A DNA stretch of 64,000 bases. Origin: Gemmatimonadota bacterium. GTDB taxonomy: Bacteria > Gemmatimonadota > Gemmatimonadetes > JACCXV01 > JAHWKZ01. The notes beneath the pieces were generated by a model, which saw only the letters and a program-made list of their open reading frames with translations, did no database searches and had not been told where the DNA came from. Every line of letters starts with the position of its first letter. Positions within the stretch are counted from its first letter, which is position 1. The translations under genes and the position numbers were made by a program. Positions 1 to 64,000 of this stretch are shown piece by piece. The stretch lies in contig JBHEOA010000176.1 of the NCBI GenBank assembly GCA_046261835.1, positions 8,588-72,587 on the forward strand, in the 5' to 3' direction.

Positions 1-1374
1 CCCGGCGCCAGCGTCGCGTGGGAGTTCACCGCCAGCCCGCTCTTCGAGGGGGAGAATCGCTGGCTCGACTTCGGCAAGCTGCGCTTCGCCTACGGCCGGG
101 CCGGCCAGCACCCGCCGGTCTTCTCGAACATCAACGCGTTCGAGACCGGCAACTTCGACGACGGATGGCTCAACGTCGGCCTCAACTCGATCTACCAGGG
201 ACGCGAGGGCGTCTTCTCCGAGGGGACCCTCGGGAACACGGCGATCGAGCCCGAGCGCTCGGAGGAGTACGAGTTCGGCGGCAACATCGCCTTCCTCGAC
301 AACCGGGTGGCGATCGACTACGTCCATTACCGGAAGTACACCGAGGACGCGATCGTCCCCCGCAACCTGCCGCCGAGCACCGGGTTCTTCTCGTTCTTCG
401 ACAACGCGCTCGAATGGGAGAACATCGGCCACGAGCTCCAGGTCGACGTCCGGGCGATCCAGCGGCCCAACTTCGCCTGGGAGATCAGCGGCCAGTGGGC
501 CCGGAACGAGAGCTGCGTCACGGATCTGGCGGGCTCCGAGGCCGAGTTCATCGACGGGTTCTCGAGCGGGTCGATCTACATCGTCGCGCCCGAGGATCCC
601 GACGACCCCGAGGGGACCTGCCATCCGTTCGGCGTGATCTACAGCGGCGACATGGTCCGCTTCGGTCGCGACTTGTCCGTCGGCGGGGTCGACATCGACT
701 CGGCGTTCCCGGACGCCCCCCCGGGGGCGATCTACATCGCGGAGAACGGCCTGCCGGTGGTCGACCCGCAGCGCCGGGTCATCGGCGACCCGAACCCCGA
801 CTGGACCGGCAGCGTTCGGAACACCGTGAACCTCTTCGACCGGCTCCGGGTGTCGGCGCTCGTCGACGTCAAGCAGGGCGGCGACATGTGGAACGGTACG
901 CGGGGCGCCCTGTTCACGTACGGTAAGCATGCGCTGACCGAGCGGTGCCACGGCGCGGGCTGCGCCTTGAACAACTTCGAGCAAGCGCTGCACGAGATCT
1001 ACAACCGGCCGGACGAGAAGACCGCGGGGCCGGGCGCGAACACGCCGGTCACGCTGGGAGCGCCCTGGTTCCGGTCGAACGGCGGGGGCTTCGGTCTGCT
1101 CACCCAGCTCTTCGTCGAGGAGGCGAGCTTCGTCAAGCTGCGCGAGGTCGCGCTCGCCTTCACGATCGGTCAGGATTGGTTCCCCGGGCTCTCGACGGTG
1201 GGGTTAAGCTCGATCGACGTCAAGCTTGCCGGGCGCAACCTCAAGACCTGGACCGACTACACCGGGATCGACCCCGAGTCGAACCTGGTGGATCAGTCGA
1301 CGGGTCGCGGGCTGGACTACTTCAACAACCCGCAGACGCGCTCGTACGTGGTCGCGCTGCAGTTGAACCGCTAA
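1..1374 (+). CDS. SusC/RagA-family TonB-dependent outer-membrane receptor, C-terminal part (5' end outside window)
   Basis: Frame-1 ORF is open from position 1 and stops TAA at 1372-1374. Translation (...KLRFAYGRAG..., beta-barrel-like C-terminus) is typical of TonB-linked SusC-type receptors. A SusD-like gene follows 25 nt downstream. Confidence 0.75.
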   Translation, partial: PGASVAWEFTASPLFEGENRWLDFGKLRFAYGRAGQHPPVFSNINAFETGNFDDGWLNVGLNSIYQGREGVFSEGTLGNTAIEPERSEEYEFGGNIAFLDNRVAIDYVHYRKYTEDAIVPRNLPPSTGFFSFFDNALEWENIGHELQVDVRAIQRPNFAWEISGQWARNESCVTDLAGSEAEFIDGFSSGSIYIVAPEDPDDPEGTCHPFGVIYSGDMVRFGRDLSVGGVDIDSAFPDAPPGAIYIAENGLPVVDPQRRVIGDPNPDWTGSVRNTVNLFDRLRVSALVDVKQGGDMWNGTRGALFTYGKHALTERCHGAGCALNNFEQALHEIYNRPDEKTAGPGANTPVTLGAPWFRSNGGGFGLLTQLFVEEASFVKLREVALAFTIGQDWFPGLSTVGLSSIDVKLAGRNLKTWTDYTGIDPESNLVDQSTGRGLDYFNNPQTRSYVVALQLNR

Positions 1375-1399
1375 CCAGAGGCCTGGAGGAGGTTCGCAG

Positions 1400-2782
1400 A
1401 TGAGAGCAAGCTGGAAGCGGACCGCCCGGGCTCTGGCCCTGGCGGTCCTGGTCAGCGGGACGGCTGCGTGCGACTGGCTCATCAGCCCGACGGAGTCGAA
1501 CCCGAACGTCGTCGCCGACGCGACGCTCGACCAGCTGTTCGTGTCGGTCCAGCTCAACGCGTGGTTCATCGCCGAGGGCGATCTGAGCCGCTTCGCGGCC
1601 GTGTGGCTGCAACAGATGGCCGGGATGCAGGACCGGCAGTTCGGGCTCATCCACAGCTACGACATCGTGGAGGACGACGGCGGCGACGCCTTCAACACCA
1701 CCTACACGGGCGGCGGCCTCGTCGACATCGTGCGGGCGATCGATCTGGCCACCGAGCGCCCCGAGGCGGCCGGCCGGGTGTACGCCGGGATCCTCAAGGT
1801 CCATCAGGCGTTCATGATCGGGACCATCGCGAGCGTCCATGGCGACGTTCCCTTCTCCGAGGCGGTCAACCCCGAGATCGCCGAGCCCGCGCTCGACGAT
1901 CAGGCGGCGGTCTACGCCGCGGTCCAGGCCCTCCTGGACGAAGCGATCGCCGACCTCCAGAGCGGGGAGGGCGCCGGCCCGGGCGCCATCGACTTCTCGT
2001 TCGGCGGCAACGCCGCACAGTGGGTCGCCGTGGCCAACACGCTCAAGGCGCGCTTCCACGCTCACTGGATGGAGACGGACCCGGGCCGAGCCGCGCAGGT
2101 TCTCGCCGCGGCCAACAGCGGGATCCGTACGGCTGCCGGCAACTGGCGCGCGCTCCACTCGACGACCGCGACCGAGCAGAATCTCTGGAACCAGTTCATG
2201 GGGGACCGCCCCAACTACATCCAGGCGGGCGCGTTCCTCGTCGACCTGCTCCTGGCGCGAGACGATCCGCGGGTCGCGAAGTACTACGAGCCGAACGCGG
2301 ACGGCGAGTTCGTCGGCAGCCCCGTCAACGAGGAAGACGTGACCGCGTCGAACCTGGCGCTATGCGCGGGATGTGCGGGCGCCCAGGATTTCGGCTTCGT
2401 GCTCGCCTCGTGCGAAGAGAACGCCGGGCTGGCGGCCGAGGCGGCTTTCCGGCAGGGGGGCGCGGCGGCGGCCCAGCCGTGGATCGACGAGCTGATCCAG
2501 TGCTCGTCCACGTTCTGGGGAGTCGACGTTCCCCCGGCCCAGCAGCCGCTCACGCTCGAGGAGATCATCCTCCAGAAGTACATGGCGCTGTTCCTGAGCC
2601 ATGAGATCTGGAGCGACTACAAGCGGACGTGCTTCCCGGCGGTCGAGACGTTTGCGGGGAGGGAGATCCCCCGGCGGCTCTACTACCCCTTCGCGGAGCG
2701 CCAGGCGAATACGAACGTTCCCGAGCCCGCGGAGCAGGACGCACAACCGTTCAATGACAACGACCCGAACCCCTGTCCGTAG
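1400..2782 (+). CDS. SusD/RagB-family nutrient-binding outer-membrane lipoprotein
   Basis: ATG is preceded by GGAGGAGG. The signal peptide has a lipobox (LVSGTAAC). The gene is about 460 aa and sits directly downstream of the SusC-like gene. Confidence 0.75.
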   Translation: MRASWKRTARALALAVLVSGTAACDWLISPTESNPNVVADATLDQLFVSVQLNAWFIAEGDLSRFAAVWLQQMAGMQDRQFGLIHSYDIVEDDGGDAFNTTYTGGGLVDIVRAIDLATERPEAAGRVYAGILKVHQAFMIGTIASVHGDVPFSEAVNPEIAEPALDDQAAVYAAVQALLDEAIADLQSGEGAGPGAIDFSFGGNAAQWVAVANTLKARFHAHWMETDPGRAAQVLAAANSGIRTAAGNWRALHSTTATEQNLWNQFMGDRPNYIQAGAFLVDLLLARDDPRVAKYYEPNADGEFVGSPVNEEDVTASNLALCAGCAGAQDFGFVLASCEENAGLAAEAAFRQGGAAAAQPWIDELIQCSSTFWGVDVPPAQQPLTLEEIILQKYMALFLSHEIWSDYKRTCFPAVETFAGREIPRRLYYPFAERQANTNVPEPAEQDAQPFNDNDPNPCP

Positions 2783-2789
2783 GAGGGGA

Positions 2790-3167
2790 TTCGGGGGTCC
2801 AGCCCTTCGCTCCATCCTGCCGGTCGCGCTGTCGCTCGTGGCGGCATGCGCGACCGGCGTCGGGGCGGAGCGCCCCGCCCACCAGATCGTGGTCGAAGTC
2901 GTCAACGACCTCGTCCCACCCCGAAGTGTGACGATCCAGATGCTGGCCAGCGATCGTGTCACCCGCACGTTGGGAACGGTGGGAGCCGGGGAGACGCGCA
3001 GATTCTCGTTCCGCGAGCGATTGCTCGGCGGGGCCTACCGCATGACGGCCCGGATCGATCAAGGGAACGAGATGGCCTCGGAGGTCTTCACGCTCTTTCC
3101 GAACGCGCACGTCTTCTGGGACCTGAGAAGGAACCTCCTGACGGTCGGATCGCAGGGAGGGATGTGA
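2790..3167 (+). CDS. small secreted lipoprotein of unknown function (start codon unresolved)
   Basis: Protein-like translation with lipoprotein signal ...ALRSILPVALSLVAACATG, stop TGA at 3165-3167. AGGAGG lies at 2781-2786, but there is no in-frame ATG/GTG/TTG upstream of the signal peptide. The only candidates are CTG at 2817 or ATC at 2814. The alternative frame (2846 ORF) is Arg-rich junk. Confidence 0.45.
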   Translation, partial: FGGPALRSILPVALSLVAACATGVGAERPAHQIVVEVVNDLVPPRSVTIQMLASDRVTRTLGTVGAGETRRFSFRERLLGGAYRMTARIDQGNEMASEVFTLFPNAHVFWDLRRNLLTVGSQGGM

Positions 3168-3613
3168 GCCGCCTCGGGATCCTCGCGGTGGGATGCCTCG
3201 CCGTCGCCGGGTCGGCCTGCTACCGCTACACTCCCGTCGAGACGGACGCCCCGATCGAGCGCGGGAGGGCGATCCGTGCGTGGCTCGAGCGCCCGACGGA
3301 CGTCCGGCTGACCGAGCTCACCGCGAACGGGGCCCGCGAGGTGCGCGGCGAGGTGATCGGCTGGCGGGGCGACTCGCTGGCTCTGTCGGTCTTCTGGGTG
3401 GTGACGCAGACCCAGTACGAGCATCGGGGTCGGGGCGAGACCGTCCTGATCGCCGGCGACAACATCGCCCGGCTGGAGAAGAAGGAGATCGACCCCGCGC
3501 GCACCGGCGGCTTGACCGCCGGGATCGTCGCCCTGACGGCGGCCGCGGGCTATGCCGTTTCCGGGGGCGGCGGCGGAGACGAGGGCGACAACGGGGGAAT
3601 CCCGCCCCAGTAG
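3164..3613 (+). CDS. small secreted lipoprotein of unknown function
   Basis: GTG at 3164 overlaps the upstream stop (GTGA). Signal VSRLGILAVGCLAVAGSAC has a lipobox. The C-terminus is Gly-rich. Confidence 0.5.
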   Translation: MSRLGILAVGCLAVAGSACYRYTPVETDAPIERGRAIRAWLERPTDVRLTELTANGAREVRGEVIGWRGDSLALSVFWVVTQTQYEHRGRGETVLIAGDNIARLEKKEIDPARTGGLTAGIVALTAAAGYAVSGGGGGDEGDNGGIPPQ

Positions 3614-3634
3614 ATGGCGAGGAGGTCCGAGCCC

Positions 3635-5023
3635 ATGCTGGTGCGACAGGTCAAGACGAGGAATATCGCGTCGGCCTTCGTCGTAGGGCTTCTGCTGGCG
3701 GCGTGCGGCGGTCGCGACCTCGGCGAGAGCCCGGGCGCGGCGCTCGACGCCGAGCTCCTCCAGCTCATGAGCCGCGCTTCGGAGACCGGCGATCCCTCCT
3801 GGTTCGCGCTTCCCTCCCCCGACGAGTACGACCGGATCCCGCAGGATCCCAAGAACCCCTTGACGCGTGCCAAGGTCGAGCTGGGGCGGCTCCTGTTCCA
3901 CGATACGGCGCTCGAACGCGATCCGAGGCTGCCGCCCGGCGCGGGCAGGGTTTCGTGCGCGAGCTGCCACTTCGCCCAGGCGGGCTTCCAGGCGGGCATC
4001 CCCCAGGGAGTCGGAGAGGGGGCGTTCGGTTTCGGCCGCCGCGGCGAGCAGCGACGGATCGACGACAGCTATCCGCCCGATTCGGTCGACGTTCAGGCGT
4101 TCCGGACCCCGACCGTCCTCAACATAGCCTTCCAGATCGTCCTGGGCTGGTCGGGACAATGGGGCGCGGTGGGCCCCAACGTGGGGACCAAGTACTCGTG
4201 GATGGGGGGAGCGGCCCCGAACCGGCTAGGCTTCCAGGGCGTCGAGTCGCAGGCGATCGCCGCCCTCGACACCCACGGCCTCTCCGTAGAGGACGGCTTC
4301 TTCGACGAGCTGCCCGAATACCGGCGGCTCTTCGACGAGGCTTTTCCCGAGGTTCCCGAGTACCGGCGGTACACCGACCGTGTGGCGGCCCTGGCGATCG
4401 CGGCCTACCAGCGCACGGTTCTGACCAACCAGGCGCCCTTCCAGCGCTGGCTGCGGGGGGACCGGAGCGCCATGGCCACCCCCGAGAAGCGGGGGGCGGT
4501 CCTGTTCTTCGGCGAGGCCGGCTGCGTCACGTGCCACACGGGGCCCGCCCTCAACTCCATGCAGTTCGCCGCGCTCGGCATGAACGACCTGTATGACCGT
4601 CCCGACGTGATCGCTCCCTCGCATGCTCCGGACTCGCTGGCGCGCCGCGGTCGCGGAGGGTTCACCCGGCGGCCGGACGACGACTACGCCTACAAGGTCC
4701 CCCAGCTCTACAACCTCGCCGATTCGCCCTTCTACGGGCACGGAGCCTCCTTCACCAGCGTGCGCGAGGTCGTCGAGTACAAGAACCGCGCGGCGCCGCA
4801 GAAGCCGATTCCACGCGAGCGACTCGCGCCGGAGTTCCGGCCGTTGGGGCTGGACGACGGAGCGGTCACCGCGATCGTCACCTTTCTGAGCCGTAGCCTG
4901 CAGGATCCGAACATCGTCCGGTACGTACCGTCGAGCGTGCTTTCCGGCCGCTGCTTCCCCAACGACGACCCTCAGTCCCGGCTCGATCTCGAATGCCCGC
5001 CTCTCGAGACCACCTCGCGGTGA
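3635..5023 (+). CDS. di-heme cytochrome c peroxidase (CCP/MauG family), lipoprotein
   Basis: Two CxxCH heme motifs (CASCH, CVTCH). The size and spacing are typical of bacterial di-heme CCP. ATG at 3635 has GAGGAGG 9 nt upstream, and there is a lipobox (LLLAACGG). An alternative ATG lies at 3614. Confidence 0.85.
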   Translation: MLVRQVKTRNIASAFVVGLLLAACGGRDLGESPGAALDAELLQLMSRASETGDPSWFALPSPDEYDRIPQDPKNPLTRAKVELGRLLFHDTALERDPRLPPGAGRVSCASCHFAQAGFQAGIPQGVGEGAFGFGRRGEQRRIDDSYPPDSVDVQAFRTPTVLNIAFQIVLGWSGQWGAVGPNVGTKYSWMGGAAPNRLGFQGVESQAIAALDTHGLSVEDGFFDELPEYRRLFDEAFPEVPEYRRYTDRVAALAIAAYQRTVLTNQAPFQRWLRGDRSAMATPEKRGAVLFFGEAGCVTCHTGPALNSMQFAALGMNDLYDRPDVIAPSHAPDSLARRGRGGFTRRPDDDYAYKVPQLYNLADSPFYGHGASFTSVREVVEYKNRAAPQKPIPRERLAPEFRPLGLDDGAVTAIVTFLSRSLQDPNIVRYVPSSVLSGRCFPNDDPQSRLDLECPPLETTSR

Positions 5024-6711
5024 GGCGGGCGGCGGGTCTCGGCGCGGCCATCGCAGGGCTGGTCCTCGGCGGGTCCCCCGCCCTGGCGCAGGGATTCGAC
5101 GAGGTGGGCCGCGAGGCCGGGATCGACCACGTGGCCGTCGACCCCCACCGGATCGCGGGCGGGGTCGCCTTCTTCGACTACGACGGTGACGGCGACGACG
5201 ACCTGTGGCTCACGGGCGGGCGGAACCCCGATCGCCTCTACCGGAACCGTGGCGACGGCACGTTCGATGACGTCACCGAGGCGGCGGGCCTCGGCTTCCT
5301 CGCCGACATACCGACCGTCGGCGTCGTCACCGGCGACATCGACAACGACGGCGATCGCGACGTCTTCGTCACCACCTTCGAGGGATATCCCAACATCCTC
5401 CTGCGCAACGAGGGGGACGGCACCTTCACCGACGTCTCGGAAGCAGCGGGCGTGGCCGGGCCGCCGGTCTGGAGCACGGCGGCGGCCTTCGGCGACTACG
5501 ACCTCGACGGCTTCCTCGACCTCTACGTCGGCAACTACGCCACCTACGACGACCTGCCGTACGACGAGCACTTGACCGGCGGGATCCCCAACTTCCTCTA
5601 CCGCAACCGCGGCGACGGCACGTTCGAGGACGTCGCCGAGCGGCTCGGCGTGGACGATCCGGACGGCCTCGCGCTGGCAGTGGCGTTTACCGACTACGAC
5701 GGCGATGCCGACGTCGACATCTGGGTGGCCAACGACTTCGGGTACCTCTTCGAGGAGGACAAGCTCTACCGGAACGACGGGGGCCGCTTCGTCGAGGTGG
5801 GGGAGGAGCTGGGGGTCGACAACGAGATCAACGCCATGGGGATCGCCGCCGGCGACTATGACGAGGACGGCGACCTCGATTACTACGTCACCAACATGGC
5901 CCGGAACCGGCTGCACGAGAACCTCCAGCGCGGCCACGCGAGCGGGGAAGGAAGCGGTCGCTTCGTCGACGTCGCCCGCCAGAAGGGCCTGGACGACGAG
6001 TGGGCGACGAGCTGGGGGGCGGTGTTCGCCGACGTCGACAACGACGGGCACCTCGATCTGCTGCTGGCCAACGGGCGCGTGCTGCCGAGCTACAACATGG
6101 AGTACATGGACCACCTCCATCGGCTGGTGGAGCCGCACGCGAATCGCTTGTGGCGCGGTGACGGGAAGGGCGGCTTCGTGGAGGTTGCGAGCGAGATGGG
6201 GGTCGCCGACACGACGCGCGGACGCGGTCTCGCCTGGTCCGACATCGACGGTGACGGCGACGTCGACCTCGCGGTTTCGGTACTCGTTGTCGAGGGGCCG
6301 ACGATGGACCATGCGCTGCTGTACCGGAACGAGGGCCACCCCGGCCGCAATTGGCTCAACGTGCGGCTCCGAGGCACGTCGGCCAACCGGGACGCCTTCG
6401 GGAGCCGGGTGCGGGTCGTCGCGGCCGAACGCAGCCTGATCCGCGAGATCGACGGCGGATCGAGCTACCTCTCACAAAGCTCCAGCGTCGCCCACTTCGG
6501 TTTGGGCTCGCGCGCTGTCGCCGACAGCCTGGTCGTCACGTGGCCCGGCGGGAAGATCGAGGTCCTGACCGACCTTCCGGTGAACCGGACCGTCGAGATC
6601 GTCGAAGGTGTTCTGGCGGCGGGAGAACCGGCGCCCGAGACGCCGGGAAGCGAGTCGTGGGGCAAGACGCCGGCTGCCGAACCCGCCGAGCGGCGCCGGG
6701 TCGAGCCCTAG
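5020..6711 (+). CDS. FG-GAP/VCBS-repeat protein with C-terminal ASPIC/UnbV domain (CRTAC1-like), secreted
   Basis: Repeated FxDxDGDGxxD calcium-binding FG-GAP motifs. The C-terminus (...NWLNVRLRG...GSRVRV...SSYLSQSS...FGLG) is typical of ASPIC/UnbV. GTG at 5020 overlaps the CCP stop (GTGA) and gives a signal peptide. An alternative ATG is at 4993. Confidence 0.8.
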   Translation: MRRAAGLGAAIAGLVLGGSPALAQGFDEVGREAGIDHVAVDPHRIAGGVAFFDYDGDGDDDLWLTGGRNPDRLYRNRGDGTFDDVTEAAGLGFLADIPTVGVVTGDIDNDGDRDVFVTTFEGYPNILLRNEGDGTFTDVSEAAGVAGPPVWSTAAAFGDYDLDGFLDLYVGNYATYDDLPYDEHLTGGIPNFLYRNRGDGTFEDVAERLGVDDPDGLALAVAFTDYDGDADVDIWVANDFGYLFEEDKLYRNDGGRFVEVGEELGVDNEINAMGIAAGDYDEDGDLDYYVTNMARNRLHENLQRGHASGEGSGRFVDVARQKGLDDEWATSWGAVFADVDNDGHLDLLLANGRVLPSYNMEYMDHLHRLVEPHANRLWRGDGKGGFVEVASEMGVADTTRGRGLAWSDIDGDGDVDLAVSVLVVEGPTMDHALLYRNEGHPGRNWLNVRLRGTSANRDAFGSRVRVVAAERSLIREIDGGSSYLSQSSSVAHFGLGSRAVADSLVVTWPGGKIEVLTDLPVNRTVEIVEGVLAAGEPAPETPGSESWGKTPAAEPAERRRVEP

Positions 6712-6733
6712 TAAACCCGCTCTTACCGATCCG

Positions 6734-8905
6734 CTACTCCGGTCGCCGCTGACGGTATCGCTCCAGGCTGTGCCTGAGCCGGTCGGCCAGGTCGCGAGCG
6801 CCGACCGCGGAAGCGAGCGCGAGCGCCCGCTCGGCCGTCTCCGCCGCGTGCCCGAACTCGCCGGCCGAAGCCTGCGCCGCGGCGAGGACGGCCAGGATGG
6901 CCGGGTCGGGCCGCTCGGTCAGCGCGGCGGCGCGCTCGGCGAGCCGCACCGCTTCGGCCGGCCTGCGGATCGCCGGGTCGGGATGTCGGGCGAGGAGCTC
7001 GGCCAGCGCAATGAGCGGGGCCGGCCAGCGGGGGTCCAGGCGGATCGCTTCACGCAGCTCGGCGATTGCCTCGGGGAACCGCCCTGTCGATCCCAGAGCG
7101 AACCCCAGCCCCAGCCTCGCGCGGGCGTCGTCGGGCTCGATTTCCAGCCCGCGCCGATAGTGCTCGATCGCCTCGGCAGGCTTTCCCCGCGCGCGAAGGA
7201 CCTCGGCGAGCCGCACGTGTGCGGGCGCGAGCTTCGGGTCGGCGTCGATCGCCAGGCGATAGAAGCGAATCGCCTCGTCCACCTCGCCCTTAGCCTCGAG
7301 CGCTATCGCGAGGTTGTGGCTCGCCCGGGCGTAGCCGGGATCGGTTTCGAGCGCCAGGCGGTAGTGCCGGACCGCCTCGTCGAGGCGTCCCACCGTCTGG
7401 AGGGCGATCCCCAGGTTGTTGTGTGCGCGCGCGTAGCGGGGGGCGAGCCGGAGCGCCTCCCGGTAGCGGGCGATCGCTTCCTCGTGCCGCCCCAGCGCCG
7501 CGAGCACCATCCCCAGCTCGTAATGCGCGCGTTCGTCTTCCGCCCGCCACCGGACCGCGGCCTCGAGTCCCTGGCGATGGATCGAGAGCGACTTGAGCCA
7601 TGCGACCCGCGCCAGCTCGGCCGATTCGTCAGGCTCTACCGCGACCACCTGGATCATGAGATCCGCCATCTCATCGGTCGAGTGAGGGCCGTAGCGGACG
7701 TGCTCGGGGGCCCGGCGCGGGTTGCGCGGATTGGCCGTCGAGTTGTCGTAGGTGTACCGCATCGTGAGGACGGTGCCGCGCGGCAGCCGCACCGGCTCGC
7801 GGTAGCGGTACTCGTCCTGCCAGTTGAAGTCCCAGCGCGGGATGTGGAGGAGCCAGCGCGTGCCGCCATCGGGAAGCACTGCGACGACTGACATCTCCTC
7901 GCCCAGGTAGTGGGCGTGCGGATAGAGCCCGAGCACCTCGACCTCGACCGGCAGGACCAGCGAATCCTCGACCGCGTAGGATCGCGCCCCCGGCGGGATG
8001 TCGAGCGATTCCGATCCCAGCCGCAGGAGGACCGCCGTGCGGGCCGGCGGACGCTCGGCGAAGTGGAGGCCGACCTGCCCTCGCACCGCCGCCGGCCGCT
8101 CGATCGGCCGGAGGTGGAGCTGAAGCACGAGGTCGCTCCCCCGCTCGAGCCGCCAGGCTATGTCGGGGGGGATGCGCGTCGGCACCTTCCCGGGGGTCCA
8201 GCCGAGGAAGAATCCGGTCGGCTGGCGCGCCTCGCTCGCCGGTCCCATGCCGTCGAATCCCGGTCCCGGGTCCTCGCTGTCCCGCCGGCGGGACGAGTCG
8301 CTCGGATCGACCATGAGCGTCGCGTGGTGAACGAGCTTAGGAGCGTCGAACCTGAGCTCGACCGCCTCGACCCACCGATCGGTCTCGATCGGGACCGCGA
8401 TCACGAAGTTGCGGAACTCTTCGTGTGCGCCCGCCTCGCCGTGCTCGCCCATGACCGGATAGGGTTCCGGCATGGCGACCACGAGATCGGGCTCGCCGAG
8501 CTGCCACCCCCCGGGGAACTCGGGCGGGAGGGGCTCCTCGGCGGGATCGCCCCGCGGCATGCCCGCCTCAACCCACCGACGTATCGCCTCGATCGCTTCG
8601 TCGGTCAGCCGCCGCTCGTTGGCGAACGCGTGCCGGGGCCGATCGGGGAGCCAGGGCGGCATGACGCGCGCCTGCGTCAACGCGGCGATCAGGGGACCGC
8701 GGGCACGGGCGTCTTCATAGGACAGAAGGTCGAACGGCGCCGGGCCCTCGGGGCGATGGCAGACCGCGCAGTTCCGGTAGAGGATCGGTGCGATGTCGCG
8801 GGCGAAGGTCGGCTCGTCGCCGGGCGGCTTCCAAGCGGCGAGCGCTACGGAAGCCACGGCGGGCGCGGCGACGAGGAGGAGACGTGCGATCCGGGGAGGT
8901 TTCAC
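6734..8905 (-). CDS. secreted fusion protein: N-terminal cytochrome c domain (CxxCH), copper type-II monooxygenase (PHM/DBH C-terminal)-like domain, C-terminal TPR repeats
   Basis: CAVCH heme motif. The central region (...HAHYLGEEM...WDFNWQDEY...YTYDNS) resembles the Cu2-monooxygenase C-terminal fold. The C-terminus has many 34-aa TPR repeats. GTG at 8905 gives a textbook signal peptide (KPPRIARLLLVAAPAVASVALA). The maximal ORF extends to 9022. Confidence 0.7.
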   Translation of the reverse strand: MKPPRIARLLLVAAPAVASVALAAWKPPGDEPTFARDIAPILYRNCAVCHRPEGPAPFDLLSYEDARARGPLIAALTQARVMPPWLPDRPRHAFANERRLTDEAIEAIRRWVEAGMPRGDPAEEPLPPEFPGGWQLGEPDLVVAMPEPYPVMGEHGEAGAHEEFRNFVIAVPIETDRWVEAVELRFDAPKLVHHATLMVDPSDSSRRRDSEDPGPGFDGMGPASEARQPTGFFLGWTPGKVPTRIPPDIAWRLERGSDLVLQLHLRPIERPAAVRGQVGLHFAERPPARTAVLLRLGSESLDIPPGARSYAVEDSLVLPVEVEVLGLYPHAHYLGEEMSVVAVLPDGGTRWLLHIPRWDFNWQDEYRYREPVRLPRGTVLTMRYTYDNSTANPRNPRRAPEHVRYGPHSTDEMADLMIQVVAVEPDESAELARVAWLKSLSIHRQGLEAAVRWRAEDERAHYELGMVLAALGRHEEAIARYREALRLAPRYARAHNNLGIALQTVGRLDEAVRHYRLALETDPGYARASHNLAIALEAKGEVDEAIRFYRLAIDADPKLAPAHVRLAEVLRARGKPAEAIEHYRRGLEIEPDDARARLGLGFALGSTGRFPEAIAELREAIRLDPRWPAPLIALAELLARHPDPAIRRPAEAVRLAERAAALTERPDPAILAVLAAAQASAGEFGHAAETAERALALASAVGARDLADRLRHSLERYRQRRPE

Positions 8906-9024
8906 GGGAGGGGTGCTCGCGCGAGGGTCCAAGCCAACTTTCGCTTCGACAAGATAACCCGGCGGAGGGGTCCTCGCCTGCGCGCGGCCGCGGTCCATGC
9001 TTCCGTTGCAGTCACGGCCCATCT

Positions 9025-12000
9025 ATGTTGTCCCGCGACTTGAGACTCCCTCACCTTCGCTCTCTCGGCTGGAGCGCGGCCGCCTGGGTTTTCTTCTGTC
9101 CGCCGGCTGCGGCCCAGGTGGCTCCCGACCACGCCTGGCGGACGGTCGAGACCGCTCACGTCCGCGTCACGTATCCCGCCCCCCGCGATTCGCTGGGAGA
9201 GCGAACTGCGCGCGCGGCCGAGCGGGCGTGGGAGGGATTGGCCCGGCTGGCGCCGCCGCCGGGGGGGCGGGTCGAGGTCGTCCTATCCGACGACGTGGAC
9301 GTCGCCAACGCATTCGCCTCGGTTTCCCCCTATCCCTGGATCGTGGTCTACGTCCACCCCCCCTATGACAACCTCGACCTGGCCGAATACTCCGATTGGC
9401 TCGAGGTCGTCCTGGCCCACGAGATGGCCCACATCGTCCACCTCGACCAGGCGCGCGGGCTCGGCCGCTTCCTGCGGCAGATCTTCGGTCGAATCCCGGC
9501 CGCGGGTTGGCCGCTGTTCCCGCACGTCACCACACCGACCTGGACGATCGAGGGGCTGGCGGTCCGGTACGAGACCGCGCTGACGGGAAGCGGCCGGCTC
9601 GCGGGGACGGTCACGGAGATGATCGTCCGGGCCGCGGCGGTCGAGGACGAGATCCCCGATCTCGGGTTCGTGACCGGCGATCCCGCGGTGTGGCCGGCCG
9701 GGAACACGCGCTACGCCTTCGGCGGCGAGTTCCTCGGCTGGCTGGCCGCGCGGCACGGCGACGAAGCGTTCGAGCAGTACGTCCGGGAGCTCGCGGGCGA
9801 CCCGCTCCCGTTCCGCGTCGATCGCGCCGCCGAGCGCGCATTCGGCGTCACGTTCTCGGATGCGTGGGAGGCGTGGCGGGTCGAGGCGACCGCGCGCAAT
9901 CGAGCGGCGGCCGACTCGCTGGCGCGCGTCGCTCCGCTCACCCGTGCCGAGCGGCTCATGAACCACGCATACTGGGCGCTCTGGCCGCGCTGGTCCCCCG
10001 ACGGCGCGACGATCGCCTACGCCGCGTACGACGGCCGCCGCGACGTCCACCTGGCGCGGATCGACGCCGGGTCGGGCGCGGAGATCGGCTCGACCCGCGT
10101 ACCGGGTCTGGGGGTGCCCTCGTGGCGATCCGACGGATCGCTGGTCGTGGGCGGCTTCCAGTGGCAGGGGCCCTATCGCCGGTGGGACGACCTTTGGGTC
10201 ATCCCCGGCGAGGGGCCGGCGCGACCGCTGACCGACGCGGCGCGCCTCTCCCATCCCGATGTCGGCCCCGGCGGGGCGATCGTGGCGGTCCAGACGGAGG
10301 CCGGCACCAATCGGCTGGTCGTGCTGGAGCCCGGGAACGGCGAGCCACGGGCGGTCACGGCGCTCGATGCCGGCGTTCACTGGGCATGGCCGCGCTGGTC
10401 TCCCGACGGATCGCGAATCGCGGTCTCGCGGTGGCGCGGCAGGGGCTTCGACGTCGTGGTTCTCGACCCCGCCGGCGGGCTGGAACGCGAAATCGCGGCC
10501 GACGGAGCGCTGAACCTCGCCCCTGCCTGGTCCCCCGACGGCGGGTGGCTCGTCTTCGGATCCGACCGGACCGGGATCGCCAACCTCTACGCCTTCGATC
10601 TCGGGGGGCGCCGCGGGCTCCGCCAGGTTACCCATGTTGGCGGGGGCGCGTTCTTCCCGGACGTCTCACCCGACGGGCGCTGGATCGCCTTCGCCGGCTA
10701 TCACCACGACGGCTGGGCGATCGAGCGTGTGCCGTTCGATCCGGCGGCATGGTTCGACCCCCACCCGGCACGAGACGCGAGCATCCCACGCGCGTGGAGC
10801 GCTGCATCTACCGGGAGTCTCGCGGCGGCCCCCTCCGACGTTCTGCCATCCCGCCGCAAGCAGGAACCGATCCACGTTTCGGTGCCGCGCCCCTACGCGC
10901 CGTGGCCCACCCTGGTGCCGCGCTACTGGCTCCCGATCGTGGAAGCCGGCGAGGAGGTGCGGGGAAGGGAGCTCCTCGGCCCCGGCGTCGGCGCGGCCAC
11001 GTCCGCCGTCGACGCGGTCGGGCGTCACGCGTACGGGGCGGCCTCCACGGTCGACGTGGAGCACGGTCGGGTCGAGGCCTTCGTCCGGTACAGGAATGCG
11101 GTGCTCGGTCGCCCGATCCTCGATCTCACGGCCGCTCAGACCTGGGAGTTCGCGGGGTTCGCCTTGCCGGCTTCGGAGGAGGAGACGGCGCAGCCGGGCG
11201 ATACCCTGTTCGCTCTCGGACGCAACCGCGAGATCGCTCTCTTTGCCACCATCCCCTTCCGTCATCCCTTTCGCTCCGCGACGCTCGCGATGGGGGCGGG
11301 GTTGCTCGAGGAGCGCCTCGTCCTGCTCGAGCCCGATCTCACGGAGAGCCGCCGGTTCCGCCTCGACGACCCCAGGGCGCTCCTTCCCGAGGCGTTTGGT
11401 TCGGGGACCTTCTCGACCGCGCGCACCTTCGCCTTCTCGATCAGCCCCGAGAACGGCATCGCGGGCTCGGCCAGGGGGGAGTGGCGCTTCGACCCGGCCG
11501 AGGAGAATCGCGCTCGCCGCGAGGCGACCGCGCAGGTCGCGGTCTACCGGGCGCTCGGGCGACCGTGGGGGTTCGCGCGCACGGTGGCGGCCCTCCGCGC
11601 GAGCGGCGGAGTGGTGCGGGGGCTCGGTGCGGGCGATGGCCACTTCGCGCTCGGCGGAGCGAGCGGCGAAGGGCTTGGGGTCGCAGGGTTGACCGGCCTG
11701 GGCGCGCAACGGTTCCTGCTCCCGGTGCGTGGGTACGTCCGCGGCGAGCGGCGCGGCCGTACGGCGTGGTCGGCGAGCGCCGAGATCCGCTTTCCGCTCG
11801 CGCTGCTCCAGAAGGGATGGGGGCTCCGGCCGCTCTTCCTCGACCGGCTGGCGGGGACGGTCTTCGTCGACGCCGGCGATGCCTGGGATCCGTGCCGCCC
11901 CGGCGCGGAGTGCACCGCGTCGCTGGAGCCTCTCGTGTCGAGCGGCGTGGAGCTGCTCCTCGATGTGACCGTCTTCTACCGGCTGCCTCTCACGCTGCGG

Positions 12001-12072
12001 TTCGGCGTCGCACGGACCCTCGTCGATCCGGTCGGCACCACGGCCTACCTGCGCCTGGGCCGCTCGTTCTAG
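9025..12072 (+). CDS. large outer-membrane protein: N-terminal HExxH (gluzincin-like) domain, multiple PD40/TolB-like beta-propeller repeats, Omp85/BamA-like C-terminal barrel (paralog A)
   Basis: ATG at 9025 with a signal peptide. HEMAH motif followed by downstream EG. Repeated WSPDG...IA(FY) PD40 motifs. The C-terminus (...FVDAGDAWD...LRFGVARTL...YLRLGRSF) ends in Phe, as in Omp85 barrels. The 8788 upstream extension is Arg-rich junk. Confidence 0.75.
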   Translation: MLSRDLRLPHLRSLGWSAAAWVFFCPPAAAQVAPDHAWRTVETAHVRVTYPAPRDSLGERTARAAERAWEGLARLAPPPGGRVEVVLSDDVDVANAFASVSPYPWIVVYVHPPYDNLDLAEYSDWLEVVLAHEMAHIVHLDQARGLGRFLRQIFGRIPAAGWPLFPHVTTPTWTIEGLAVRYETALTGSGRLAGTVTEMIVRAAAVEDEIPDLGFVTGDPAVWPAGNTRYAFGGEFLGWLAARHGDEAFEQYVRELAGDPLPFRVDRAAERAFGVTFSDAWEAWRVEATARNRAAADSLARVAPLTRAERLMNHAYWALWPRWSPDGATIAYAAYDGRRDVHLARIDAGSGAEIGSTRVPGLGVPSWRSDGSLVVGGFQWQGPYRRWDDLWVIPGEGPARPLTDAARLSHPDVGPGGAIVAVQTEAGTNRLVVLEPGNGEPRAVTALDAGVHWAWPRWSPDGSRIAVSRWRGRGFDVVVLDPAGGLEREIAADGALNLAPAWSPDGGWLVFGSDRTGIANLYAFDLGGRRGLRQVTHVGGGAFFPDVSPDGRWIAFAGYHHDGWAIERVPFDPAAWFDPHPARDASIPRAWSAASTGSLAAAPSDVLPSRRKQEPIHVSVPRPYAPWPTLVPRYWLPIVEAGEEVRGRELLGPGVGAATSAVDAVGRHAYGAASTVDVEHGRVEAFVRYRNAVLGRPILDLTAAQTWEFAGFALPASEEETAQPGDTLFALGRNREIALFATIPFRHPFRSATLAMGAGLLEERLVLLEPDLTESRRFRLDDPRALLPEAFGSGTFSTARTFAFSISPENGIAGSARGEWRFDPAEENRARREATAQVAVYRALGRPWGFARTVAALRASGGVVRGLGAGDGHFALGGASGEGLGVAGLTGLGAQRFLLPVRGYVRGERRGRTAWSASAEIRFPLALLQKGWGLRPLFLDRLAGTVFVDAGDAWDPCRPGAECTASLEPLVSSGVELLLDVTVFYRLPLTLRFGVARTLVDPVGTTAYLRLGRSF

Positions 12073-12112
12073 GGCGCTCCGGCACGAGCCCAGGGCCAGA
12101 AGACTTGACGGC

Positions 12113-12140
12113 AGGTTCCATTCTGGTGCAAAATGGAAAC
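12113..12140. promoter_or_regulatory. inverted repeat (GGTTCCATT-N9-AATGGAAACC), putative VapB operator overlapping the vapBC promoter
   Basis: Near-perfect palindrome 4 nt upstream of the vapB ATG. TTGACG (-35-like) lies at 12104-12109. Type II antitoxins typically autoregulate through such palindromes. Confidence 0.3.
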
Positions 12141-12143
12141 CAT

Positions 12144-12386
12144 ATGCTGTCCCTGACGATCAAGAACGTCCCCCGCGAGGTCTACCGCCGGCTCAAAGAA
12201 CTAGCGGCCGCCAATCGGCGCAGCCTGAACAGCGAGGTGATCGTACGCCTCGAGCAATCGCTGGGCATCAGGAACCTCGATCCCGATGATTTCCTTCGTG
12301 AAGTCGACGAGCTCCGTGAGAGCCTGAACGTCACGCCGGTCGACGACGAAGCCCTTCGGACGATGAAGGCCGGGGGACGACCCTGA
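12144..12386 (+). CDS. vapB: VapB-type antitoxin (Arc/CopG/RHH-like, plasmid-stability StbC-like)
   Basis: 80 aa with N-terminus MLSLTIKNVPREVYRRLKELAAANRRSLNSEVIVRLE, typical of RHH antitoxins. Immediately upstream of the PIN-domain gene. Confidence 0.8.
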   Translation: MLSLTIKNVPREVYRRLKELAAANRRSLNSEVIVRLEQSLGIRNLDPDDFLREVDELRESLNVTPVDDEALRTMKAGGRP

Positions 12387-12796
12387 TCGCGACCGACACC
12401 AATGTCGTCGCCGCCTTGTTCCTCTCCGGGCCGCGAACGTCACAGGCACGGATCGCCTTTCGCAAGGACAATGAATGGATCGCGCCTCATCTCTGGCGGA
12501 GCGAGTTCCGCAACATCCTCGTGAGCTACATGCGCCGTAGGGAACTGAGCACCGTACAGGCGCTCAGGCTGGCGACGACGGCGGAGCGATTGTTCGAAAG
12601 GCGGGAGATGCCGGTGCGCTCCGAGCGCGTCCTCGACCTGGCGGCCGAGTCGGGATGCACGGCCTACGACTGCGAGTTCATTGCCGTGGCACAGGATGCC
12701 GGAACTCTCCTCGTCACCGACGATTTTCAGTTGCTTTTGGCGTTTCCAGGTGTCGCGATTTCGCTGGCCGCTTTCGTGGGGGACGAGTCGACGTAG
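12383..12796 (+). CDS. vapC: VapC PIN-domain toxin (probable CTG start overlapping the vapB stop)
   Basis: PIN-domain N-terminus (L/M)IATDTNVV... includes the catalytic Asp. The first in-frame ATG/GTG/TTG (TTG at 12416) lies downstream of that Asp. CTG at 12383 overlaps the vapB TGA (CTGA). Confidence 0.75.
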   Translation: MIATDTNVVAALFLSGPRTSQARIAFRKDNEWIAPHLWRSEFRNILVSYMRRRELSTVQALRLATTAERLFERREMPVRSERVLDLAAESGCTAYDCEFIAVAQDAGTLLVTDDFQLLLAFPGVAISLAAFVGDEST

Positions 12797-12832
12797 GAGC
12801 GCGTCTTTTCGAGGGCTCGGCCGATCAGCGAG

Positions 12833-14227
12833 TTAGCGCGGTGCCGGAGCGGGGAAGACGACCACGCTTTCGTGCCCGTCCTTGTCGACCGATGCGACGC
12901 CGAAGAACCAGTTGTCAACGACCAGGTTCTCCACCACCGCTTCGGTCGCCTTCCCCACCCATCGCCAGTGGTTCCAGGTCGGGGAGTCGGTGCGGCGCCA
13001 GTACACCTTGTAACCGGCGAGGGCGGGATCGGAGACCGGCGCCCAGGAGAGCCGCGCCGAGGGCTCGACCGCTCCCGCGATCATCACCGAATCGGGTGGG
13101 GCCGGGGCCCATGCCAGCGAGGCAAGCGTCGCGACGTTGAGCGCCGTCACCGCCGCCGCGTAGTCGAACTCGACTTCGTCCGGAACGTCGCCGTACTCGA
13201 CCCCGTCCTCGACCCGGAGGTCCTGGTGCTGGCGCCGCCAGTCCTCGTGAGCCTCGGTCAACCGGACCGCCGGAAAGCCCAGGTCGTTGAACGGACGATG
13301 ATCGCCTCCACGCCCGAAACGATCGAGGCGGTAGATCATCATGACGTCCAGGTTGGAGAAATACCGTTCCGCGATCCGGTCGACATAGCGCGCGAGCTGA
13401 CGGGAAGGTCCGTCGACCTCGCCGCCGTAGAACCGCAACTGACGCAGGTTGTCCGGTGTGGTCGTGGCCGGCGGGCTCTCCGAAAAGACGCGGACGGTGG
13501 TCCCGTCGACGACGCCGTCCTGGCCCTGGATGTTGCCGATGATGTCGTTGTTGAAGACGCCTTCGATGCGCCAGCCTTCCTGATGGGCGACCTCGGCCAG
13601 GTGCTGACCGCCGTAGAGGCCCTGCTCCTCACCGGCCAGGGCGGCGAAGACGATCGAGGCTCCGTAAGGACGTCCCGCGGAGGTCAGAACGCGCGCCGCC
13701 TCGAGCACGGCGGCGGTGCCGCTGGCATCGTCGTTGGCGCCCGGGGCGTCGCTGGTCGCGTCCAGAGCATCGGTGGCGCGCGAATCGTAATGGCCGCTGA
13801 TGACGAGCACGCGTTCGGGGTCGCGGGACCCGCGCAGCGTGGCGACGACGTTGACGACCCACGTGGGCCGCGGGATCCGCGCGCCGCTGTCGACGAGCGA
13901 GCGATGGTATTCAACTTCGAGGCAGCCGCCGCACGCCGCTGAGACGCGATCGAGCTCGGCCTTGATCCAGCGACGGGCCGCGCCGATGCCCCGCGTTTCG
14001 CTCGTCGTGTCGCTCAACGTGTGGCGCGTGCCGAACGCGGCGAGCGTCCGGATGTCGTGTTCGATTCGCGCCGCCGAGACAGAGTCGATGATCGCGCTCA
14101 GCCGCTCGTCACTCAGCGGCGGCACCGTCTCTTGGGCGGACGCCAGCGGCGGCAGGACGAGGCACGCGGCCGCGGCGATCGCCGCTGCCTCCGGGAAGAC
14201 GAAGTAGACGATGCGCCCCAATGACAT
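12833..14227 (-). CDS. M28-family zinc aminopeptidase with C-terminal fibronectin type III-like domain, secreted
   Basis: Signal peptide present. Motifs HYDS, DDASG, GEEQGLYG and DH are typical of M28 peptidases. The C-terminus (...YKVYWRRTDS...) is FN3-like. Confidence 0.85.
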   Translation of the reverse strand: MSLGRIVYFVFPEAAAIAAAACLVLPPLASAQETVPPLSDERLSAIIDSVSAARIEHDIRTLAAFGTRHTLSDTTSETRGIGAARRWIKAELDRVSAACGGCLEVEYHRSLVDSGARIPRPTWVVNVVATLRGSRDPERVLVISGHYDSRATDALDATSDAPGANDDASGTAAVLEAARVLTSAGRPYGASIVFAALAGEEQGLYGGQHLAEVAHQEGWRIEGVFNNDIIGNIQGQDGVVDGTTVRVFSESPPATTTPDNLRQLRFYGGEVDGPSRQLARYVDRIAERYFSNLDVMMIYRLDRFGRGGDHRPFNDLGFPAVRLTEAHEDWRRQHQDLRVEDGVEYGDVPDEVEFDYAAAVTALNVATLASLAWAPAPPDSVMIAGAVEPSARLSWAPVSDPALAGYKVYWRRTDSPTWNHWRWVGKATEAVVENLVVDNWFFGVASVDKDGHESVVVFPAPAPR

Positions 14228-14289
14228 ACGACGCTAGGGAGTGTAATGTGGGATCCTCTTTTCTCGCCACGTCCTCAGGAGATCCAGCC

Positions 14290-15609
14290 ATGCGCCGCTT
14301 CGCGCTTCGATTCTTCTCGATCCTGGTCGTCCAGCTCATGGCGGATGGCGTCCCGTGGCACGTGACGCAGGCTCGCGCCCAGGAACCGGCCGAATTCGTT
14401 GGGGAAAGCGAGCTGGTCGTCGTGCGCGCCGCGCGGATGCTCGACGTTGTCTCGGGCGAGATCGTGCCGAACGCGGTCGTCGTGGTGGAAGGAGGCGAGA
14501 TCCGCGAGGTGCATCCCGAAGCGGCGCCGTCCCGCGCGCGGACGATCGACCTCGGTGACCTGACCCTCCTTCCCGGTCTGATCGACGCACATACCCATCT
14601 CGCATACGACCTCGAGGGGGACTGGTCGCATCGCGAGGTGACCGAGGCCACCGCGGAAGGAACGGTGCGTGCTGTGCGGAACGCGCGGCGGACCCTCGAG
14701 GCCGGATTCACGACCGTTCGCGACGTCGGCGCGAGCCCGGGGTTCGTCGACGTGGCCATCATGCGTGGCGTCGAGCGCGGCTGGATCGTGGGACCGCGGG
14801 TCGTCCCGGCGGGCCACAGCCTGGGGATCACCGGCGGGCATTGCGACGCGACCGGCTACATCCCCGGCGTCCTCGAGCTGGGTCCCGAGCAGGGCGTCGC
14901 CGACGGCGTGGACGAGGTCATCCGCGCGGTGCGTTACCAGATCAAGCACGGAGCGCGCGTAATCAAGGTGTGCGCCACCGCCGGCGTCTTGTCCTTCGAG
15001 GAATCGGTCGGAGCCCAGCAGTACACCGAGGACGAGCTGCGCGCCGCGGTCGAGGAAGCCGCGCGCCACGGCATGAAAGTGGCCGCCCACGCCCACGGCA
15101 CGGAGGGGATCAAGGCGGCGATCCGCGCGGGGGTGGCCTCGATCGAGCACGGCTCGCTGATCGACGACGAGGCGGTTGCGATGATGAAGGAGCGCGACGT
15201 CTACCTCGTGCCGACGACTTACCTCGCCGACGCTATCGACCTCGACCTGCTGCCGCCGCCGATCCGCGCCAAGGCGGAGTGGGTTCTGCCACGCGCCAAG
15301 GAGAATCTGCGGCGCGCGATCCGGGCCGGTGTCCCGATCGCGTTCGGGACTGACGCCGCGGTATTCCCCCACGGCGAGAACGCGAAGGAGTTCGCCGCGC
15401 TGGTCGAGCGTGGAATGGCGCCGCTCGAGGCGATCCGCTCGGCGACGATCCACGCCGCCGACCTCCTGGGTGTCGACGATCGCGGCGTGATCGCCGCCGG
15501 CAAACTCGCCGACCTGATCGCCGTGCCTGGAAACCCGCTCCAGGACGTCCACGCACTCGAGAACGTGCGGTTCGTGATGCTGGGAGGCGACGTAGTCAAG
15601 GAGCCTTAA
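14290..15609 (+). CDS. amidohydrolase-family metal-dependent hydrolase (imidazolonepropionase/Xaa-Pro dipeptidase-like), secreted
   Basis: ATG at 14290 with a signal peptide. DAHTHL and HxH...H...D metal-ligand pattern. About 440 aa. Confidence 0.8.
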   Translation: MRRFALRFFSILVVQLMADGVPWHVTQARAQEPAEFVGESELVVVRAARMLDVVSGEIVPNAVVVVEGGEIREVHPEAAPSRARTIDLGDLTLLPGLIDAHTHLAYDLEGDWSHREVTEATAEGTVRAVRNARRTLEAGFTTVRDVGASPGFVDVAIMRGVERGWIVGPRVVPAGHSLGITGGHCDATGYIPGVLELGPEQGVADGVDEVIRAVRYQIKHGARVIKVCATAGVLSFEESVGAQQYTEDELRAAVEEAARHGMKVAAHAHGTEGIKAAIRAGVASIEHGSLIDDEAVAMMKERDVYLVPTTYLADAIDLDLLPPPIRAKAEWVLPRAKENLRRAIRAGVPIAFGTDAAVFPHGENAKEFAALVERGMAPLEAIRSATIHAADLLGVDDRGVIAAGKLADLIAVPGNPLQDVHALENVRFVMLGGDVVKEP

Positions 15610-15638
15610 TTCGTGATCGCCCTCGGTCCCGGCGTTCG

Positions 15639-15869
15639 TCAGCTGGTTTCTCCTGCTGCCAGACCGTCCTCGATCGAGGTGAGGATGAGCTGTCGCAGGC
15701 GGGCGTTGCCCGACGGCGTGGCGAGCTCCACGCGGACCCCGGCGTCGATCTCCCGATCCACGATCGTCTGGATACGATCGGTCAACGGCTCGAGCACGGG
15801 CCGGTCGTCCAGAACGTCGAGCACGCCCTTCCACGTGGGCTCGCGCTCGGCATGCGGCAGCGCCGCCAC
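15639..15869 (-). CDS. small hypothetical protein, last gene of the amidohydrolase operon
   Basis: GTG start 19 nt after the stop of the upstream small lipoprotein gene. Non-repetitive composition. No recognisable domain. Confidence 0.3.
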   Translation of the reverse strand: MAALPHAEREPTWKGVLDVLDDRPVLEPLTDRIQTIVDREIDAGVRVELATPSGNARLRQLILTSIEDGLAAGETS

Positions 15870-15887
15870 GAGCTCTCCGCGGGCCTC

Positions 15888-16088
15888 TTAGCTCAGCTCG
15901 CGGACGGCGACCTCCGTCTCCGCGCTCACCGTTCCCCAGAATTCCACTTTGGTGCGCTCGTCGTTCGTCAACCGAGTCATGCATCCCGCGACCAGGAACA
16001 CTCCGAGTACCGCGGCGGCGGCGAGGCGTGCCGCCCTGCGAACGGCCGTGTCATCTTGGCGGCGATTCGCGTTCGTGCGCACCACCAT
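15888..16088 (-). CDS. small lipoprotein (66 aa)
   Basis: ATG lies 2 nt after the upstream amidohydrolase stop. Signal peptide with lipobox (VLGVFLVAGC). Confidence 0.35.
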   Translation of the reverse strand: MVVRTNANRRQDDTAVRRAARLAAAAVLGVFLVAGCMTRLTNDERTKVEFWGTVSAETEVAVRELS

Positions 16089-16090
16089 GA

Positions 16091-17433
16091 CTACGGCGTC
16101 CCCGCCGAGTGCGCGCCGCCCGTGTACGCCGGCGGCCGATCACCGTCGAGCGTTCGGTACCGCTCGAACAGCTCCTCCTGCCGCGACCACGGCTCGATCA
16201 CCTCGCCGCGGATTACGACCGTCTCGGCGCGCCCCGAAACCTCGAACGGGTCGTCCGACCAGACGACGAGATTGGCGACCTTGCCCGGTTCGATCGATCC
16301 GTAGCCGTCCGCCACCCCATAGATCTCGGCGGGGGTTAGGGTCACGGCGCGCAAGCCGGCGTCCCAAGGCAAGCCGTAGCGCACGGCGTTGCCCGCTTCC
16401 TGGAGGACCGAAAACGCGCGGTGGTTCTCGAAGGTTGTGAACGCGACGGGCACCCCCGCGGCATGGAGCATAGCGGCGTTGTCGAAGCGCGAACCGAGAC
16501 GCTCGAAATCCTCCGGCGCGTTGGTCAAGGGCTTGAGAATAACGGGCACGGCCGCCCGCGCGAGCTCGTCCGCCACCATCCAGGCCTCGGCCCCGCCCAT
16601 GATCACAGGGCGGATGCCGAACTCACGCGTGATCGCCAAAACCGCCAGGATGTCCCCGGCGCGATCGGCCTCGACGACGAGCGGCATACGGCCCGCCAGG
16701 ACCGGCTGGAGCGCCTCAAGATCGAGTCGCGACTGAGCCAGCTCGCGAGCATCGCCGCGATCGAACGCGGCGCGGTTGGCGGCCCAGAAGCGCGCGTCCT
16801 CGAGCACCTCGCGCAGCCGAAGCGCTGCGCCGCCCCGCGCCCCGCCGGCCATCTCGGCGGCCGACTCGTCGTAGCTCGCCCGCATCGCGGCGCGCGACTT
16901 GACGACCATCTCCGAGGGCGTATCGCCAACGAGGTCGATGACCGCTCCCTGCCCCGAGATGAGCCCGCCGCTGGGCAGCGTGGCCGCGGTCGTCACACCG
17001 AGCGATCGATTGAAGGTGACCAGCGTCGAATGCGGGTTGAGCCCGTACGTGACGTCGAACGCGGCCGTGATGGGATCTTCCTCGTCGGCGATGCGGGTAT
17101 CGATCGTGGCGTCGACTTGATCCACCTCGACGATCCCAATTCCGCTCGCGGGATCGAAGATCCCGGGTGTCACGATCTTGCCCGCGGCCTCGATCCGCTG
17201 AACGCCCTGCGGCACTGGGACGTCGGGGCCGACCGCGGCGATCCGACCATCCCGGACGAGCACGGTGGCGTTGTCGATCGCCGGTCCGGCGACGGTGTGG
17301 ACCGTGCCGCCGACGATCGCCACGTCCTGCGCTGCGACGGGTTGGACGAACGCGACGAGTGCCGGAACCATGGCGAGTGCCGGAGGGGCGGCGAGCAAGC
17401 CCAGCATTCTGACGACGTTCGGGAAGCGGCTCC

Positions 17434-17437
<4 letters not shown>
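16091..17437 (-). CDS. periplasmic amidohydrolase-family protein
   Basis: Signal peptide present, amidohydrolase-like fold, 4-nt overlap with the upstream paralog. Such amidohydrolase pairs are common. Confidence 0.8.
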
Positions 17438-18909
<1,472 letters not shown>

Positions 18910-18997
18910 CGATCCTCCTCGATGATGAGCTTGGGCGGGAACGTGCGAGGGTTCATCATAACAGTCACGCGGCAGCCGCCGCCACGCGAAGGCTGAC

Positions 18998-19711
18998 GTG
19001 CCACGCCCCCGCTCGGTCGTAGTGTTGGCGCTTGCGCTGGTGGCGATCGTCGCGGCCGCGCTACTCCTCCATGAGCCGGTTCACGCCGTGCTAAACGCCG
19101 TGCTGGAGTGGGCCGCGGGGCGCGGCCGTTGGACCGGCGTGGTCCTGGCCGCGATCTGGATCCCGGCGGCGATCCTGTTCGTCCCCGGATCGATCCTCAC
19201 TTTCGGCACGGGCTTCCTGCTGGGCCTGGGCTGGGGCACCCTTACCGTGTCGATCGGCTCGACCGCGGGGGCGGCCGCAGCGTTCGGCGTGTCGCGAATC
19301 CTGTTCCGCGAACGGGTGCGCCGGCGCCTGGGAAGCCGCCTCGCGTTCCGCGCGATCGACCGGGCGGTCGCGGACGAGGGGTTGAAGATCGTTCTGTTGC
19401 TCCGGGTCTCTCCGCTCTTTCCCTACAACGTGCTGAACTATGCGTTCGGCGCGACCGGCGTCTCCTTCCGCAGCTTCGTCCTTGGCTCGTGGCTCGGCAT
19501 GTTCCCGGGCACCCTCCTCTACGTCTACCTCGGAAGTGGCGCGCGCACCCTGGCCTACGCGGCGACGGGCAGGGTCGGGCACGATCTCTGGGGCCACGCC
19601 CTCTTCGCCCTGGGCCTCGTCGCGACCGTGGTGGCGACCTGGGTGATCACGCGCGCCGCGCGGCGAGCCCTGGCGCGGCGCGAGTCCCTGGCGGAGGTCG
19701 TCGATGACTGA
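18998..19711 (+). CDS. DedA/TVP38/TMEM64-family membrane protein
   Basis: Multi-pass membrane protein with the DedA signature region (...GFLLGLGWGT...LLLRVSPLFPYNVLNYAFG...). Confidence 0.8.
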   Translation: MPRPRSVVVLALALVAIVAAALLLHEPVHAVLNAVLEWAAGRGRWTGVVLAAIWIPAAILFVPGSILTFGTGFLLGLGWGTLTVSIGSTAGAAAAFGVSRILFRERVRRRLGSRLAFRAIDRAVADEGLKIVLLLRVSPLFPYNVLNYAFGATGVSFRSFVLGSWLGMFPGTLLYVYLGSGARTLAYAATGRVGHDLWGHALFALGLVATVVATWVITRAARRALARRESLAEVVDD

Positions 19712-21227
19712 GCGACCGCTCGATCGTCATGACCAAAGGCTCCTGGAACGCGTGGCACCACCGGACTGGGCGAATCCGATTCCGGCGCGGCGCTACCACC
19801 TCGTCGTCGTCGGCGGCGGGACGGCGGGGCTCGTTGCAGCCGCGGGCGCCGCGGGACTGGGCGCGCGTGTGGCGCTCGTCGAACGCGATCGACTGGGGGG
19901 CGACTGCCTCAACACCGGCTGCGTGCCGTCAAAGGCTCTCCTGCGATCGGCCCGCGCCGAGCACGACGTCCGCTCGGCCGGCGCGTTCGGTATTCGCACG
20001 GTGGGGGAGCCGATCGTGGACTTCGGAGCCGTCATGGAGCGGATGCGGCGACTGAGGGCCGAGATCGCACTCCACGATGCGGCCGCCCGTTTTCGCACTC
20101 TCGGGGTCGACGTGTTCCTGGGCGAGGCTCGCTTCACGGGCCGCGACCGGATCGAGGTCCGAGCGAGCGGCGACGGGGCCCGGGCCGAGCTCCGCTTCTG
20201 GCGAGCGGTCGTCGCGACCGGGGCGCAGCCCGTGGTCCCGGCGGTGCCGGGACTCGACGAGGTGGATTTCCTGACCAGCGAGACGTTGTGGTCGCTGACC
20301 GAGCTGCCCGCCCGTATCGCCATCCTGGGCGCGGGACCGATCGGCTGTGAGCTCGCCCAGGCATTCGCGCATTTCGGTGCGCAGGTCGTTCTGGTCGAGC
20401 GCGAAGCGCGAATCCTGCCTCGTGACGATCCCGAGGCTGCAGCCCTCATCGCTGACGCACTCCAGCGGGATGGGATCGAGATCCTCCTCGCTTACGCCCT
20501 CGAACGCGTCGAGTCGAGCCCACCGACGGCGAGGCTCCGTCTCGTGGGTCCCGCGGGTCCCGAGGTCCGCGACGTCGACCGCATCGTGCTGGCGGTCGGA
20601 CGGGAACCGCGCCTCGCGGGACTGGGGCTCGAGCAGGCGGGAGTGGCGCAGGACGGAGGGAAGATCCGCGTCGACGCGGGATTGCGGACGACCAACCGCC
20701 GCGTGTACGCCGCCGGCGACGTCTGTGCCTCAGCGCGCTTCACGCATGTGGCGGACGCTCACGCGCGGGTTGTGGTTCGCAACGCCCTGTTTCCCGGCCG
20801 CGAGCGGGTCGATGTGGGCGCGGTCCCGTGGTGCGTCTTCACCGACCCGGAGCTCGCCCACGTCGGTCACACGGCCGACTCGGCCACGCGCGCAGGAATT
20901 CGAGTCACGACATACACCGAGCCTCTCTCGCTGGTCGATCGGGCGCTACTGGACGGTGAGGATGCGGGTTTTGCGCGGATTCACGTGCGGAAGGGGAGCG
21001 ACGAGATCGTCGGGGCCACGCTGGTGGCGCGTCACGCGGGGGAGACGATCACGGAGATCGCGGTGGCGATCACGGCGGGAATGGGACTCGAGCGGCTCAC
21101 AGGGGTAATCCACCCCTACCCGACTCAGGCCGAGGCCTTTCGAAAGATCGCCGATCAGTTTCGGCGCTCGCGCCTGACGCCCAACGTTCAGCGCCTCCTC
21201 GAGCACTGGTTCTCCCTTCGGGGGTGA
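19704..21227 (+). CDS. class I pyridine nucleotide-disulfide oxidoreductase (dihydrolipoyl dehydrogenase/mercuric reductase-like, no NmerA domain)
   Basis: GGGTAG FAD motif. Redox-active disulfide GGDCLNTGCVPSK. C-terminal dimerisation domain with HPYPTQAE. Overlaps DedA by 8 nt. Confidence 0.85.
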   Translation: MTERPLDRHDQRLLERVAPPDWANPIPARRYHLVVVGGGTAGLVAAAGAAGLGARVALVERDRLGGDCLNTGCVPSKALLRSARAEHDVRSAGAFGIRTVGEPIVDFGAVMERMRRLRAEIALHDAAARFRTLGVDVFLGEARFTGRDRIEVRASGDGARAELRFWRAVVATGAQPVVPAVPGLDEVDFLTSETLWSLTELPARIAILGAGPIGCELAQAFAHFGAQVVLVEREARILPRDDPEAAALIADALQRDGIEILLAYALERVESSPPTARLRLVGPAGPEVRDVDRIVLAVGREPRLAGLGLEQAGVAQDGGKIRVDAGLRTTNRRVYAAGDVCASARFTHVADAHARVVVRNALFPGRERVDVGAVPWCVFTDPELAHVGHTADSATRAGIRVTTYTEPLSLVDRALLDGEDAGFARIHVRKGSDEIVGATLVARHAGETITEIAVAITAGMGLERLTGVIHPYPTQAEAFRKIADQFRRSRLTPNVQRLLEHWFSLRG

Positions 21228-21596
21228 CTACCCCACGCCCTCGACGTACCCCTCGTCGGGATCCTCGCCCCGCCTCAGAGCGCTCTCGATCTTCGGCTGA
21301 AGCTCGCCGGTCTCCAGCATCTCGCGGGTGATGTCGCAGCCACCCAGGAACTCACCGTCCACGTAGACCTGCGGGATCGTCGGCCAGTCGCTGTACTCCT
21401 TGACCGACTCCCATAGCTCAGGGTCCTCCAACACGTCAACGGCATAGAGCTTTCCCTCTGCCCCCGCGCGGCGCAGCGCCTCGACGGTCGCGGCTGAGAA
21501 GCCGCAGCGCGGGAACATCTCGTTTCCCTTCATGAAGATCACCACCGGGTGATCGCGCACGATGTGGTCGAGTCTCTCCTTCATGTCCGAGGTCAT
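21228..21596 (-). CDS. grxD: monothiol glutaredoxin Grx4-type (CGFS)
   Basis: CGFS active site, WPTIPQ and GGCD motifs. ATG at 21596 is preceded by GGAGGG. It forms an ATGA overlap with the bolA stop. Confidence 0.85.
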   Translation of the reverse strand: MTSDMKERLDHIVRDHPVVIFMKGNEMFPRCGFSAATVEALRRAGAEGKLYAVDVLEDPELWESVKEYSDWPTIPQVYVDGEFLGGCDITREMLETGELQPKIESALRRGEDPDEGYVEGVG

Positions 21597-21862
21597 GGGG
21601 TTCCCTCCGTTGGATGTGATACGTGCTGTCCGGGGGTCCACGCCCGGATCGAGAGGGCGTGGATCGTTTCGTCCTGGATCCACACGCGCAGCGGCGCATA
21701 GACCAGCTTATGCCGCTCGATGCGTGACTTCCCCTCGAAAGCGGCCGAAACGACGCGGGCCTCTAGATGATCGTCGGAGCCCGTCAGATCGACGACCTCG
21801 ACGTCCGCATCGGGGAAAGCGCCACGCAATCGCTCGGCCACGCGCTCACGGGTCGTCGACAT
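21593..21862 (-). CDS. bolA: BolA-family protein
   Basis: MSTTRERVAERLRGAFPDADVEVVDLTGSDDHLEARVVSAAFEGKSRIERHKLVY is a clear BolA fold. Alternative upstream start at 21907. Confidence 0.8.
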   Translation of the reverse strand: MSTTRERVAERLRGAFPDADVEVVDLTGSDDHLEARVVSAAFEGKSRIERHKLVYAPLRVWIQDETIHALSIRAWTPGQHVSHPTEGTP

Positions 21863-21913
21863 ACGGCGACCAAGGATAGCCGCACGAAGGCTCGGGATCG
21901 AGGGCAAAACTCG

Positions 21914-21942
21914 TTGACCGGTCGCAGGTTATGGACTATCTT
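21914..21942 (+). promoter_or_regulatory. sigma70-like promoter for the rpsF operon (TTGACC-17-TATCTT)
   Basis: Near-consensus -35 and -10 hexamers with a 17-nt spacer, about 70 nt upstream of the rpsF GTG. Confidence 0.35.
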
Positions 21943-21964
21943 CAATCACTTCCCATCATCCCTG

Positions 21965-21985
21965 TCCGCCCCGCGCGGGGGCGGA
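21965..21985 (+). ncRNA. rpsF 5'-leader hairpin (TCCGCCCC-GCGCG-GGGGCGGA), candidate S6:S18 autoregulatory leader
   Basis: Perfect 8-bp GC stem in the 5' UTR, 27 nt upstream of the start. rpsF leaders bound by S6:S18 have been described in several bacterial phyla. Confidence 0.3.
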
Positions 21986-22011
21986 CCGACCCAGACCGAA
22001 GGGAGCACCGC

Positions 22012-22374
22012 GTGAGCAGACCCTACGAGAGCGTCCTCATCTTCGACTCCTCGATGGACGAGAGCCAGATCGAGGAGAAGGTCGAACGTTTCAAGCGCAT
22101 CCTGTCCGGCGACCGTCAGAACGCAGTCCAGAGCGTTCCATGGGGTAAGCGCAAGCTCGCCTATCCGATCGGCAAGCGGGAGCAGGGGATCTACGTGATC
22201 CTCCGGTTCGAGACCGATCCGGCCGCGCTCCAGGAGTTCGAGCGCGTGGCGCGACTGGATGAGCAGATCCTGCGTCACCTGACGATCGTCAACCCACCGG
22301 AGTCGGCTCTGGTGGGAGCGGGGGCTGCTGCGGCGTCGCCCCGCGAAAGCCGCGCCGCAAGGGAGGAGGAGTAG
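22012..22374 (+). CDS. rpsF: 30S ribosomal protein S6
   Basis: GTG at 22012 preceded by GAAGGGAG. Conserved S6 sequence (...[21 protein letters not shown]...) with an acidic C-terminal tail. Confidence 0.9.
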
Positions 22375-22376
22375 TC

Positions 22377-22592
22377 ATGCCTCGCAAGAAGACCTGTCAC
22401 TTCTGCGAAAGCAAGGTCTCGATCGACTACAAAGACGAAATGCTCCTTCGCCGATTCACCAACGATCGTGGCAAGATCTTGCCGCGGCGGGTCAGCGGAA
22501 CTTGCGCCAAGCACCAACGGGAGCTGGCGGTGTCGATCAAGCGGGGGAGGTTTTTAGCCCTGATCCCTTACGTCCCCGACCACGCCGGGTAG
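22377..22592 (+). CDS. rpsR: 30S ribosomal protein S18
   Basis: [13 protein letters not shown]...DYKD...LRRF is the canonical S18 sequence. Confidence 0.9.
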
Positions 22593-22594
22593 GT

Positions 22595-22713
22595 GGGCCG
22601 CTGAAATTGACGAATCTCTGCGTTGCGTTTCGTCGGCCTCCCTGCGGCGTAGGATTTCCTACGCCTCGGGAAGCCTCCTCGCGCGCCTTGACCTTCGTCA
22701 ATTTGAGCGGCCC
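22595..22713 (+). repeat. structured intercistronic repeat element, copy A (about 119 nt, closed by an 18-bp stem)
   Basis: 5' arm GGGCCGCTGAAATTGACG pairs with 3' arm CGTCAATTTGAGCGGCCC. The interior carries conserved ATCTCTGCGTTGCG...CGTCGG, a hairpin GCGTAGGA-TTT-CCTACGC, and CGCGCGCCTTGACCT. Two further copies are at 39409 and 43468. Confidence 0.6.
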
Positions 22714-22788
22714 ACCGCGGTACTGGGGCCATCCCTTCGCGTGGTTGGGGACATGATCGCACCGTCGCGGTCGCGGGGAGGTGAGTTC

Positions 22789-23862
22789 ATGAGCGCGGCG
22801 AGCGAGTCGCGGGCGACAGAGCCGCTGCCACCGGCGCCGCCGCCTGAGACACCGACTCCCGCCACACCGCGGGGGGAGCGACCGTCGCGGAGCGAAAAGC
22901 CGGCGCGCGCGCAGAGCGAGCGGATTGGGCTCGCGGAATGGACCGTCGGGCTGGCACTGCTCGTGGGGAGCCTTCCGGGCCCCTGGCTCACGCTCGGCTT
23001 TCCCGCCGCGCTCGCATTCGTGCTGCACGACCGTCGCGTCGGGCTCCGCGCGCTGGCGCTCGTCGCGCTCGCCGCCTTCGCTCTGCTCTCTCTGGCGGGA
23101 CCGGGCGGACCGACGCTCCTCGCGGTGGGCGTGGGAGGGATCGGCGCGGCCCTGGCGTGGACGGCGTCGGGACGATCGGGTGCCATGGATACGCTGGCGG
23201 CGCCGGTGCTCGCGGGAAGCGCCACGGGCTGGGGTGCCGCCCGGCTCGCTGCACCCGGGGCGATGGCCGCTTGGGAATCGGTGCTGGGCCGCGGTGTGGC
23301 CGAAGGCGGTCAAGCAGCCCTCGATCAGTACCGTTCGCTCGGCATGGACGCCCAGGCCCTCGCCGCGCTCGAGAGCGCGCTCGGGGCGCTCGCGGTCTGG
23401 ATGGTACGCCTCTGGCCCGCGCTTGCGGCGCTCGCCGTGTGGCTGGGCGCCTGGCTTGCGGGGCGGCTCCTCGCTCGGTGGGGTCGGATCACGCCCGACC
23501 TCGCCCGCCGGCTGGCCAAGCGTCCGTTCTCGACGTTCGCGGTCGGCGAGCCGTTCGCGTGGCTCCTGATCGCTGCGCTGGCAGGGCTCTGGGCCTCGGA
23601 GCGAGCGATCGAGCGCCTGGCGGCGAACGCCGCGCTGGTCGCGATCGTGCTGTTCGCCCTCGACGGCATGGCGGTCGCCTGGTGGTGGCTGGAGCGCAGG
23701 CGGGTCTCGATCGGTCTGCGCCTGGTAGCGGTCGTACTCGCTCTGGGCTTCGCGCTGCCTCTGGCGGCAGCGGCTATGGTGGCGATCGGGCTCGCCGATC
23801 ACTGGATCCAGTTCCGCGACCGGCCGCGTCACGCGCATGCGACCGGTCGTGGCGATCGATGA
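22789..23862 (+). CDS. polytopic membrane protein, DUF2232 (YybS)-like by position between rpsR and rplI
   Basis: ATG at 22789 is preceded by GGAGGTGA. The protein has many hydrophobic helices. It sits in the same genomic position as Bacillus yybS. The antisense ORF 22537-23895 is Arg/Glu-rich junk. Confidence 0.55.
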   Translation: MSAASESRATEPLPPAPPPETPTPATPRGERPSRSEKPARAQSERIGLAEWTVGLALLVGSLPGPWLTLGFPAALAFVLHDRRVGLRALALVALAAFALLSLAGPGGPTLLAVGVGGIGAALAWTASGRSGAMDTLAAPVLAGSATGWGAARLAAPGAMAAWESVLGRGVAEGGQAALDQYRSLGMDAQALAALESALGALAVWMVRLWPALAALAVWLGAWLAGRLLARWGRITPDLARRLAKRPFSTFAVGEPFAWLLIAALAGLWASERAIERLAANAALVAIVLFALDGMAVAWWWLERRRVSIGLRLVAVVLALGFALPLAAAAMVAIGLADHWIQFRDRPRHAHATGRGDR

Positions 23863-23884
23863 ATCTTCAGGAGGAAGAATCGCA

Positions 23885-24346
23885 ATGACACGCAACAGCG
23901 AGGTGATCCTGCGCGCCGAGGTCGAGAACCTCGGCCATGCCGGCGACGTGGTCGAAGTCGCGCCGGGCTATGCCCGCAATTACCTGTTCCCGCGAGGACT
24001 GGCATACCCCGCCTCTGCGGCCAACGTCCACCGCGTCGAGCAGGAGAAGAGAAAGTACACCGAGAAGCTGGCGCAGGAGAAGGTCGTCGCCGAGCGGCTC
24101 GCGGAGTCGATGGCCGGCATCACGCTCGAGTTCCAGGAGCTGGCGGGCGAAGAGGATCAGCTGTACGGATCCGTCTCGTCGGCCGACATCGCCGAAGGAC
24201 TGGAGGCGAAGGGCTTCCGGATCCAGCGCACCCAGATCAAGCTCGACCCGCCGATCAAGCGACTCGGCGAATACGATGTGCTGATCCGCCTACACCCGGA
24301 GGTCACGGTCCAGGTCCACATCGTGGTGACGCGGGGAACGGTTTGA
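23885..24346 (+). CDS. rplI: 50S ribosomal protein L9
   Basis: ATG preceded by AGGAGGA. N-terminus MTRNSEVILRAEVENLGHAGDVVEVAPGYARNYLFPRGLA is the canonical L9 sequence. Confidence 0.9.
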   Translation: MTRNSEVILRAEVENLGHAGDVVEVAPGYARNYLFPRGLAYPASAANVHRVEQEKRKYTEKLAQEKVVAERLAESMAGITLEFQELAGEEDQLYGSVSSADIAEGLEAKGFRIQRTQIKLDPPIKRLGEYDVLIRLHPEVTVQVHIVVTRGTV

Positions 24347-24753
24347 CACGTCCGGAGCGCGCGCGGTCGACCGCGCGTTCCGGGATCGCGGCGGAAGCTT
24401 CTCGTGAGCTAGCCGTGCTCGCCGGTCGCGAGGCCATCGATCACAAGGGACGCGAGGTCATGCTGCTCGATCTTCGAGACCTGACCTCGGCCACCGACTG
24501 GTTCGTGCTGGCGAGCGGAGAGAGCGACGTCCAGGTGCGAGCCATCGCCGAAAGGATCGAGGAGCGCCTGCGACGCGATCGCGAGGTCCGGCCGTGGCAC
24601 GTCGAGGGACTCCAGCACGGGCGCTGGGTGCTCCTGGATTACGTCGATTTCGTGGTTCACGTCTTCCATCGCGAAGCGCGCCACTACTACCAGCTAGAAC
24701 GCCTGTGGGCGGACGCACCGAGCGAATCGATCGGCGAGGTCCGACAGTCCTAG
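24343..24753 (+). CDS. rsfS: ribosomal silencing factor RsfS (Iojap/DUF143)
   Basis: TTG start overlaps the rplI stop. DWFVLASGESDVQVRAIAERIE...VEGLQHGRWVLLDYVDFVVHVF is typical of RsfS. Confidence 0.8.
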   Translation: MTRPERARSTARSGIAAEASRELAVLAGREAIDHKGREVMLLDLRDLTSATDWFVLASGESDVQVRAIAERIEERLRRDREVRPWHVEGLQHGRWVLLDYVDFVVHVFHREARHYYQLERLWADAPSESIGEVRQS

Positions 24754-24871
24754 CCCCCTCCTCGCCGGGGGGATTGGCGCCTCCCTCCCGCGGCACTACA
24801 CTGGATCCCTGAGAAGGAAAGGACCGACCACGCGGCGCCCTGCATCCCTCCCCGTCCGCCCGGCGATCGCC

Positions 24872-27800
24872 GTGGTGGCGTTTCTTTTGCTGCTGCCGAG
24901 CCCGGCGTCACCCCAGTTCGGCAAGAACAAAGTCCAGTACCAAGCGTTCGACTTCCGCGTTCTCGAAACCGACCACTTCCACATCTACTACTATCCCGAA
25001 GAGGAAGCGGCGGTCATGGACGCCGCGCGGATGGCCGAGCGCGGGTACGCCCGGCTCGCCAAGGTCTTCCGCCATCAGTGGGACGAGAAGAAGCCGCTGA
25101 TCCTCTACGCGTCGCAGTCCGATTTCCAGCAGACCAACATCTTCAGGTTCCAGCTCGACGAAGGGATTCAGGGCGTCACCGAGGGGCTGCGGAACCGCAT
25201 CGTCCTGTTCTTCCCGAGCGCCTATCCCGACTTCGATCATACCCTCACCCACGAGCTGGTCCACGCGTTCCAGTACGACATCATGCGGCGGGGGGCGCTG
25301 TCGCAGGGGAATCACCCCTTCGCCTTCCGGCCGCCGCTCTGGTTCCTGGAGGGGATGGCCGAATACCTCTCCACCGGGGAGATCGACGCCCAGACCGCGA
25401 TGTGGCTGCGAGACGCCTCGCTGTCGGGGTACCTCACCTCGCTCGATGAGCTCTCGAGCGTCGGCGACATCCGCGTTTATCGCTTCGGCCAGGGGATCTG
25501 GTACTACGTCGGCACCAAGTACGGCGACGAGAAGATCGGGGAGATCATGCAGAAGGCTCCGCTCGTCGGTGTGGACGAAGCCTTCAAGGACGTGATCGGG
25601 TTGACGCTTGAGGAGCTGTCGGACGACTGGCTCGAGGCGGTCCGCCTCACGTATTTCCCCCAGGCGCTCGCCTTCCAGCCTGCACAGAGTGTCGCGGAGC
25701 GACTCACATCTCACGTCCGCGAGCGAACCTCCATCAACATCGCGCCCGCGGTCTCGCCCGACGGCAGACGCGTAGCTTTCCTCTCCGATCGCGACTACTT
25801 CAACGATCTCTACGTCGCCGACCTCGACGACCCGTCGAACCCCGACAAGCTCGTCAAGGGCGAGCGAACCGCGTCCTTCGAAAGCCTGCGGTTCCTGCGC
25901 GCCGGCGTGGCCTTCTCGCCGGACGGCGAGTACCTCGCCTTCTCGAGCAAAGCGGGTGAACAGGACGCCCTCTACATCATGCACGTGGACGACGAGGAGA
26001 TCGTGGCCGTCCATCGCTTCGGCCTGGAGGGGATCGAAACTCCCTCCTGGTCCCCCGACGGGGAGCGACTCGTCTTCACCGGGCTAGAGGGAGGAACGAG
26101 CGACCTCTTCGTCGTCGGCCGCGAAGGAACCGACCTTCGGCGGCTGACCCACGACCGCTTCGGTCAGCGCGACCCGACGTGGTCGCCGGACGGGGGCCGA
26201 ATCGCTTTCACGACCGAGTTCGGACCGGGGACGGATTTCGAACTGCTGGCGTATGACGATTACAAGATCGGTATTCTCGACCTCGCGTCGGGCGGAATCA
26301 CCTATGTCCCGGATCAGGCCGGCCGCAACATCAATCCTCAGTGGGGGCCGGAGGGTCGAACGCTGGCCTACGTGTCGGACCGGACCGGGATCGCCAACAT
26401 CTTCCTCTATGATTTCGATCGCGGGACCCACCATCAGCTGACCGATCTCCTCACCGGGGTCAGCGGAGTGACCGAGACGAGCCCGGCGCTTTCCTGGTCG
26501 CGCGACGGTCGCACGATGGTCTTCAGCGCCTTCGCTGACGCGGGCTGGGACCTCTACCGGCTCGACGATCCGCTCGCGCTCGTCCGCGAGCCGTACGTGT
26601 CGCGGGCCGAGTCGGAGTTCGACCTCGCGGCGAGCGTGTTCGTGCCGGAGGACGAGGAGCGGCCCGCCGACGTGACATCGTCACCGGGCGGCGCCGGACC
26701 CGGCGCGGCGAACGGCGACAAGCCGGCCGGGTCGCAGACGACCGAGGTCAGCACGGTCGGCCGGCGTCCCGATCCCTTTGGGATTCCCCTGGACGAGCGC
26801 CGACCGCGCCGGGCGGAGCGGCCGCCCATGCGCATCCCCTCATTCGAGGATCCGGTGGACGTGCCGACGCTCCTCGAGGATCCGACCCTCGGGTTGCCGC
26901 GCGATACCAGCACCTACGAGATCCGACCCTACGAGATCGAGTTCCAGCCCGACATCATCGCCCAACCGGAGGTCGGCTTCGTCACCGGTCTGGGCGCGTT
27001 CGGTGCTTCGCAGCTGGCTTTCAGTGATCTGCTCGGGGATCACAACCTGTACGTTGCGGCTTCGGTCTACGGATCGGTGACCGACAGCGATCTGTTCTTC
27101 ACCTACGCGAATCTCAGGCGACGCCTCAACTGGGGTGCGAGCGCGTTCCAGTTCCGGAGCGACTTCGCCCCGCTGGCGGTGAGCTCGGTCGACGATGTCA
27201 CTCTGCTCTACCGAAGCGACGTCTATCGCGGCGGACAGCTGTTCGGCGCGTATCCCTTGAGCCGCTTCCGACGCGTCGAGTTCGGCGCGGTCGCGGCCTA
27301 TGTCGACCGCCGAATCGCAAAATTCGAGGTGTTCGCCGCCGCGCCGGAGATCGAGGAAGACCTCCCCGACCAGGGGTTCGCCGCGCCTTCCGCGGCTTAC
27401 GTGTACGACACGGCGTACTACGGTTCTACCGGTCCGGTGGGGGGGAGCCGTCAGCGCCTCGAAGTCCAGCGTGCGTTCGGCGACCAGGCGTTCACACAGC
27501 TCTACGGCGACGTGAGAAGCTACTGGCTGCTCCGCCGCGACTTGACGCTGGCGAGCCGTCTCCTGTTCCTCGGGGTATACGGTCAGCACGCGGAGAACCT
27601 GCGGTTTCAGTCGATCGGCGGTCCGACGCTGCTTCGCGGCTACGAGTTCCGCGATCCTAAGCTGCGGGGTACGGAGGTCGGCCTCCTCAACGTCGAGCTC
27701 CGCTTCCCGATCGCCGACCGTCCCCACATTGCCGGCGCGCTCTTCCCGCCGCTGCGCGGAGCATTGTGGTTCGACCTCGGGTACGCGCGTTGTTCGGGCA

Positions 27801-28057
27801 ATTGCGCCGAGGCGAGGGACGAGAGCGGCTTGGACCAGGACGGCGTAACGTTGCCCGACGGCGAGTTCAGCTTTTCGACGGGCGACTCCAACGCGCCGTT
27901 CGGCCTTCGACTGGTGGACGCCCGTGCGTCTTTTGGTGTCGGCGTGCGGATGAACCTCTTCGGGTTCGCCGTCATGCGATTCGACTACGCTGTGCCGACG
28001 GATCTGGCGTCGCTGGGCAATGGCAAGGTCCTCTTCACCCTGGCTCCCGAGTTCTGA
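24872..28057 (+). CDS. large outer-membrane protein: HExxH domain, PD40 beta-propeller repeats, Omp85-like C-terminal barrel (paralog B)
   Basis: GTG start followed by a hydrophobic leader. HELVH motif followed by downstream EGMAEY. Repeated SPDG...(AF) PD40 motifs. The C-terminus (...RFDYAVP...FTLAPEF) ends in Phe. Same architecture as the 9025-12072 protein. Confidence 0.75.
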   Translation: MVAFLLLLPSPASPQFGKNKVQYQAFDFRVLETDHFHIYYYPEEEAAVMDAARMAERGYARLAKVFRHQWDEKKPLILYASQSDFQQTNIFRFQLDEGIQGVTEGLRNRIVLFFPSAYPDFDHTLTHELVHAFQYDIMRRGALSQGNHPFAFRPPLWFLEGMAEYLSTGEIDAQTAMWLRDASLSGYLTSLDELSSVGDIRVYRFGQGIWYYVGTKYGDEKIGEIMQKAPLVGVDEAFKDVIGLTLEELSDDWLEAVRLTYFPQALAFQPAQSVAERLTSHVRERTSINIAPAVSPDGRRVAFLSDRDYFNDLYVADLDDPSNPDKLVKGERTASFESLRFLRAGVAFSPDGEYLAFSSKAGEQDALYIMHVDDEEIVAVHRFGLEGIETPSWSPDGERLVFTGLEGGTSDLFVVGREGTDLRRLTHDRFGQRDPTWSPDGGRIAFTTEFGPGTDFELLAYDDYKIGILDLASGGITYVPDQAGRNINPQWGPEGRTLAYVSDRTGIANIFLYDFDRGTHHQLTDLLTGVSGVTETSPALSWSRDGRTMVFSAFADAGWDLYRLDDPLALVREPYVSRAESEFDLAASVFVPEDEERPADVTSSPGGAGPGAANGDKPAGSQTTEVSTVGRRPDPFGIPLDERRPRRAERPPMRIPSFEDPVDVPTLLEDPTLGLPRDTSTYEIRPYEIEFQPDIIAQPEVGFVTGLGAFGASQLAFSDLLGDHNLYVAASVYGSVTDSDLFFTYANLRRRLNWGASAFQFRSDFAPLAVSSVDDVTLLYRSDVYRGGQLFGAYPLSRFRRVEFGAVAAYVDRRIAKFEVFAAAPEIEEDLPDQGFAAPSAAYVYDTAYYGSTGPVGGSRQRLEVQRAFGDQAFTQLYGDVRSYWLLRRDLTLASRLLFLGVYGQHAENLRFQSIGGPTLLRGYEFRDPKLRGTEVGLLNVELRFPIADRPHIAGALFPPLRGALWFDLGYARCSGNCAEARDESGLDQDGVTLPDGEFSFSTGDSNAPFGLRLVDARASFGVGVRMNLFGFAVMRFDYAVPTDLASLGNGKVLFTLAPEF

Positions 28058-29721
28058 AGTCCGCTGCTCCCTTCCTGGCCCGCGACCTCTTCGCGACAGC
28101 CGTTTTCCTTGCCGTCTTCGTCTTCGTGGGACACGCAAACGTGCAAGGGCAATCGAAGGCCAACTCCTACGACGACCTAGTCGAGCTCTTCTTCGCGTGG
28201 CGCGAATTCCAGGCTCCGGAGATGATCGTGGGCGTGCCGGATTACGGCCGCGAGGCGATGGAGCGCCAGCATCGGGAGCTCGCCGAATGGCAGCGACGTC
28301 TCGGTGCCATCGACACGACCGGATGGCCGGTGTCGCAGCAGATCGACTGGTACCTCGTCTGGGCGGAGATGAACGGGCTCGACTTCGAGCACCGGGTCAC
28401 TAGGCCGTGGGAGAGAGATCCCGCCTTCTACGTCTGGCTCTTTCCTTCCCCGACCGACGTGCCGGCGCGCGAAGGGCCGAACATCCACGCCAGGATCGAG
28501 CTACCGAGCTACGCGCGGCCACTCTCCGCAGCCGATGCCGAGGAAATCGCCGACCGGCTACGGAAGGCAGACGCCCTGTTCCAAGCGGCGCGCATCAACC
28601 TGACGGGCAACGCGCGAGACCTCTGGCTCACGGGCATCCGCAGCATCCGGGAGCAGAGCGAGGACCTCGCAGTCTTCGCCGAATCGGTGAAAGACACTCA
28701 CCCCGATCTCGCCGCCGCGGCTCTCGAGGCGCGCGCCGCGTCGGACGAGTTCGCGGGCTGGCTGGCCGAACGAGCAGGGTCCAAGACCGGGGTGTCCGGC
28801 GTCGGCAAGGAGAACTACACGTGGAATCTCAGGAACGTCCACCTCCTGCCGTATTCGTGGGAAGACGAGGTGCTGCTGCTCGAGCGCGAGCTGGCGCGCG
28901 CCCACAGCTCGCTTCGCCTCGAAGAGCATAGGAACCGCGACCTCCCGGAGCTCTCGCGGATCGACGATGCCGCGGACTACGACCGGCTCGTGAACGAGGC
29001 TGTGAGCGAGTACATGGATTTCTTGGAGGAGGAAGAGATTCTGCCGGTCAAGGGTTACATGGACGCCGCCCTTCGGGCCCAGATAGGACGGTTCACGCCG
29101 ACCGAGGGGCTGCGCGGATTCTTCGACGAAGTCGTTTACAGGGATCCGATCGTGATGCGAACACATCACTATCACTGGTTCGACCTGGCTCGCATGCGAG
29201 AGGAGCCCAACGAAAGTCCCATCCGCAGCACGCCACTCCTCTACAACATCTTCGACGGCCGCGCAGAGGGTATGGCCACCGCCATGGAGGAGATGATGAT
29301 GCACACGGGGTTGCTGGACGACCGACCCCGAGCACGCGAACTCGTCTGGATCATGCTCGCTCAACGCGCGGCGCGCGGTCTGGGCGGCCTCTACCAGCAC
29401 GGGCTGGAGATGGACTTCCACGAGGCGACGGGCTTCGCTTCGAAATGGACGCCGCGAGGTTGGCTTCCGGCGGAGGGAAGCACGATTCACCACGAGGAGC
29501 AGTTCTATCTCAGGCAGCCGGCTTACGGCGGGAGCTACATCATCGGCAAGATCGAGATCGAGAAGCTGGTTGCGGAATATGCACGGCAGCGGGAGGGCCG
29601 CTTCGTGCTTGCCGATTTTCTGGACAATTTCAACCGGGCGGGTGTCATTCCGGTGTCCCTCATCTATTGGGAATTGACCGGCGACAAATCCATGCTCGAG
29701 GAAGCAATCGGCGCGCGGTAG
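28054..29721 (+). CDS. secreted DUF885-like protein (probable CTG start overlapping the upstream stop)
   Basis: In-frame signal peptide (M/L)KSAAPFLARDLFATAVFLAVFVFVGHA begins at the CTG at 28054, inside a CTGA junction with the paralog-B stop. No ATG/GTG/TTG precedes the signal peptide. The C-terminus (...YLRQPAYGGSYIIGKIEIEKL...) resembles DUF885 proteins. The antisense ORF 28558-29493 is rejected. Confidence 0.55.
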   Translation: MKSAAPFLARDLFATAVFLAVFVFVGHANVQGQSKANSYDDLVELFFAWREFQAPEMIVGVPDYGREAMERQHRELAEWQRRLGAIDTTGWPVSQQIDWYLVWAEMNGLDFEHRVTRPWERDPAFYVWLFPSPTDVPAREGPNIHARIELPSYARPLSAADAEEIADRLRKADALFQAARINLTGNARDLWLTGIRSIREQSEDLAVFAESVKDTHPDLAAAALEARAASDEFAGWLAERAGSKTGVSGVGKENYTWNLRNVHLLPYSWEDEVLLLERELARAHSSLRLEEHRNRDLPELSRIDDAADYDRLVNEAVSEYMDFLEEEEILPVKGYMDAALRAQIGRFTPTEGLRGFFDEVVYRDPIVMRTHHYHWFDLARMREEPNESPIRSTPLLYNIFDGRAEGMATAMEEMMMHTGLLDDRPRARELVWIMLAQRAARGLGGLYQHGLEMDFHEATGFASKWTPRGWLPAEGSTIHHEEQFYLRQPAYGGSYIIGKIEIEKLVAEYARQREGRFVLADFLDNFNRAGVIPVSLIYWELTGDKSMLEEAIGAR

Positions 29722-30004
29722 CGGTCGACGGATCGAAGCGACTCTTCGCGGTGTTGCCGGGCGGCCCGCGGAAGATTAGGCTTTCACTTCCCCTGCCGAT
29801 CGACGAGCGGTCGGTCCCCATCCGCGACACAATAGGTTCTTCGCGATGCCCCTCGGGCCTCGGCCGGCGTGTCGACAACGGCCAGCCATGTGGGGTCCGG
29901 CGGCCAGCCGTGGACTGAACCGCGGGGTCGGCGTCGATGGACGACTAGGGATCGTGGTCGGGTAGGTCATTGCCCCAAGATGTAGTGGGTCCTTATCTTG
30001 GCGC

Positions 30005-31801
30005 ATGCCCCTCCCGTCCGCGCCCGCCACGGGTGAGATGCACGATTTCGAGCTCGACGACGATTTCTGGCCAGGGGTTCTGGGTGCGCTTCGAGAGGAC
30101 ACCCCGGTGGATTACCTCGGGGACCGTTGGCCGGCTTTCGCCGAGCTCGTCGAGGGCCTCGTCGCCGATGCCGAGCGGGAGCCGATCCTAGTCGGCTTCC
30201 GCCTCGCCACTCACGGTCGGAATCCTCGTCTCTTCGCCGTACTGACGGGCGCCCTCCTCGCGCGCTCGCGAATCCCTACGCTCGTCCTCGATCTGAGCCC
30301 CGATACACGCTGGCTCGAGCAGCTCCTCGGCGCCGATTACAAGGAAGGATTCGTCGACCACGTCCGCTTCGGCGCGCCGCTCGCGCAATGCACGAGGGAA
30401 ACGGGGCTCGATGGGTTGTGGGCCATGAGCGGCGGCACCTGGTTCCTCGCCGGTTCGCCGCTCGACGATGCACCGGGGTTCCGCGCCGGGCTCGAAGAGC
30501 TACGACGTCACCATGGCGCGGTGATCGTCACCCTGCCGCCCCCGCTCGAGGCGGGCGACCGCACGGGCATCGCCGCGCTCTGTGGGGCACTGGTGACGGT
30601 CGAGGAACGAGGGACGGATGCCTCTCTCGCCGGCAGCGAGCGGGCCGTCGTGCGTCTCAAGGGAAACACCGATGCCGCGCGCGACCTGGCGCATCTGACC
30701 CATCACTTCCTGGGTCCTTTGCCGGTCCTGCTCGGCGCCAAGACGACGCCGGTCGCACGGCAGGCGACTTCCACACCCATCGATCGGAAGGCGATCGCGG
30801 GCCGCTCACGGAGCGCCGTGCTCGGAGCAACCGCGGCGGAGAGGGCGCGAGACGAGGACCTCCTCTTCCTGCAAGGGTTCGAGGGTCCGCGACCCGGCCA
30901 TAGTGGTTCGTCCGAGCGTCGCTCGAAGGAGGAACCGAATCGGTCGGAGGAGCACTCGCGTCGCTCGAAGGTTGGGCGTTCGCGCCGATCGAAGGAGGAC
31001 GAGCAGCGGAGCCGATTCCGTCCACGACCAGCGCTGTTCGCGGCAGCCCTGATATTCGGAGCGATCGTGATCGTGGGGATCGTTGGGCACGGGGTCGCGT
31101 TCGACGTCGTTCGCGGGCTCGTCGACGAGCCGGATCGTTCGTATCCCGAGCTCGAGGGCGGGGAGACGATCGCGCTCGACCCCGTTCCCGGATCCGCTAC
31201 GGAGACACTGCCGGTCGATACGGTCGACGGTCTGCCGCCCAGCGTGCTCGCGGCCGATTCGATCCTCCTCGCCGACACGACGACACTGGCCGGATCGACG
31301 CTCGAAGACCAGCAGGCCCTGCTCTCTCGAGGCGCGGGACGCCCCGCGCCTTTCTCAGTCCACGTCGGGTCCTATCAGAGTGCCCGCTCCGCGTTGCGGG
31401 TGGTCGAAGGGGTCGAGGCGATGGGGTACCCGGCGACGCTGTCGCCGGTCACGATCCCGGGCAAAGGACAGTGGTTCCGGATCTATGCCGGCTCCTTCGC
31501 CGACTCGACCGAGGCCATGCGCGCGCGCGACCGTCTCCAGGCGTCGGATCTGGTCGACGAAGGCGTGGTGCGATCGGCGCCATGGACATTCGAGATTGGA
31601 ACCTATCCCTCGCTCGAGGCCGCGCGCGGGGACGCCGCGGCCCTACGCGAGAGAGGTATTGCGGCGTACCCCGTGGGGCGGGAACCGGTTCGCCTCTACG
31701 CCGGCGCTTACCAGTCGCGCGAGGAGGCCGAGCTCCTGGCGCACACCCTGCAATCCGTCCTCGAATCCCGCTCCGCGCGGCTCATCGTGAGGGAGGAATA
31801 G
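30005..31801 (+). CDS. bitopic membrane protein with two C-terminal SPOR (peptidoglycan-binding) domains and an N-terminal cytoplasmic domain of unknown function
   Basis: Central Arg/Ser/Glu-rich linker, then a transmembrane segment (ALFAAALIFGAIVIVGIVG). Two SPOR-like repeats (FSVHVGSYQSARSA...WFRIYAGSF and WTFEIGTYPSLEAAR...RLYAGAYQS). The stop abuts the smc GTG. Confidence 0.7.
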   Translation: MPLPSAPATGEMHDFELDDDFWPGVLGALREDTPVDYLGDRWPAFAELVEGLVADAEREPILVGFRLATHGRNPRLFAVLTGALLARSRIPTLVLDLSPDTRWLEQLLGADYKEGFVDHVRFGAPLAQCTRETGLDGLWAMSGGTWFLAGSPLDDAPGFRAGLEELRRHHGAVIVTLPPPLEAGDRTGIAALCGALVTVEERGTDASLAGSERAVVRLKGNTDAARDLAHLTHHFLGPLPVLLGAKTTPVARQATSTPIDRKAIAGRSRSAVLGATAAERARDEDLLFLQGFEGPRPGHSGSSERRSKEEPNRSEEHSRRSKVGRSRRSKEDEQRSRFRPRPALFAAALIFGAIVIVGIVGHGVAFDVVRGLVDEPDRSYPELEGGETIALDPVPGSATETLPVDTVDGLPPSVLAADSILLADTTTLAGSTLEDQQALLSRGAGRPAPFSVHVGSYQSARSALRVVEGVEAMGYPATLSPVTIPGKGQWFRIYAGSFADSTEAMRARDRLQASDLVDEGVVRSAPWTFEIGTYPSLEAARGDAAALRERGIAAYPVGREPVRLYAGAYQSREEAELLAHTLQSVLESRSARLIVREE

Positions 31802-34800
31802 GTGAAGCTCCAACGTCTCGACCTCTTCGGCTTCAAGTCGTTCGCCGACCGTGTGTCGATCGAGTTCAATCCCGGGATGACCGCGATCGTCGGTCCCAAC
31901 GGATGCGGCAAGAGCAACATCTGCGACGCCATCCGCTGGGTGCTGGGTGAGCAGCGACCGACCCTCGTTCGAGGCTCCAAGATGGACGAGGTCATCTTCG
32001 CGGGCAGCCGCGAGCGCAAGCCGATCCATTACGCCGAGGTGCTGCTCCATTTCTCGAACGAGGACGGCGTTTTACCGGTGGAGTACAGCGAGGTCTCGAT
32101 CGCGCGTCGCATCTACCGGGAGGGCGAGGGCGAGTACCTCCTGAACAAGCATTTCTGCCGGCTCAAGGACATTCAGGATCTACTCATGGGCACGGGGATC
32201 GGTACGCATGCCTACTCGCTGATCCAGCAGGGAATGATCGACGTGGTGTTGTCGGATCGGACCGACGAGCGTCGCTATCTCTTCGAAGAGGCGGCCGGCG
32301 TCACGCGGTACAAGACGCGGCGCAAGGCGGCGGAGCGGAAGCTGGAGGCCACGACCCAGGACTTGCTGCGCGTCGAAGACATCGTGACGGAGGTCGAGAA
32401 GAACGTCGGCGCGCTCAAGCGACAGGTGGGAAAGGCGCGGCGCTTCCGCGAGTACGAGGCCGAGGAAACGCGCCTCGATGTCCACGTCGCCGCGCGTGAA
32501 GGGGCGCTCCTTGCCACGCGGCGCGAACCTCTTGGCATCGAGCTCAAGGCGCTCGAGACCACCGACGCCGATCAGGCGGCCCGCCTCGCCGAACGCGAAG
32601 CTGAGCTCGAAGGGCTGGAGCTCGATCTCGCGAGCGGTCGCGGCGAGGAACAGGCCGCGCGCGTACACGCGGAAGACCTGCGGAGCCGGATCAGCCGCCG
32701 CGACCAGTCCCGGCTGGTGACCGCCGAGACCTTGAGCCATAACGCGCGCCGGTTGGAAGCCCTGGTGGCCGAGGACGAGCGGGCCGACGAACGCACGGCA
32801 GAGCTCACGGCGCGCCGCGCGTCGCTCGAGAGGGACCGCGACGAGGCAGCCGAGCGTCGGGAGCGCATCGTCGCGCGCCTCGAGCCGGAAGGAGACATGG
32901 CGGTCGAAGACGAGCACCACGCCGAGCGCAAGGCGGAGCGCGCGCGACTGGTTGCCGAAGCGGAGGCGCTCCAGGAGCGCAGCGCCGAGGCCCGGCAGGC
33001 GGCCGCTCGGCTGACGAGCGCAGCCGAGGCAGCCGTCGAGCGCCACGCCGCACTCGCCATCGAGCGGGACGAGCGGCGCGAGGCTCTCACCGGCGCCTCC
33101 GCCGCGGCGGTAGCCGCCCGTGAGAGGCTCGCGGCCTCGCGAACCAGCCACGAGGAGGCGCGTTCGCTGGCGGCCGAGCGCCAGCTGGCGCTCCGTGACG
33201 CCGCGCGCGGGCTCGAGGGTGCCCGCGAACAGGTCGCGGCCGCGCGCGCCGCCGAGCGGGCTGCGGCGAGCCGACACCAGACGCTGGCAGCGCTGGAGTC
33301 GCGCCTCGAGGGGTACGGCGAAGGCGCGCGCGCGCTCCTCGGAGCCGAATCTCCGGTGCGGGGTATTTCCGGGGCCCTGCCCCAGGCGGTCGAGCCCATG
33401 GAGCCCCGTTTCGAGCGCCCGCTCGACCGCTACCTCGAGTCGTTGGGCCACGCGCTGCTCGCGCGCGACCGTAGCGCTGCGGTCCAGGGAGCCGAGCAGC
33501 TCGCCGAGCAGGGCGGCGGCCGCGCCGACTTCCTGATCCCCGAGTTCGTCCCCGACGGGACGATCCCCGAGCTCCCCGACGAAGCGGCTGCGGTCGTGCT
33601 CGCGCGCGGATCCGATGTTGCGCGGTGGACAGGAGACCAGGGACTCGCGGCGCGGCTCGCGCCCTTGTTCGCCCGGCTCCTGGTGGTCGCTGACCGCGAG
33701 GCCGCCTTCCGCTGCCGGTCGGCGCTACTCGCCGATCCGATGGCGGCACGCCATTTCGCCATCGCGGGGCTCGACGGAACACTGGTCGAGCCGACCGGCC
33801 GCTGGCGAACCGCGGGTGACGTGGGGGAGGAGGGCCTCCTCGCACGCCGTCGATTGCTGGCCGAAGCGGCGCGCGACTACGACGAGCGGCGCGCAGTCCT
33901 GGGCGCGCACGAACTGGCGCTGAAGGAAGCCGAACGCGAGGTCGTAGACGCTGAGGCGGCGCTCGCCAGCGCTCAGGTTCGCCAGGCAGAGATCGACCAG
34001 ACACACCGCGCCGCGCGCGAAGAGGCCGCGGTCGCTGAGCAGATCGAAGCCCAGATCGCAGGGCGCGTCACGGAGCTCGAGACGGCGGTAGCGGAGGAAA
34101 GCGAGCGGCGCGACCGCGCCGAGGGGGCCCATGTCCGCGCGGCCGAGGCATTCGCCGCATCGGAGCGTGACCAGGCGCTGGTCCGGGAGCGGCTCGAGCA
34201 GGTCCAGGGAGCCCTCGAGCGCTACGAGGAGGTGCGCCGCGCGCGTTTGTCGGCGCGTCACGCGGTCGAGCTCGAGCGCGCCGAGGCGGAAGCAATGCTG
34301 CGCGCCGTCGAGCGCGAGATCGAGCACCTCACGGTGGCCGAGGAGTCCCTCCGTCATGCGCGGGACGAGCGCGCCGCCGAGCGCGCCCGCCTCGAGCAGG
34401 GGAGCGCGGAGCTCGAAGCCGAGCGCATCCGCCTGGCCGTGGAGATCGAGGCGCTGTACGGCGACCTCGACGCGGCGACCGAGAGGTTGCGTGAGTCCGA
34501 GGCGCGCCACCACGGAATCGAAGAACGGAGAGCCAGGCTGGAGACCGAGATCCGTGCCCTCCGCCGCGAGCACGAAGAGACGATGGAGCGCCGTCATCGC
34601 GTGTCGCTGACGCTCCAGGATGTCGACTTCCGCCGGGAGGCCCTCGATGTGCACCTGGCCCAGATCTACGACTCCCCGCTCGAGGCCCTGGTCGAGCGCC
34701 ATCCATTGACCGAGGAGGAGGCGGGGCTGGAGCTCGATGCGCTCCGGCAACGGTTCGAGGAGGTCCGCCGACGGCGGATCAACCTGGGCCCGGTAAACAT

Positions 34801-35452
34801 GCTGGCGGTCGAGGAGTACGAGCGCGAGGCGGAGCGGCTCACCTTCCTCCAAACCCAGCGCGACGACCTCGTCCGGGCGCGCCGACAGCTCGAGGAGGCG
34901 ATCCGCAAGATCAACGAGACCGCGCGCGAGCTGTTCCTCGACACCTTCGAGAGAATCCGCGAGCATTATGACGAGACGTTCCGCGTCCTCTTCGAGGGCG
35001 GCCACGCCGACATTCGCCTCGCGAACCCCGACGATCCCCTCGAGTCTCCGATCGAGATCGTGGCCAGCCCCCGCGGCAAGCGGGTCCAGCACATCACGCT
35101 TCTTTCGGGGGGCGAGCGTGCGCTGACCGCTCTCGCTCTGCTCTTCGCGATCTACCGCGTCAAGCCCTCACCCTTCTGCATCCTCGACGAAGTCGACGCC
35201 CCGCTCGACGACGCCAACATCTCCCGCTTCCTCCGGATGATTGGTCACTTCAGCGATCGAACGCAGTTCATCGTCATCACCCACAACAAGCGGACGATGG
35301 AAGCAGCCGACTACCTGTACGGCGTGACGATGGAGGAGCCGGGCGTGTCGGCGATCGTGTCGGTCTCACTCGGCGCTGAGGGTGAGCGAGGGAGGTCGAG
35401 GGAGGACGAGGAGTTCGAGGAGCCCGCGCGGGCCTGGGCAGCTGCGGGGTGA
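31802..35452 (+). CDS. smc: chromosome segregation protein SMC
   Basis: GTG preceded by GGGAGGAA. Walker A GPNGCGKSN at the N-terminus. Long coiled-coil region. Hinge, then C-terminal signature LSGGE and Walker B ILDEVDAPLD. 1216 aa. Confidence 0.9.
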   Translation: MKLQRLDLFGFKSFADRVSIEFNPGMTAIVGPNGCGKSNICDAIRWVLGEQRPTLVRGSKMDEVIFAGSRERKPIHYAEVLLHFSNEDGVLPVEYSEVSIARRIYREGEGEYLLNKHFCRLKDIQDLLMGTGIGTHAYSLIQQGMIDVVLSDRTDERRYLFEEAAGVTRYKTRRKAAERKLEATTQDLLRVEDIVTEVEKNVGALKRQVGKARRFREYEAEETRLDVHVAAREGALLATRREPLGIELKALETTDADQAARLAEREAELEGLELDLASGRGEEQAARVHAEDLRSRISRRDQSRLVTAETLSHNARRLEALVAEDERADERTAELTARRASLERDRDEAAERRERIVARLEPEGDMAVEDEHHAERKAERARLVAEAEALQERSAEARQAAARLTSAAEAAVERHAALAIERDERREALTGASAAAVAARERLAASRTSHEEARSLAAERQLALRDAARGLEGAREQVAAARAAERAAASRHQTLAALESRLEGYGEGARALLGAESPVRGISGALPQAVEPMEPRFERPLDRYLESLGHALLARDRSAAVQGAEQLAEQGGGRADFLIPEFVPDGTIPELPDEAAAVVLARGSDVARWTGDQGLAARLAPLFARLLVVADREAAFRCRSALLADPMAARHFAIAGLDGTLVEPTGRWRTAGDVGEEGLLARRRLLAEAARDYDERRAVLGAHELALKEAEREVVDAEAALASAQVRQAEIDQTHRAAREEAAVAEQIEAQIAGRVTELETAVAEESERRDRAEGAHVRAAEAFAASERDQALVRERLEQVQGALERYEEVRRARLSARHAVELERAEAEAMLRAVEREIEHLTVAEESLRHARDERAAERARLEQGSAELEAERIRLAVEIEALYGDLDAATERLRESEARHHGIEERRARLETEIRALRREHEETMERRHRVSLTLQDVDFRREALDVHLAQIYDSPLEALVERHPLTEEEAGLELDALRQRFEEVRRRRINLGPVNMLAVEEYEREAERLTFLQTQRDDLVRARRQLEEAIRKINETARELFLDTFERIREHYDETFRVLFEGGHADIRLANPDDPLESPIEIVASPRGKRVQHITLLSGGERALTALALLFAIYRVKPSPFCILDEVDAPLDDANISRFLRMIGHFSDRTQFIVITHNKRTMEAADYLYGVTMEEPGVSAIVSVSLGAEGERGRSREDEEFEEPARAWAAAG

Positions 35453-35471
35453 ACGCACGCCGAAAGAGCGG

Positions 35472-35810
35472 CTAGCGACGCTCCGCCCGCTCGCGCGCGA
35501 TGTCGCCGATCAGCGGGAGCATCCACCAGTTCCCGCGCCACGCGTGCCACAAGAGGAGCACCGTCAGCGCGAGCGCTATTACAACCAGAATCAGCACCAG
35601 ACCTTTCCCAACGATCGGGATGAAGTCGACTCCCAGAATCGCCAGTCCCACGGCGATCCAGAGCAACAGCGACTGCCAAGCGTGAAAGCGGACGAACGGT
35701 CGGTCGGGGTAGAACCACAGGCAGAAGAGGCCGGTGATGAACCCCAGCACGTAGGCGAGCGCGGCCGCCCGGGTGTCTTGGGGGGCGGGTCGGCCAGTGG
35801 ACTCAGCCAT
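35472..35810 (-). CDS. DUF4870-family small membrane protein
   Basis: Motifs FVRFHAWQSLLL and ...AWRGNWWMLPLIGDIA match the DUF4870 consensus. Three transmembrane helices. Confidence 0.65.
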   Translation of the reverse strand: MAESTGRPAPQDTRAAALAYVLGFITGLFCLWFYPDRPFVRFHAWQSLLLWIAVGLAILGVDFIPIVGKGLVLILVVIALALTVLLLWHAWRGNWWMLPLIGDIARERAERR

Positions 35811-35938
35811 CTCCGTTGGGGTCGGCGACGATGCGTCGGTAGTGGGTCATCGTCGCATTTCGTTGACGGGGTACGCGAGCCTCACGAGATTCGCAGGCGG
35901 CGGCGAGGATACGAGGTGAGGAGGAGAGGGTCAAGACG

Positions 35939-36325
35939 ATGAACGAGAGCATGCGGCTCATGGAGGCGCTCGAGCTCGGGCCTGGCGAGCGGCTCGAGCG
36001 GGCCTACGTCTTCGACCCGATCGAGCGCGGCGGCATCGCATTCCTGTTGACTTTGGTCACCAAGCGGCTCGCCGACGGTCGACTCGAGATGGCGGCCCTC
36101 GGCAGCCGCGGATCGGCGCCAGGGGAGATCGCGCTCGAATTCACCCGGCGCGCGCGATTCCCCGAAGATGTGCTCCTTTCGATCCTCGCCGAGCTGATCG
36201 ATCGGACCGGCGCCGAGGGCGCGGCCTATCGCGAGATCGACCTCGAGATCGCGCCCGGGACCGAACCCGCCGCTCAGGTCGTCACCCTGGTCGAGCAGAT
36301 CCTGCCCGCCGGCGGATCGAGTTGA
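35939..36325 (+). CDS. hypothetical protein, translationally coupled to fur
   Basis: ATG is preceded by GAGGAGAGGG. 128 aa. Its stop overlaps the fur TTG (TTGA). No recognisable domain. Confidence 0.5.
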   Translation: MNESMRLMEALELGPGERLERAYVFDPIERGGIAFLLTLVTKRLADGRLEMAALGSRGSAPGEIALEFTRRARFPEDVLLSILAELIDRTGAEGAAYREIDLEIAPGTEPAAQVVTLVEQILPAGGSS

Positions 36326-36774
36326 CACCCGGCAACGCGCGCGAGGCTGCTCTCGACCGCTTCCGGAACCACCTCCGTGGCCGCGGTCATCCGGTGACTC
36401 CGCAGCGGATGCGAGTCGCCGAGGTGCTGTTCGGAACCCACCATCACATCTCCGCGGAAGAGATCCTGGCGAGGCTTCGCGCAGGACGCCGTCCGGTAGG
36501 GAAAGCGACCGTATATCGCACGCTCGATCTCATGCGCGAGGCGGGGCTCATTCGAGAGCATGACTTCAATGAGGGCTTCAAACGCTACGAACCGCGTCCC
36601 ACGCGCCCGCATCATGAGCATCTGGTCTGCACGCGCTGCGGCAAGGTCATCGAGTTCGTGTCTCAAGCGATAGATCGAGTGGAGTCCGAGGTGGCCGCTC
36701 TGCATCATTTCCTTCCGACACACCACCGGGTCGAGATCTACGGCCTATGCGAGGAATGCCGTGAGGATCGTTGA
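36322..36774 (+). CDS. fur: Fur-family metalloregulator
   Basis: VTPQRMRVAEVLF helix-turn-helix region. HHH and HHEHLVC...C metal site. C-terminal CxxC (CEEC). Confidence 0.8.
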   Translation: MTPGNAREAALDRFRNHLRGRGHPVTPQRMRVAEVLFGTHHHISAEEILARLRAGRRPVGKATVYRTLDLMREAGLIREHDFNEGFKRYEPRPTRPHHEHLVCTRCGKVIEFVSQAIDRVESEVAALHHFLPTHHRVEIYGLCEECREDR

Positions 36775-37819
36775 CCTTGCAGCAGTCGCGGGCACGCCCG
36801 AGATTCGGCCGTTCGTGCGCGCGACATCCTTCACTGCTCTCGCGATCGTGGCGTTCCTCGGAATCGTCGCGCCGTCGCCTGTGGCCGCTCAGGACGAGAT
36901 CGATGACGATTCGGGGCTCATCGGTCTGAGTCTACCGCTGGGCGCGCGCGCGATCGGGCGTGGACGGGCGATCTCGGCCACCGCCGGCGAGCTCCAGGCG
37001 CTGCCATACAACCCGGCGGCGGTCATGGGCCTCGGGCGAGGTGCCTTGACGTACAGTCGCTTCGAGGCGGCCGACGACGCGGAATTCAACGGCAATTATC
37101 TCGCTGCCGGCGCCGACACGCGCTGGGGAACGGTCGCTATCCAGGTGATCTACTTGGATTACGGCGATGTGCCTGTCACCGAAACGTCGCCCGATCCAGT
37201 TGGCTCGATCGAGATCAGCGATTGGGCGCTCGGCGCGACCTACGCCAACCGGATCTACGGCGAGAAGCTGGCCTACGGCGCCACCCTGAAGTGGCTGTCC
37301 ACCAACCTCGGTTCGATCGACGCCAGCGGTCCCGCGCTCGACGCCGGGCTGGTTTATTCGCCGCGATCGGGCCTGCCCCTGACCTTGGGCATCGCCCTGC
37401 GAAATCTGGGGCCGGATCTCGATTTCGGGGGGACGACGGAAGGTGAGGATGCACAAGGCGAGGAAGCCCTCCCGTCGCGCGTGCGCGTGGGGGTCGACTA
37501 CCGACCGACGACCTTCCCTGGCCTCCCCTCCGACTACGCGATCGAGCTCGGATTCGACATCGAGAGCGATCTCCGCGATCTCGCGACCTCCAGCCAGCAC
37601 GCCGGCGCGTCGATCACGATCCATCAGATCGTCGTCGTCCGCGGGGGCCTGCTCCTGCTCGACAATCCCTACGCCAGAGGGAGCACCGCCAACCGGATAA
37701 CGGGGGGCGCCGTCGGAGTCGGCGTCCGCTTCGGCGGGTTCGAGGCCGACGTCGCGCGCGAGATCTCGGTGAGCGAGCTGGGCGACGAAACGCACTTCGC
37801 GGTCGGATGGCGATTCTGA
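36761..37819 (+). CDS. outer-membrane beta-barrel protein (PorV/PorQ/UPF0164-like), C-terminal Phe
   Basis: Signal peptide (an alternative GTG start at 36812 is also possible). Alternating amphipathic strands. GARAIGRGRA motif. Ends ...FAVGWRF. Confidence 0.6.
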   Translation: MRIVDLAAVAGTPEIRPFVRATSFTALAIVAFLGIVAPSPVAAQDEIDDDSGLIGLSLPLGARAIGRGRAISATAGELQALPYNPAAVMGLGRGALTYSRFEAADDAEFNGNYLAAGADTRWGTVAIQVIYLDYGDVPVTETSPDPVGSIEISDWALGATYANRIYGEKLAYGATLKWLSTNLGSIDASGPALDAGLVYSPRSGLPLTLGIALRNLGPDLDFGGTTEGEDAQGEEALPSRVRVGVDYRPTTFPGLPSDYAIELGFDIESDLRDLATSSQHAGASITIHQIVVVRGGLLLLDNPYARGSTANRITGGAVGVGVRFGGFEADVAREISVSELGDETHFAVGWRF

Positions 37820-38835
37820 TCCGACACGGGGCGGCGATCGCCTTGGCAGCCGCCCTGTGCGCCGCCTGCACCGGGCCCGCCGACGAGCTGATCGTCCTCC
37901 ACACCGCCAACGCCTACGGCTATTTCGACACCTGTGGATGTCGGTCCGATTCGACCGGCGGCCTCGCCAAGCGAGCCTGGGTCGTGGATTCCCTGAGGCG
38001 CGAGGGAGACGATCCGATCCTGCTGGTCGACGCTGGCGACTTCACCGGCGGCGAGAACGCCTACGGAGCCGCTCTCGGGCGCGTCATGATCGATGCCATG
38101 GAGCTCATGGAGTACGACGCCTACACCCTGGGGGAGTGGGACTTCAATCAAGGCGCGGCTTACGTGCGCTCGATCGTCGAGGAAAGCCCGATCGCGTGGG
38201 TTCACACCAACTACGACGTCGTAGGCCTGGAGGATCTCGGCCACGAGACGCTCGTCATCGAGAGGGGCGGTCGCAAGATTGGGCTGTTGGGACTCTTCAA
38301 TCCGACGATCCAGCTCAATGCAGCGGTCCGTGACAGCGTGGTCGTCGAGCAGGATGTCGTCACCAGCGCACGGCGCGGCGTGAGACAGCTGCGCGAGCGC
38401 GAGGTCGATGCGATCGTCGTGCTGAGCCACCTGAGCTATAAAGCCGATCGCGCTCTGGCCGAGCAGGTGGAGGGAATCGATCTGATCGTCAGCGGTCACG
38501 GTGGCAAGTCGTTGATCGAGGCCGAGGGGGTCATGCCAGGCACATGGGTGGTCGCACCCGGTGATCTCGGCCGCTTCCTCGGGCGAGCCGAGATCGAGTT
38601 CGGCGATCGTTCCGCGGAAGCAACCGCGGTGCGGGATGTGAGAGGGGAGCTCATCGCCATGACTCCCGAGCTTCCCAACGACACCCGGCTCGATCCCCTT
38701 TTCGCGCGCTACGAGGAGGAACGGCAAGCCTTGATGCGCCGCGAGCTCGAAGCGCGACGCACCCCCGAGTACTTCCGCGCCCCCGCGGCTCCTCTCGAAG
38801 AAGCCCCGGGCCGGCTACAATCCCCCGGCAGCTAG
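37807..38835 (+). CDS. calcineurin-like metallophosphoesterase (5'-nucleotidase/UshA N-terminal-like) lipoprotein
   Basis: Lipobox (ALCAAC). Metallophosphoesterase motifs DAGDF, GEWDFN and SHLS...GHGG. Confidence 0.7.
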   Translation: MAILIRHGAAIALAAALCAACTGPADELIVLHTANAYGYFDTCGCRSDSTGGLAKRAWVVDSLRREGDDPILLVDAGDFTGGENAYGAALGRVMIDAMELMEYDAYTLGEWDFNQGAAYVRSIVEESPIAWVHTNYDVVGLEDLGHETLVIERGGRKIGLLGLFNPTIQLNAAVRDSVVVEQDVVTSARRGVRQLREREVDAIVVLSHLSYKADRALAEQVEGIDLIVSGHGGKSLIEAEGVMPGTWVVAPGDLGRFLGRAEIEFGDRSAEATAVRDVRGELIAMTPELPNDTRLDPLFARYEEERQALMRRELEARRTPEYFRAPAAPLEEAPGRLQSPGS

Positions 38836-38858
38836 TGGTTGGTACCAGGAGGTAAGCG

Positions 38859-39407
38859 ATGGCCTTCGTGGCGAAGGAGCTCTTCCTGACCCGCGGCGTC
38901 GGCCGGCATCGCGAGAAGCTGGCCTCGTTCGAGCTCGCGCTGCGCGACGCGCAGATCGCCGAATACAACATCGTGCGGGTCTCGAGCATCTTCCCCCCGG
39001 GATGCAAGCTTATTCCGATGAAGGAAGGCGTGAGGAAACTGACAGCGGGCCAGGTCCTGTTCACGGTGGTCGCGGAGTCGTCGACCGACGAACCCCACCG
39101 GCTGATCGCCTCGTCCATTGGCGTGGCGATCCCACGCGACGAGACGCACTACGGCTATCTCTCGGAACACCACTCTTACGGCCAGACCGACGAGGAAGCG
39201 GGCGACTACGCTGAGGACCTCGCCGCGCAGATGCTTGCCACCGTGCTCGGTGTCCAGTTCGATCCCGATGCCGCGTGGGATGCGCGGAAGGAAGTGTGGC
39301 GAATCTCCGAGGAGATCGTTACGACGCGCAACATCACGCAGTCGGCGGTGGGGGAGAAGAGTGGGTTGTGGACCACAGTAGTCGCCGCCGCTGTCCTGAT
39401 AGACTGA
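38859..39407 (+). CDS. pdaD: pyruvoyl-dependent arginine decarboxylase
   Basis: AGGAGG Shine-Dalgarno. About 180 aa. VRVSSIFPPG contains the Ser-Ser self-cleavage site typical of PdaD. Confidence 0.8.
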   Translation: MAFVAKELFLTRGVGRHREKLASFELALRDAQIAEYNIVRVSSIFPPGCKLIPMKEGVRKLTAGQVLFTVVAESSTDEPHRLIASSIGVAIPRDETHYGYLSEHHSYGQTDEEAGDYAEDLAAQMLATVLGVQFDPDAAWDARKEVWRISEEIVTTRNITQSAVGEKSGLWTTVVAAAVLID

Positions 39408-39408
39408 C

Positions 39409-39526
39409 GGCCGCTGAAGATGGCGCATCTCTGCGTTGCCCTTCGTCGGACTTCATTGCGGCGTAGCCCATACTACCCCTCATTCGTCCTCCTCGGGCGC
39501 CTTGATCTGCGCGATCTTGAGCGGCC
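39409..39526 (+). repeat. structured intercistronic repeat element, copy B
   Basis: 5' arm GGCCGCTGAAGATGGCGC pairs with 3' arm GCGCGATCTTGAGCGGCC. It shares ATCTCTGCGTTGC...CGTCGG and CGGGCGCCTTGATCT with copies A and C. It lies between pdaD and the speB GTG at 39589. Confidence 0.6.
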
Positions 39527-39588
39527 TTCCTGATGACGTTGGCGGTCTTGACCCGCCTTCCCTTCTCTCTCATCAGAATGCTCTTGAT

Positions 39589-40455
39589 GTGAACTTTCTG
39601 GGGTTGAGTGACGAGGAGACGCGGTACGAGGCGTGTCGTGGGGTCGTGGTGCCGGTGCCGTACGAGGCTACCGTATCGTACGGTGGAGGCACGGCGCGGG
39701 GGCCGGCGGCGATCCTCGAGGCTTCGGGGTACGTCGAGCTGTACGACGAGATCCTGCGCGAGGAGCCGTACCGGAAAGGCGGCATCCACACCCACGCCGC
39801 AGTCGAAGCCGGTCCGGACGAGGGTGCGGAAAGCTTCATCGACCGTCTCACGGAGGTCGCATCTCGTCTCTATGCCGACGACAAGTTCCCGATCTTTCTC
39901 GGAGGTGAGCACACGATCACCACCGGTCCTGTCCGCGCCGCCCGGGCGGCGTACGAGGATCTCTCGGTCCTCCAGTTCGACGCCCACGCCGATCTTCGCG
40001 ACCGTTATCAGGAGACCCCATGGTCCCACGCCTGCGTCATGCGGCGTGTGTTCGAGCTCGGGGTCTGGATCGTGCCGATCGGAATCCGCGCCGTGTCGGT
40101 GGAGGAGGCGGAGTTCATCCGCGAGGAGGACCTGCCCGTCTTCTGGTCGCATCGCATCGCCCACGGCGGCGGATGGATGGAGACCGCGCTGGCCGCCCTG
40201 ACCGACAACGTCTACGTCACGTTCGACGTGGACTTCTTCGATCCGGCCGTCATGCCCGCTACGGGGACGCCCGAGCCCGGCGGCGGGTCCTGGCACGAGA
40301 CCCTGCACTTCCTGGGGAAGGTGTTCCAGCAGAAGCGCGTCGTGGGGATGGACGTCGTCGAGCTCGCGCCGATCACCGGTCTCCACGCGCCCGATTTCGT
40401 CGCCGCGCGGCTGGTTCACCGCGCCTTCGGCTACAGGTTCCACGACTGGGGGTAG
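39589..40455 (+). CDS. speB: agmatinase (arginase-family ureohydrolase)
   Basis: GTG start gives N-terminus MNFLGL...VVVPVPYEATVSYGGGTARGPAAILEAS. Mn-ligand motifs GGEHTIT, DAHADL and DVDFFDP. Confidence 0.85.
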   Translation: MNFLGLSDEETRYEACRGVVVPVPYEATVSYGGGTARGPAAILEASGYVELYDEILREEPYRKGGIHTHAAVEAGPDEGAESFIDRLTEVASRLYADDKFPIFLGGEHTITTGPVRAARAAYEDLSVLQFDAHADLRDRYQETPWSHACVMRRVFELGVWIVPIGIRAVSVEEAEFIREEDLPVFWSHRIAHGGGWMETALAALTDNVYVTFDVDFFDPAVMPATGTPEPGGGSWHETLHFLGKVFQQKRVVGMDVVELAPITGLHAPDFVAARLVHRAFGYRFHDWG

Positions 40456-40932
40456 GTGTTGGAGATTCGCGAGATCGAGCTGCCCGGAATCGGTCGCAAG
40501 TATGCCTTGCTCACCGAGGACGGTGCGCGACTGACGGTGATCCTCCACAACAGCGGCCATCGCGAGATTTATCTCTTCGACAAAGGCGCCGATTTCCCGA
40601 CCTCCGCCGTCCGCCTTGACGACCGGGATGGCCGAGGGCTCGGCGCGATCCTGGCGGGCGCCTATTACCAGCCCGTCGGCGAGGCGGATCTGGCCACGGT
40701 GCTCGGCCAGATGGCGATCGACTGGCATGAAGTCGGACCGGCGATGGCAGGGCGGACGATCGGCGCACTCGAGATCCGCTCCAAGACGGGTGCCAGCGTG
40801 ATCGCCGTCCTTCGGAAGGAAGGCGCGCTGCCCAACCCGGGACCAGGCACGACCTTGCGTCAAGGCGACACTCTCGTGCTGATCGGCACCCGCGAGCAGA
40901 TCGAGGCGTTTCGTCGTCGCTTCGCCTCGTAG
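40456..40932 (+). CDS. TrkA-C domain regulatory protein (KhtT-like) of a K+/H+ antiporter
   Basis: GTG immediately after the speB stop. C-terminal TrkA-C fold (...GRTIGALEIRSKTGASVIAVLRKEG...GDTLVLIGTREQIEAF). Followed by a CPA2 antiporter gene. Confidence 0.7.
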   Translation: MLEIREIELPGIGRKYALLTEDGARLTVILHNSGHREIYLFDKGADFPTSAVRLDDRDGRGLGAILAGAYYQPVGEADLATVLGQMAIDWHEVGPAMAGRTIGALEIRSKTGASVIAVLRKEGALPNPGPGTTLRQGDTLVLIGTREQIEAFRRRFAS

Positions 40933-40943
40933 GAGCCCACCTG

Positions 40944-42101
40944 ATGTCGGGCCCGCTGCTCGGCCTCGCCGCGATCCTGCTGCTCCTCGCCCTGGGGGGC
41001 GCCATCCTCCGCCGAGCGGGTCAGTCCGCCGTCCCGGTCTACATCCTCTTGGGTGTGGCGACCCGCACCACCGTGGTCGACCCCGACGTCGTCCGCTTCG
41101 TCGAGGCGATCGGCGTCGCGCTGCTGCTCTTCTTCGTCGGCCTCGAGTTCTCGATCCTCAGGCTACGTCGCGGCGCGCGCTCGTTCGCGGTCGCCGGGGG
41201 CATCGATCTCGCGATCAACTTTCCGGTGGGATTCCTGGGAGGCATCGCGCTCGGCTGGGAGCTTCCGGCGGCGCTTCTGCTCGGTGCCGCTCTCTATGTC
41301 TCGAGCTCTGCCATCGTCGCTCAGAACCTTTTCGATCTCGGCCGCGCGGCCCATCCCGAGACCGAGCTCGTTCTCGGGATCCTGGTCGCCGAGGACCTGA
41401 TCATCGCCCTCTTTCTCGCGGGGCTCTCATTGTGGCCATCGCTTTCTCTCGGCGAGGTGTCGCCACCAACCACGATCGCCGCGATCATCGCGTTGATCCT
41501 GCTCCTTACGGTTCTCGCCGACCCGTTGACGCGAATCCTCGATGCGTTGTTCGTCCGGCTCGATGACGAGGTCCTGCTGCTCGCGATCTCGGGGTTCCTC
41601 CTGCTCTTCGCCGGGGTCAGCCTGCAGGCGGGCTTATCGGAAGCGGTGGGCGCGTTCACGGCCGGCCTCCTGGTCGGCAACGCCACCTCTAAGGCGCGAG
41701 TGGAAAAGCTGCTCGCCCCGTTTCTCGGTCTCTTTTCGGCGCTCTTCTTCTTCGGGTTCGGCCTCACGATCGAGGGGTCGACGCTCCCGCCGGCCCTGGC
41801 CACGGGCCTCGCGCTGGCAGCCGTCGCTCTCGGCGGAAAGCTGCTGGGTGGCCTGGCGGCGGGCCTCAAGGCGAAGCTCTCCGTCGCCGCGTCGGTCAGC
41901 CTGGGCCTCACCCTGTCCCCGCGCGGCGAGTTCTCGGTCCTGCTCGCGGCATATGGGGTCGCGCTCGGACACCCCGAGCTGGGGCCTACCGTGGCGATCG
42001 TCGTGGTGTCGCTTGCTGTGGCGGGGACGCTCCTTACCCAGCTGAGCCCGCGAATCGGCCTCGCTGTCCAGGACCTGACCCGGCGCCGAAAGCCTGACTG
42101 A
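40944..42101 (+). CDS. cation:proton antiporter (CPA2/Kef-type, KhtU-like)
   Basis: 385 aa with about 11 predicted transmembrane helices. Na+/H+-exchanger family sequence. Confidence 0.8.
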   Translation: MSGPLLGLAAILLLLALGGAILRRAGQSAVPVYILLGVATRTTVVDPDVVRFVEAIGVALLLFFVGLEFSILRLRRGARSFAVAGGIDLAINFPVGFLGGIALGWELPAALLLGAALYVSSSAIVAQNLFDLGRAAHPETELVLGILVAEDLIIALFLAGLSLWPSLSLGEVSPPTTIAAIIALILLLTVLADPLTRILDALFVRLDDEVLLLAISGFLLLFAGVSLQAGLSEAVGAFTAGLLVGNATSKARVEKLLAPFLGLFSALFFFGFGLTIEGSTLPPALATGLALAAVALGGKLLGGLAAGLKAKLSVAASVSLGLTLSPRGEFSVLLAAYGVALGHPELGPTVAIVVVSLAVAGTLLTQLSPRIGLAVQDLTRRRKPD

Positions 42102-42144
42102 GCGGTTTGCCGAGAGGCGCACGCAAGGGGAACTTCAACCTTCC

Positions 42145-42720
42145 GTGTCATCCAACCGCATCATCCGCTGGACCGCCGCGATCGTAACGGCCGGGTCGAT
42201 CGCCGCTTGCGGTGACGATCAGACGTCCGACTCCGCCGGCCGCAGGAGCGGCTACTCGCCGATCCGGCCGGCGCCCGAATTCGAGCTGGAGACGCTCGAC
42301 GGCGACACGCTGACATTGGCCGATCTGGGCGACCGGAAGGCGATCCTCATGAATTTCTGGGCCTCGTGGTGCTTCCCTTGCAAGGCGGAGATGCCCGAGC
42401 TGATCGCCCTCCACGAGGAGTACGACGAGAAAGGGCTCGCCGTGCTCGGCGTGACCGTCAACGACCTTCCACGCGACTCACGCGCCTTCGTCGCGGAGAT
42501 CGCTGTTCCTTATCCCTCCGTGATCGGCACGCCCGCCATGCTGGAGGCATATGGCATCTCTCCGTGGCTACCCACCACGATTCTGGTCACGGACGGACAG
42601 GTCGTACGCGAATGGGTGGGACCGCAGACCCGTAAAGAGCTCGACTACTCGATTCAGGTGGCGCTCGGCCTGGCGAGCCCCGTAGGCCTGCCGGAGGAGG
42701 ATCCCGCGGGTGGGCGGTGA
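42145..42720 (+). CDS. TlpA/ResA-like thiol:disulfide oxidoreductase lipoprotein (thioredoxin fold)
   Basis: Lipobox (SIAAC). WCFPC active site. Confidence 0.8.
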   Translation: MSSNRIIRWTAAIVTAGSIAACGDDQTSDSAGRRSGYSPIRPAPEFELETLDGDTLTLADLGDRKAILMNFWASWCFPCKAEMPELIALHEEYDEKGLAVLGVTVNDLPRDSRAFVAEIAVPYPSVIGTPAMLEAYGISPWLPTTILVTDGQVVREWVGPQTRKELDYSIQVALGLASPVGLPEEDPAGGR

Positions 42721-43465
42721 GCTTTCGGTGGTGGTCGCTTTTCTGGCGGGTGTCGTCTCGTTCCTCAGCCCGTGCGTCCTACCGCTTTTCCCATCGTATC
42801 TCTCGTTCGTCACTGGCCTCACGTTCGACGAGCTGGCTACTCCGGACCCGGCGGCCCGATCGCGCGTGCGACGCCTCACGGTCGTCCATTCGCTCCTCTT
42901 CATCCTGGGCTTCATGCTGGTCTTCATCGCCCTCGGCGCCTCGGCCACGGCGGTGGGACAGTTCATGCGCTCGAATCAAGGGTGGATCCGTCGCGTGGCT
43001 GGTGTGGTCATCGTGCTCTTCGGGCTCCACATCGCGGGCGTCTTCCGTCTTGCCTTCCTCCAGCGCGAGAAGCGCATCCACCTCCAACAGCGCCCCGCCG
43101 GGATGCTGGGGTCGGTGGTCGTTGGGTTCGCGTTCGGCGCTGGTTGGACGCCGTGCATCGGCCCGATCCTGGGTGCCATCCTCACGATGGCGGGAACGAG
43201 CGGGCAGCTTTCGACCGGAGTCCTGCTCCTCTTCGCCTACGGTCTGGGCCTCGGGGTCCCGTTCTTCGTTGCGGCGATCGGATTCAGCGGATTTCTCACC
43301 GGGTTCAAACAGGTTCGTGTCTGGCTGCGGCCGATCGAAGTGGCGAGCGGCGTGGTCCTGATTGCGGTGGGGATCCTCATCTTCACTAATTACTTCGCGG
43401 TGCTCGCGGCGATGCTGAATCGGTGGATTCTCCCCTTATTCCCATTCATCTCCGAAAACATTTAG
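42710..43465 (+). CDS. ccdA: cytochrome c-type biogenesis protein CcdA (DsbD-family thiol-disulfide transporter)
   Basis: Six transmembrane helices with the two conserved Cys (LSPCVLP and GWTPCIGP). Overlaps tlpA by 11 nt. Confidence 0.85.
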   Translation: MGGELSVVVAFLAGVVSFLSPCVLPLFPSYLSFVTGLTFDELATPDPAARSRVRRLTVVHSLLFILGFMLVFIALGASATAVGQFMRSNQGWIRRVAGVVIVLFGLHIAGVFRLAFLQREKRIHLQQRPAGMLGSVVVGFAFGAGWTPCIGPILGAILTMAGTSGQLSTGVLLLFAYGLGLGVPFFVAAIGFSGFLTGFKQVRVWLRPIEVASGVVLIAVGILIFTNYFAVLAAMLNRWILPLFPFISENI

Positions 43466-43467
43466 GG

Positions 43468-43619
43468 GAGGCGGCTGAAAACGGCGAATTCTCTGCGTTG
43501 CGTTCCCTCGGCCTTCCTGCGGCGCACATTTCAGTGCGCCTCGGATGACCTCAGTCGCGCGCCTTGATCTTCACCGTTTTGAGCCGCCTCGAGTGACCTC
43601 GGTCATTTTGAGCGGCGCC
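43468..43619 (+). repeat. structured intercistronic repeat element, copy C (core 43468-43590 plus a partial duplicate of the 3' arm to 43619)
   Basis: 5' arm GAGGCGGCTGAAAACGG pairs with 3' arm CCGTTTTGAGCCGCCTC. Internal TTCTCTGCGTTGCG, hairpin GGCGCAC-ATTTCA-GTGCGCC, and CGCGCGCCTTGATCT. An extra CATTTTGAGCGGCGCC follows. Confidence 0.6.
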
Positions 43620-43746
43620 TGGTAGTTAACGGAAGAGCGAGAGGGGCGCGGCGGACGGATGAGGGATGCGCGTGGCGGGAGCCGGTGCGCTCTCGGTACA
43701 TTGCCGCCGCTGGCGTGGTCGGCGGCTCGCGACGCGTGGGGGACTC

Positions 43747-43926
43747 GTGGACTGGTTCTACATCTACTTCATCGGCTTTTTGATCCTCATCGCGGCCGTC
43801 GGCCTCGGTCTCAGTAAGCTCGGTCTCGGCGCCGAGTGGATCTTCATCGTCTGTCTAGGGCTCCTGGGCGTGGCGGTGATGAGCGCCGTCAAACACTCTC
43901 GCGGGGGCGGCGGGGAGACCCCGTAG
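43747..43926 (+). CDS. small hydrophobic membrane protein (about 59 aa)
   Basis: GTG start. Two predicted transmembrane helices (WFYIYFIGFLILIAAVGLGL... and IFIVCLGLLGVAVMSAV). Only weak evidence. Confidence 0.3.
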   Translation: MDWFYIYFIGFLILIAAVGLGLSKLGLGAEWIFIVCLGLLGVAVMSAVKHSRGGGGETP

Positions 43927-43933
43927 CCCGCCC

Positions 43934-44626
43934 TTGGCCGATCTCGCCTCGTCGCTTCGCGGGTTGGTCACCGAAAATCTGGGCTACAAGATCGTGGCCC
44001 TGCTCCTCGCGTTCCTTCTCTGGTTCGATGTCAACACCGACGAGATCTCGGTCGTCGAGTACGCCGTCCCTTTGAGGCTCGCCGTCCGGGGGCACGACAT
44101 GATCGTGACCAACGACGTGCCTCGCGATATCGAGGTCCAGTTCACGGGACGCGGCAAGGAGCTGTTGCGGCTGAGTCGCGATCAGCTGGCCATCGAGAAG
44201 GAGGTGCAGGGCGGCGAGAGCGATACCATTCAGATCGCGATCGAGCCGAGTGACGTGCTGAAGGCGACTGATCTCGAAGTTACGCCGATCGCCGTGTCCC
44301 CGAGCCAGATCACGGTGGTGACCGATCGCTTCATGGAAAAGACGGTTTCGCTACAACCGATCGGGACGCCCGTGTCCGAGGAGGGATACGAGGTGGTCGA
44401 TGTGGTCGTCGAGCCGCGGCGCGTCAAGGTGAGGGGTGTGACGGCGGAGGTCCGCGGGATCGGATCATTGGCCCTCGACCTGTCCCAGATCCGGCGCGTG
44501 ACCGGTCCCCTGGATGTCAAGCTGGAGATCGCCGTGCCCGAGACTCTTCGCACCGTCACGGTCACGCCCGATAGTGTCCGCATCCGGGGACGCGTGATCG
44601 AGGTACGGGAGCTGGCTGGCGAATAG
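43934..44626 (+). CDS. YbbR-like domain protein (CdaR-like)
   Basis: N-terminal transmembrane anchor (KIVALLLAFLLWF). Then two YbbR-like beta-rich repeats (...VPLRL...V...V.V...G). Confidence 0.65.
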   Translation: MADLASSLRGLVTENLGYKIVALLLAFLLWFDVNTDEISVVEYAVPLRLAVRGHDMIVTNDVPRDIEVQFTGRGKELLRLSRDQLAIEKEVQGGESDTIQIAIEPSDVLKATDLEVTPIAVSPSQITVVTDRFMEKTVSLQPIGTPVSEEGYEVVDVVVEPRRVKVRGVTAEVRGIGSLALDLSQIRRVTGPLDVKLEIAVPETLRTVTVTPDSVRIRGRVIEVRELAGE

Positions 44627-44667
44627 CCGCGCTTGCCGTTGCGGACGTGGCGACCCATCCTCGTAGG

Positions 44668-45672
44668 ATGCTCACGCTCGGTATCGAGACCTCGTGCGAC
44701 GACACCTCGATCGCTGTCCTCGAGGGGGAGACGAACCTCCTGTCGACGATCGTATCGTCGCAGGTCGAGCGGCACGCCGAGTACGGCGGCGTAGTGCCCG
44801 AGCTCGCGAGCCGGGCTCACCTGGAGAACATCGTGCCCGTCTTCGACCGTGCGCTCGCCGATGCGGGGGTCGCCCCCGAAAACATCGACCTGATCGGCGT
44901 GACTCACGCTCCCGGGCTGGTGGGCGCGCTCCTGGTGGGTGGGGCATTCGCTCAAGGGCTCGCGATGTTCCTCGGGATTCCGATCGTGCCGGTCCACCAC
45001 CTGGAGGCCCATATCGTAGCCAATCTGCTCGAGCATCCCGAGCTGGAGCTTCCGGCGGTCGCCCTCGTCGTCTCCGGCGGGCACACGCTCCTCGTCCACG
45101 TCCCGGCCTGGAAGCGCTACGAGGTCCTGGGACGGACCCGTGACGACGCCGCGGGGGAGGCGTTCGACAAGGTGGCCAAGCTGCTCGGGCTCGGCTTCCC
45201 CGGCGGGCCCCTCATCGAGCGCGAGGCACGCTCCGGTGACCCGCAGGCGATTTCCTTTCCGCGGCCGATGATCGATTCGGCGGACTACGACATGTCCTTC
45301 TCGGGACTCAAGACGGCCGTCCTCTACTGGGTCGAGGCGCGAGACCCGGTGACCGTCGCGTCGCGGCGCGCCGACGTCTGCGCCTCGTTTCAGGCCGCGG
45401 TCGTCGACGTCCTGGTGGAGAAGACCGCCCGGGCGGTGCGAGCGCTCGAAGTCCCCACGGTGCTCCTGGCAGGTGGGGTCGCGTGCAACGGCGCCCTCCG
45501 CGAGGCCGCGCGCGCGCGCCTTGGAGACGAGGCCACGGTCCTCTGGCCGCGGCCCATCCACTGCACCGACAACGGCGCCATGATCGCCCGCACCGCGATG
45601 CTCCACGCCGACGAGGCGGTAAGCCCCGGGGAGTTCGACGTCCTGGCGAGCTTGCCGCTCGGCGCTCCCTAA
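44668..45672 (+). CDS. tsaD: tRNA N6-adenosine threonylcarbamoyltransferase TsaD (Kae1/Gcp)
   Basis: N-terminus MLTLGIETSCDDTSIAVL. Motifs HLEAH and VSGGH. An alternative GTG start lies at 44647. Confidence 0.9.
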   Translation: MLTLGIETSCDDTSIAVLEGETNLLSTIVSSQVERHAEYGGVVPELASRAHLENIVPVFDRALADAGVAPENIDLIGVTHAPGLVGALLVGGAFAQGLAMFLGIPIVPVHHLEAHIVANLLEHPELELPAVALVVSGGHTLLVHVPAWKRYEVLGRTRDDAAGEAFDKVAKLLGLGFPGGPLIEREARSGDPQAISFPRPMIDSADYDMSFSGLKTAVLYWVEARDPVTVASRRADVCASFQAAVVDVLVEKTARAVRALEVPTVLLAGGVACNGALREAARARLGDEATVLWPRPIHCTDNGAMIARTAMLHADEAVSPGEFDVLASLPLGAP

Positions 45673-45681
45673 GAGCCAGGC

Positions 45682-46446
45682 GTGGAAGCCTCCTGGGCGC
45701 TCGTCGGAGTCGTCGCCGTCCTCGGGCTCCTGATCGGGTCGTTCCTCAACGTTCTGATCCTGCGCCTTCCTGTGGGCGAGTCGATCGTCGCGCCGGGCTC
45801 GCGTTGCCCACACTGCAAGACGCCGCTGCGCTGGTATCACAACGTGCCGCTCGTCTCCTGGCTCGTCCTGGGCGGCCGGTGCGCCTTTTGCAAGGAATCG
45901 ATCGGGTGGCTGTACCCGGCTGTCGAAGCTTCGACGGCGGTGATCTGGGGGGCCAACGTCGCGGCGTACGGCCTCACGCCGGAGACGGCGAGGGCGATCC
46001 TTTTCTTGACGCTGCTCCTCGCGATCGCCGTGACCGATGCGCGGTTCTACATCATCCCCGACGAGTTGTCGCTGGGCGGCGCAGCGCTCGGGCTCGTGCT
46101 GTCACTCCTCCCGGGCGGCCCGGCGCTCCTCGACTCCCTCATTGGCGCCGTGGTGGGTGGTGCCGTGCTCTGGGTCGTGGCGATCGTCGGTAGGTGGGCG
46201 TTCAAGAAGGACGCGATGGGGGGCGGGGACATCAAGATGTTAGCGATGGTGGGCGCCTTCCTGGGTTGGAGGGGCGCCCTGCTCACGATCTTTCTGGGAG
46301 CCCTCGCGGGGACCTTGATCTTCGTGCCACTGGCGTGGAAGAGCGACAAGCTCGTGCCTTTCGGGGTATTCCTGGCTCTGGGCGCCGGCCTCGCGTTCTA
46401 CGTCGGCGACGATCTCCTCCGCTGGTATACCGGGTCGTTCGTGTGA
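45682..46446 (+). CDS. pilD: type IV prepilin leader peptidase (A24 family)
   Basis: N-terminal zinc tetracysteine (CPHC...CAFC). Transmembrane core with GGGDIKM. Confidence 0.8.
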   Translation: MEASWALVGVVAVLGLLIGSFLNVLILRLPVGESIVAPGSRCPHCKTPLRWYHNVPLVSWLVLGGRCAFCKESIGWLYPAVEASTAVIWGANVAAYGLTPETARAILFLTLLLAIAVTDARFYIIPDELSLGGAALGLVLSLLPGGPALLDSLIGAVVGGAVLWVVAIVGRWAFKKDAMGGGDIKMLAMVGAFLGWRGALLTIFLGALAGTLIFVPLAWKSDKLVPFGVFLALGAGLAFYVGDDLLRWYTGSFV

Positions 46447-47372
46447 CCGCCGAAAATCACATTGGGGCGCGTTGCCTGATCCCCGCCGCCGGGCGCGGCA
46501 CGCGCCTCTTGCCGATCACGCGAACCGTGCCCAAAGCGCTCCTTCCGGTCGGCACGCGGCCGATGCTTCAGTGGTGTCTGACCGAGGCGCTGGAAGGTGG
46601 ATTCGACGAGATCGCCGTCGTCGTCGGATCCGATCAACCGCTGCTCGAACAGTATGTCCGCGATGGAGAATGGCGCTCGGGCATCCTGCCCTCTCTGTAC
46701 GGGCGGGCCGAGGCGGTCGAGATCCAGATCGTCAGGCAGGCGAGGCCGAGCGGAGTCGTCGACGCGGTCCTCGTCGCGCGTGAATGGGTGGAAGAGGAGC
46801 GCCCGTTCGCGGTTCTCCTCCCCGACAACGTGCGGATCGCTGGCTCGCCGCCGATCCGGGCTGAGCATCTTTCGGATGCGGAGGCGGAGGACGTCGTCCT
46901 GATCGCCTGTCACCGCGTCGGACCCGAGGCGCGTGACTACTACGGCAATGTTGGTCGAGTCGAGCTCGAGGCGCTGGCCCCGGCCGGAGCGCGACGCCGC
47001 GTGGCCGCGCTCCAGATGCGCGGTGAGGGATCGTTTCGCGCCGAACCCGAGGGCGCCTGGCGGCTCGCGCCCCGGTACACGGTGACACGGCCGTGGATCG
47101 AGGTGGCGCGCGCAGTGGCCGCCGCTGCGTCAGGTGAGCGGGAGGCCGACGACGTCGAGGTCCATCGGCGGCTCGTCACCGACGGACGCTTGTTCGCCCT
47201 TCCATGGCAGGGCACGATGGTGGACGCCGGTCATCCGGGCGGCTACCTCTGGGCGCATCATCTGCTCCACGAAGCGTCGAGCAGCGATCGCGAGGCGGCC
47301 GAGGAGGAGCCGTCGGCTCCACTCCTGCAAGTAGAGGGCTTGCAAATGAAGCCACGTCCATCGGGGGTCTAG
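46443..47372 (+). CDS. sugar-phosphate nucleotidyltransferase (UTP-glucose-1-phosphate uridylyltransferase/GalU-like) with an unusual C-terminal extension
   Basis: GTG overlaps the pilD stop (GTGA). LIPAAGRGTRLLPITRTVPKALLPVG is the nucleotidyltransferase G-loop. Confidence 0.7.
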   Translation: MTAENHIGARCLIPAAGRGTRLLPITRTVPKALLPVGTRPMLQWCLTEALEGGFDEIAVVVGSDQPLLEQYVRDGEWRSGILPSLYGRAEAVEIQIVRQARPSGVVDAVLVAREWVEEERPFAVLLPDNVRIAGSPPIRAEHLSDAEAEDVVLIACHRVGPEARDYYGNVGRVELEALAPAGARRRVAALQMRGEGSFRAEPEGAWRLAPRYTVTRPWIEVARAVAAAASGEREADDVEVHRRLVTDGRLFALPWQGTMVDAGHPGGYLWAHHLLHEASSSDREAAEEEPSAPLLQVEGLQMKPRPSGV

Positions 47373-48170
47373 ATGGAGGATATCCGTTATACGCTGGTGG
47401 GGAGCGGCACGTGCATCCCCGACGCCGAGCGCGGTCCCGCAGCCCACCACTTCAAGTGCGGAGATGTGACGCTGCTCTGTGATCTCGGCTCCGGGACGCT
47501 GCGGCGCATGGACGGGCTCGGGATTCGTTTCTCGGAGCTCGATCTGGTTGCCGTGACCCACCGGCACCAGGACCACATCGCCGATCTCCTGCCGCTGATC
47601 TTCGCACTCAAGAACACTCCCGGTGTGGATCGCGTCCGTCCCCTCACGCTGACCGGATACCCGGGGTTCCGCGCAGACCTCCAGCAGCTCGCGGCGGTCT
47701 ACGGCGAATGGGTGGCGGATCCAGGTTTCCCGCTCGATGTCTACGAGGCGAACGACACGCCGATCGAGATCGAGCGCCAGCATGGTCGCGTGGAGATCGA
47801 GGCCCACCCGGTCGTCCACACGCCCGAGGCGGTGGGATACCGTCTGACGATGTCCGCCGGGGGCCGCGAGGTCGTGGTCGCCTATACCGGCGACACCGAG
47901 GAGAGCCGGGAGGCGGTCGACCTCGCGCGCGACGTCGACCTTCTGATCGCCGAATGTTCGATGGCCGACGGTCTCGAGGTGCGCGGCCACCTGAGCCCGC
48001 GCGCGGCGGGGCGGATCGCGGCCGAAGCTTCCGCCCGCCGGCTGGTCGTCACTCACTTCTATCCCTCCGTCCTCGCACTCGGCTGGACCGAGGTCGAGCG
48101 TCGGATCCGGGAGGCCTATCCGCACGATCCGGTCGATCTCGGGGCCGACGGGCTCGAGATCGAGCTGTGA
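47373..48170 (+). CDS. MBL-fold metallo-hydrolase (RNase Z-like)
   Basis: THRHQDH (HxHxDH) motif. Confidence 0.75.
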   Translation: MEDIRYTLVGSGTCIPDAERGPAAHHFKCGDVTLLCDLGSGTLRRMDGLGIRFSELDLVAVTHRHQDHIADLLPLIFALKNTPGVDRVRPLTLTGYPGFRADLQQLAAVYGEWVADPGFPLDVYEANDTPIEIERQHGRVEIEAHPVVHTPEAVGYRLTMSAGGREVVVAYTGDTEESREAVDLARDVDLLIAECSMADGLEVRGHLSPRAAGRIAAEASARRLVVTHFYPSVLALGWTEVERRIREAYPHDPVDLGADGLEIEL

Positions 48171-48535
48171 CACGGGCACGGCAGGCCTTGGGATTGGATG
48201 GAGAAGAGGCGGCGGCGCATCACCTCGAGGCCGGTGGGTGGCGCATCCTCGCGCGCCGATTCCGTGCGGCGGGCCACGAGATCGATCTCGTGGCCACGCG
48301 TGACGGCGTCGTGGCGCTGGTCGAGGTCAAGACGCGTCGCGCCGGCGGTGTTGCCCCGACGGCGTTGGCCGTCGACTGGCGCAAGCGACGGCGCATCGCA
48401 ACCGCGGCGCAGGTTGCCGCGCTTCGTTGGGGGCGATCGGCGCGGGTGCTGCGCTTCGACGTGATCACGGTCGAGTCGGGCCTCGCAGGCACGACCGTCG
48501 AGCACATCGAGAACGCGTTCCGGCTGGGGGAGTGA
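48167..48535 (+). CDS. yraN: YraN-family (UPF0102) endonuclease
   Basis: GTG overlaps the upstream stop (GTGA). ...EEAAAHHLEAGGWRILARRFR..GHEIDLVA...VALVEVKTR is characteristic of YraN. Confidence 0.7.
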   Translation: MTRARQALGLDGEEAAAHHLEAGGWRILARRFRAAGHEIDLVATRDGVVALVEVKTRRAGGVAPTALAVDWRKRRRIATAAQVAALRWGRSARVLRFDVITVESGLAGTTVEHIENAFRLGE

Positions 48536-49371
48536 GGCTTTCCCTTCTGTGGGATTCGAGCGGGCGGCTACGATCGGGCTGGCGGCTCGCGCTGTGGCTG
48601 ACGCTCGTGACGACGCTGGGCGTCCTCGTCCGGTACGTCCTGGGTGCGGATCGGGGTTTGCCGCCAACCCTTGCGGCGTTCACGCTCGTGGTCGCCCTTC
48701 CCTCGGTCTTCCTGTGGCAGCTCGTCGACGGCCGTCGATTCACCGACACCCCGCTCGCTCCCACCCGGGATGCCGGCCTCGCCTTCGCGCTTGGGCTCCT
48801 GGCGGGGATCGCCATGGTCGGGGTGGCGGTCGCGTTCCTCTTCGCGGCCGGTGCTTACCGCGTAGAGGCCCGTCCCTGCGACGCCGCCGGCCAGACCGCT
48901 TTCCTCGTCCAGTGGTTTTCGATCTTCGCCTTGGCGGCCGCGCTCGAGGAGCTCCTTTTCCGGGGCTACGCTCTTTTCGCCCTGCGCGACGGTCTCGGTC
49001 GCGCGTCGGCGGTCGCCTTCAGCGCGATCCTCTTCTCGTTGGGGCACGCGGGAAACCCTTACTACGGTTGGCCGGCAGCGGTTGCGATCGCCTGGATCGG
49101 CGCGTTGCTCGCCGCGTGGGTTCTCGTCTCGGGAACGATGTGGGGAGCGTTCGGCATCCACGTCGGGTGGAATGCCGCTCTGGCGGTTGGGGCAGCGATC
49201 CCCGTGAGCGGTCTCAGGATCGTGCCACCATGCTATATGGGGATGGTCGAGGGACCTACATGGCTGACGGGCGGGGCGTTCGGGCTCGAGGGGGGCGTAC
49301 TCGCCGCAGTCTTGTGGGGAGCGGCGGGCGCGGCGATCGCGATCCTCGAGGTCAGGCGCCGGTCAGGGTGA
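48532..49371 (+). CDS. CPBP-family intramembrane metalloprotease (CAAX protease-like)
   Basis: GTG overlaps the yraN stop (GTGA). EELLFRG and FSLGH motifs. Multi-pass membrane protein. Confidence 0.75.
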   Translation: MRLSLLWDSSGRLRSGWRLALWLTLVTTLGVLVRYVLGADRGLPPTLAAFTLVVALPSVFLWQLVDGRRFTDTPLAPTRDAGLAFALGLLAGIAMVGVAVAFLFAAGAYRVEARPCDAAGQTAFLVQWFSIFALAAALEELLFRGYALFALRDGLGRASAVAFSAILFSLGHAGNPYYGWPAAVAIAWIGALLAAWVLVSGTMWGAFGIHVGWNAALAVGAAIPVSGLRIVPPCYMGMVEGPTWLTGGAFGLEGGVLAAVLWGAAGAAIAILEVRRRSG

Positions 49372-51610
49372 ACGCCGGTACGACCTCGCCTTCGAGGAGC
49401 TCGTCCTCTTCCCCTACGAGGTTGGAAATGAGGTCGTGGTTCGACTCGATCACGGTCAAGAAGCGGTGCGCGAGCTCGGGATCGAACTGCGAGCCGGCGT
49501 AGCGCCGGATCTCCTCGCAGGCGTAGCGCAGCCCATGCTCCCGTTGGCCGTAGGGTCGCTTGCGGATCATCGCATAGAAGGCGTCGACCAGCCCCACGAC
49601 GCGCGCGCCGTAAGGGATCTCTTCTCCCTTCAGTCCGTCGGGGTACCCCTTGCCCTCCCACCGCTCGTGATGATGTCGGACCAGCGGGACGATGCCCTCG
49701 AGGCCCTTGAGCGGCTGGACGATCTGAGCGCTGATGACAGGATGACGCCGCACGACCTCGTACTCCTCGCGCGTCAAGAAGTCCCGCTTCCCCAGAATCT
49801 CGTCCTCGATCGCCAGTTTGCCGACGTCACGGAGCAGGCACGCGATGTGGATCGTCCACCGTTGCCGCTCACCGATCGGAAGGCCGGCCAGGAACAGCTG
49901 GGCGATCGTCGAGATATCGCGCATCTGGTCCACTGCGGCCGGATCCTTGGCATGCATCACCGCCGTCAGGCTGGCGATCACGTCGAGGTGGCGCAGCAGG
50001 TCGCGTCCCGACTCGAGCCCTTTGAGGGCGGTGCGGATCGTCTCGATCGTCGTCGGGTCGTGAAGCGGCGCGTCCTTGCGCTGGGGCTGGACCTCGATGC
50101 CATCGATGTCGTCGTAACGTGTGCACAGGTTGCGGCCGCGGTCCTTCGAAATGTAGAGCGCTTGGTCGGCCCTCTGAAGCAGCTCATTCGACGTGAGCGC
50201 GTCGTCCGGATAGGTGGCGACGCCGATCGAGGCGGTGATCGACTCCGACATTCCGTCGTGATGCATCTCGGCGATGCGCTCGCGCAGCCGCTCGGCCACT
50301 ACGAAGGCGCGCTCGCTGCCCGTATCCGGCAGGAGCACCGCGAACTCCTCGCCGCCGTAGCGCGCCACCGTGTCGATGGTCCTGAGCTCGGCGAGCAGCA
50401 TCGCGGCCATTTCGCGCAAGAGCTGATCGCCGGCCATGTGCCCGTAGGTGTCGTTGATGTGCTTGAGGTAGTCGACGTCGACCATGAGGAGGCTCAGGTT
50501 CGCACCCATGCGATCGGCGCGCTCGACCTCCTCGGAGAGCCGTCGTTGGAGAACACGCACGTTGTAGAGGCCGGTGAGCGGATCGCGCCGCGCCGCCTCC
50601 GCCACTTCCTCGAAGTGTTCGGCGCGCTTGAGCGCTTGACCCGCCACGTCGGCCATTACGCGGCAGAATTTGACCTCGCTCTCGGTGAAATCGTGACGCG
50701 AGTCCTCGAGTCGCACGAAGACGACGCCGCGGGTTTCCTCGCTGACGAGGATCGGGGTCACCAGGATCGCGGAAAGTCTCGCGCGCTCGGGGAGATCCGA
50801 TCGGACCGGCTCCATGCTGGGGCTCTCGGCGAGCTTACCAATGATGAGCGGCTTCTTGCTCTCGAGGGCCGTCTGGATCTCGGGATAACGCTCGAGGTCG
50901 ATCGTCAGGCCCTCGACCGGCTCACCGCGATCGACGGCAACGGGTATGCGAGCGACGTCGGAGCCAGGTTCGGTGAGGATGACCGCCACACGAGCGGCGC
51001 GGAACAGCCGCGAGATGACCTCGGTCAGCTTCTCGTATACGGTGTGAGTGTCGAGAGAGCCGGCCAAGAGGCCTGTGATCTGAAGCGCGTTGTCGAGGAG
51101 GGAGGTCGTCTCCTCCTCCTCGCTCAGCTCTTCGCTCAGGTAACCGACGATCCCCGAGGTGATGAGGAGCATGGCGATCTGGAGCAGCACGACGCCAGGA
51201 TCCTCATCCGCGGTCTCGAATTTCGCCACCAGGTGCACGACGCCGACGGTGAACCCCATGAGGATCGCCCAAACGAGCCGACGCGCGAGCGCGGAGAGCA
51301 GGACGGCGAGGAGAAACAGCGAATAGAACAGCCATGACTCCGCCCCCAGGTAGACAGCGAAGATCGATCCGAGCAGGACGAATTCGAGCCCGATGAACGC
51401 GAAGTCGAAACGGGGGTGGACGTACCAGCTCGCAGGCAGGACCACATAGACGAGAGTGGTCCCTACGTAGAGCAACCACGGGAGGAGGAGCCAAAGACTG
51501 AGACCACCATGCGGCGGGTACACCCACAAGAGCGCACCGGTGGCGAGCATGGCGCACGCCCGCAGGGCGAGGAGCGTACGCTTCTTGTTCCAGGCCTTTC
51601 GCGGCGCCAT
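49352..51610 (-). CDS. membrane-anchored GAF - GGDEF (GGEEF) - HD-GYP cyclic-di-GMP signalling protein
   Basis: N-terminal multi-transmembrane region. Central GAF-like domain. GGDEF domain with RYGGEEF. C-terminal HD-GYP (HHERWEGKGYPDG). Confidence 0.85.
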   Translation of the reverse strand: MAPRKAWNKKRTLLALRACAMLATGALLWVYPPHGGLSLWLLLPWLLYVGTTLVYVVLPASWYVHPRFDFAFIGLEFVLLGSIFAVYLGAESWLFYSLFLLAVLLSALARRLVWAILMGFTVGVVHLVAKFETADEDPGVVLLQIAMLLITSGIVGYLSEELSEEEETTSLLDNALQITGLLAGSLDTHTVYEKLTEVISRLFRAARVAVILTEPGSDVARIPVAVDRGEPVEGLTIDLERYPEIQTALESKKPLIIGKLAESPSMEPVRSDLPERARLSAILVTPILVSEETRGVVFVRLEDSRHDFTESEVKFCRVMADVAGQALKRAEHFEEVAEAARRDPLTGLYNVRVLQRRLSEEVERADRMGANLSLLMVDVDYLKHINDTYGHMAGDQLLREMAAMLLAELRTIDTVARYGGEEFAVLLPDTGSERAFVVAERLRERIAEMHHDGMSESITASIGVATYPDDALTSNELLQRADQALYISKDRGRNLCTRYDDIDGIEVQPQRKDAPLHDPTTIETIRTALKGLESGRDLLRHLDVIASLTAVMHAKDPAAVDQMRDISTIAQLFLAGLPIGERQRWTIHIACLLRDVGKLAIEDEILGKRDFLTREEYEVVRRHPVISAQIVQPLKGLEGIVPLVRHHHERWEGKGYPDGLKGEEIPYGARVVGLVDAFYAMIRKRPYGQREHGLRYACEEIRRYAGSQFDPELAHRFLTVIESNHDLISNLVGEEDELLEGEVVPAFTLTGA

Positions 51611-51655
51611 CCGCGGAACCCCCGTTACCCCTTCGTGTACGAGCGCGCCACGATC

Positions 51656-52543
51656 ATGATCGGACGTCTCCCAGCCGAATTCACGCTAGTCCGGCTCATC
51701 CTCGCCGGACTCTCCGTGGTGTTACTCTCACTCGTGCTGTTCTCCGTATCGCTTTCCGTCCTCGTCCCGACCGCCAGCGCCCAGGTGCTTCGCTACGGCG
51801 GCCCGCCCGGAACCACCCGCACCTACGTCCGCGAGCAGCGCGACCACGTCGTCCAGACCGTCGACGGGCGACCGACCGCCACCGACATCCAGAGCTACTG
51901 GCGGCTCCGGACGCGGGTCGCAGCCGAGACGACGGATGACCTCACGATCGGGATCGTCCACGACTCGCTTGCGATCACCGGGGCCCCGTCGATCGGGGAC
52001 CTGGGGATCGAGGCGCTGGGGCGCACCCCGATCGAGATCGTGCTCACACGGCGCGGCGCGGTGCGCGAGCTGGAGGTGCCCGCCGAACTCACTCCACTCA
52101 CTTCACGCCTCGACCTCGAGACCACCTACCGGTCGTTCTTTCCGCGCCTTCCGGAGACGGCCGTGGTCGACGGGCTCGTATGGTCTGACACGACCCGGGT
52201 GGCCACCCGCCAGAACGGGCTGGACCTCCAGGTCGTCCGCGTCAACCGCTACACCAGCAAGGGTTGGGCCATCTCGGGGGAGAATCGGGTGATCCGGGTC
52301 GCCTACGAGTCCGATCTCACGATCGAGGGAAGCGGCCAGCAGCAGGAGGCGGCGGTCGCTTTGAGCGGCTCCGGCCGAGCGACAGGGGCGTTCGACTTCG
52401 ATCCCCGGGCCGGAGCGTATGTGGGAGGAGGCGAGAGCTCCACGATGAACATGGTCGCGATCGTTACTTCACAAGGACAAAACCTTGTGATACCCATCGA
52501 ACAGAATCGAACAGAAACGATCACATCAGAACCATCGAGCTAG
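51656..52543 (+). CDS. hypothetical exported/membrane-anchored protein
   Basis: ATG start with signal anchor (LILAGLSVVLLSLVLFSVSLSVLVPTASA). No recognisable domain. Confidence 0.45.
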   Translation: MIGRLPAEFTLVRLILAGLSVVLLSLVLFSVSLSVLVPTASAQVLRYGGPPGTTRTYVREQRDHVVQTVDGRPTATDIQSYWRLRTRVAAETTDDLTIGIVHDSLAITGAPSIGDLGIEALGRTPIEIVLTRRGAVRELEVPAELTPLTSRLDLETTYRSFFPRLPETAVVDGLVWSDTTRVATRQNGLDLQVVRVNRYTSKGWAISGENRVIRVAYESDLTIEGSGQQQEAAVALSGSGRATGAFDFDPRAGAYVGGGESSTMNMVAIVTSQGQNLVIPIEQNRTETITSEPSS

Positions 52544-52624
52544 TTGTCACGTTTCGATCGATCTTCTGCTACGGTTCGATGTCGATTTGCGAGCACCGGT
52601 CCACGACTTGCGAGGGCCGGAATC

Positions 52625-54157
52625 GTGCTGGCGCGCGTCTTCACCGCCGATCTCGCCGGGCTCGCGGGTCGGCCGATCACCGTCGAGGTCGATCTCGCTC
52701 GAGGGCTTCCCGCGTTCCACCTCGTCGGGCTCCCCGACGGCGCAGTCCGCGAGAGCAGGGAACGGATCCTCTCGGCGCTCGCGAACTCCGGCTTCGACAC
52801 CCCGGTGTGTCGAATCACCGTCAATCTGGCGCCGGCCGACGAGCCCAAGAGCGGCTCGGGGTTCGATCTTCCGATCGCGCTCGCCATCCTCTCTGCGGCG
52901 GACCACATCGGCGTGCCGGCGGGCTCGCTGATCGCCGCGCTTGGCGAGCTGTCGCTGGACGGTGGGGTGCGGCCGGTGCGGGGCGCGCTTCCGGTGGTCG
53001 CAGCGCTCCGCGCTATGGGGGCGACCGAGGTGCTCGTGCCGGCCGCCAACGGCCTGGAGGCGGCACTAGTCGACGGGGTTCGGGCGATTCCCACCACGAC
53101 CCTGCGCGCCGCGGTCGAGCACTTGAGCGGCGCCGCGCCGATCGCTCCCGCTCAGCCTCCCGCCGCCCGGGGAGCATCACGCACCGATTTCGACTGGAGC
53201 GAGGTGCGAGGCCAGGCTACGGCGCGCCGGGCGCTCGAGATCGCAGCGGCAGGGGGACACAACGTGCTCCTGGTGGGACCGCCTGGGGCAGGCAAGACTT
53301 TCCTCGCCCGCCGCTTCCCCACGATCCTGCCGCCCCTCGACCGTGCGCAGGCGCTCGAGGTCACCGCGATCCACTCGGCGTGGGGCCGGCTCTCGCCCGA
53401 AGAGCCGCTCGTCGTCCAACCGCCGTTCCGCGCGCCTCACCACACGATCTCCGCCGCTGGACTGCTCGGTGGAGGTACACCGCCCGGTGCCGGTGAGGTC
53501 ACGCTGGCCCACCGCGGGGTCCTCTTCCTCGATGAGCTCCCCGAGTTCCGTCGCGACGCACTGGAGGGGTTGCGCCAGCCGGTCGAGGACGGGATCATTC
53601 TCCTGGGACGGGCGCGGAGCCGGCAACGGTTTCCCACGCGCTTCCTGCTCCTCGCGGCGATGAACCCCTGCCCCTGCGGTTTCTGGGGCGACCGCTGGCG
53701 CGCGTGCCGCTGCACCGACCTCGCGCGCGATCGCTACCGGTCCCGTCTCTCGGGCCCGCTCCTCGACCGGATCGATCTCCACGTGGCCGTTCCGGCGGTT
53801 CCGTTCGTCGAGCTGATCGATGCCGCTCCCGGAGAGTCCTCTGCAACGGTGCGCCCCCGGGTCGCGCGGGTGCGTCGCGTCCGGGCCGCCCGAGAAACGT
53901 CCTTGCCGCACCCGGCGAAACGACGCCGCGAGGCGTTGCCCTGGCTCGCACTCGATGCAGACGGCAAGCGTCTTCTGGAGCGCGCCCATGACGCGCTCGG
54001 CCTGACCGCGCGGGCTCACACACGAATCCTCCAGGTCGCCCGCACCATCGCCGACCTGGCGACCGCCCCGCGGATCGAGGTCGTGCATCTGGCGGAGGCG
54101 ATCCAGTACCGGGCGCTCGACCGCGAAGCCGCGCTCGAGGCCGCACGGGACCGTTGA
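52625..54157 (+). CDS. comM: YifB/ComM-family Mg-chelatase-like AAA+ ATPase
   Basis: N-terminal Lon-protease-like domain (...RITVNLAPADEPKSGSGFDLPIALAIL). Walker A LLVGPPGAGKT. Walker B LFLDELPEF. C-terminal ChlI domain. An alternative start lies at 52544. Confidence 0.85.
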   Translation: MLARVFTADLAGLAGRPITVEVDLARGLPAFHLVGLPDGAVRESRERILSALANSGFDTPVCRITVNLAPADEPKSGSGFDLPIALAILSAADHIGVPAGSLIAALGELSLDGGVRPVRGALPVVAALRAMGATEVLVPAANGLEAALVDGVRAIPTTTLRAAVEHLSGAAPIAPAQPPAARGASRTDFDWSEVRGQATARRALEIAAAGGHNVLLVGPPGAGKTFLARRFPTILPPLDRAQALEVTAIHSAWGRLSPEEPLVVQPPFRAPHHTISAAGLLGGGTPPGAGEVTLAHRGVLFLDELPEFRRDALEGLRQPVEDGIILLGRARSRQRFPTRFLLLAAMNPCPCGFWGDRWRACRCTDLARDRYRSRLSGPLLDRIDLHVAVPAVPFVELIDAAPGESSATVRPRVARVRRVRAARETSLPHPAKRRREALPWLALDADGKRLLERAHDALGLTARAHTRILQVARTIADLATAPRIEVVHLAEAIQYRALDREAALEAARDR

Positions 54158-55737
54158 GATCACCCCCCATCGCCGGCCGGGCATTGGGCGCTTCCACGGG
54201 GCTCGATCCGGATCAACAGCGCGTCGTCGCCTGCCGTGACCCCACGATCCGCGTCGTGGCGCCGGCCGGCGCGGGTAAGACACGCACGGTGGTCGAGCGA
54301 GTCCTGATGCGGATACGGGCGGGGCTCGATCCCCAGCGGGTTCTCGTTCTCACGTTCGACAACTCGGCGGCCGCGGCGCTCGAGTCGCGGCTCGCGGAGA
54401 GGTCGCGGGAAGGAGGGACCGCGCTCCCTGCGCTTCGCGTCGCCACGCTCAACGCGTTCGGCTACGCCCTGCTGCGCCGTCATACGCCCTCGGAATTCCG
54501 TCCCGTCGCGACCGGCGACGAGCTCGAAGCGATCGCCGCAGAGACGCGCGCAGCGCTCGCGCGAAAGAGTCAGCGGCACGAGGCGGTGCTGCCAGCCGCC
54601 GACGACCGCACATGGGCCGAGCTCTTCGGACGTCTCAAGAACGCACTCTTCGATTCCCGGGCTCTCGACCTTCGGCGTCTCGCCGGAGTGCTCGCGCACG
54701 AGGAGCGCGAGCTCTTCGAGCAGGCCGGACGACGCGACCGGGCGCGGGTTGTCGAAGCGGTGGCCTGGCTCATGGTCGCCTACGATCGCGCGCTGGCGCT
54801 AAGGGGCCGGATCGACTTCGACGACCAGAAGCTGAGGGCGTGCCTCGCGCTCCGGGAGTCCCCCGAGCTCCGGCGACGGTTCCAGTCGCGATGGTCCGAA
54901 GTGGTGGTCGATGAGTTCCAGGACATCAACCGGCTCGACTTCGAGCTGATCGGAATCCTGTCGGCTCGCGCGACCCTCGTCGTCGTGGGCGACGACGACC
55001 AGGCGATCTACGCGTTCCGCGGCTGTTCGCCTGAGTGGATCATCGATCTCGAGAAGCGGTCTGGACGACAGCTGACATCGCTCGAGCTCCGCACCAACTA
55101 CCGGAACCCACCGAACCTGCTCGCCGCCGCGGTTCGGCTGATCCGCAGAAACCGCTGCCGTATTCCCAAGCGGCCGGTCGCGAGCCGCACCGACGAGGCT
55201 ACGATCGATGTCGCCGTCTATGGCTCCGCGATCGAGCAGGCGAAAGGCGTCGCGCGGTCGATCCTCCGTGCTCGGCGGCGCGACCATGCTTTGAGGTTTT
55301 GCGACGTCGCGATCCTCTACCGTGTCAACGCCCAGAGCCAATCGCTCCGAGCAGCGCTGCGAAGCGCCGGAATTCCGTGCGTCGTCCAGGAGGAGGACGA
55401 CCGAGCAGAGAGCCCGGGCCCCCACACGGCCGCAGCAGACGCCGTCTCTCTCCTCACCTACTTCCGCGCCAAGGGCCTCCAGTGGCCAATCGTCTTCCTC
55501 ACCTCCTGCAACGAGGGACTGACGCCGCACCGCCGCTCGCCGGTCGAGGACGAGCGGCGCCTCTTCTACGTCGCGATGACGCGTGCCTCGGCCGCGCTCC
55601 ACGTCTCGTTTCTCGATCCAACGGACGGCGCCCAGCCACCCGCGAGCCGCTTTCTGCGTGAGTCGGGGATCCTCACGGGGGGCGAGACTCGCCGGGCCAT
55701 GACGGCGACCTTGGACGTCGAGATCGCCACGCCGTGA
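54154..55737 (+). CDS. short UvrD/Rep-like superfamily-1 DNA helicase (527 aa)
   Basis: Walker A APAGAGKT. DEFQD (motif II). GDDDQAIYAFRG (motif III). C-terminal ...VAMTRA... Overlaps the comM stop. Confidence 0.75.
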   Translation: MRSPPIAGRALGASTGLDPDQQRVVACRDPTIRVVAPAGAGKTRTVVERVLMRIRAGLDPQRVLVLTFDNSAAAALESRLAERSREGGTALPALRVATLNAFGYALLRRHTPSEFRPVATGDELEAIAAETRAALARKSQRHEAVLPAADDRTWAELFGRLKNALFDSRALDLRRLAGVLAHEERELFEQAGRRDRARVVEAVAWLMVAYDRALALRGRIDFDDQKLRACLALRESPELRRRFQSRWSEVVVDEFQDINRLDFELIGILSARATLVVVGDDDQAIYAFRGCSPEWIIDLEKRSGRQLTSLELRTNYRNPPNLLAAAVRLIRRNRCRIPKRPVASRTDEATIDVAVYGSAIEQAKGVARSILRARRRDHALRFCDVAILYRVNAQSQSLRAALRSAGIPCVVQEEDDRAESPGPHTAAADAVSLLTYFRAKGLQWPIVFLTSCNEGLTPHRRSPVEDERRLFYVAMTRASAALHVSFLDPTDGAQPPASRFLRESGILTGGETRRAMTATLDVEIATP

Positions 55738-55990
55738 GGGCGATCGAACCTGGACCTGGCGAGGATGACCCGTTCGCGGACCTGCCGATTCCCAAGGTCG
55801 ATCTCCCCCGGCGCCTCATTCCGCGGCGTCGCCGACAGCGCCGGCGATGGCCGCGCTGGCTCTGGTGGTATCTCGCTGCCGCCGCGGGTTATCTGTCTTG
55901 GCTCGCGGTCGACTAAGCTCGACCCAGACCGGCGAAGCATGACCGAAGGGCTTTGACCTAGACGGCGCGTCTCGGGTAGGTTCGGCCGCC

Positions 55991-56779
55991 GTGGCCGCGC
56001 CCCTCCGCATCGATGCCGTTACCCTGCCGGTCCCCAATCTCGGCCGTCAGGGGAAGTTCTACCGATGGGTTTTGGCGATGCAGGACGCTCCGTCCGCCTC
56101 CGATGAGAGTCTCGTACTGGGATGGGGGAAAGAAGACCGAATCGAGCTGATCGACGCGGCAACCGAAAGCGCGGAGGAGGCGGTCACTCTGCGCCTGCCG
56201 GCGATGACGGTCGAGGCGGCGGCCGGTTGGCTCGCGGAGCGCGGCCTCGCTCCGACCACCGTGATCGTTCCCGAAAGCCATCTACCCGACGCGCGGGAGG
56301 CGTGGCCTGAAGCAGCGGTCGAGGTGGCTCCCGGCGCCGATGGGCTGATGCTCACGGTCCGCGGTCGAGTCGAGCCACGGATCGACCTCCATATCCCGCT
56401 TCCCGGAACGACGACCGCAACGGCAACAGCTGAGGCCACGGAATCGACCGGTCTCGAGGTGCCCGGTCTCCTCGGCGTGACGACGGGTGCTGCGAACCTG
56501 GAGTCGGCGCGCGGTTACCTGGCCCTCTTCGGGATCGAGCCGCTCGATCCCAGCGCCGAGAAGGGGCCGCTCCGCGTCGGGGATCAGCAGTGGATCGTCG
56601 AGGAACGGGAGCCAGCCGGGATCTACGGCATCGCCGTCGTCATCGAGCTCGATCGGATCAAGGACCTGGTCCGGACGCTCGAACGTCTCGGGGCCGAACA
56701 TCGTCACGAACGGAATCGCCTTCTCGCGCTTGACCCTGCGGGACGCATCCTCATGGTGCACGGCCTCAAGGGTGGATAG
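55991..56779 (+). CDS. VOC-family (glyoxalase/bleomycin resistance/dioxygenase fold) tandem-domain protein
   Basis: Two beta-alpha-beta-beta-beta-like modules. Weak family-level similarity only. Confidence 0.6.
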   Translation: MAAPLRIDAVTLPVPNLGRQGKFYRWVLAMQDAPSASDESLVLGWGKEDRIELIDAATESAEEAVTLRLPAMTVEAAAGWLAERGLAPTTVIVPESHLPDAREAWPEAAVEVAPGADGLMLTVRGRVEPRIDLHIPLPGTTTATATAEATESTGLEVPGLLGVTTGAANLESARGYLALFGIEPLDPSAEKGPLRVGDQQWIVEEREPAGIYGIAVVIELDRIKDLVRTLERLGAEHRHERNRLLALDPAGRILMVHGLKGG

Positions 56780-56812
56780 GCCACGGCGCCGTTCCTAACT
56801 TCCGCGCCTTCG

Positions 56813-57670
56813 ATGGTGCATCCCGCCCCCGCCGCAACGAACGACCTCGCCGCCAAAGAGGCGCGCCTCGAGGCGATCCTCGGGACCTGTGGCTCCGTGG
56901 TGATCGGCTATTCTGGCGGGGTCGACTCGACGCTTCTTCTCAAGAAGGCGCTCGACGTCCTCGGACAGGAGCGCGTCCTCGCGGTCACCGCCGCGACGGC
57001 GACCTACGAACCGGGCGAAGTCGACGAGGCCGAGGCTTTGGCGAACGCACTTGGCGCGACGCACGCGCGGCTCCGTTCCACCGAGCTCGAGGACGAAGGG
57101 TTCCTCGCCAATCCTCCTGAGCGGTGCTACTACTGCAAGACCGATCTCTACGGCGACCTCAAGCAACTCGCCGCGGAACGCGGCTTCAAGACCGTGATCG
57201 ACGGCTCGCAGGCCGACGACGCGCTCGATTGGCGGCCGGGCCTCAAGGCGCTCGACGAGCAGGGGATCGTGAGCCCGCTCAAGGAGGCGGGGCTGACGAA
57301 GGCCGACGTCCGCGCGCTGTCGCGCCAGCTCGGGCTTTCCACCGCCGACAAACCAGCCAACGCGTGCCTGGCGTCCCGTTTTCCGTACGGCGAGCCGATC
57401 ACCGCCCAGAAGCTGGGTCGCGTGGGGCTCGCCGAGCGCGTGCTGCGCGAGGCAGGATTCGGGACGGTGCGCGTGCGCCATCACGGTGACGTCGCGAGAA
57501 TCGAGGTGCCGCCAGGAGATCGGACGCGGCTCCTGGCCGCAGCCGACCGGATCATCCCGGCGCTCAAGGCGCTCGGCTACGTGTGGGTTTCGATGGATCT
57601 CGAGGGGTACCGCACGGGGAGCATGAATGAGGCGCTGGCGACCGGCACAAAACCGGAACCCTCGCGGTGA
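56813..57670 (+). CDS. larE: LarE-like PP-loop ATP-dependent sulfur transferase
   Basis: PP-loop SGGVDS. Overall match to the LarE/ATP-utilising TIGR00268 family (about 285 aa). Catalytic Cys-containing region (...[12 protein letters not shown]...). Confidence 0.8.
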
Positions 57671-58221
57671 GCATTCTCCCCGATCGCGAGATCGCGCGCC
57701 TGGCGCGCGAGCAGGGAATGATCGAGCCATTCGAGGAAGGTCAGGTCCGCGGCGGGGCGATCTCGTACGGACTCTCGTCCTACGGCTACGACATTCGGGT
57801 CGCCGACGAGTTCAAGGTCTTCACGAACATCTACAGCGTGGTCGTCGATCCCAAGGCGTTCGATCCGCGCTCGTTCGTCGACATCCAGGACGACCACTGC
57901 ATCATCCCACCCAACTCGTTCGCCCTCGCGCGCACGCTCGAGTTCTTCCGCATCCCAAACGACGTACTCGTCGTGTGCGTCGGAAAATCCACGTATGCAC
58001 GCTGCGGTATATTGGTGAATGTTACCCCCCTCGAGCCCGAATGGCGTGGTCATCTGACTCTCGAGATCTCGAACACGACCCCCCTCCCGGCCAAGATTTA
58101 CGCCAACGAAGGGATCGCGCAGCTTCTTTTCTTCCGCGGCGCAGGCATCCCGGCGGTGACGTACGCGACGCGCGGAGGCAAGTACCAGGATCAGCAGGGC
58201 GTGACCCTGCCGCGCATGTAG
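57667..58221 (+). CDS. dcd: dCTP deaminase
   Basis: GTG overlaps the larE stop (GTGA). Conserved Dcd sequence (...[13 protein letters not shown]...[13 protein letters not shown]...LEISN...). Confidence 0.9.
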
Positions 58222-58222
58222 C

Positions 58223-59149
58223 ATGAGGCTTCGCTTCGAAACGATCCGGCCTGTTACACGACTGGCGCTGTCGGCTCTCGCGTGCGGCTTGATGCTGACC
58301 GCGGGATGTCTCTACGAGGCGCCGCGCCAGCTTCCCTCTTCGATCCGGATCCTCTATTCCCGGACGACACCCGACTCGTTGGGGACACAAGTCGACATCT
58401 ACTTCCTCGTCGCCCGCGAGGGGAACGAGCTCCGCCTGACAGGGGAATCGGGGGACGACCGTCAACCGACCTTCGCAGCAGGTCTTCGGAAGGTGTTCTT
58501 TTCGCGGCGATCGGGGGCACGCGACGAGATCTGGGCGATGGACCTGGACGGCAGCCAGGAGAGCACCTTACTGGCTTCCGACGGCGTCGACTTTCGCGAT
58601 CCGGCGGTGAGTCCCGACGACACTCGCCTCGCTTTCACGCGTGTGGAGAGCGGCCGGGCAGAGGTGTGGATCGCTGATATCGACGGTCGGAACCCCCGCA
58701 TGCTACTGGCCGAGGGTGGTCCCTGGCGCCAGGCCGCGTGGAGCCCCGACGGCCGGACTCTCGCGATCGTCGGCGGTCCCGAGGGAGCGGGCCGGATCCA
58801 CCTCCTCCCGGCGGCCGGTGGTGCTCCGCGGCCGCTCGCCGCCGGAGGCGATTCTCAGAGCGATCCGGCATGGAGCCCCGACGGAGCTCGCATCGCCTTC
58901 GTTCAGGGCACGGGGCGCTCGGCCGAGATCGCCGTCGCCGAGGTAACGGGTGGAGGCGCGACTCGCCTCACCGAGAACGAGGTGTCCGATGCGGCGCCCG
59001 CATGGAGTCCCGACGGCGAACGGATCGCGTTCGTCTCACGTCGGCCGAACGGCCGCGACAACGTCTGGCTGATGGACCCCGACGGCCGGAACGTCGAGTC
59101 GCTGACTCGCCACGATCGCTCCGACGCCCAAGACCCCGACTGGCTCTAG
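58223..59149 (+). CDS. TolB-like PD40 beta-propeller lipoprotein
   Basis: Lipobox (LMLTAGC). Repeated SPDG...(LA)F PD40 motifs. Confidence 0.7.
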   Translation: MRLRFETIRPVTRLALSALACGLMLTAGCLYEAPRQLPSSIRILYSRTTPDSLGTQVDIYFLVAREGNELRLTGESGDDRQPTFAAGLRKVFFSRRSGARDEIWAMDLDGSQESTLLASDGVDFRDPAVSPDDTRLAFTRVESGRAEVWIADIDGRNPRMLLAEGGPWRQAAWSPDGRTLAIVGGPEGAGRIHLLPAAGGAPRPLAAGGDSQSDPAWSPDGARIAFVQGTGRSAEIAVAEVTGGGATRLTENEVSDAAPAWSPDGERIAFVSRRPNGRDNVWLMDPDGRNVESLTRHDRSDAQDPDWL

Positions 59150-59226
59150 CCCCTCAAGAAGCCACCGCGCCACCGCGCGGCCGAGTTCGAAGATCCGAAA
59201 GCAACCGCGAAGATTTGCTGTTTAGC

Positions 59227-59360
59227 GACGCGGCGTGGGGGAAGGTCCCGACGAGACGTTAAAACTCGGTCGAAGTTGGCAAGGCAGGAATGAGTACCGC
59301 GATCGGGATCTTAGAAGGCCCACGGCAGCGTCTCGTCGGGGCCTTCCCCCACGACGCTTC
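59227..59360. repeat. large imperfect inverted repeat (about 32-bp arms, about 70-nt AT-richer loop) between convergent genes
   Basis: Core arms GGGGGAAGGTCCCGACGAGACG (59237-59258) and CGTCTCGTCGGGGCCTTCCCCC (59329-59350) with one mismatch. Flanking partial complementarity extends the arms. It ends 4 nt from the carD stop. Confidence 0.5.
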
Positions 59361-59363
59361 CGA

Positions 59364-59915
59364 CTAAGCCGTCTTGGCCGCGCCGTTAGCGCTCGCCATA
59401 GTCTTTTCCAGATACGCGACCGCCCCGTCGTACGACAGATCCTTGATGAGAGCGATCTCGCTCACCAGAAGATCGCGGGTCTTCTCGAAGATCCGCTGAT
59501 CGCTGGTCGAGAGCCCGTTCTCCGCCCACTTTGGATAGAGATCGCGAAGGACCTCACCGACCTGCATCGGGTCGCCGCTTTCGAGCTTCGTCTTCACCTG
59601 TTTCATGCGGCGATTGAAGTTGCGATTGAGCTCTTCGGGGGCCGAAGTAAGTGTCTTGCGCAGCTCGCGGAAGCGGCTGTTGTTGAGTGGCGGGCGGATC
59701 GCTGAAAGCTCCACGCTGCCGCGTGGCACAAAGATCTTCCGGTCCTTGGACACGCACCGGATCTTGAGGCACTCGATCCTGTCGCCGCCGACCTCGATCG
59801 ACTCGATCCCGGCGACGTACCCACCGCCGTACTGGGGATGAACTACCTTGTCATGAACCTTGAAGTCGTGGACCTTGAAGTCCCGACCCTTGAAGTCATT
59901 GTTTCGGGTGGGCAT
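59364..59915 (-). CDS. carD: CarD/CdnL-family RNA polymerase-binding transcription factor
   Basis: N-terminal CarD_CdnL_TRCF domain (...FKVHDKVVHPQYGGGYVAGIE...). The N-terminus contains tandemly repeated DFKV units. An upstream in-frame ATG lies at 59933. Confidence 0.8.
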   Translation of the reverse strand: MPTRNNDFKGRDFKVHDFKVHDKVVHPQYGGGYVAGIESIEVGGDRIECLKIRCVSKDRKIFVPRGSVELSAIRPPLNNSRFRELRKTLTSAPEELNRNFNRRMKQVKTKLESGDPMQVGEVLRDLYPKWAENGLSTSDQRIFEKTRDLLVSEIALIKDLSYDGAVAYLEKTMASANGAAKTA

Positions 59916-59935
59916 ATTCGCTCCGGGAGTCACTA

Positions 59936-60133
59936 CTAACCTCGACGACTGCGGGAGCGGAGCTTGCGTTGCCGGCGTTCGCTCGGTTTCTCGTAGTGGC
60001 GCTTGCGCTTGAGCTCGGAGAAGATGTTCGACTTCTTGACCTCGCGGCGGAAGCGTTTCAGCGCGCTTTCCAACGATTCGCCTTCGCGAACGTGAACCTC
60101 GGCCATACGGATCCCTTCTTCGTAACGCGGCAT
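59936..60133 (-). CDS. rpsU: 30S ribosomal protein S21
   Basis: MAEVHVREGESLESALKRFRREVKKSNIFSELKRKRHYEKPSERRQRK is the canonical S21 sequence. Confidence 0.9.
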   Translation of the reverse strand: MPRYEEGIRMAEVHVREGESLESALKRFRREVKKSNIFSELKRKRHYEKPSERRQRKLRSRSRRG

Positions 60134-60158
60134 TGGGATGCGGACAGGGTAATAAAGA

Positions 60159-60737
60159 GTGACAGACTATAAAGTTAGAAGATTCTCATTAGTGAGTCAA
60201 GGAAGATCCGCTGGATCGGCGATGGCGATGCTCCTGACCGTTTTGGCTTGCGCGGCTCCCGTCTCGACGATGCGGAGTCCCTATCATCTCCGCGTGGTCG
60301 AGGTCCGTAACGATTCGGATCAGCTCCGCACCCTCAAGATCGAACCGGCCGCGGACCAGCACCTCGGCTCCGCCACCACCTTCACCGGCATGCTGCGTCC
60401 CGGCGAGGTCAAGGTCCTCTACCTGTATCACGGCTTCGAGTACGACTTCCGGATCCTTGACCCGGCCGGCTTCAACGAGGTGACGCGGACGACGGTCGCG
60501 GTCGACCGCGACATGGGCCTGTTGTTCGCCGGCGATTCGCTGACCACCGGGACCCGGCTGGTCGCGCGGATCGGCGAGCCCACGGTGACCTTCGCCGACA
60601 GTCTCCAGGAGTCCGACCCCTTCGGACTGCGTCGCACCCGCGCGATCGAGCCCGACACGAGCCGTGGGCACTATCCTTCACCCGCCGGAGGCCACGTCGG
60701 CGAGCGGGGGAATCCCGAGAAGAGGGGAACGCCGTAG
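60159..60737 (+). CDS. hypothetical lipoprotein
   Basis: Signal peptide with lipobox (MAMLLTVLAC). The start may be GTG at 60192 or ATG at 60222 rather than 60159. An AT-rich divergent promoter region lies at 60134-60200. Confidence 0.45.
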   Translation: MTDYKVRRFSLVSQGRSAGSAMAMLLTVLACAAPVSTMRSPYHLRVVEVRNDSDQLRTLKIEPAADQHLGSATTFTGMLRPGEVKVLYLYHGFEYDFRILDPAGFNEVTRTTVAVDRDMGLLFAGDSLTTGTRLVARIGEPTVTFADSLQESDPFGLRRTRAIEPDTSRGHYPSPAGGHVGERGNPEKRGTP

Positions 60738-60769
60738 CCCGCTCCGCGCCGCGCCGGCGAAGGGCCGGG

Positions 60770-61438
60770 AAATCGGCGCGCGAAGTCCGAGCCATCCTCG
60801 ACGCGCTCGGCAGAGCGTACCCCGAGGGACGAACCGCTCTCGACTACCAGACCCCGTTTCAGCTCCTCGTGGCGACGATCCTCTCGGCCCAGTGCACCGA
60901 CGTTCGCGTGAATGCGGTCACGCCCGAGCTCTTCGCGGATCACCCCGATGCCGAGGCGATCGCCTCCATGAGCCAGGAAGACCTGGAACGGGCCATCAAG
61001 ACGTGCGGGCTCTACCGCGGCAAGGCACGGAACATCCTCGCCGCAGCGCGCACAATCGCATCCGAGCATGGGGGCGAAGTACCCGCTTCACGCGAGGCGC
61101 TCGAGCGACTCCCGGGAGTGGGCCGCAAGACCGCCAACGTCGTCCTCTCGAACGTCTTCGACGAGCCGGCGATCGCCGTCGACACGCACGTCTTCCGCGT
61201 TTCGCGCCGGCTCGGACTAGCCCGAGGAGATACGCCGCGCGAGGTCGAGGAGGAGTTGATGGCTGCGCTGCCGCCAGAATCGTGGACGTCGGCTCATCAC
61301 CGCCTCATCCTCCACGGGCGCCGCGTCTGTCAGGCGCGTCGTCCGCGCTGCGAAGAGTGTCCTTTGACCCGCTGGTGCGATTGGTATCAGGAGAACGTCG
61401 CTCGGCGAAAACCGGCTGCCCGGCGAACGAGGCGCTAG
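60770..61438 (+). CDS. nth: endonuclease III (5' boundary unresolved)
   Basis: ...ILDALGRAYPEGRTALDYQTPFQLLVATILSAQCTD. Helix-hairpin-helix LPGVGRKTANVVL. Catalytic DTH. [4Fe-4S] cluster C-x6-C-xx-C-x5-C. The conserved N-terminus extends about 30 codons upstream of the first in-frame canonical start (GTG at 60869). Confidence 0.8.
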   Translation, partial: KSAREVRAILDALGRAYPEGRTALDYQTPFQLLVATILSAQCTDVRVNAVTPELFADHPDAEAIASMSQEDLERAIKTCGLYRGKARNILAAARTIASEHGGEVPASREALERLPGVGRKTANVVLSNVFDEPAIAVDTHVFRVSRRLGLARGDTPREVEEELMAALPPESWTSAHHRLILHGRRVCQARRPRCEECPLTRWCDWYQENVARRKPAARRTRR

Positions 61439-61449
61439 CTTTGAAGAGA

Positions 61450-62109
61450 ATGTCGCTTCCCGAGCTCACGTGGCGCTTCGCCCGCGAAGCGCTGCCCTTT
61501 TTTGTGGGGTTGCTCGCGATTGCCGCCACGGCGTGGGCGCTGGGGTGGCCGCTGGTAGCGCTGGGCTCGCTTTTGGCGGCGTTCCTCGCCCTCGCCTTCT
61601 TCCGTGATCCCGAGCGTCGAACGCATGCCGATCCGGGAGTCGTGCTCGCCCCGGCTGACGGTCGCGTCGTGCGCGTCCTTTCCCCGGCCCAGGGACGGGG
61701 CGCCGTGATCTCGATTTTCCTGTCGATCTTCAACGTCCACATCAACCGGGTTCCCGTCTCGGGGCAGGTGGTTGCGGTGGAACAGAGTCCCGGCGGCTTC
61801 AAGCCCGCGTTTCGCGAGGACGCCTCCGAACGGAATGCCCACGTCGCTGTGCGCATCGAGACGCCCTGGGGAATCGTCGAGTGTGTTCAGATCGTGGGGC
61901 TTCTCGCGCGCCGCATCGTGTGCCGCCTCAAGCCTGGAGATCGGATCGAGGCGGGACAGCGCTACGGTCTAATCCAGTTCGGCTCGCGCGTAGACGTCCG
62001 ACTGCCTGCGACCGCCGCGGTTCTGGTCGAGATTGGTCGCAGGACACGCGCCGGCGTGACGGTGCTCGCACACTTGGGGGGCGATGCGCCCCGGGGAGCC
62101 GCAGTCTGA
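61450..62109 (+). CDS. psd: phosphatidylserine decarboxylase-related protein (short Asd/Psd type)
   Basis: About 219 aa. ...FRDPER..P.DG....N.HVNRVPVSG...NER.A...ETPWG...QIVGLLARRIV...FGSRVD. TTG at 61441 is an alternative start. Confidence 0.75.
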   Translation: MSLPELTWRFAREALPFFVGLLAIAATAWALGWPLVALGSLLAAFLALAFFRDPERRTHADPGVVLAPADGRVVRVLSPAQGRGAVISIFLSIFNVHINRVPVSGQVVAVEQSPGGFKPAFREDASERNAHVAVRIETPWGIVECVQIVGLLARRIVCRLKPGDRIEAGQRYGLIQFGSRVDVRLPATAAVLVEIGRRTRAGVTVLAHLGGDAPRGAAV

Positions 62110-62906
62110 GACCTAGATTCGAGCCCGTCCTGCGCGAGACCCGGCGGGCCCGGCTGCGACGCCGGATCCACCTTCTGCCGGACCTTTTCACGATTGGCAA
62201 CCTCTTCGCCGGCTATTTCGCGGTCAGCGCCGTCCTTGCTGGGCTATTCGACCGGGCGGCGATCGCGATCGTCGTCGGCTTCGTGCTCGACTCCCTCGAC
62301 GGTTCGGTGGCCCGGCTCGTCCGCACGCCTTCTCGGATCGGCGTCCAGCTCGACTCGCTGGCCGATGTCGTGACCTTTGGAATTGCTCCCGCGATCCTGG
62401 CATTGGCGTGGGGCGCCTGGCCCGCGTCGGCTACCGACCCGGTTTGGGGCGCACATCTGCGGCGATTGGCGTGGATCGCCTCATTCGCGTTCGTCGCCGC
62501 CGGCACTCTTCGCCTCGCGCGCTTCAACGTGATGTCCACGGCCCATGCGCCCGCTGCGCCGACCACGCGGCGCGAAGCGTTCATCGGAATGCCGATACCG
62601 GTCGCGGGTCTGTGCGTCGCCATCGTCCTTCATCTGATCAAAGCACCCCAGCGGGGGTGGCCCTACAGCGCCGCCGGGCTCGTCTATCTCTTCACTCTCG
62701 CCGGACTCATGGTGAGCCGCATCCCATTCCCCCACTTTCGGCACATCCTGTCGAGTCCCCGACATCCCCACCTCCTGATGCTCGTGCTTGCCCTGCTCCT
62801 GCCCGCCCTTTACTTCTACTCGGAGATCGTGCTCTTTGGTCTTCTCGGCCTGTATCTTTCCAGCGTCGTCCTGTACAACGTCCGGCGGCGCCACGGAACC
62901 GGCTAA
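62106..62906 (+). CDS. pssA: CDP-diacylglycerol--serine O-phosphatidyltransferase (CDP-alcohol phosphatidyltransferase family); probable CTG start overlapping the psd stop
   Basis: LPDLFTIGNLFAGY...DSLDGSVAR...G..LDSLADVVTFGIAP is the CDP-OH phosphotransferase motif. No ATG/GTG/TTG is in frame before that motif. CTG at 62106 sits in a CTGA junction with the psd TGA. Confidence 0.75.
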   Translation: MRPRFEPVLRETRRARLRRRIHLLPDLFTIGNLFAGYFAVSAVLAGLFDRAAIAIVVGFVLDSLDGSVARLVRTPSRIGVQLDSLADVVTFGIAPAILALAWGAWPASATDPVWGAHLRRLAWIASFAFVAAGTLRLARFNVMSTAHAPAAPTTRREAFIGMPIPVAGLCVAIVLHLIKAPQRGWPYSAAGLVYLFTLAGLMVSRIPFPHFRHILSSPRHPHLLMLVLALLLPALYFYSEIVLFGLLGLYLSSVVLYNVRRRHGTG

Positions 62907-62958
62907 ACGGGGACCTGCCCACCGGAGTTTGAGTCACGACAACGCGAGGAGTTCTCGT

Positions 62959-63555
62959 CTGGCCGACATCGATCCCGACGTCTTGACGCGCGCCCAGGAG
63001 GGCGATCGCGCCGCGTTCGACGAGCTGGTCCGCTTCTACCGCCAGGACCTGCTGAGGGTCGTCTATCGTTTCGTCGGCAACTACGAGGATGCGCGCGACG
63101 TGCTCCAGCATGTCTTCGTCAAGGTCTATCTCAACATCGACCGGTGGCAGCCGCGAGCGCCGTTTTGGTCGTGGCTCTATCGGATCGCGGTGAACGAATC
63201 CCTCGGCTGGAAGAAACGTGAGCAGCGGCGTTACAGTCTGGTCGCCCCGATCGAGGACAGCTCCCTGCCCGAAGCCTCCAGCGGGGCGCCTTCACCGCTC
63301 GACGAGGTCGCGTGGCGCGAGATGGGGCTTCGTGTCCTCGAAGCGATAGAGCAGCTGCCCGAGATGCAAAAGGCGACCTTCGTGCTACGCTTCCGCGAAC
63401 AGCTCTCGGTGAAGGAGACGGCCGCGATCCTCGGCTGCGCCGAGGGTACGGTGAAGGCCAACGGTTATCACGCGATCCGGCGCCTGCGGAAGATCCTGGG
63501 AGCCGACGCGATCGAATGGGGGGCGGGGGAGGAATCCCTCGCACAAGGAGAATGA
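62959..63555 (+). CDS. ECF-subfamily RNA polymerase sigma-70 factor
   Basis: Region 2 (...AQEGDRAAFDELVRFYRQDL...YRIAVNESL). Region 4 (...LPEMQKATFVLRFREQLSVKETAAILGCAEGTVKA...). GAGGAG (62946-62951) lies 7 nt upstream of the CTG at 62959. The alternative canonical start TTG at 62983 lacks a Shine-Dalgarno sequence. Confidence 0.75.
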   Translation: MADIDPDVLTRAQEGDRAAFDELVRFYRQDLLRVVYRFVGNYEDARDVLQHVFVKVYLNIDRWQPRAPFWSWLYRIAVNESLGWKKREQRRYSLVAPIEDSSLPEASSGAPSPLDEVAWREMGLRVLEAIEQLPEMQKATFVLRFREQLSVKETAAILGCAEGTVKANGYHAIRRLRKILGADAIEWGAGEESLAQGE

Positions 63556-64000
63556 GTCCACTCAAATGCCATACGGTCCGTGAGGCGATTTGGGAGCGCG
63601 CGGCGAGCGCGGGGCCCGCACCGCTCACGCCGGCCCTGGCCGATCACCTGGCGTCGTGCAACGGCTGCCAGGTGGAGGGCCGCGCGGTCGCGGATCTCCT
63701 CGAGGTGGCGCGGACGTACCCCACCCCGACACCTCCAGCCGACATCTGGGACGGGTTCGACGAGGAGCTCCGTCAGCAGCTGTCGGCGGCCGGACGCGAG
63801 CCGTCGGCGTGGCTCCGGTGGGGACGACGACGCATCACCTCGATGGCGGCCGTTCTCGTCGTAGGATTCGCGCTGGGTATCGCCGCTGCCCGGTTGGGAG
63901 GCTCCACAGAGGGCGAGCGGACCGCCGCCGAACAGGCGCTTCTCGCCGAGCTGACAGAAGACGCTCGGCTCGAGGCGTACCGGCTCCAGATCGAGGAGCG
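63552..64000 (+). CDS. anti-sigma factor (zinc-binding ChrR/RsrA-like N-terminus, single transmembrane helix); 3' end outside window
   Basis: ATG overlaps the sigma-factor stop (ATGA). H-x3-C-x2-C motif (HLASCNGC). A transmembrane helix (ITSMAAVLVVGFALGIAAA) downstream. Open to the window edge. Confidence 0.5.
   Translation, partial: MSPLKCHTVREAIWERAASAGPAPLTPALADHLASCNGCQVEGRAVADLLEVARTYPTPTPPADIWDGFDEELRQQLSAAGREPSAWLRWGRRRITSMAAVLVVGFALGIAAARLGGSTEGERTAAEQALLAELTEDARLEAYRLQIEE

Follow-up and report, generated by a model that had tools for sequence, protein, structure and literature searches.

The closest described relatives of the proteins analysed here form the 'WD40-like Omp85' subfamily defined by Heinz and Lithgow in 2014 (Front Microbiol 5:370, PMC4104836). 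Its Pfam architectures (Table S2 of that paper) have a PD40 (PF07676)/TolB-like propeller in front of the barrel and no POTRA domain, and the best matches in Table S3 are TolB (2w8b/2ivz) for the propeller and the M1 aminopeptidases 1z5h/4kxd/4fgm and ColH (4ar1) for the peptidase, which precedes the propeller at the extreme N-terminus. Later papers mention the subfamily as uncharacterised. Our own searches of the literature on Omp85 with PD40/WD40/TolB-like domains, on Peptidase_MA_2 in the outer membrane and on peptidoglycan recycling in Gemmatimonadetes found no functional study.

A comparable fusion, and the only enzyme-Omp85 fusion whose topology has been put to the test, is PlpD of Pseudomonas aeruginosa, whose Omp85 barrel is preceded by a patatin-like enzyme domain. 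That domain is found only in the periplasm, the barrel serving as scaffold or anchor (PMC11116518). The two proteins described below, A and B, carry a peptidase in the same position; they differ from PlpD, a lipase with one POTRA domain, in combining a metallopeptidase with a propeller and no POTRA.

Other known systems share single parts with them. TolB, a soluble protein, possesses neither peptidase nor barrel and contacts TolA through an N-terminal alpha/beta domain of its own. M9 collagenases (Vibrio VhaC, Clostridium ColG/ColH) resemble the B protein in the HExxH motif, a Glu about 28–30 residues further on in EGxAEY, and the Tyr of YRxG, whereas the activator, PKD and collagen-binding domains are missing from A and B. 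BepA, YcaL and LoiP are M48 zinc metalloproteases that work on the periplasmic side of the outer membrane, but BepA has TPR repeats instead of a propeller and carries no fused barrel. Tricorn, DPP-IV and acylaminoacyl peptidase likewise combine a PD40-type propeller with a peptidase; there it is a C-terminal serine peptidase, while A and B have an N-terminal metallopeptidase and no PDZ or S41 domain.

Domain architecture of A and B

Genes A and B lie in a window of 64,000 nucleotides from a Gemmatimonadota contig (JBHEOA010000176.1). Both encode a metallopeptidase-like domain, a six-bladed TolB-like propeller and a 16-stranded Omp85-type barrel (Table 1). This tripartite layout had been proposed from the DNA alone and is confirmed by Pfam/NCBIfam, AF2 models, Foldseek and hhalign. 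The original prediction had also regarded such a protein as belonging to no characterised system and had named homology searches as a check. These led to a known subfamily whose architecture was catalogued in 2014, so that the claim holds for function only. On every point tested A and B agree with WD40-like Omp85 proteins, the architecture being identical; they are unremarkable members of the family and were already in the databases. The A protein is GenBank MFN2421995.1, annotated from V32 as 'M48 family metalloprotease', and the B protein is MFN2422013.1, a 'BamA/TamA family outer membrane protein' (exact look-up). Exact look-ups of P0121, which is 100% identical to the A protein, and of the window's L9 gene found no record.

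Table 1. Features of genes A and B (window coordinates)
Feature	Position	Strand	Basis
Gene A, A-type WD40-like Omp85 protein, 1015 aa	9025..12072	+	ORF, ATG start
Signal peptide A, aa 1-31, ending PPAAAQ before V	9025..9117	+	read from sequence
Clan-MA metallopeptidase-like domain A, aa 38-302	9136..9930	+	AF2 secondary structure, hhalign to B N-domain
HEMAH motif A, putative zinc-binding/catalytic, aa 132-136	9418..9432	+	orthologue invariance
IEGLA motif A, E176 putative third zinc ligand	9547..9561	+	invariance, hhalign to LEGMAE of B
Six-bladed TolB-like PD40 propeller A, aa 317-570	9973..10734	+	PD40 x4, TIGR02800 partial match, Foldseek
Flexible linker A without POTRA domain, aa 571-635	10735..10929	+	pLDDT, low conservation
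16-stranded Omp85-type barrel A, aa 636-1015, final F	10930..12069	+	DSSP, Foldseek, hhalign
VRGY motif A, Omp85 loop-6 hallmark, aa 901-904	11725..11736	+	R902, G903 invariant
FVDAG motif A, (F/G)xDxG hallmark, aa 947-951	11863..11877	+	F947, D949 invariant; G951 at least 90%
Gene B, B-type WD40-like Omp85 protein, 1061 aa	24872..28057	+	ORF, GTG start
M9-like clan-MA metallopeptidase domain B, aa 28-270	24953..25681	+	profile match to collagenase
HELVH motif B, aa 127-131	25250..25264	+	H127, E128, H131 invariant, n=44
LEGMAE motif B, E160 putative third zinc ligand	25346..25363	+	E160, G161, M162, E164 invariant
Six-bladed TolB-like PD40 propeller B, aa 285-565	25724..26566	+	
Long disordered Pro/Gly/Arg-rich linker B without POTRA, aa 566-682	26567..26917	+	pLDDT, clade alignment
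16-stranded Omp85 barrel B, aa 683-1061, final F	26918..28054	+	PF01103, profile match, DSSP
LRGY motif B, aa 921-924	27632-27643	+	orthologue conservation
WFDLG motif B, aa 966-970	27767-27781	+	orthologue conservation

The AF2 models have a pLDDT of 87.4 (A) and 79.9 (B). Values below 50 are found in the linkers (residues 585-611 of A and 591-651 of B) and in residues 1-29 of A, which fits the signal-peptide region; a 'PAxAQ' consensus ahead of the mature N-terminus is common to 42 A-type orthologues. Pfam/NCBIfam found four PD40 stretches in A and six in B, TolB-like matches in both, and weak clan-MA peptidase matches spanning the HExxH region of both; for the A N-domain the weak Pfam matches are M48 and MA_2. 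TolB is also the top Foldseek match of the A propeller. An identity as TolB of the Tol-Pal system was rejected, as TIGR02800 (TolB) reaches only 95.1 and 133.1 bits against a cut-off of 343.15, covers the propeller part only, and the TolB N-terminal domain is missing. Precomputed Pfam matches to Tricorn_N and Tricorn_2nd are present; Tricorn protease was nevertheless rejected, since A and B have a single propeller and a C-terminal Omp85 barrel. An Rfam scan of positions 21000-30200 gave no match.

The metallopeptidase domain

The gluzincin-type motif noticed at the outset, HExxH followed by a Glu in EG(L/M)A, is invariant in four sequence sets (n=44, 42, 29 and 26). The invariant positions are H132, E133, H136, E176, G177 and E183 among 42 A-type sequences, and H127, E128, H131, E160 and E164 among 44 of the B-type; the HEMAH residues are also invariant in 26 translations of A-type loci. 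Thus HExxH and a downstream Glu as candidate zinc ligand, the hallmarks of clan MA(E) gluzincins, are present in all alignments. A Tyr is invariant in both clades as well (YAFG in A, YRFG in B).

For the B-type this domain can be placed further. Its profile matches the Vibrio collagenase 7wss (E 5e-4), with LEGMAE aligned to 'SEGVAEY' and YRFG to YRWG of the collagenase, and E160 follows H131 by 29 residues, as in M9. Peptidase_M9 matches 27 of 29 B-type orthologue N-domains at E <=0.01 (BSP 29 of 29), although the isolated B domain scores 25.5 bits with PF01752, just under the gathering threshold of 26, and a second M9/Peptidase_MA_2 comparison gave 25.2 against 32.4. The A domain is unmatched by Peptidase_M9, and the A-type N-domain profile found no significant match among PDB sequences. 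It is more diverged from M9, with 40 residues from H136 to E176, but it is homologous to the N-domain of B, so that both proteins have the N-terminal peptidase expected of WD40-like Omp85 proteins. M48 (PF01435) does score above its threshold on A (22.7–25.4 bits against 20.3), but the match is confined to positions 7-85 of the 186-position profile and occurs in only 2 of 26 A-type orthologues. The M48 label in the database is therefore probably an over-annotation. Judging from the invariant HExxH and Glu, both A and B are likely to be catalytically active.

An Omp85 barrel without POTRA domains

The predicted Omp85-like barrel with a terminal aromatic residue was found in both proteins. DSSP counts 16 long strands in each AF2 model, which also answers, for the barrel, the structural check proposed earlier, and the final residue is Phe. 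We take (V/I)RG(F/Y) in loop 6 and (F/G)xDxG in strand 13 to be the superfamily hallmarks, as in BamA and FhaC. In both types the R, G and D of these motifs are either invariant or conserved to at least 90%; for B, R922 and D968 are invariant and F1061 is at least 90% conserved in 44 sequences. Both proteins thus have the barrel and motifs of the Omp85/TpsB superfamily. The A barrel matches the BamA barrel 7nre_A (Foldseek, E 1.9e-7, TM 0.58) and the B barrel profile the Omp85 protein 9ccg_A (E 6e-7). PF01103 (Omp85) scores 42.7 bits in B against a gathering threshold of 24; A itself is unmatched, while A-type orthologues carry precomputed PF01103.

No POTRA domain was matched by Pfam in A or B, and AF2 shows the region between propeller and barrel as disordered. 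The NCBIfam models stay far below their cut-offs (BamA on A, 11.7 bits against 1050; Omp85_fam on B, 22.7 against 200). We therefore reject the BamA/TamA family name given to B, as BamA has five POTRA domains and TamA three. The barrel may still be more than an anchor, since it keeps motifs that are important to BamA and TamA function.

Two ancient orthologous groups

A and B share 26% identity over about 600 residues (BLASTP, E 4e-22) and align over their full length including the barrel (hhalign, 897 columns, probability 100%, E 2.4e-66). Their relatives fall into two clean orthologous groups, with 160 of 160 loci scoring higher with their own type, and this agrees with the ancient duplication postulated before. 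Mean identity in the B clade is 60% for the peptidase, 55% for the propeller, 43% for the barrel and 28% for the linker, which also shows 24% gaps; the A clade has 47%, 49%, 39% and 31%, the linker again being the least conserved region. By these values, the peptidase and the propeller are under the strongest selection.

The N-domain is carried by about 2,000 clusters at 50% identity. B-type relatives occur in more than 515 species (GTDB genomes), mostly Gemmatimonadota with some Eisenbacteria, Latescibacterota and relatives. The B-type is best explained as the older, more widespread and vertically inherited housekeeping form. A and B do share one neighbourhood, as had been pointed out, and lie within about 13 kb of each other; this placement is lineage-specific, however.

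Gene neighbourhoods

Three points go beyond the 2014 description: in Gemmatimonadota the family splits into two deep orthologous groups, the catalytic motif is invariant, and the A-type shows synteny with peptidoglycan-recycling genes. In 42 of 44 A-type loci with at least 3 kb of upstream DNA, one or more of AnmK, MurQ, NagZ, an AmpG-like protein and Amidase_3 are encoded upstream, and all 115 matches to such peptidoglycan-recycling genes lie on the same strand as the A-type gene. Amidase_3 is upstream and nearest in 38 loci, with 8–862 nt between the tblastn matches. The A-type is thus the final gene of a same-strand murQ-anmK-nagZ-ampG-amidase_3 cluster in most Gemmatimonadota, a synteny that appears to be new. 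None of the five genes was found at 61 B-type loci. They do not adjoin A in our window, so that the link to peptidoglycan rests on the orthologues. Ribonucleotide reductase is equally conserved beside the A-type (downstream in 45 of 57 loci with at least 1.5 kb of downstream DNA), and a functional relation is not obvious; part of the A-type synteny may therefore reflect phylum-level inheritance rather than operon logic.

B-type genes come after rplI/rsfS across Gemmatimonadota (rplI lies upstream in 56 of 68 loci). Outside this phylum they follow nuo genes or stand beside glycosyltransferases, with no consistent partner.

The nearby M28 peptidase, amidohydrolase and DUF885 genes had been read as functional partners. 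Neither the TPR gene nor the M28 peptidase nor the one amidohydrolase surveyed (14221-15609) flanks the A-type in any of 80 metagenome loci, and DUF885 does not adjoin the B-type in any of 80. The M28 and amidohydrolase neighbours are peculiar to this lineage, and a functional link to the four genes was rejected. The A-side neighbourhood, from the TPR gene to rpsF, recurs in one examined relative of 73% identity.

Proposed function and alternatives

We consider it probable that A and B are metallopeptidases tethered to the outer membrane on its periplasmic side, and that the A-type is most likely dedicated to cell-wall (murein) turnover. Their precursors would be exported by Sec. The even number of barrel strands together with standard Omp85 topology suggests that the N-terminal module remains entirely periplasmic, held on the inner side of the outer membrane by a flexible linker of 30–90 residues. 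The module would consist of a clan MA zinc metallopeptidase, M9-collagenase-like in B, packed on the six-bladed TolB-like propeller, which presumably binds or selects substrate. As anchored periplasmic peptidases, the A-type would work in murein turnover and the B-type on some envelope substrate.

The same topology weighs against the earlier proposal that the peptidase and propeller are translocated to the cell surface, where they would scavenge peptides by digesting extracellular proteins, in concert with M28, the amidohydrolases and DUF885. Secreted collagenases typically carry M9-like domains, and peptidase and amidohydrolase genes do lie nearby in the window and in the 73%-identical relative. 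But PlpD too was once thought to export its own enzyme domain, which later proved to remain periplasmic (PMC11116518), A and B lack a POTRA domain or a TpsA-like partner, the supposed partner genes are absent from the loci surveyed, and the B-type adjoins ribosomal-protein genes. We regard surface proteolysis as very improbable. Unlikely, in our view, is a role in the biogenesis or quality control of outer-membrane proteins, with the barrel as insertase or dock, a BamB-like propeller and a BepA-like peptidase acting on misfolded or stalled substrates. The retained VRGY and xxDxG motifs and the structural resemblance to BamA would suit it, as would the BamA-BamB fusion analogy put forward by Heinz and Lithgow (PMC4104836). 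BepA, YcaL and LoiP are moreover linked to BAM, and the B-type is a widespread single housekeeping gene without a metabolic operon partner. Yet POTRA domains, which bind substrates or partners in BamA, TamA and TpsB, are missing, the propeller is six-bladed and TolB-like rather than eight-bladed and BamB-like, the peptidase is M9-like rather than M48, and the A-type synteny favours murein recycling over outer-membrane-protein assembly.

Amidases of E. coli are activated by catalytically dead, envelope-anchored LytM proteins. With an Amidase_3 gene directly upstream of many A-type genes and a propeller closest to TolB, one could imagine a non-catalytic tether. By holding on to a Pal-like partner, or to one associated with peptidoglycan, the propeller would connect wall and outer membrane; the HExxH domain would do no more than bind or regulate, for instance by activating the neighbouring amidase in the manner of degenerate NlpD/EnvC-type peptidases. 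Such a role is improbable: the H, E, H, E and Tyr residues are invariant in both deeply diverged clades, which is unexpected for a degenerate domain, and the TolB N-terminal domain is absent, with the TolB equivalog scoring far under its cut-off.

Implications

Within the preferred reading of anchored periplasmic peptidases, one tentative possibility is that the A-type is an unrecognised part of peptidoglycan recycling or turnover, an anchored murein or stem-peptide metallopeptidase whose barrel has been repurposed as in PlpD. A more speculative idea makes it a station at the outer membrane where muropeptides enter or are processed. The widespread B-type may perform a second conserved proteolysis in the envelope. 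Omp85 proteins are known as machines for protein insertion and translocation, and their enzyme-bearing subfamilies without POTRA domains are an acknowledged blind spot; Hanson et al. (2024) called such subfamilies "intriguing targets". The link of the A-type to peptidoglycan provides a testable hypothesis for a family that has been without a functional lead since 2014.

Two full-length paralogues with a common domain plan

Both open reading frames named in the original prediction, here called A and B, were found at the expected positions in the window, which has a G+C content of 66-73%. The two proteins share 26% identity over ~600 residues (BLASTP, E 4e-22). Profiles of 42 A-type and 44 B-type homologues (members of the respective orthologous groups) could be aligned from the signal peptide to the C-terminus (897 columns, probability 100%, E 2.4e-66), and A and B, proposed to be paralogues, are therefore paralogous over their full length, barrel included. 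All 80 genome loci retrieved by the B profile scored higher with it than with the A profile, and the reverse held for all 80 metagenome loci retrieved by the A profile.

The predicted three-part build of HExxH domain, PD40 propeller and Omp85-like barrel was borne out by Pfam and NCBIfam, AlphaFold2 and Foldseek. Pfam and NCBIfam recognized four stretches of PD40 in A, where TolB also matched in part and an M48-type family weakly, the latter around HEMAH. In B they found six PD40 stretches with partial TolB matches, weak Peptidase_M9 and Peptidase_MA_2 matches (residues 57-256) and Omp85 PF01103 (residues 854-1043, 42.7 bits versus a gathering threshold of 24 bits). AlphaFold2 models built on the 42 and 44 homologue alignments were confident for A (pLDDT 87.4, pTM 0.88) and B (pLDDT 79.9, pTM 0.79) and showed the same domain plan, with the barrel that was to be checked by structure prediction present in both.

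Features of A, B and the ribosomal-protein block of the window
Feature	Position	Strand	Description
Gene A	9025-12072	+	ORF, ATG start, 1015 aa
Gene B	24872-28057	+	ORF, GTG start, 1061 aa
Signal peptide	A 1-31 aa; B 1-15 aa		low model confidence
N-domain	A 38-302 aa; B 28-270 aa		alpha/beta plus helical
Beta-propeller	A 317-570 aa; B 285-565 aa		
Linker	A 571-635 aa; B 566-682 aa		disordered core A 585-611, B 591-651
Barrel	A 636-1015 aa; B 683-1061 aa		16 long strands
rpsF	21931-22374		upstream of B
rpsR	22377-22592		upstream of B
Polytopic membrane protein	22741-23862		373 aa, without Pfam match
rplI	23837-24346		upstream of B
rsfS-like	24343-24753		recognized by eye from translation; directly ahead of B

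The propeller is six-bladed and TolB-like in both proteins, and neither the models nor Pfam revealed a POTRA domain between propeller and barrel. A Foldseek search with the A model returned TolB matches on top, followed by BamA barrels (7nre_A, E 1.9e-7, TM 0.58). The Omp85 hallmarks are conserved in A (VRGY, 901-904; FVDAG, 947-951) and B (LRGY, 921-924; WFDLG, 966-970), and both barrels carry a beta-signal and end in Phe. Mean identity to the window protein in the B and A clades, respectively, was 60% and 47% for the peptidase, 55% and 49% for the propeller, 43% and 39% for the barrel, and 28% and 31% for the linker.

Relation to known families

By the features tested, both proteins belong to the Omp85 superfamily and its WD40-like subfamily, and they carry a gluzincin motif. 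They do not qualify as BamA/TamA, for lack of POTRA, or as TolB, with scores far under the cut-off and no TolB N-domain; a membership test for tricorn also failed. WD40-like Omp85 proteins are one of the ten Omp85/TpsB subfamilies of Heinz & Lithgow 2014 (PMC4104836), whose supplementary tables contain architectures of several PF07676 copies plus PF01103. For representative members, these authors reported TolB (2w8b/2ivz) as the best propeller match and, as 'best aminopeptidase hit', M1 enzymes (1z5h, 4kxd, 4fgm) and the collagenase ColH (4ar1) (PMC4104836). Later papers describe the subfamily by its 'WD40 and peptidase domains' and call it uncharacterised, and we found no functional study of it in the literature. 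The claim that this is not a characterised system thus holds for function, but the architecture has been catalogued since 2014.

Relatives are numerous, with >6,800 matches for B among the candidates scored and 843 for A. The B N-domain alone yielded 1,985 clusters at 50% identity (E <=1e-10); in the best 150 of these, the full-length proteins are mostly ~1000-1100 aa long and the domain is N-terminal in nearly all. B relatives occur in >515 species among GTDB genomes, and the best 80 belong mostly to Gemmatimonadota, with some from Eisenbacteria, Latescibacterota and Glassbacteria. A and B, ordinary genes for Gemmatimonadota, are new members of a known, functionally uncharacterised kind. GenBank already lists both, from a single 75,103-bp contig of a Gemmatimonadota MAG, A as MFN2421995.1 ('M48 family metalloprotease', 984 aa, starting at V32) and B as MFN2422013.1 ('BamA/TamA family outer membrane protein').

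Metallopeptidase-like domain

The predicted HExxH and downstream glutamate (H132, E133, H136 and E176 in A; H127, E128, H131 and E160 in B) were invariant in every alignment we made. Judged by these sequences, the clan-MA catalytic motif is intact and under strong purifying selection in both types. A profile of 29 B-type N-domains matched the Vibrio M9 collagenase 7wss with E 5e-4, pairing LTHELVH with LEHEYVH, WFMEGMAEY with WWSEGVAEY, and YRFG with YRWG. At E <=0.01, 27/29 B-type N-domains matched Peptidase_M9 and 29/29 matched BSP; membership of B in M9 is borderline. The A-type N-domains are more diverged; M48 matched just 2/26 and Peptidase_MA_2 4/26. Membership of A in M48 is therefore unconvincing, and its GenBank label is probably an over-annotation.

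Translation starts

A and B each have a Sec-type signal peptide. The GenBank start of A at V32 cuts off this conserved segment, and the ATG at 9025 is the better fit to the family consensus. For B (region 24698-24916), the GTG at 24872 is the sole canonical start, and the resulting signal peptide lacks a charged n-region; the in-frame stretch upstream of it contains no canonical start codon. This stretch reads RRPASLPVRPAIA, upstream of which there are an ACG at 24830 and a Shine-Dalgarno-like GGAAAGGA at 24816-24823. Extended by the in-frame upstream TTRRPASLPVRPAIA, the signal peptide of B would have a normal, complete form, and since the ACG and GGAAAGGA precede this sequence, the arrangement suggests translation from a non-canonical start. 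Most B homologues have signal peptides of 25-35 residues ending in AxAQ ahead of FGKNKVQY. A few are called short like B, the closest one included (among the close protein records, P0001, P0009, P0011 and P0013).

Gene neighbourhoods

At least one of five peptidoglycan-recycling genes (murQ, anmK, nagZ, ampG-like and Amidase_3) was present at 42 of the 44 A-type loci with at least 3 kb of upstream sequence (from 80 metagenome loci), and all 115 matches lay on the strand of the A-type gene. Amidase_3 was the nearest upstream in 38 loci, with 8-862 nt between tblastn matches. Locus L081, for example, has murQ and anmK ahead of the A-type gene, and in a Longimicrobium genome it comes after anmK, a HEAT-repeat gene, nagZ (GH3), a permease of the MFS type resembling AmpG, and Amidase_3. 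None of the five genes was found at 61 B-type loci.

A ribonucleotide reductase gene is as conserved downstream of A-type genes (45/57 loci with at least 1.5 kb downstream), so conserved order alone is no proof of shared function. This class I/II enzyme (e.g. L081 11298-13814), encoded mostly ~0.2-1 kb from the A-type gene, has no obvious functional relation to it and warns against deducing function from synteny in Gemmatimonadota.

In the window lineage, A is no longer in the peptidoglycan-recycling cluster; it is flanked by a TPR/cytochrome-c-motif gene on one side and an M28 peptidase gene on the other, an arrangement shared by its 73%-identical relative at locus L164. The noted closeness of A and B, which amounts to 13 kb in the window, thus goes back to a rearrangement in this lineage rather than to any conserved pairing. 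At L165, which encodes a 60%-identical relative, the region upstream of the A-type gene (1-8800) contains prophage-like genes (capsid, head-tail connector, Bbp19) as well as a DDE transposase and a toxin-antitoxin pair (TacA1/GNAT); it may be a remnant of the event by which A left the cluster in the window lineage.

The TPR protein (6734-9022, minus strand, 762 aa) is encoded divergently from A and carries, close to the N-terminus, CAVCH, which fits the CxxCH haem-binding motif. The start called for its gene lies 2 nt from the A start codon and is therefore probably over-extended. The TPR-A pair is kept in L164 and was found in 0/80 A-type metagenome loci tested. Also conserved in L164 is the block at 1-6711 of the window, comprising a partial SusC-like TonB-dependent receptor, a SusD-like protein, a di-haem cytochrome c peroxidase (CCP_MauG) and an FG-GAP/ASPIC (UnbV) protein.

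B-type genes lie downstream of rplI in 56/68 loci with upstream sequence, all from Gemmatimonadota; the corresponding ribosomal-protein block of the window spans 21931-24753. This order was not seen in the Eisenbacteria or Latescibacterota loci examined, and neighbours elsewhere vary.

Proposed function

Because the barrels have 16 strands and the standard Omp85 topology, the N-terminal modules of A and B would lie in the periplasm. In the patatin-like PlpD of Pseudomonas aeruginosa, the only enzyme-Omp85 fusion examined, the enzyme module has been demonstrated to be periplasmic (PMC11116518). This topology and this precedent, together with the lack of conservation of the neighbouring genes, speak against the surface protease for peptide scavenging originally envisaged, which we regard as very improbable. 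A part in outer-membrane-protein biogenesis or quality control, similar to BepA or BamB, would fit the conserved barrel motifs, but it is unlikely given the missing POTRA, the six-bladed, TolB-type propeller and the A-type synteny. The proteins might instead act as non-catalytic tethers or amidase regulators; the invariance of the catalytic residues makes this quite doubtful.

We favor the reading that A and B are zinc peptidases of the periplasm, tethered to the outer membrane. Binding or filtering of substrates would fall to the propeller, and the variable, flexible linker would set the reach of the peptidase module towards the wall. Since A-type genes are syntenic with peptidoglycan-recycling genes, murein-derived peptides or peptidoglycan-associated substrates would be the leading candidates for A-type enzymes. 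This synteny provides a concrete lead for a functionally uncharacterised family.

Follow-up and report, generated by a model that had tools for sequence, protein, structure and literature searches.

Insertion sequences of the IS200/IS605 type use a strand-specific folded DNA substrate and insert in a specific orientation next to a short target, with no duplication; Barabas et al. are said to have described in 2008 that this target is recognized by pairing with the DNA of the element itself. In integron attC sites, the interior is the least conserved part. REPINs form long hairpins in ssDNA or mRNA, compensatory changes are common in them, and an asymmetric intermediate has been proposed to pair with complementary target sequence (PMC3116915). 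They flank a single-copy RAYT (Y1 transposase) gene of the same genome (PMC5581495) and have been described as persisting vertically for millions of years. ERIC and Correia elements situated at gene ends alter the fate of mRNA via RNase E or RNase III (PMC10969869).

Hardly any mobile or regulatory non-coding elements have been described from Gemmatimonadota, which abound in soil. Here, we report that three sequences in the window (the whole stretch of 64,000 nucleotides that was analyzed) are real copies of a previously uncatalogued family of hairpin-forming repeats of ca. 120 bases. At slightly better than even odds (a probability of roughly 0.55), we take the family to be a non-autonomous palindromic DNA repeat of the REP/REPIN-ERIC-MITE kind, mobile or formerly mobile.

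Copies in the window and the family at large

All three copies lie on the plus strand, each between two genes, and their limits were set at the last paired base of the stem. The sequence-only reading had placed three same-strand copies at these positions, and counting the full closing stems only moves the limits of copy A, to those given here. The features are as follows.

22592 to 22716, plus strand: copy A, whole hairpin element, between rpsR (S18) and a DUF2232 gene (covariance model, RNA and DNA folds, Pfam)
22590 to 22592, plus strand: TAG stop codon of rpsR (ORF 22377 to 22592, Ribosomal_S18); base pairing in the outer stem begins with the G of this stop
22592 to 22602, plus strand: copy A, 5' arm of the outer stem, GGTGGGCCGCT, partner 22706 to 22716 (folds)
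22603, plus strand: copy A, conserved G of the G-G opposition, opposite G22705, unpaired in all folds
22604 to 22614, plus strand: copy A, 5' arm of the inner closing stem, AAATTGACGAA, partner 22694 to 22704; the same arm is found in the orthologous copy of locus L065 (9806 to 9951)
22615 to 22636, plus strand: copy A, 5' core block, TCTCTGCGTTGC..T.C.TCGG, columns invariant in 17 sequences
22646 to 22665, plus strand: copy A, apical hairpin GGCGTAGG-ATTT-CCTACGCC, variable and covarying family-wide, with 3 of 5 pairs changed on both sides
22680 to 22693, plus strand: copy A, 3' core block, CGCGCGCCTTGACC, containing the invariant columns CGCCTTGA..CT
22694 to 22704, plus strand: copy A, 3' arm of the inner closing stem, TTCGTCAATTT (sequence, fold)
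22705 to 22716, plus strand: copy A, G of the opposition followed by the 3' arm of the outer stem, AGCGGCCCACC (sequence, RNA and DNA folds)
39409 to 39526, plus strand: copy B, whole element, between pdaD and an arginase-family gene; outer stems intact, inner part eroded
39405 to 39407, plus strand: TGA stop codon of pdaD (ORF 38859 to 39407, PvlArgDC), 1 base upstream of copy B
39428 to 39449, plus strand: copy B, 5' core block (sequence, invariant columns)
39497 to 39507, plus strand: copy B, 3' core block, GCGCCTTGATC (sequence, invariant columns)
43468 to 43590, plus strand: copy C, whole element, between ccdA (DsbD_TM) and a small downstream gene
43463 to 43465, plus strand: TAG stop codon of ccdA (ORF 42710 to 43465, DsbD_TM), 2 bases upstream of copy C
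43490 to 43511, plus strand: copy C, 5' core block (sequence, invariant columns)
43559 to 43569, plus strand: copy C, 3' core block, GCGCCTTGATC (sequence, invariant columns)
43591 to 43620, plus strand: fragment of a second 3' end, GACCTCGGTCA TTTTGAGCGGCGCC, directly 3' of copy C (sequence)

The 12-mer TCTCTGCGTTGC occurs three times with zero mismatches in the 64-kb window, once per copy, against ca. 0.008 occurrences expected by chance, and the alignment of the three copies has a mean column identity of 79% with long invariant blocks. On the plus strand, the covariance model gives 119.9 bits to copy A, 113.1 to copy B and 122.8 to copy C (E about 1e-25), whereas only 22 to 28 bits are reached on the minus strand, so that the element has a defined polarity. 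With its filters off, the model detected no fourth copy in the 64-kb window. Folded as RNA, each copy forms one long rod, with free energies of -70.7 (A), -53.8 (B) and -63.0 (C) kcal/mol and z-scores of -9.35, -5.0 and -6.5, respectively, and none of 200 shuffles folded equally well. With DNA parameters, copies A (z-score of -9.2) and C (-4.5) are outliers, while copy B, the inner part of which is eroded, has a z-score of -2.1. The stretches from each of the three copies to the next gene have no significant structure, and leading and lagging strands cannot be told from the window's GC skew, which is too weak.

Most of what the sequence-only reading had described for these copies is borne out. 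Its gene names agree with Pfam, the gene orders being S6-S18-copy A-DUF2232-L9, PvlArgDC-copy B-arginase family and AhpC/TSA-DsbD_TM-copy C, and all three copies are intercistronic and on the same strand as their host genes, as it had proposed. The pairings of ATTGACG with CGTCAAT in copy A and of AAACGG with CCGTTT in copy C, as well as the flip of one pair from C-G to G-C, are correct in the folds and in the alignment. It had also seen complementarity of the inner stem within each copy and a covarying apical hairpin. Both are present in copies A and C, but in copy B the inner stem contains one internal G-G mismatch and the apical hairpin is degraded.

A covariance-model search, which had been suggested together with these claims, was run on the window, genome, metagenome and syntenic loci with 17 family members as seeds, and there are now 26 family copies in total (E 1e-9 to 1e-28), the related ones among them not being independent observations. 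The collection scans used the exact pattern of the 5' core block, which biases the sample towards intact cores. Scanning one genome per species gave single copies in four Gemmatimonadota MAGs and three copies in one further Gemmatimonadota MAG. The same scan gave six copies in a Rhodothermales-labelled MAG and one each in Geobacter- and Deltaproteobacteria-labelled MAGs, a cross-phylum distribution that rests on MAG binning labels, and the taxon labels of MAG contigs are possibly wrong. Six more copies came from the metagenome scan and four more sites from the syntenic loci of relatives. Per MAG, several near-identical copies are found, and contig ends are a frequent location. No family copy was present in the viral contigs, plasmids and E. 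coli genomes. The window itself belongs to a Gemmatimonadota MAG: its DUF2232 protein has a 100% identical counterpart with this label, and among named matches to its PvlArgDC protein the nearest are likewise from Gemmatimonadota. An exact look-up of its S18 protein gave no record. In Rfam, the window has no match at gathering thresholds, and copy A gave nothing but chance-level matches at E values up to 10. The literature, searched by literal sequence and for REP elements in Gemmatimonadetes, held no relevant account of the family. The assertion that the family is new thus stands as far as Rfam and the literature searched are concerned.

From the outside inward, the consensus is made up of an outer stem of 7 to 12 bp, the G-G opposition, an inner stem of 11 bp and a conserved asymmetric core with internal loops; its 5' arm reads ATCTCTGCGTTGC..T.C.TCGG and its 3' arm CGCCTTGAYCT. 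Inside the core, there is another covarying helix and then the variable apical hairpin, which has extra small palindromes in some members. The outer stem is the most variable part of all (8 of 9 pairs changed on both sides). The G-G opposition, claimed to be conserved on the basis of the three window copies, is indeed found in these and in every Gemmatimonadota-type copy, and the pairs that flank it covary. We considered whether it might be the center of a 3-bp TGA target duplication and rejected this, the variants being complementary rather than identical (CGA/TGG, TGG/CGA).

The compensated changes that had been noticed in the window hold family-wide. Over the 26 copies, 94.2% of the cells hold a standard pair, versus 77% after shuffling and 30 to 45% when the partner is slid by 1 to 3 columns, and 151 cells are changed on both sides, versus 44 shuffled and 13 to 21 slid. 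In the variable helices, 542 cells are Watson-Crick, 7 are G-T, 19 are A-C, and 25 are others. In RNA folds of both strands, 24 of the 26 copies are more stable on the strand antisense to the host mRNA, by a mean of 8.5 kcal/mol. The consensus folds contain 38 G-U and 43 A-C oppositions on the plus strand and 43 G-U and 13 A-C on the minus strand. Counted by lineage group on the plus strand, A-C exceeds G-U by 28 to 10, with near-identical copies collapsed and leaving out one U-G opposition of the core that is invariant on this strand. If the structure were selected in the host mRNA, G-U should be tolerated on the plus strand and A-C avoided. The tendency observed is the opposite one, with very few wobbles of any kind, and therefore the complementarity looks like a property of DNA, or of the strand that is not the mRNA.

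Stop codons, host sequence and turnover of copies

In 19 of the 21 non-Rhodothermales copies, a co-oriented ORF ends between -7 and +11 nt of the first model position, and these ORFs have a coding-like GC3 of 0.76 to 0.96. All copies are extragenic or overlap the last codons only. Orientation is also biased: 19 of 20 stop-adjacent Gemmatimonadota copies are co-oriented with the host gene. In locus L022, the element is inverted, and it is its other end that abuts a stop, that of a convergent amidohydrolase gene. The Rhodothermales-labelled copies are located 19 to 74 nt from gene ends, at least one of them behind a convergent BacA gene and in the opposite orientation. Judging by eye from the listed sequences, the stop at filled junctions is TAG in about half of the cases and TAA in none, and at empty orthologous sites TGA predominates. 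Native spacers at these sites range from a 14-nt overlap to about 40 nt. Since they are tiny or negative, stop-codon adjacency may in part mirror only the places where insertions survive. Such a bias leaves a consistent asymmetry that still needs explanation, the element being near the upstream stop and 9 to 76 nt from the next start.

In two loci (L059 and L025), the stop of the gene is the TGA within the conserved CTGAA motif, so that the 5' outer arm is coding sequence. At the FUR site, the empty alleles read ...GAGGATCGTTGA in the window and ...GAGGATCGCTGA in L055, both coding E-D-R-stop. In L059, the 5' outer arm, GAGGATCGATGA, consists of the FUR gene's own ...EDR-stop bases, and the 3' end of the element, TTGATCGATCCTC, is the reverse complement of GAGGATCGATGA, with the usual G-G opposition kept. 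A second, diverged copy of the segment, GAGGATGGTTG, is found 9 nt further on and now supplies the start of the next gene. There is a comparable duplication of overlapping gene ends at the site that is filled in L062 only; these duplications, of at least 11 nt and old, are present at two sites only. By sequence comparison, host-derived sequence in the outer stem is proven at one site only (FUR, in L059). Some of the "covariation" of the outer stem, if not all, is thus a match of the 3' arm to host DNA, which points to a mechanism and not to slow compensatory evolution. Behind the match could be pairing with the target during insertion, templating by fold-back, or correction of quasi-palindromes through template switching. 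By eye, the outer stem extends at least 3 bp past the shared 7-mer in 7 of 19 copies, against ca. 0.5 expected by chance, and these extensions often take in bases of the stop codon.

The syntenic loci of relatives were fetched via homologues of PvlArgDC and DUF2232. The site between pdaD and the arginase gene is filled in the window and in L062. In L055, 40 nt of the 5' part remain at this site, and no copy is present there in L056, L059/L060/L063 and L061. The ccdA site is filled in the window only and empty in L055 (in which the two genes overlap as TAATG), L056, L059 and L062. The FUR site is filled in L059/L060 only, and an additional site has a copy in L062 only. At the rpsR site, copies are present in the window and L065 and absent from L064 and L067. 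Behind copy C, as behind the copies in L008 and L042, there are tandem fragments of the 3' arm. The host genes have no relation to each other (S18, PvlArgDC, DsbD_TM, FUR, RibBA, amidohydrolase and others). This pattern of gain and loss is the behavior of interspersed repeat DNA and not that of a motif dedicated to a single pathway.

The rpsR site runs counter to this picture of turnover. Its copies in the window and L065 have the unusual inner stem AAATTGACGAA in common. Over 28 + 31 outer bases no difference separates them, and a one-base deletion is matched on both arms, although only 59% of the third codon positions of rpsR are identical between the two and the flanking spacers are unalignable. 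This copy may be an old one kept by purifying selection, or one variant may have been inserted twice at a hot spot. As a side observation on these loci, the ORF call downstream of the element in one relative ran across a copy.

A probable mobile DNA element and the competing explanations

The reading as a DNA repeat, mobile or formerly so, is drawn from the gain, loss and erosion of copies, the unrelated hosts, the Watson-Crick upkeep of the helices and the presence of host stop and coding bases in the stem. The hairpin would be maintained at the level of DNA, by arm-to-arm templating, template switching or pairing between arm and target during insertion. The asymmetric core would be the recognition site of a protein acting in trans, most plausibly a single-strand-DNA transposase of the type that moves REPINs, and its gene would lie at another place in the genome; neither a transposase gene nor a RAYT gene was found next to any copy, and no RAYT-like motif was detected in the window or in 69 loci. 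With Gemmatimonadota operons tightly packed and often overlapping, only insertions in one orientation and right after a stop would survive. Once co-transcribed with the host operon, the element would give a very stable intercistronic stem-loop lacking a U-tract, which may serve as a barrier to 3' exonucleases, as a substrate of RNase III or as a partial terminator and in this way uncouple the expression of upstream and downstream cistrons. Some observations do not fit easily. Conservation is strongest inside the element and weakest at its termini, which is the reverse of classical MITEs and REP doublets. A 19-to-1 orientation bias in Gemmatimonadota is what mRNA function would predict, and the identity at the rpsR site points to purifying selection, or else to repeated insertion of the same variant.

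It is this orientation bias, together with rpsR-site copies conserved far above the level of synonymous sites, that mainly keeps alive the idea of a dedicated cis-acting RNA element of operon mRNAs, in which the plus-strand rod behind the stop is selected in the transcript. It could be a processing or stability determinant, an attenuator or a site for an RNA-binding protein (through the asymmetric core and the G-G opposition), or looping out of the insert could keep termination-reinitiation coupling. The strong covariation, the conserved asymmetric core, the conserved G-G opposition with its covarying flanking pairs and the core U-G opposition that never changes on the plus strand would also suit such an element. 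However, G-U intermediates are nearly absent from the variable helices, the antisense strand folds better in nearly all copies, and on the mRNA strand A-C mismatches outnumber G-U. Copies are gained and lost among close relatives and decay in place, the host genes share nothing, the element of L022 is reversed with respect to the gene that it abuts, and the Rhodothermales-labelled copies stand off from gene ends, with at least one in the opposite orientation within the 3' region of a convergent gene. We regard an RNA element as a real option but an unlikely one. The sequence-only reading had taken the step from covariation to a functional RNA in preference to a MITE-like element. That step is undercut by compensation that is almost purely Watson-Crick (7 G-T against 542), by the better folding of the antisense strand (24 of 26), by mismatches that favor this strand (28 versus 10) and by syntenic loci that are empty, filled or left with remnants. 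Furthermore, compensatory change in long hairpins is known for REPINs, which are mobile DNA (PMC3116915), so covariation alone is insufficient to indicate a functional RNA.

Two bolder variants, which together we consider quite unlikely, would take the unusual traits at face value. One is a new insertion mechanism, in which the hairpin would insert at stop codons, always facing the same way. Terminal bases of the host would serve at each site to rebuild the outer stem, via target pairing or fold-back templating of one arm on host DNA, and overlapping gene ends would routinely be duplicated so that both genes survive. The other is a domesticated element of "operon punctuation," which would have been under long selection at orthologous sites as a looped-out rod that preserves or tunes the coupling of cistrons. 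By analogy with attC or with REP/BIME sites (gyrase, IHF), the family might also be a structured single-strand DNA site for recombination or for a DNA-binding protein, and not itself a transposon. The complementarity is purely Watson-Crick, as DNA would predict, it is the complement of the coding strand that folds better, an unpaired opposition is conserved at a fixed position, and elements begin right after ORFs, as attC sites do. Nevertheless, the RYYYAAC and GTTRRRY boxes are absent from the three window copies, the sites are scattered in housekeeping operons with no cassette arrays and no integrase nearby, and the interior, which in attC is the least conserved part, is here the most conserved, all of which makes such a site improbable. 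Reiterated intrinsic transcription terminators would account for a very stable G+C-rich hairpin right after stops, including those between convergent genes (L021, L007 and L022), but they appear highly improbable: no T-run follows any window copy, the terminator scan calls none, the S18/DUF2232-L9 and pdaD/arginase operons need read-through past the copies, and such a role would not account for a core sequence that is conserved from lineage to lineage.

Other readings of the core were considered and discarded. A hammerhead core (CUGANGA) fits copy B alone, by eye, and has no Rfam support; a promoter reading offers TTGACC as a -35 box with no -10, and the sigma-70 promoter scan made no call at the elements. 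K-turn and IHF readings were examined by eye and dropped.

Returning to the DNA repeat, the covariance model lets annotators mask or label these hairpins of ca. 120 bp, which mislead gene callers and break assemblies. If the placement at stops and the host-derived stem reflect the chemistry of insertion, the family would offer a tractable case of single-strand DNA transposition by target pairing outside Proteobacteria. If it is instead selection that retains the copies, they would amount to a widespread means of setting relative expression within the operons of Gemmatimonadota, a phylum with no canonical U-tract terminators at these sites.

Comparison with known systems

As in IS200/IS605, the fold is strand specific, placement is orientation specific next to a short target with no duplication, and target pairing is implied. 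Unlike these elements, which have two subterminal hairpins and encode TnpA, the family is a single rod with no gene, and the pairing with the host that is implied here covers ca. 10 nt versus 4 nt; membership was examined by a motif scan. With integron attC sites, it shares an imperfect palindrome right after an ORF, a conserved structure rather than a conserved outer sequence, fixed unpaired bases and better folding of the strand complementary to the coding one. It differs from them by having no R/L core boxes, no cassette arrays and no integrase nearby, and by its conserved internal sequence.

ERIC/IRU and Correia elements are likewise imperfect palindromes (of ca. 100 to 150 bp) at the 3' ends of genes, co-transcribed with the genes that flank them. 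No blastn match indicating homology to ERIC/IRU was found in 5,426 complete E. coli genomes, and, unlike ERIC and Correia, the family has variable termini with no conserved TIRs, shows no TA or other regular duplication and belongs to a different host phylum. Small, non-coding and multi-copy with insertion polymorphism, it resembles classical MITEs, but conserved TIRs are absent, the outer stem being the most variable part, and a solo-TIR search revealed no longer parent element with the same ends in the loci. Identical TIRs accompanied by target-site duplications, named beforehand as the signature of a MITE, are not what the copies have: their ends vary, and a regular target-site duplication was rejected because the similarity from flank to flank is no higher than between unrelated copies. 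The family thus differs from the textbook MITE. Its description (178 to 235 bp, with conserved TIRs and direct repeats) also sets the Chunjie MITE of Geobacter apart.

In overall behavior, REPINs come close. Like them, the family is a hairpin of ca. 100 nt with two conserved regions, a variable tip and a compensated stem, extragenic and multi-copy. It has remnants (in L055 and after copy C), a vertically persisting orthologous copy kept across deep divergence (window and L065) and one arm that matches host sequence. Unlike in REPINs, the conserved blocks of ca. 20 nt are not terminal but lie inside variable ends, the two blocks form a loose, imperfect inverted repeat and neither is a short palindrome of the REP type, and placement at stop codons is tight and biased in orientation. 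Since no RAYT-like motif was detected in the window or the 69 loci and the conserved blocks are internal, membership in the REPIN-RAYT system cannot be claimed. The family is new, although of a sort already familiar. What is unusual about it is that copies begin only a few bases from a co-oriented stop, that an asymmetric conserved core is set in variable ends and that an orthologous copy is nearly identical across saturated synonymous change.

Variation at the ends and within the arms of the element

The copy of the hairpin-forming repeat downstream of ccdA (copy C) is directly adjoined by part of a further 3' end, and in other loci the arms themselves, i.e., the two paired sides of the long stem, have gained additional small palindromes.

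Window 43591-43620, + strand: incomplete second 3' end, reading GACCTCGGTCA followed by TTTTGAGCGGCGCC
L025 5110-5269, L065 9806-9951 and L003 124-270: small palindromes inserted inside the arms

Tandem 3'-arm fragments like those of copy C were also found elsewhere behind the element, three times in L008 and twice in L042. In L025 both arms carry inserts, ACCCGCGAAGCGGGT and ACCCGCTTCGCGGGT, which are complementary to each other, and in the copy of L065 a related insert occupies this position of the 5' arm only. The palindrome in the copies of L003 and L019 is different from that of these two. Weak covariance-model matches (ca. 15 bits, on both strands) at window 59235-59423 are probably due to chance or to an unrelated palindromic stretch.

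Insertion sites and remnants in relatives

Window 36745-36775 and 37800-37815, L055 10078-10082: adjacent operon genes overlapping natively
L055 6136-6175: 40-nt remnant of a copy's 5' half, TGACGTCCGCTGAGATGACGCATCTCTTCGTTGCGCTTCGGCT
L061 about 8895-8925 and 12858-12900: solo 5'-arm-like sequence, GCAGGCTGCTGAAAGTG, in one spacer, and a possible decayed copy behind ccdA

In the window, FUR and the next gene overlap by 14 nt and the following gene pair by 13 nt, while in L055, the closest relative, ccdA and its neighbor overlap as TAATG. At sites filled by the element, the overlap segment of the two genes is present on either side of it. The pdaD-arginase spacer of L055 is taken up entirely by the remnant, and both sequences of L061 may be footprints of lost elements.

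Effects on assembly and gene calling

Several copies lie <300 nt from a contig end (contig-end loci L003, L008, L014, L019, L042 and L066), and one contig begins just downstream of the rpsR site, which suggests that assemblies break at the element and that its copy numbers are underestimated. Gene callers are misled by the repeat as well, since at the FUR site of L059 the public call for the following ORF (2684-3892) extends across the inserted element, giving 402 aa versus 342-353 aa in relatives.

Follow-up and report, generated by a model that had tools for sequence, protein, structure and literature searches.

The structured element of 118 nt that separates pdaD from speB (copy B) is best explained as a non-autonomous, hairpin-forming mobile element of the MITE/REP type, which inserted on the pdaD stop codon in an ancestor of the lineage. 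We assign this reading a probability of roughly 70%. The insertion would have widened a pdaD-speB junction of 3-16 nt to 181 nt. Copy B lies in a window of 64,000 nt from a contig of a Gemmatimonadota bacterium, the window being the whole stretch of DNA that was analysed.

The original prediction placed a 118-nt structured element and a further 62 nt between pdaD and speB, and both stretches were recovered here at 39409-39526 and 39527-39588. The Pfam matches showed that the two genes had also been named correctly. The features of the locus are as follows.

38859-39407, + strand: pdaD, pyruvoyl-dependent arginine decarboxylase (Pfam PvlArgDC, E = 5e-60), with the stop codon TGA at 39405-39407
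39405-39409, + strand: TGACG, left repeat of what may be a 5-bp target-site duplication; it includes the stop codon (direct repeat)
39409-39526, + strand: copy B, long hairpin of the putative mobile repeat, GGCCGC...GCGGCC, 118 nt (fold, covariance model, alignment)
39427-39439, + strand: left core half, ATCTCTGCGTTGC (near-invariant flanks in the family alignment)
39460-39481, + strand: apical hairpin, GGCGTAG...CTACCCC (alignments)
39497-39508, + strand: right core half, GCGCCTTGATCT (family alignment)
39527-39588, + strand: 62-nt stretch from the hairpin to the speB GTG (sequence)
39589-40455, + strand: speB, agmatinase/arginase family (Pfam Arginase, E = 1e-62)

As RNA, the + strand of copy B folds with -55.8 kcal/mol (z = -3.4), and none of 200 shuffled sequences was equally stable. 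The hairpin begins 1 nt past the pdaD stop and scores 92.6 bits with the covariance model. Its outer stem, P1, is formed by GGCCGCTGAAGATGGCGC and GCGCGATCTTGAGCGGCC, and base pairs may form beyond it, as far as the GA of the stop codon (39406-07) on one side and a UC at about 39528-29 on the other. The speB start at GTG 39589 matches, in the alignment with relatives, an ATG or GTG followed by AAC-TTT-CTS-GG (ATG-AAC-TTT-CTC was also seen), and inspection of the sequence 5' of this GTG revealed no obvious Shine-Dalgarno sequence. Between 39300 and 39700, neither strand contained a terminator-like or promoter-like site, and a GC-rich hairpin followed by a U tract, as in a Rho-independent terminator, was likewise absent from both strands of this interval.

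It is uncertain whether the 62-nt stretch (39527-39588) is part of the element. It holds a small hairpin, GGCGG-TCTTGAC-CCGCC (39541-39557), which looks like another right arm, and it can be aligned with the orthologous copy in locus L129 only as far as GCGGCCTTCC. The TGACG at the pdaD stop recurs at 39534-39538. This 5-mer would fit the 5-6 bp duplications of other subfamilies, and in a single copy it may possibly be due to chance.

Copy B had been described as one copy of a repeat that splits the gene pair, and this was borne out by the window itself, which contains three copies. A scan with the covariance model gave exactly three matches of 92-99 bits, with the next best at 16 bits. All three are on the + strand, each 0-4 nt past a stop codon. 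The other two copies are as follows.

22593-22715 (about), + strand: copy A, after the rpsR stop (TAG 22590-22592) and 5' of a DUF2232 gene, 99.1 bits
43468-43590 (about), + strand: copy C, 2-4 nt after the TAG (43463-65) of a DsbD_TM/ccdA-like gene, 94.4 bits

An extra partial right arm lies directly behind copy C (43591-43619). At the ccdA-like gene of L122, the next called gene follows 35 nt on, and nothing there could be aligned with copy C. The window was also searched for solitary arm hairpins that might serve as insertion targets, and none was found above chance.

The family was collected by scanning one genome per species with the pattern TCTCTGCGTTGC-N45-70-GCGCCTTGA. The scan gave at least 118 loci, of which about 7 are expected by chance according to our estimate and six are obvious false positives in coding sequence. 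In the sampled loci, the covariance model gave 110 matches among those listed. Record titles assign the matches listed to nine phyla, namely Gemmatimonadota, Desulfobacterota including Geobacter, Myxococcota, Bdellovibrionota, Bacteroidota/Rhodothermota, Pseudomonadota, Bacillota, Dormibacterota, and Patescibacteria, a count that is possibly inflated since some MAG contigs may be mis-binned. The copies of 'Hyphomicrobiales MAG256' are of the Desulfobacterales type. Five isolate genomes are among the carriers in the matches listed, including Geobacter, Geothermobacter, Marinicella, and Brevibacillus. Plasmid sequences gave no meaningful matches, and viral contigs gave only two, whose flanking sequences are identical.

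The element is 118-170 nt long, non-coding, and present elsewhere in several copies per genome. A conserved open reading frame is absent, and the spacing between the core halves (45-70 nt) takes all values modulo 3. Copy B was aligned with copies A and C and with 75 copies from other genomes. Over 110 of the sampled loci share one layout, which consists of outer arms, left core, variable second stem, apical hairpin, and right core. The outer arms (about 20-22 nt) pair with each other in practically every copy, and their sequence is wholly different between lineages; double compensatory changes were found in 19 of 25 consensus pairs. The apical hairpin is GCGTAC-loop-GTACGC in most members, and copies A, B, and C differ in it by compensatory changes (TAG/CTA versus CAC/GTG). 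The near-invariant part is an asymmetric core, ATCTCTGCGTTGC...GCGCCTTGA(T/C)CT, which encloses the inner hairpin. Its left half is A-TCTCTGCGTTGC and its right half is GCGCCTTGA-YCT. Because the right half is not the complement of the left, the two lie opposite each other in an internal loop that is conserved and rich in mismatches. In many subfamilies, a short linker and a second, imperfect copy of the right arm follow the main hairpin, and tandem clusters were seen among the Lysobacterales copies.

The search pattern demands exact cores, and the observed core conservation is therefore partly ascertainment. Three observations argue that it is nevertheless real. The pattern did not include the flanking A and YCT, which are near-invariant all the same; everything else has diverged to unrecognisability; and copies found with the covariance model keep the central motifs, with covarying replacements. 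Eleven further copies with inexact cores were obtained in this way, all of which retain GCGT(T/C) and CCTTG, and the changes in these divergent cores covary (TGC/GCG to CAG/CTT; UC.CU to UU/AA).

In Rfam 15, nothing matched the window at the gathering score, copy B gave only chance-level matches at E <= 10, and 12 loci with diverse copies gave no match at E <= 1. A literature search by core sequence and keywords produced no relevant match. The element is not described in a MITE review or in a survey of REP sequences (PMC3733652). The family looks undescribed and unusual.

We compared the pdaD-speB junction between the window and related loci. The results were as follows.

Empty junction: L130, L131, and L122, with spacers of 3, 7, and 16 nt
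Filled junction: the window, with a spacer of 181 nt
Filled junction: L129 (PdaD identity 88%), with a spacer of 178 nt
Filled junction: L126 (PdaD identity 87%), with TAG as the pdaD stop
Filled junction: L127 (PdaD identity 98%), where the contig ends within the element
Left-arm remnant: L121/L124, 40 nt, directly joined to the speB start
Left-arm remnant: L128, 44 nt, directly joined to the speB start

The empty junctions agree with the earlier statement that pdaD and speB are normally tightly linked. Since relatives are either empty or carry diverged copies or left-arm remnants, the element at pdaD-speB is a lineage-specific insertion. The contigs of L125, L126, and L127 end either at or within the copy that adjoins the pdaD stop. 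Nearly all PdaD homologues of Gemmatimonadota have 182 aa and most end in ...AAAVLID, so the pdaD stop is native and was not supplied by the element. We also considered that the element had truncated pdaD, as a 134-nt deletion joins the frame to a TGA overlapping the speB GTG; this was rejected because PdaD has 182 aa with or without the element. Two further loci were rejected as orthologous copies at pdaD: L053 follows rho, and L052 follows a different ORF ending in ...YWFPID. L052 and the window have ATAGACTGAC in common.

Between L129 and the window, changes in the outer stem are fully compensated (GAAGATGGCGCA/TGCGCGATCTTGAG versus GAAAACGGCCGA/TCGGCCGTTTTGAG). L130 and L053 belong to the same MAG, which carries the element behind rho and none at pdaD. 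At the rho locus, a comparison of L024 with L053 showed that core and pairing are kept over substantial divergence, and the same was seen at the pdaD locus. This upkeep at orthologous sites could reflect selection for a function at the level of the host rather than pure selfishness.

It had been proposed that the element could modulate speB expression relative to pdaD by attenuation, differential mRNA stability, or a metabolite- or protein-responsive switch. A dedicated cis-regulatory RNA (attenuator, riboswitch, or protein-binding switch) that sets speB relative to pdaD would be consistent with the strongly conserved core and with the position of a stable hairpin 62 nt before a GTG without an obvious Shine-Dalgarno sequence, and the element would be co-transcribed if pdaD and speB form one unit. 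However, the same element stands behind more than 50 unrelated genes in about nine phyla among the matches listed, and at pdaD-speB itself, close relatives may have it, have a decayed form of it, or lack it. The region contains neither a terminator nor an expression platform, family members have transposon-like target-site duplications, Rfam gave no match, and the strand antisense to the mRNA folds better. We consider such an RNA hardly credible. Nothing indicates a dedicated or ligand-responsive device at pdaD-speB, and that part of the original prediction is largely unsupported.

The evidence for mobility comes mainly from the flanks of copies in other genomes. Within-genome comparisons were used to define the ends and flanks of the element. 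In a subfamily of Desulfobacteraceae, the copies have perfect termini, GAGACCTTTG...CAAAGGTCTC, and exact 5-bp direct repeats flank five or six of the 8 copies (GTTCT, GGGAT, GACAC, GAACC, GTTAC, GATAC). In the main subfamily of Desulfobacterales, the repeats are 6 bp long (AAATTT, AGCGAT, AATGAT/C, AAGAAT, ACCGGT, and others), and in the Desulfobacterales copies the duplications flank a composite of hairpin, linker, and second right arm. In Paludibacter, the duplications are AT-rich and about 8 bp long. A metagenome variant (L164, L198, L250) has the same terminal repeats and 6-bp duplications, and its core module can be read in the reverse complement as CAAGGCGC...GCAACGCAG. Another metagenome sequence, L203, has the same ends and an unrelated interior.

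We then looked for a protein that could mobilise the element. All-against-all clustering of the ORFs in 120 loci returned only housekeeping paralogues and no recurrent protein. No transposase was found near about 118 sampled loci (2-14 kb around the copies), and the convergent downstream ORFs there are not transposases. Autonomous elements were sought in the loci as solitary left and right cores kilobases apart and with terminal-arm probes elsewhere, and in a metagenome scan with the terminal repeat and an 'anti-core' filter. Each of these searches returned only chance matches, remnants, or non-autonomous variants.

Insertions cluster at stop codons, with one orientation. Among the matches listed, 57 of 109 copies have the stop of a same-strand ORF (80 codons or longer) 17-31 nt ahead of the left core, compared with 5 opposite-strand stops in the mirror window on the other side (p = 3e-12). 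The distance from stop to left core is exactly 20 nt in 19 of the copies listed. A distance of 17-31 nt corresponds to the base of the outer stem, and the offset between the stop codon and the first paired base was -4 to +4 in 35 of 72 copies among the matches listed. These stops are TGA in 38, TAG in 19, and TAA in 15 copies (matches listed), and the upstream genes in the same matches are diverse housekeeping genes such as rho, rpsR, sufB, argG, carA, aroC, rseP, ftsX, and lolE. In several loci, the stop is inside or adjoins the duplication: ACCGGT-TGA in L105, AAGAAT-AA in L103, TTGAAG in L021, TTAAGC in L050, TAAATAGT in L085, and TGACG at copy B in the window. Copies strongly favour the sense orientation with respect to the gene upstream, and the commonest arrangement, with 31 cases among the matches listed, has gene, element, and gene all on one strand. 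We are not able to account for this targeting of stop codons by a sequence preference alone.

The position at the stop raises the possibility that the element is of mobile origin and was later exapted as a generic mRNA element between cistrons or at 3' ends, with a changed pdaD:speB ratio as the result. In this role it would shield the preceding cistron against 3'-5' decay, delay termination or the release of ribosomes, or provide a site for an RNase. A stable hairpin starting 1 nt past the stop, the strongly favoured sense orientation, and the compensatory changes that keep the pairing at orthologous sites are all consistent with this possibility. ERIC and Correia hairpins change mRNA stability, and a REP sequence at most 15 nt from the stop reportedly lowers the translation of the upstream gene in E. 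coli. However, a generic stabiliser does not need an invariant core of 25 nt over nine phyla, the mRNA strand is the weaker folder in 109 of 116 copies among the matches listed, and the element decays freely in sister lineages. Exaptation of this kind is unlikely overall.

The fold itself is biased towards one strand. Folding with RNA parameters favoured the strand antisense to the adjoining gene in 109 of 116 copies among the matches listed, with mean fold energies over these copies of -61.9 kcal/mol for antisense and -51.5 kcal/mol for sense. When the core halves were forced to be unpaired, the antisense strand of the matches listed still had an advantage of 9.2 kcal/mol, and the stems of these masked copies contained 352 G.U pairs on the antisense strand versus 136 on the sense strand. 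The bias was present in 17 of 19 sequence clusters and, with DNA parameters, in 112 of 116 copies, again among the matches listed. In copy B, the - strand folds with -62.5 kcal/mol (z = -4.7), against -55.8 kcal/mol for the + strand. On the bottom strand, the core loops read as purine-rich with tandem G.A mismatches.

Because the antisense strand folds about 10 kcal/mol better, the structure is not tuned for the pdaD-speB mRNA, which is at odds with a switch acting on speB. Nearly all copies show the bias irrespective of where they lie, which makes it intrinsic to the element and not an outcome of host selection at individual sites. These results argue that the bottom strand in single-stranded form, as DNA or as RNA, is important to the element; the strand-specific G.U/G.T excess is unexplained by double-stranded cut-and-paste transposition. 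A model with single-stranded DNA of the lagging-strand template, as for IS200/IS605, was rejected as a poor fit: GC skew is positive on the + strand, the + strand is presumed to be leading, and the better-folding strand is on the presumed leading-strand template.

A bottom strand that matters could also mean that it gives the functional product, either a small structured RNA or a hairpin that blocks antisense transcription into the gene. The fold that is better by about 10 kcal/mol, the G.U excess with masked cores, and purine-rich loops with tandem G.A mismatches, which read as typical of structured RNAs, all point in this direction, and the 3' end of the strand lies exactly at the gene end. 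However, no promoter-like motif was found on the bottom strand near copy B, nor on visual inspection of the short linker in the main subfamily, no U-tract stands behind the hairpin, and in the commonest arrangement (31 cases among the matches listed) no known gene transcribes the bottom strand. The same asymmetry appears with DNA parameters, and single-stranded DNA therefore explains it equally well. A functional product of the bottom strand appears rather improbable.

We also considered movement through an RNA intermediate, in which a transcript of the bottom strand is reverse-transcribed from a nick at the stop codon, in the manner of a SINE. A strand-specific G.U excess would fit an RNA that must fold, and a conserved interior with free closing stems would fit recognition by a reverse transcriptase. 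The element joins the stop codon precisely, no transposase was seen in cis, and in several truncated copies (L121/L124, L128, and a remnant at about L120:887) nothing but the part next to the stop is left. However, fragments that retain the right part exist too (L043, L203, and the tail of copy C), no reverse transcriptase was found nearby, and the length of the duplications is constant within each subfamily (5, 6, or about 8 bp), which is typical of DDE transposases. To our knowledge, no such retro-mobility is known in bacteria. This route is very improbable.

A mobile element, probably moved in trans, remains our preferred reading, and the element shares much with known MITEs. It is small, non-coding, and multi-copy with terminal inverted repeats, the target-site duplications in the family have a fixed length, and orthologous sites differ in whether they carry a copy. 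A cognate autonomous insertion sequence or transposase with the same termini, as expected for a MITE, was found neither in the 2-14 kb around the copies nor in the metagenome scan. A classical MITE of the DDE type has conserved termini and a variable interior. The element is the opposite, with variable termini and an invariant interior, and its core halves are not inverted copies of each other. It is closer to the hairpin MITEs, such as Correia/NEMIS of Neisseria, ERIC/IRU of enterobacteria, RUP/BOX/SPRITE of pneumococcus, and Chunjie of Geobacter. Like them, it is about 120-170 bp long, non-coding, and multi-copy, with complementary termini, duplications, and insertion polymorphism, and it inserts in operons without destroying them, with possible side effects on mRNA stability or processing. 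However, each of those families is confined to a genus or family, whereas the core of the element is near-identical over about nine phyla. It is also set apart by its oriented insertion at stop codons and by a fold that favours one strand, and our searches revealed no parent insertion sequence.

REP and REPIN sequences, which are mobilised by RAYT proteins of the Y1 HUH type, are likewise extragenic palindromes, sometimes in tandem and often beside stop codons. They are recognised as folded single strands. They differ in being 20-40 nt long with a GTAG/CGTC tag and no target duplication, whereas the element is about 120 nt, untagged, and flanked by duplications of 5-8 bp. GTAG-type REP termini have been reported as a source of TAG stops for flanking ORFs (PMC3733652). 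The attC sites of integrons are also imperfect palindromes (57-141 nt) located at or overlapping the stop of an ORF in a fixed orientation, with variable stems, a conserved asymmetry, and the bottom strand as the active folded form. Unlike in attC, the motifs R'' (RYYYAAC) and R' (GTTRRRY) are absent, and GTTGCGC and GATCAAG fit neither by eye on either strand. The element also differs from attC in having target duplications and in following housekeeping genes scattered round the chromosome, without cassette arrays. Tn7 at glmS (attTn7) offers another parallel, with oriented insertion just past a stop, a 5-bp duplication, and asymmetric ends; but Tn7 uses one gene end through TnsD and its ends start with TGT, whereas the element occupies dozens of unrelated gene ends and has other termini. 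Unlike a polyamine riboswitch or leader, it is not tied to one gene family or pathway. Resemblances to an IHF site, a K-turn, a hammerhead or hairpin ribozyme, and a pC194-type nick site were rejected by eye, as the defining motif is absent in each case.

Complementary arms enclose a near-invariant, non-complementary core, 5'-ATCTCTGCGTTGC...GCGCCTTGAYCT-3' on the gene sense strand, together with an inner stem-loop. The element would be moved in trans by an enzyme that makes staggered cuts in the target, and this enzyme would recognise the mismatched core as a folded single bottom strand of DNA or RNA. More tentatively, the core together with the inner hairpin may serve for recognition in a new kind of mobile element, with an antisense folded strand, homing to stop codons in a fixed orientation, horizontal transfer over at least 9 phyla, and arms that need only pair. 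If so, an enzyme with structure-specific recognition and stop-codon-directed integration is implied.

For the polyamine genes, the element would serve itself and not polyamine metabolism. Its side effects would be a stable hairpin flush with the pdaD stop and the loss of the close stop-start spacing that probably coupled the translation of speB to that of pdaD. Judging from the spacers of 3-16 nt, we infer that speB translation is coupled to pdaD in the relatives that have them. An incidental effect on speB is possible in the window, through lost translational coupling, a lower or differently controlled level of SpeB, and altered mRNA decay of the pdaD cistron.

These results suggest that the 'regulatory element' between pdaD and speB is an insertion scar, and predictions of operons and regulation should treat it accordingly. 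In practice, such repeats break metagenome assemblies and separate translationally coupled genes in many genomes. A 25-nt asymmetric core that is near-identical from Gemmatimonadota to Bacillota and Patescibacteria, combined with arms that are free to vary, landing at stops in one orientation in about half of the copies, and folding of one strand, is a combination found neither in Rfam nor in the literature searched. If it is driven by an enzyme, that enzyme would recognise a folded nucleic acid and place DNA at gene ends, which would be of interest for the biology of mobile elements and for tool building.

The copy between pdaD and speB (copy B) was compared with the corresponding copy of a close pdaD relative, metagenome locus L127 (L127:875-905 against window 39408-39438). 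The two pdaD genes share 95% nucleotide identity (87% at third codon positions), whereas the left arms of the element beside them are only about 70% identical, and C/G swaps make up five of the six differences. This comparison suggests that the arm was replaced by that of another copy, through gene conversion or re-insertion, rather than altered by point mutation.

The flank of copy B also has a counterpart elsewhere. Although the upstream genes differ, about 23 of 25 nt are alike between L052:150-175, where a copy follows another ORF, and window 39396-39420, and the 10 nt preceding the arm, ATAGACTGAC, are common to both. The L052 ORF ends in ...KATYWFPID, which may be an outer-membrane-type YWF end extended by PID. 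The window pdaD carries the rare codon ATA where its relatives have ATC. These observations hint at sequence-directed targeting or carry-over of the flank. Downstream of copy B, no recognisable Shine-Dalgarno sequence was found before speB in the window (39540-39588) or in relatives with spacers of 3-40 nt, unlike pdaD, which has AGGAGG. The speB start codon is GTG in the window and L128, and ATG in L121, L129 and L122.

Copies directly 3' of rho were found in two Gemmatimonadota genomes:
L024:3558-3636, element copy directly 3' of rho
L053:3860-3937, element copy directly 3' of rho
The rho genes are 83% identical at the nucleotide level. The cores of the two copies are identical and their interiors alike, but their outer arms are unrelated. 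This combination means one of two things: the copies have been kept for a long time while their arms turned over, or one site has been hit more than once. The rho gene of the L053 MAG looks frameshifted, being covered by two ORFs in different frames (L053:2579-3840), probably as the result of an assembly error.

Terminal repeats beginning GATGACTTCGTAAAAAG and 6-bp duplications are common to L203:506-640, L164, L198 and L250. Despite these common termini, the interior of L203:506-640 is unrelated, and in L164, L198 and L250 the linker is longer and the core module reads on the other strand. The ends and the core of the element thus act as modules that can be separated. Copy C, after the DsbD_TM/ccdA-like gene, carries a tail similar to the imperfect second right arm of other subfamilies:
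Window 43591-43619, extra partial right arm GTGACCTCGGTCATTTTGAGCGGCG, directly after copy C

Other repeats were also present in the window:
Window 59227-59360, inverted repeat unrelated to the element, with 32-nt arms, 91% complementary, spaced 70 nt apart
Window 5159-6269; 9989-10557 / 25911-26524, direct-repeat families D1-D3, coding repeats within large ORFs
By their motifs, the D1-D3 repeats look FG-GAP/VCBS-like (DGDGD) and beta-propeller-like (WSPDG); they have no relation to the hairpin element.

The element disrupts short-read assemblies: at L125, L126 and L127, which have near-identical pdaD genes, the metagenome contigs end at or within it. The L106 contig begins with TCTTCCGATCT (L106:1-11), fused to an element copy; this looks like Illumina adapter sequence.

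Subfamilies otherwise of Desulfobacterales or Gemmatimonadota also occur in contigs labelled 'Hyphomicrobiales MAG256' (L016, L040, L080), 'Rhodothermales' (L012, L028) and 'Alphaproteobacteria' (L049). These copies may represent mis-binned contigs or recent transfer. In two viral or prophage contigs from IMG/VR, L119 and L120, whose flanking sequences are identical, a full copy immediately follows an 80-aa ORF resembling an excisionase or helix-turn-helix protein. L120 has a second site, a left-arm-only remnant after a stop (about 887-905). Such viral or prophage contigs are a possible vehicle for horizontal spread of the element.

Follow-up and report, generated by a model that had tools for sequence, protein, structure and literature searches.

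The 64,000-nt stretch of DNA analysed here (the window) has a GC content of 67.9%, and its closest relatives are metagenome-assembled genomes of Gemmatimonadota. It contains three co-directional gene pairs in which the TGA that closes the upstream open reading frame shares four nucleotides with a CTG in the frame of the downstream gene (Table 1). An antitoxin gene of the FitA-like ribbon-helix-helix (RHH) type, vapB, is followed by the PIN-domain toxin gene vapC; a gene for a large HExxH/PD40 (Tricorn-like) protein is followed by a DUF885 gene; and psd is followed by pssA. Pfam searches confirmed the order FitA-like RHH to PIN at the first junction, DUF885 downstream at 28054, and PS_Dcarbxylase to CDP-OH_P_transf at the third, and an ortholog of the HExxH/PD40 protein in a related genome (L032) has Tricorn/PD40 matches. 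The initial annotation had reported the tetranucleotide CTGA at these sites, and this was correct for 3/3. The arrangement is that of the -4 NTGA overlap, the commonest layout for translational coupling (PMC12548453, PMC6728339, PMC10666635). However, the overlapping codon is CTG at 3/3 sites and not ATG, GTG or TTG, as it is in all described NTGA cases.

Table 1. Genes, junctions and candidate ribosome-binding sequences at the three CTGA overlaps, and the other -4 overlaps of the window
Feature	Position	Strand	Basis and remarks
vapB, FitA-like ribbon-helix-helix antitoxin	12144..12386	+	Pfam PF22513, E 7.7e-11; ATG 12144; ends CGA CCC TGA
Shine-Dalgarno-like G-rich GGGGGA, 5 nt before CTG 12383	12372..12377	+	Read directly
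CTGA junction 1, CTG of the vapC frame on the vapB TGA	12383..12386	+	CTGA in L092, GTGA in L093
vapC, PIN-domain toxin, 137 codons counted from CTG	12383..12796	+	Pfam PIN (PF01850), residues 4-115 = profile 3-112
HExxH/PD40 (Tricorn-like) protein, 1061 aa	24872..28057	+	Open reading frame; ends GAG TTC TGA, C-terminal Phe
CTGA junction 2, CTG of the DUF885 frame on the upstream TGA	28054..28057	+	CTGA also in L031
DUF885 protein, 555 codons counted from CTG	28054..29721	+	Pfam DUF885; signal-peptide-like N-terminus (M)KSAAPFLARDLFATAVFLAVFVFVGHA
psd, phosphatidylserine decarboxylase	61450..62109	+	Pfam PF02666, E 8.5e-37; ends GCA GTC TGA; C-terminus aligns with psd of relatives
Shine-Dalgarno-like GGGGAG, 7 nt before CTG 62106	62093..62098	+	Read directly
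CTGA junction 3, CTG of the pssA frame on the psd TGA	62106..62109	+	CTGA in L096; ATGA, GTGA or TTGA in other relatives
pssA, CDP-diacylglycerol-serine O-phosphatidyltransferase, 266 codons counted from CTG	62106..62906	+	Pfam CDP-OH_P_transf, residues 23-189 = profile 2-138
GTGA overlaps	3164, 17437 (-), 46443, 48167, 48532, 57667, perhaps 5020		Gene map
TTGA overlaps	24343 (RsfS), 36322 (Fur), 54154 (UvrD-like)		Gene map
ATGA overlap	63552		Gene map

It had been claimed that the three downstream genes have no in-frame ATG, GTG or TTG upstream of their conserved N-termini. For vapC this is strictly so, as an in-frame TGA at 12317-12319 shuts off everything further upstream and the frame is open only from 12320. 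The other two frames, in contrast, do contain upstream GTG codons, at 61881 and 61920 for pssA and at 27766 for DUF885. Starts there would lengthen the proteins by 62-96 residues, in a stretch that is shared with the upstream gene and looks non-coding, so that no canonical start fits the conserved N-termini. A codon-usage log-odds score, trained on 21 long genes of the window, was -54.7 for the longest extension of pssA (from GTG 61881) and -55.7 for that of DUF885 (from GTG 27766). Between the CTG and the first downstream canonical codon, the score was +9.9 over 11 codons for vapC, +15.1 over 24 codons for DUF885 and +23.4 over 59 codons for pssA. Expressed per codon, it changed from about -0.6/-0.7 upstream to +0.4/+0.9 from the CTGs onward, and the sign flipped at each CTG. 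The initial annotation had gone further and called the CTG the only plausible initiation codon of each gene. This was too strong, since other near-cognate codons lie in frame nearby (ATC 12386 in vapC; CTG 28075 in DUF885; CTG 62130, CTG 62154 and ATC 62166 in pssA).

G-rich stretches lie 5-7 nt before two of the three CTGs and are no stronger than the sequence at 6-18% of random positions. The predicted duplex of GGGGGA before vapC with the anti-Shine-Dalgarno sequence has an energy of -8.6 kcal/mol, which ranks 13 among 60 starts and is equalled at 6% of random positions; that of GGGGAG before pssA (-6.4 kcal/mol, rank 20 of 60) is not significant against random positions. No Shine-Dalgarno-like sequence was found before the DUF885 CTG. 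In re-initiation, such a sequence helps but is not required (PMC2268962).

The vapB/vapC pair is a type II VapBC system by its composition, with an RHH antitoxin (PF22513) directly upstream of a PIN toxin (PF01850). The N-terminus of about 115 of 120 VapC homologs is M/V-I-V-V-D-T-N and lines up with the CTG, where the window encodes (L)-I-A-T-D-T-N, and the Asp at codon 5 in 'IATDTN' aligns with that in 'IVVDTN' of the homologs. As had been stated, the first canonical codon, TTG 12416, lies downstream of this catalytic Asp, and no ATG, GTG or TTG precedes it. The junction codon is part of a GTGA in a relative at 70% (L093), and the CTGA is kept in another at 85% identity (L092, from Logan run SRR28401889), with synonymous differences nearby. 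In the latter, the gene caller shortened vapC to 126 aa (P0122). The VapC protein at NCBI (P0121, 136 aa, beginning 'MATDTNVV'), apparently from the same genome as the window, is annotated from ATC 12386, one codon past the CTG. The tryptic N-terminal peptide of VapC differs between these two starts: recovery of MIATDTNVVAALFLSGPR would indicate initiation at the CTG, and that of MATDTNVVAALFLSGPR would indicate initiation at the ATC.

Most close homologs of the DUF885 protein are ~545-565 aa long and start with M and a signal peptide; translation from the CTG gives 555 aa. The proposal that the signal peptide begins at the CTG therefore fits homolog length and the signal peptide itself, but no relative has a canonical start at that codon. 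Among the relatives compared, only L031 (92% identity, an independent JGI assembly) has the overlap, and there it is again CTGA; L032 has a 120-nt spacer before DUF885 and an ATG of its own, and L094 has a different upstream context. The gene caller used for L031 shortened the protein inside the signal peptide (P0001, 533 aa). The first downstream GTG (GTG 28126 in the window) differs in position between the window and L031. At the second in-frame CTG (28075), L031 has CCG and L032 an in-frame GTG. The putative start at this overlap draws its support from conservation and the coding signal, and no ortholog adds a canonical codon at that site.

The psd/pssA junction offers the widest comparison of start codons. 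All seven distinct psd/pssA junctions in Gemmatimonadota, including that of the window, are 4-nt overlaps, and the tetranucleotide is ATGA in L035/L058, L039 and L097, GTGA in L001 and L034/L036, TTGA in L002 and CTGA in the window. The CTGA is kept in L096, a relative at 94% identity from another metagenome, in which neighbouring substitutions mark a separate sequence. The change from ATGA, present in the 80% relative L097, to CTGA in L096 and the window appears to be recent. The nearest full-length PssA homologs (P0241 and P0242, 78-80% identity) begin with M-R-P, aligned to (L)-R-P of the window, and the conserved LLPxLFT motif is found at offset 23 in the window protein and in both homologs. 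In L096, the JGI caller shortened PssA to the GTG equivalent to 62283 (P0243, 216 aa). The codon corresponding to CTG 62130 is CTC or GTC in L035 and L058. The initial annotation had described LPDLFTIGNL as the CDP-alcohol phosphotransferase motif. This segment is indeed conserved and would be lost from a start at GTG 62283, but it was mislabelled: it is the N-terminal segment of the domain (profile position 2 onward), and the catalytic DG..AR..D...D motif lies downstream of it and is retained with a start at GTG 62283. L040 was rejected as a second case of CTGA between psd and pssA, as its upstream frame is just 15 codons long and there are in-frame ATGs 48-60 nt upstream.

Selection was estimated for two of the genes. 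The dN/dS was 0.171 for vapC (against L092, dS 0.42) and 0.165 for DUF885 (against L031, dS 0.27). Because these values of ~0.17 were obtained between lineages that share the CTG, both genes have been under purifying selection while carrying it. In the first 11 codons of vapC there were two synonymous and no non-synonymous changes against L092, and omega was 0.40 for the signal-peptide segment of DUF885 from the CTG to the first GTG. Both genes have an intact full-length reading frame, in the window as well as in the relatives; neither has a dN/dS near 1, frameshifts or internal stops, as would be expected of a pseudogene. Furthermore, each CTGA recurs in one different independent assembly (JGI 3300065626, Logan SRR28401889 and JGI 3300037697; 85-94% protein identity). 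The recurrence in three independent assemblies, together with the flanking substitutions, argues against assembly error, and the CTGA junctions are thus unlikely to be artefacts of sequencing or assembly. An exact look-up of PssA (seven start variants) and of the DUF885 protein (three) found none of them in a collection of 15 billion proteins.

To place the three junctions among the other overlaps of the window, a census was made on a best-guess gene map of ~61 genes with ~45 same-strand neighbour pairs. This gave 13-14 overlaps of the -4 type, with N being G in 6-7, T in three, C in three and A in one. Pfam families were found for 9/10 genes tested at overlaps, the gene at 3164 having no Pfam match. 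The window had been said to hold many ATGA and GTGA junctions; this holds for GTGA, whereas there is only one ATGA, and TTGA accounts for three. CTGA would be counted as a fourth NTGA variant and not, as first suggested, the third, and its interpretation as a variant of the stop-start coupling overlap, in which the downstream gene begins at the CTG or right beside it, was favoured by every in-silico test run. Third codon positions in the window are 46% C, so that a CTGA at a stop is common by itself. Indeed, an in-register CTGA at 37816 is coincidental, the true ATG (37807) lying 9 nt upstream. What singles out the three cases is homology and the lack of a usable canonical start; the CTGA tetranucleotide itself does not. 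At the overlaps C is under-represented (3/14 against 46% third-position C, p ~0.05), and therefore CTG looks tolerated rather than preferred. Likewise, retention of the C over a dS of 0.3-0.4 does not show that CTG was selected for, since third-position composition predicts C. Putative CTG starts occur in 3 of the ~61 genes and at 3 of the 13-14 overlaps, and 3 of ~61 genes, counted in one 64-kb window, exceeds by far the share of annotated CTG starts in model genomes, where these are rare (bioRxiv 10.1101/063800). The unusual frequency that the initial annotation suggested for the organism is seen here for this window.

Three further genes had been listed as lacking a canonical start or as using CTG. 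For the small lipoprotein near 2790 this was mistaken, as an in-frame ATG at 2754 gives MTTTRTPVRRRGFGGPALRSILPVALSLVAAC. For nth it was borne out: no ATG, GTG or TTG lies upstream of the conserved N-terminus in the window, L096, L097 or L001. There is no CTG present either, and nth was not retained as a CTG-start case. In the ECF sigma gene, GAGGAG does precede CTG 62959 by 7 nt, and this codon is TTG, ATG or GTG in 7/7 more distant relatives. However, an in-frame TTG upstream (62929 in the window) is conserved in the nearest relatives, L097 and L035; in L097 it forms a TTGA on the pssA stop, in addition to the CTG. Given this conserved TTG, the ECF sigma gene was downgraded from a fourth CTG case to an ambiguous one.

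From these comparisons, translation of vapC, the DUF885 gene and pssA probably begins at the CTG lying on the TGA of the preceding gene, by weak CTG re-initiation at -4 overlaps. Translation could instead begin at the adjacent near-cognate codons named above, which share the frame and precede the conserved segments; NCBI's VapC uses one of them (ATC 12386), and the alignment of CTG 28075 with a GTG in L032 also speaks for this reading. We consider it unlikely, because the N-termini of the homologs align with the junction CTG and not with the next codon, as in the M-R-P of PssA. The Ile codon of vapC is itself a conserved residue, as homologs read M-I-V-V-D, and CTG 28075 and CTG 62130 are replaced in L031 and in L035 and L058, respectively. 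Initiation at the first downstream canonical codons (TTG 12416, GTG 28126 and GTG 62283) would yield N-terminally shortened proteins of the kind that gene callers reported for the relatives (P0122, P0001 and P0243), and such a PssA would keep its catalytic DG..AR motif. But the shortened VapC would lose its N-terminal catalytic Asp, the DUF885 protein its signal peptide, and PssA the first 37 positions of the Pfam profile including the first membrane segment. Moreover, the codon-usage score marks the skipped segments as coding, vapC and DUF885 show constraint in theirs, and the downstream GTG of DUF885 stands at different positions in the window and L031. This makes shortened proteins an improbable explanation, somewhat more so than the near-cognate starts.

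The genes might also have lost their start codons and be silent or decaying. A C at the N of NTGA is the only loss of the start that spares the upstream stop, and the window versions of PssA and the DUF885 protein are absent from the protein collection, possibly because annotators skipped them or called them pseudogenes. Against this stand the intact reading frames, the low dN/dS of vapC and DUF885, normal codon usage and the persistence of each arrangement in a relative at 85-94% identity. In addition, pssA and psd form the usual route to phosphatidylethanolamine. Decay is therefore very unlikely. An error hiding true ATGA or GTGA junctions would be conceivable for a window that apparently stems from a metagenome-assembled genome, but we regard it as highly improbable given that each CTGA is found in a different independent assembly whose flanking substitutions mark a separate sequence. 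Equally improbable are far-upstream canonical starts (GTG 27766 for DUF885; GTG 61881 and GTG 61920 for pssA) and a fusion of the two proteins by programmed -1 frameshifting. Before the junction, the reading frames of pssA and DUF885 do stay open over 62-96 codons that include GTGs, and the downstream frame is indeed -1. However, the extensions score strongly negative and are missing from homologs, the in-frame stop at 12317 makes this reading impossible for vapC, no slippery heptamer of the form X XXY YYZ precedes any of the three stops (CGA CCC TGA, GAG TTC TGA, GCA GTC TGA), and the junctions of relatives carry ordinary starts.

Under CTG re-initiation, a ribosome that has finished vapB, the PD40 protein or psd would stay on the mRNA, move a nucleotide or two and re-initiate on the CUG with initiator tRNA, with 2/3 positions paired, as for GUG and UUG. 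A tRNA scan for the initiator tRNA found no tRNA within the window. The device would be the known -4 termination-reinitiation at NTGA, with C as N. In E. coli reporters, initiation at CUG reaches ~1-2% of that at AUG (bioRxiv 10.1101/063800), and because CUG is a poor start codon, low downstream output is expected. The downstream protein would then be scarce relative to the upstream one, which may suit a toxin that is kept below its antitoxin. We infer the decoding of CUG as a start, its dependence on upstream termination and the low output. As to origin, N is the third base of the last sense codon of the upstream gene, and pressure towards C (and G) at third positions may have brought the C there; at an NTGA overlap this would be the sole change that loses a canonical start yet keeps the upstream stop. 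At the PD40 junction, the choice is restricted to CTG or TTG because the PD40 protein ends in Phe (TTY).

A literature search found nothing specific on CTGA junctions or on CTG starts in Gemmatimonadota. Canonical NTGA overlaps (PMC6728339, PMC10666635, PMC12548453) share TGA and NTG in the same way, the window itself has 10-11 canonical examples, and in orthologs of vapC and pssA the very same codon has the canonical form. The difference lies in N being C; gene callers and the cited surveys leave the resulting codon out of their set of starts. The vapBC operons in which the antitoxin stop overlaps the toxin start have the same RHH to PIN order and 4-nt overlap, with GTGA in the 70% relative, whereas here the putative toxin start is CTG, both in the window and in the 85% relative. 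CUG, AUU, AUC and AUA are rare near-cognate bacterial starts that are allowed in translation table 11 (bioRxiv 10.1101/063800). The CTG starts proposed here have in common with such rare starts the first-position mismatch with the initiator anticodon, a low expected output and rare annotation. However, the published values refer to Shine-Dalgarno-led de novo initiation, while in the window the CTG sits on a stop codon, to which terminating ribosomes would be brought directly, and three cases fall within 64 kb. In E. coli, infC, which encodes IF3, starts with AUU and is controlled by an autoregulatory loop through IF3. It resembles what is proposed for the present genes in that a weak non-canonical start sets a low or regulated level, but it differs in using AUU rather than CUG, in its autoregulation by IF3 and in having no stop-start overlap. 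PMC2268962 cites an influence of IF3 on starts of the non-canonical kind. [quoted passage not shown] These systems use AUG, GUG or UUG and were tested experimentally, whereas the CTG starts of the window are putative.

A broader possibility, which we put forward tentatively and consider rather doubtful, is that this lineage reads the first base of the start codon with low stringency, such that CUG would be routine in several percent of genes and at roughly one in five stop-start overlaps. Ribosomes that re-initiate might even take non-standard codons; nth, with no recognisable start in four related genomes, would point that way. If weak first-base discrimination is true, gene callers that admit only ATG, GTG and TTG would shorten or drop a visible fraction of genes in high-GC lineages.

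For the three genes themselves, the consequences of the callers' choices in the window and its relatives can be seen in the proteins, from which the catalytic Asp of VapC, the signal peptide of DUF885 and the first membrane segment of PssA were cut off. If CTGA junctions are common in high-GC lineages, this would amount to a systematic error in metagenome protein catalogues. CTGA would be a new form of the known NTGA device. [quoted passage not shown]

The 5' end of nth (endonuclease III) was compared among the window and three Gemmatimonadota relatives, L096, L097 and L001. In these four genomes, no ATG, GTG or TTG was present upstream of the conserved N-terminus, and the nth products of gene callers were shortened to 181-207 aa. 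The sole near-cognate codon common to the nth 5' ends was ATC 60794. Translation seems to start farther upstream than this codon, because the preceding 10 codons, reading 'AGKSARE(V/I)RA', differed between the window and L097 mostly by synonymous change (five synonymous and one conservative). The upstream region in which nth translation seems to begin contained no NTG or ATN codon. In all four genomes, a GTA in the nth frame overlapped the upstream stop, as GTAG in three of them but as GTAA in L001.

For the ECF sigma gene, CTG 62959 lies 7 nt downstream of GAGGAG, and the equivalent codon was TTG, ATG or GTG in seven relatives. An in-frame TTG 10 codons upstream of this CTG was common to the window and two relatives, L097 and L035. 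In L097, which also carries the CTG, the upstream TTG overlapped the pssA stop as TTGA. The 10-codon stretch between TTG and CTG scored as non-coding (-7.7; codon-usage log-odds trained on 21 long genes of the window). At the small lipoprotein gene, a strong Shine-Dalgarno-like AGGAGGGG was found at 2782-2789, immediately 3' of the upstream TAG. No start codon of any recognised type followed in the lipoprotein frame 5-10 nt past AGGAGGGG, and the sole canonical start, ATG 2754, lies upstream of it.

Coordinates of the 5' ends and gene junctions in the window and in relatives
Feature	Window	Relatives	Junction
ECF sigma 5' end	62929-62961	L097 3313-3345; L035 about 1220-1260	
nth 5' end	60734-60870	L096 1450-1590; L097 1100-1260; L001 1540-1640	
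PD40/DUF885 junction strings	28048-28056	L032 3866-3875 and about 4066-4074	
TAG-start junction	3611-3616		TAG/ATG
TAG-start junction	31799-31804		TAG/GTG
TAG-start junction	40453-40458		TAG/GTG
TAG-start junction	47370-47375		TAG/ATG
TAG-start junction	52541-52546		TAG/TTG

The junction between the PD40 gene and DUF885 was compared with that of L032, an 83% relative. There, the PD40 gene ends in GAATTCTGA, and CAGTTCTGG occurs about 200 nt downstream of this end, within the 5' portion of the DUF885 gene. The window has just one GAGTTCTGA, which links the two genes. We speculate that a deletion between these short repeats produced the CTGA overlap, an event by which the spacer and the original ATG would have been lost. 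The ~80 nt (window 24790-24871) that precede the start codon of the PD40 paralog, a GTG, were also conserved in L032 (620-697) and read '..PASLPVRPA..' in frame. L032 620-697 held no recognised start codon of any kind. The conserved stretch is probably a leader or promoter region, not coding sequence.

Public annotation of VapC, PssA and DUF885 is inconsistent. The VapC protein at NCBI (P0121) starts at an ATC (window 12386), and gene callers truncated the proteins of all three close relatives. Neither the seven start versions tried for the window PssA (62106-62906) nor the three for DUF885 (28054-29721) were present in a collection of 15 billion proteins.

The CTGA tetranucleotide is not diagnostic by itself, since CTGA 37816-37819, although in register with the downstream gene, is clearly coincidental, with an ATG start 9 nt upstream at 37807. 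Among the stop codons of the 59 gene models of the whole window, TAG was as frequent as TGA (27 each, with five TAA). Furthermore, in five same-strand gene pairs a TAG stop directly abuts the next start. This arrangement is a second tight-coupling layout beside the -4 overlaps (NTGA stop-start junctions), and together the two account for about 40% of the same-strand pairs in the window.
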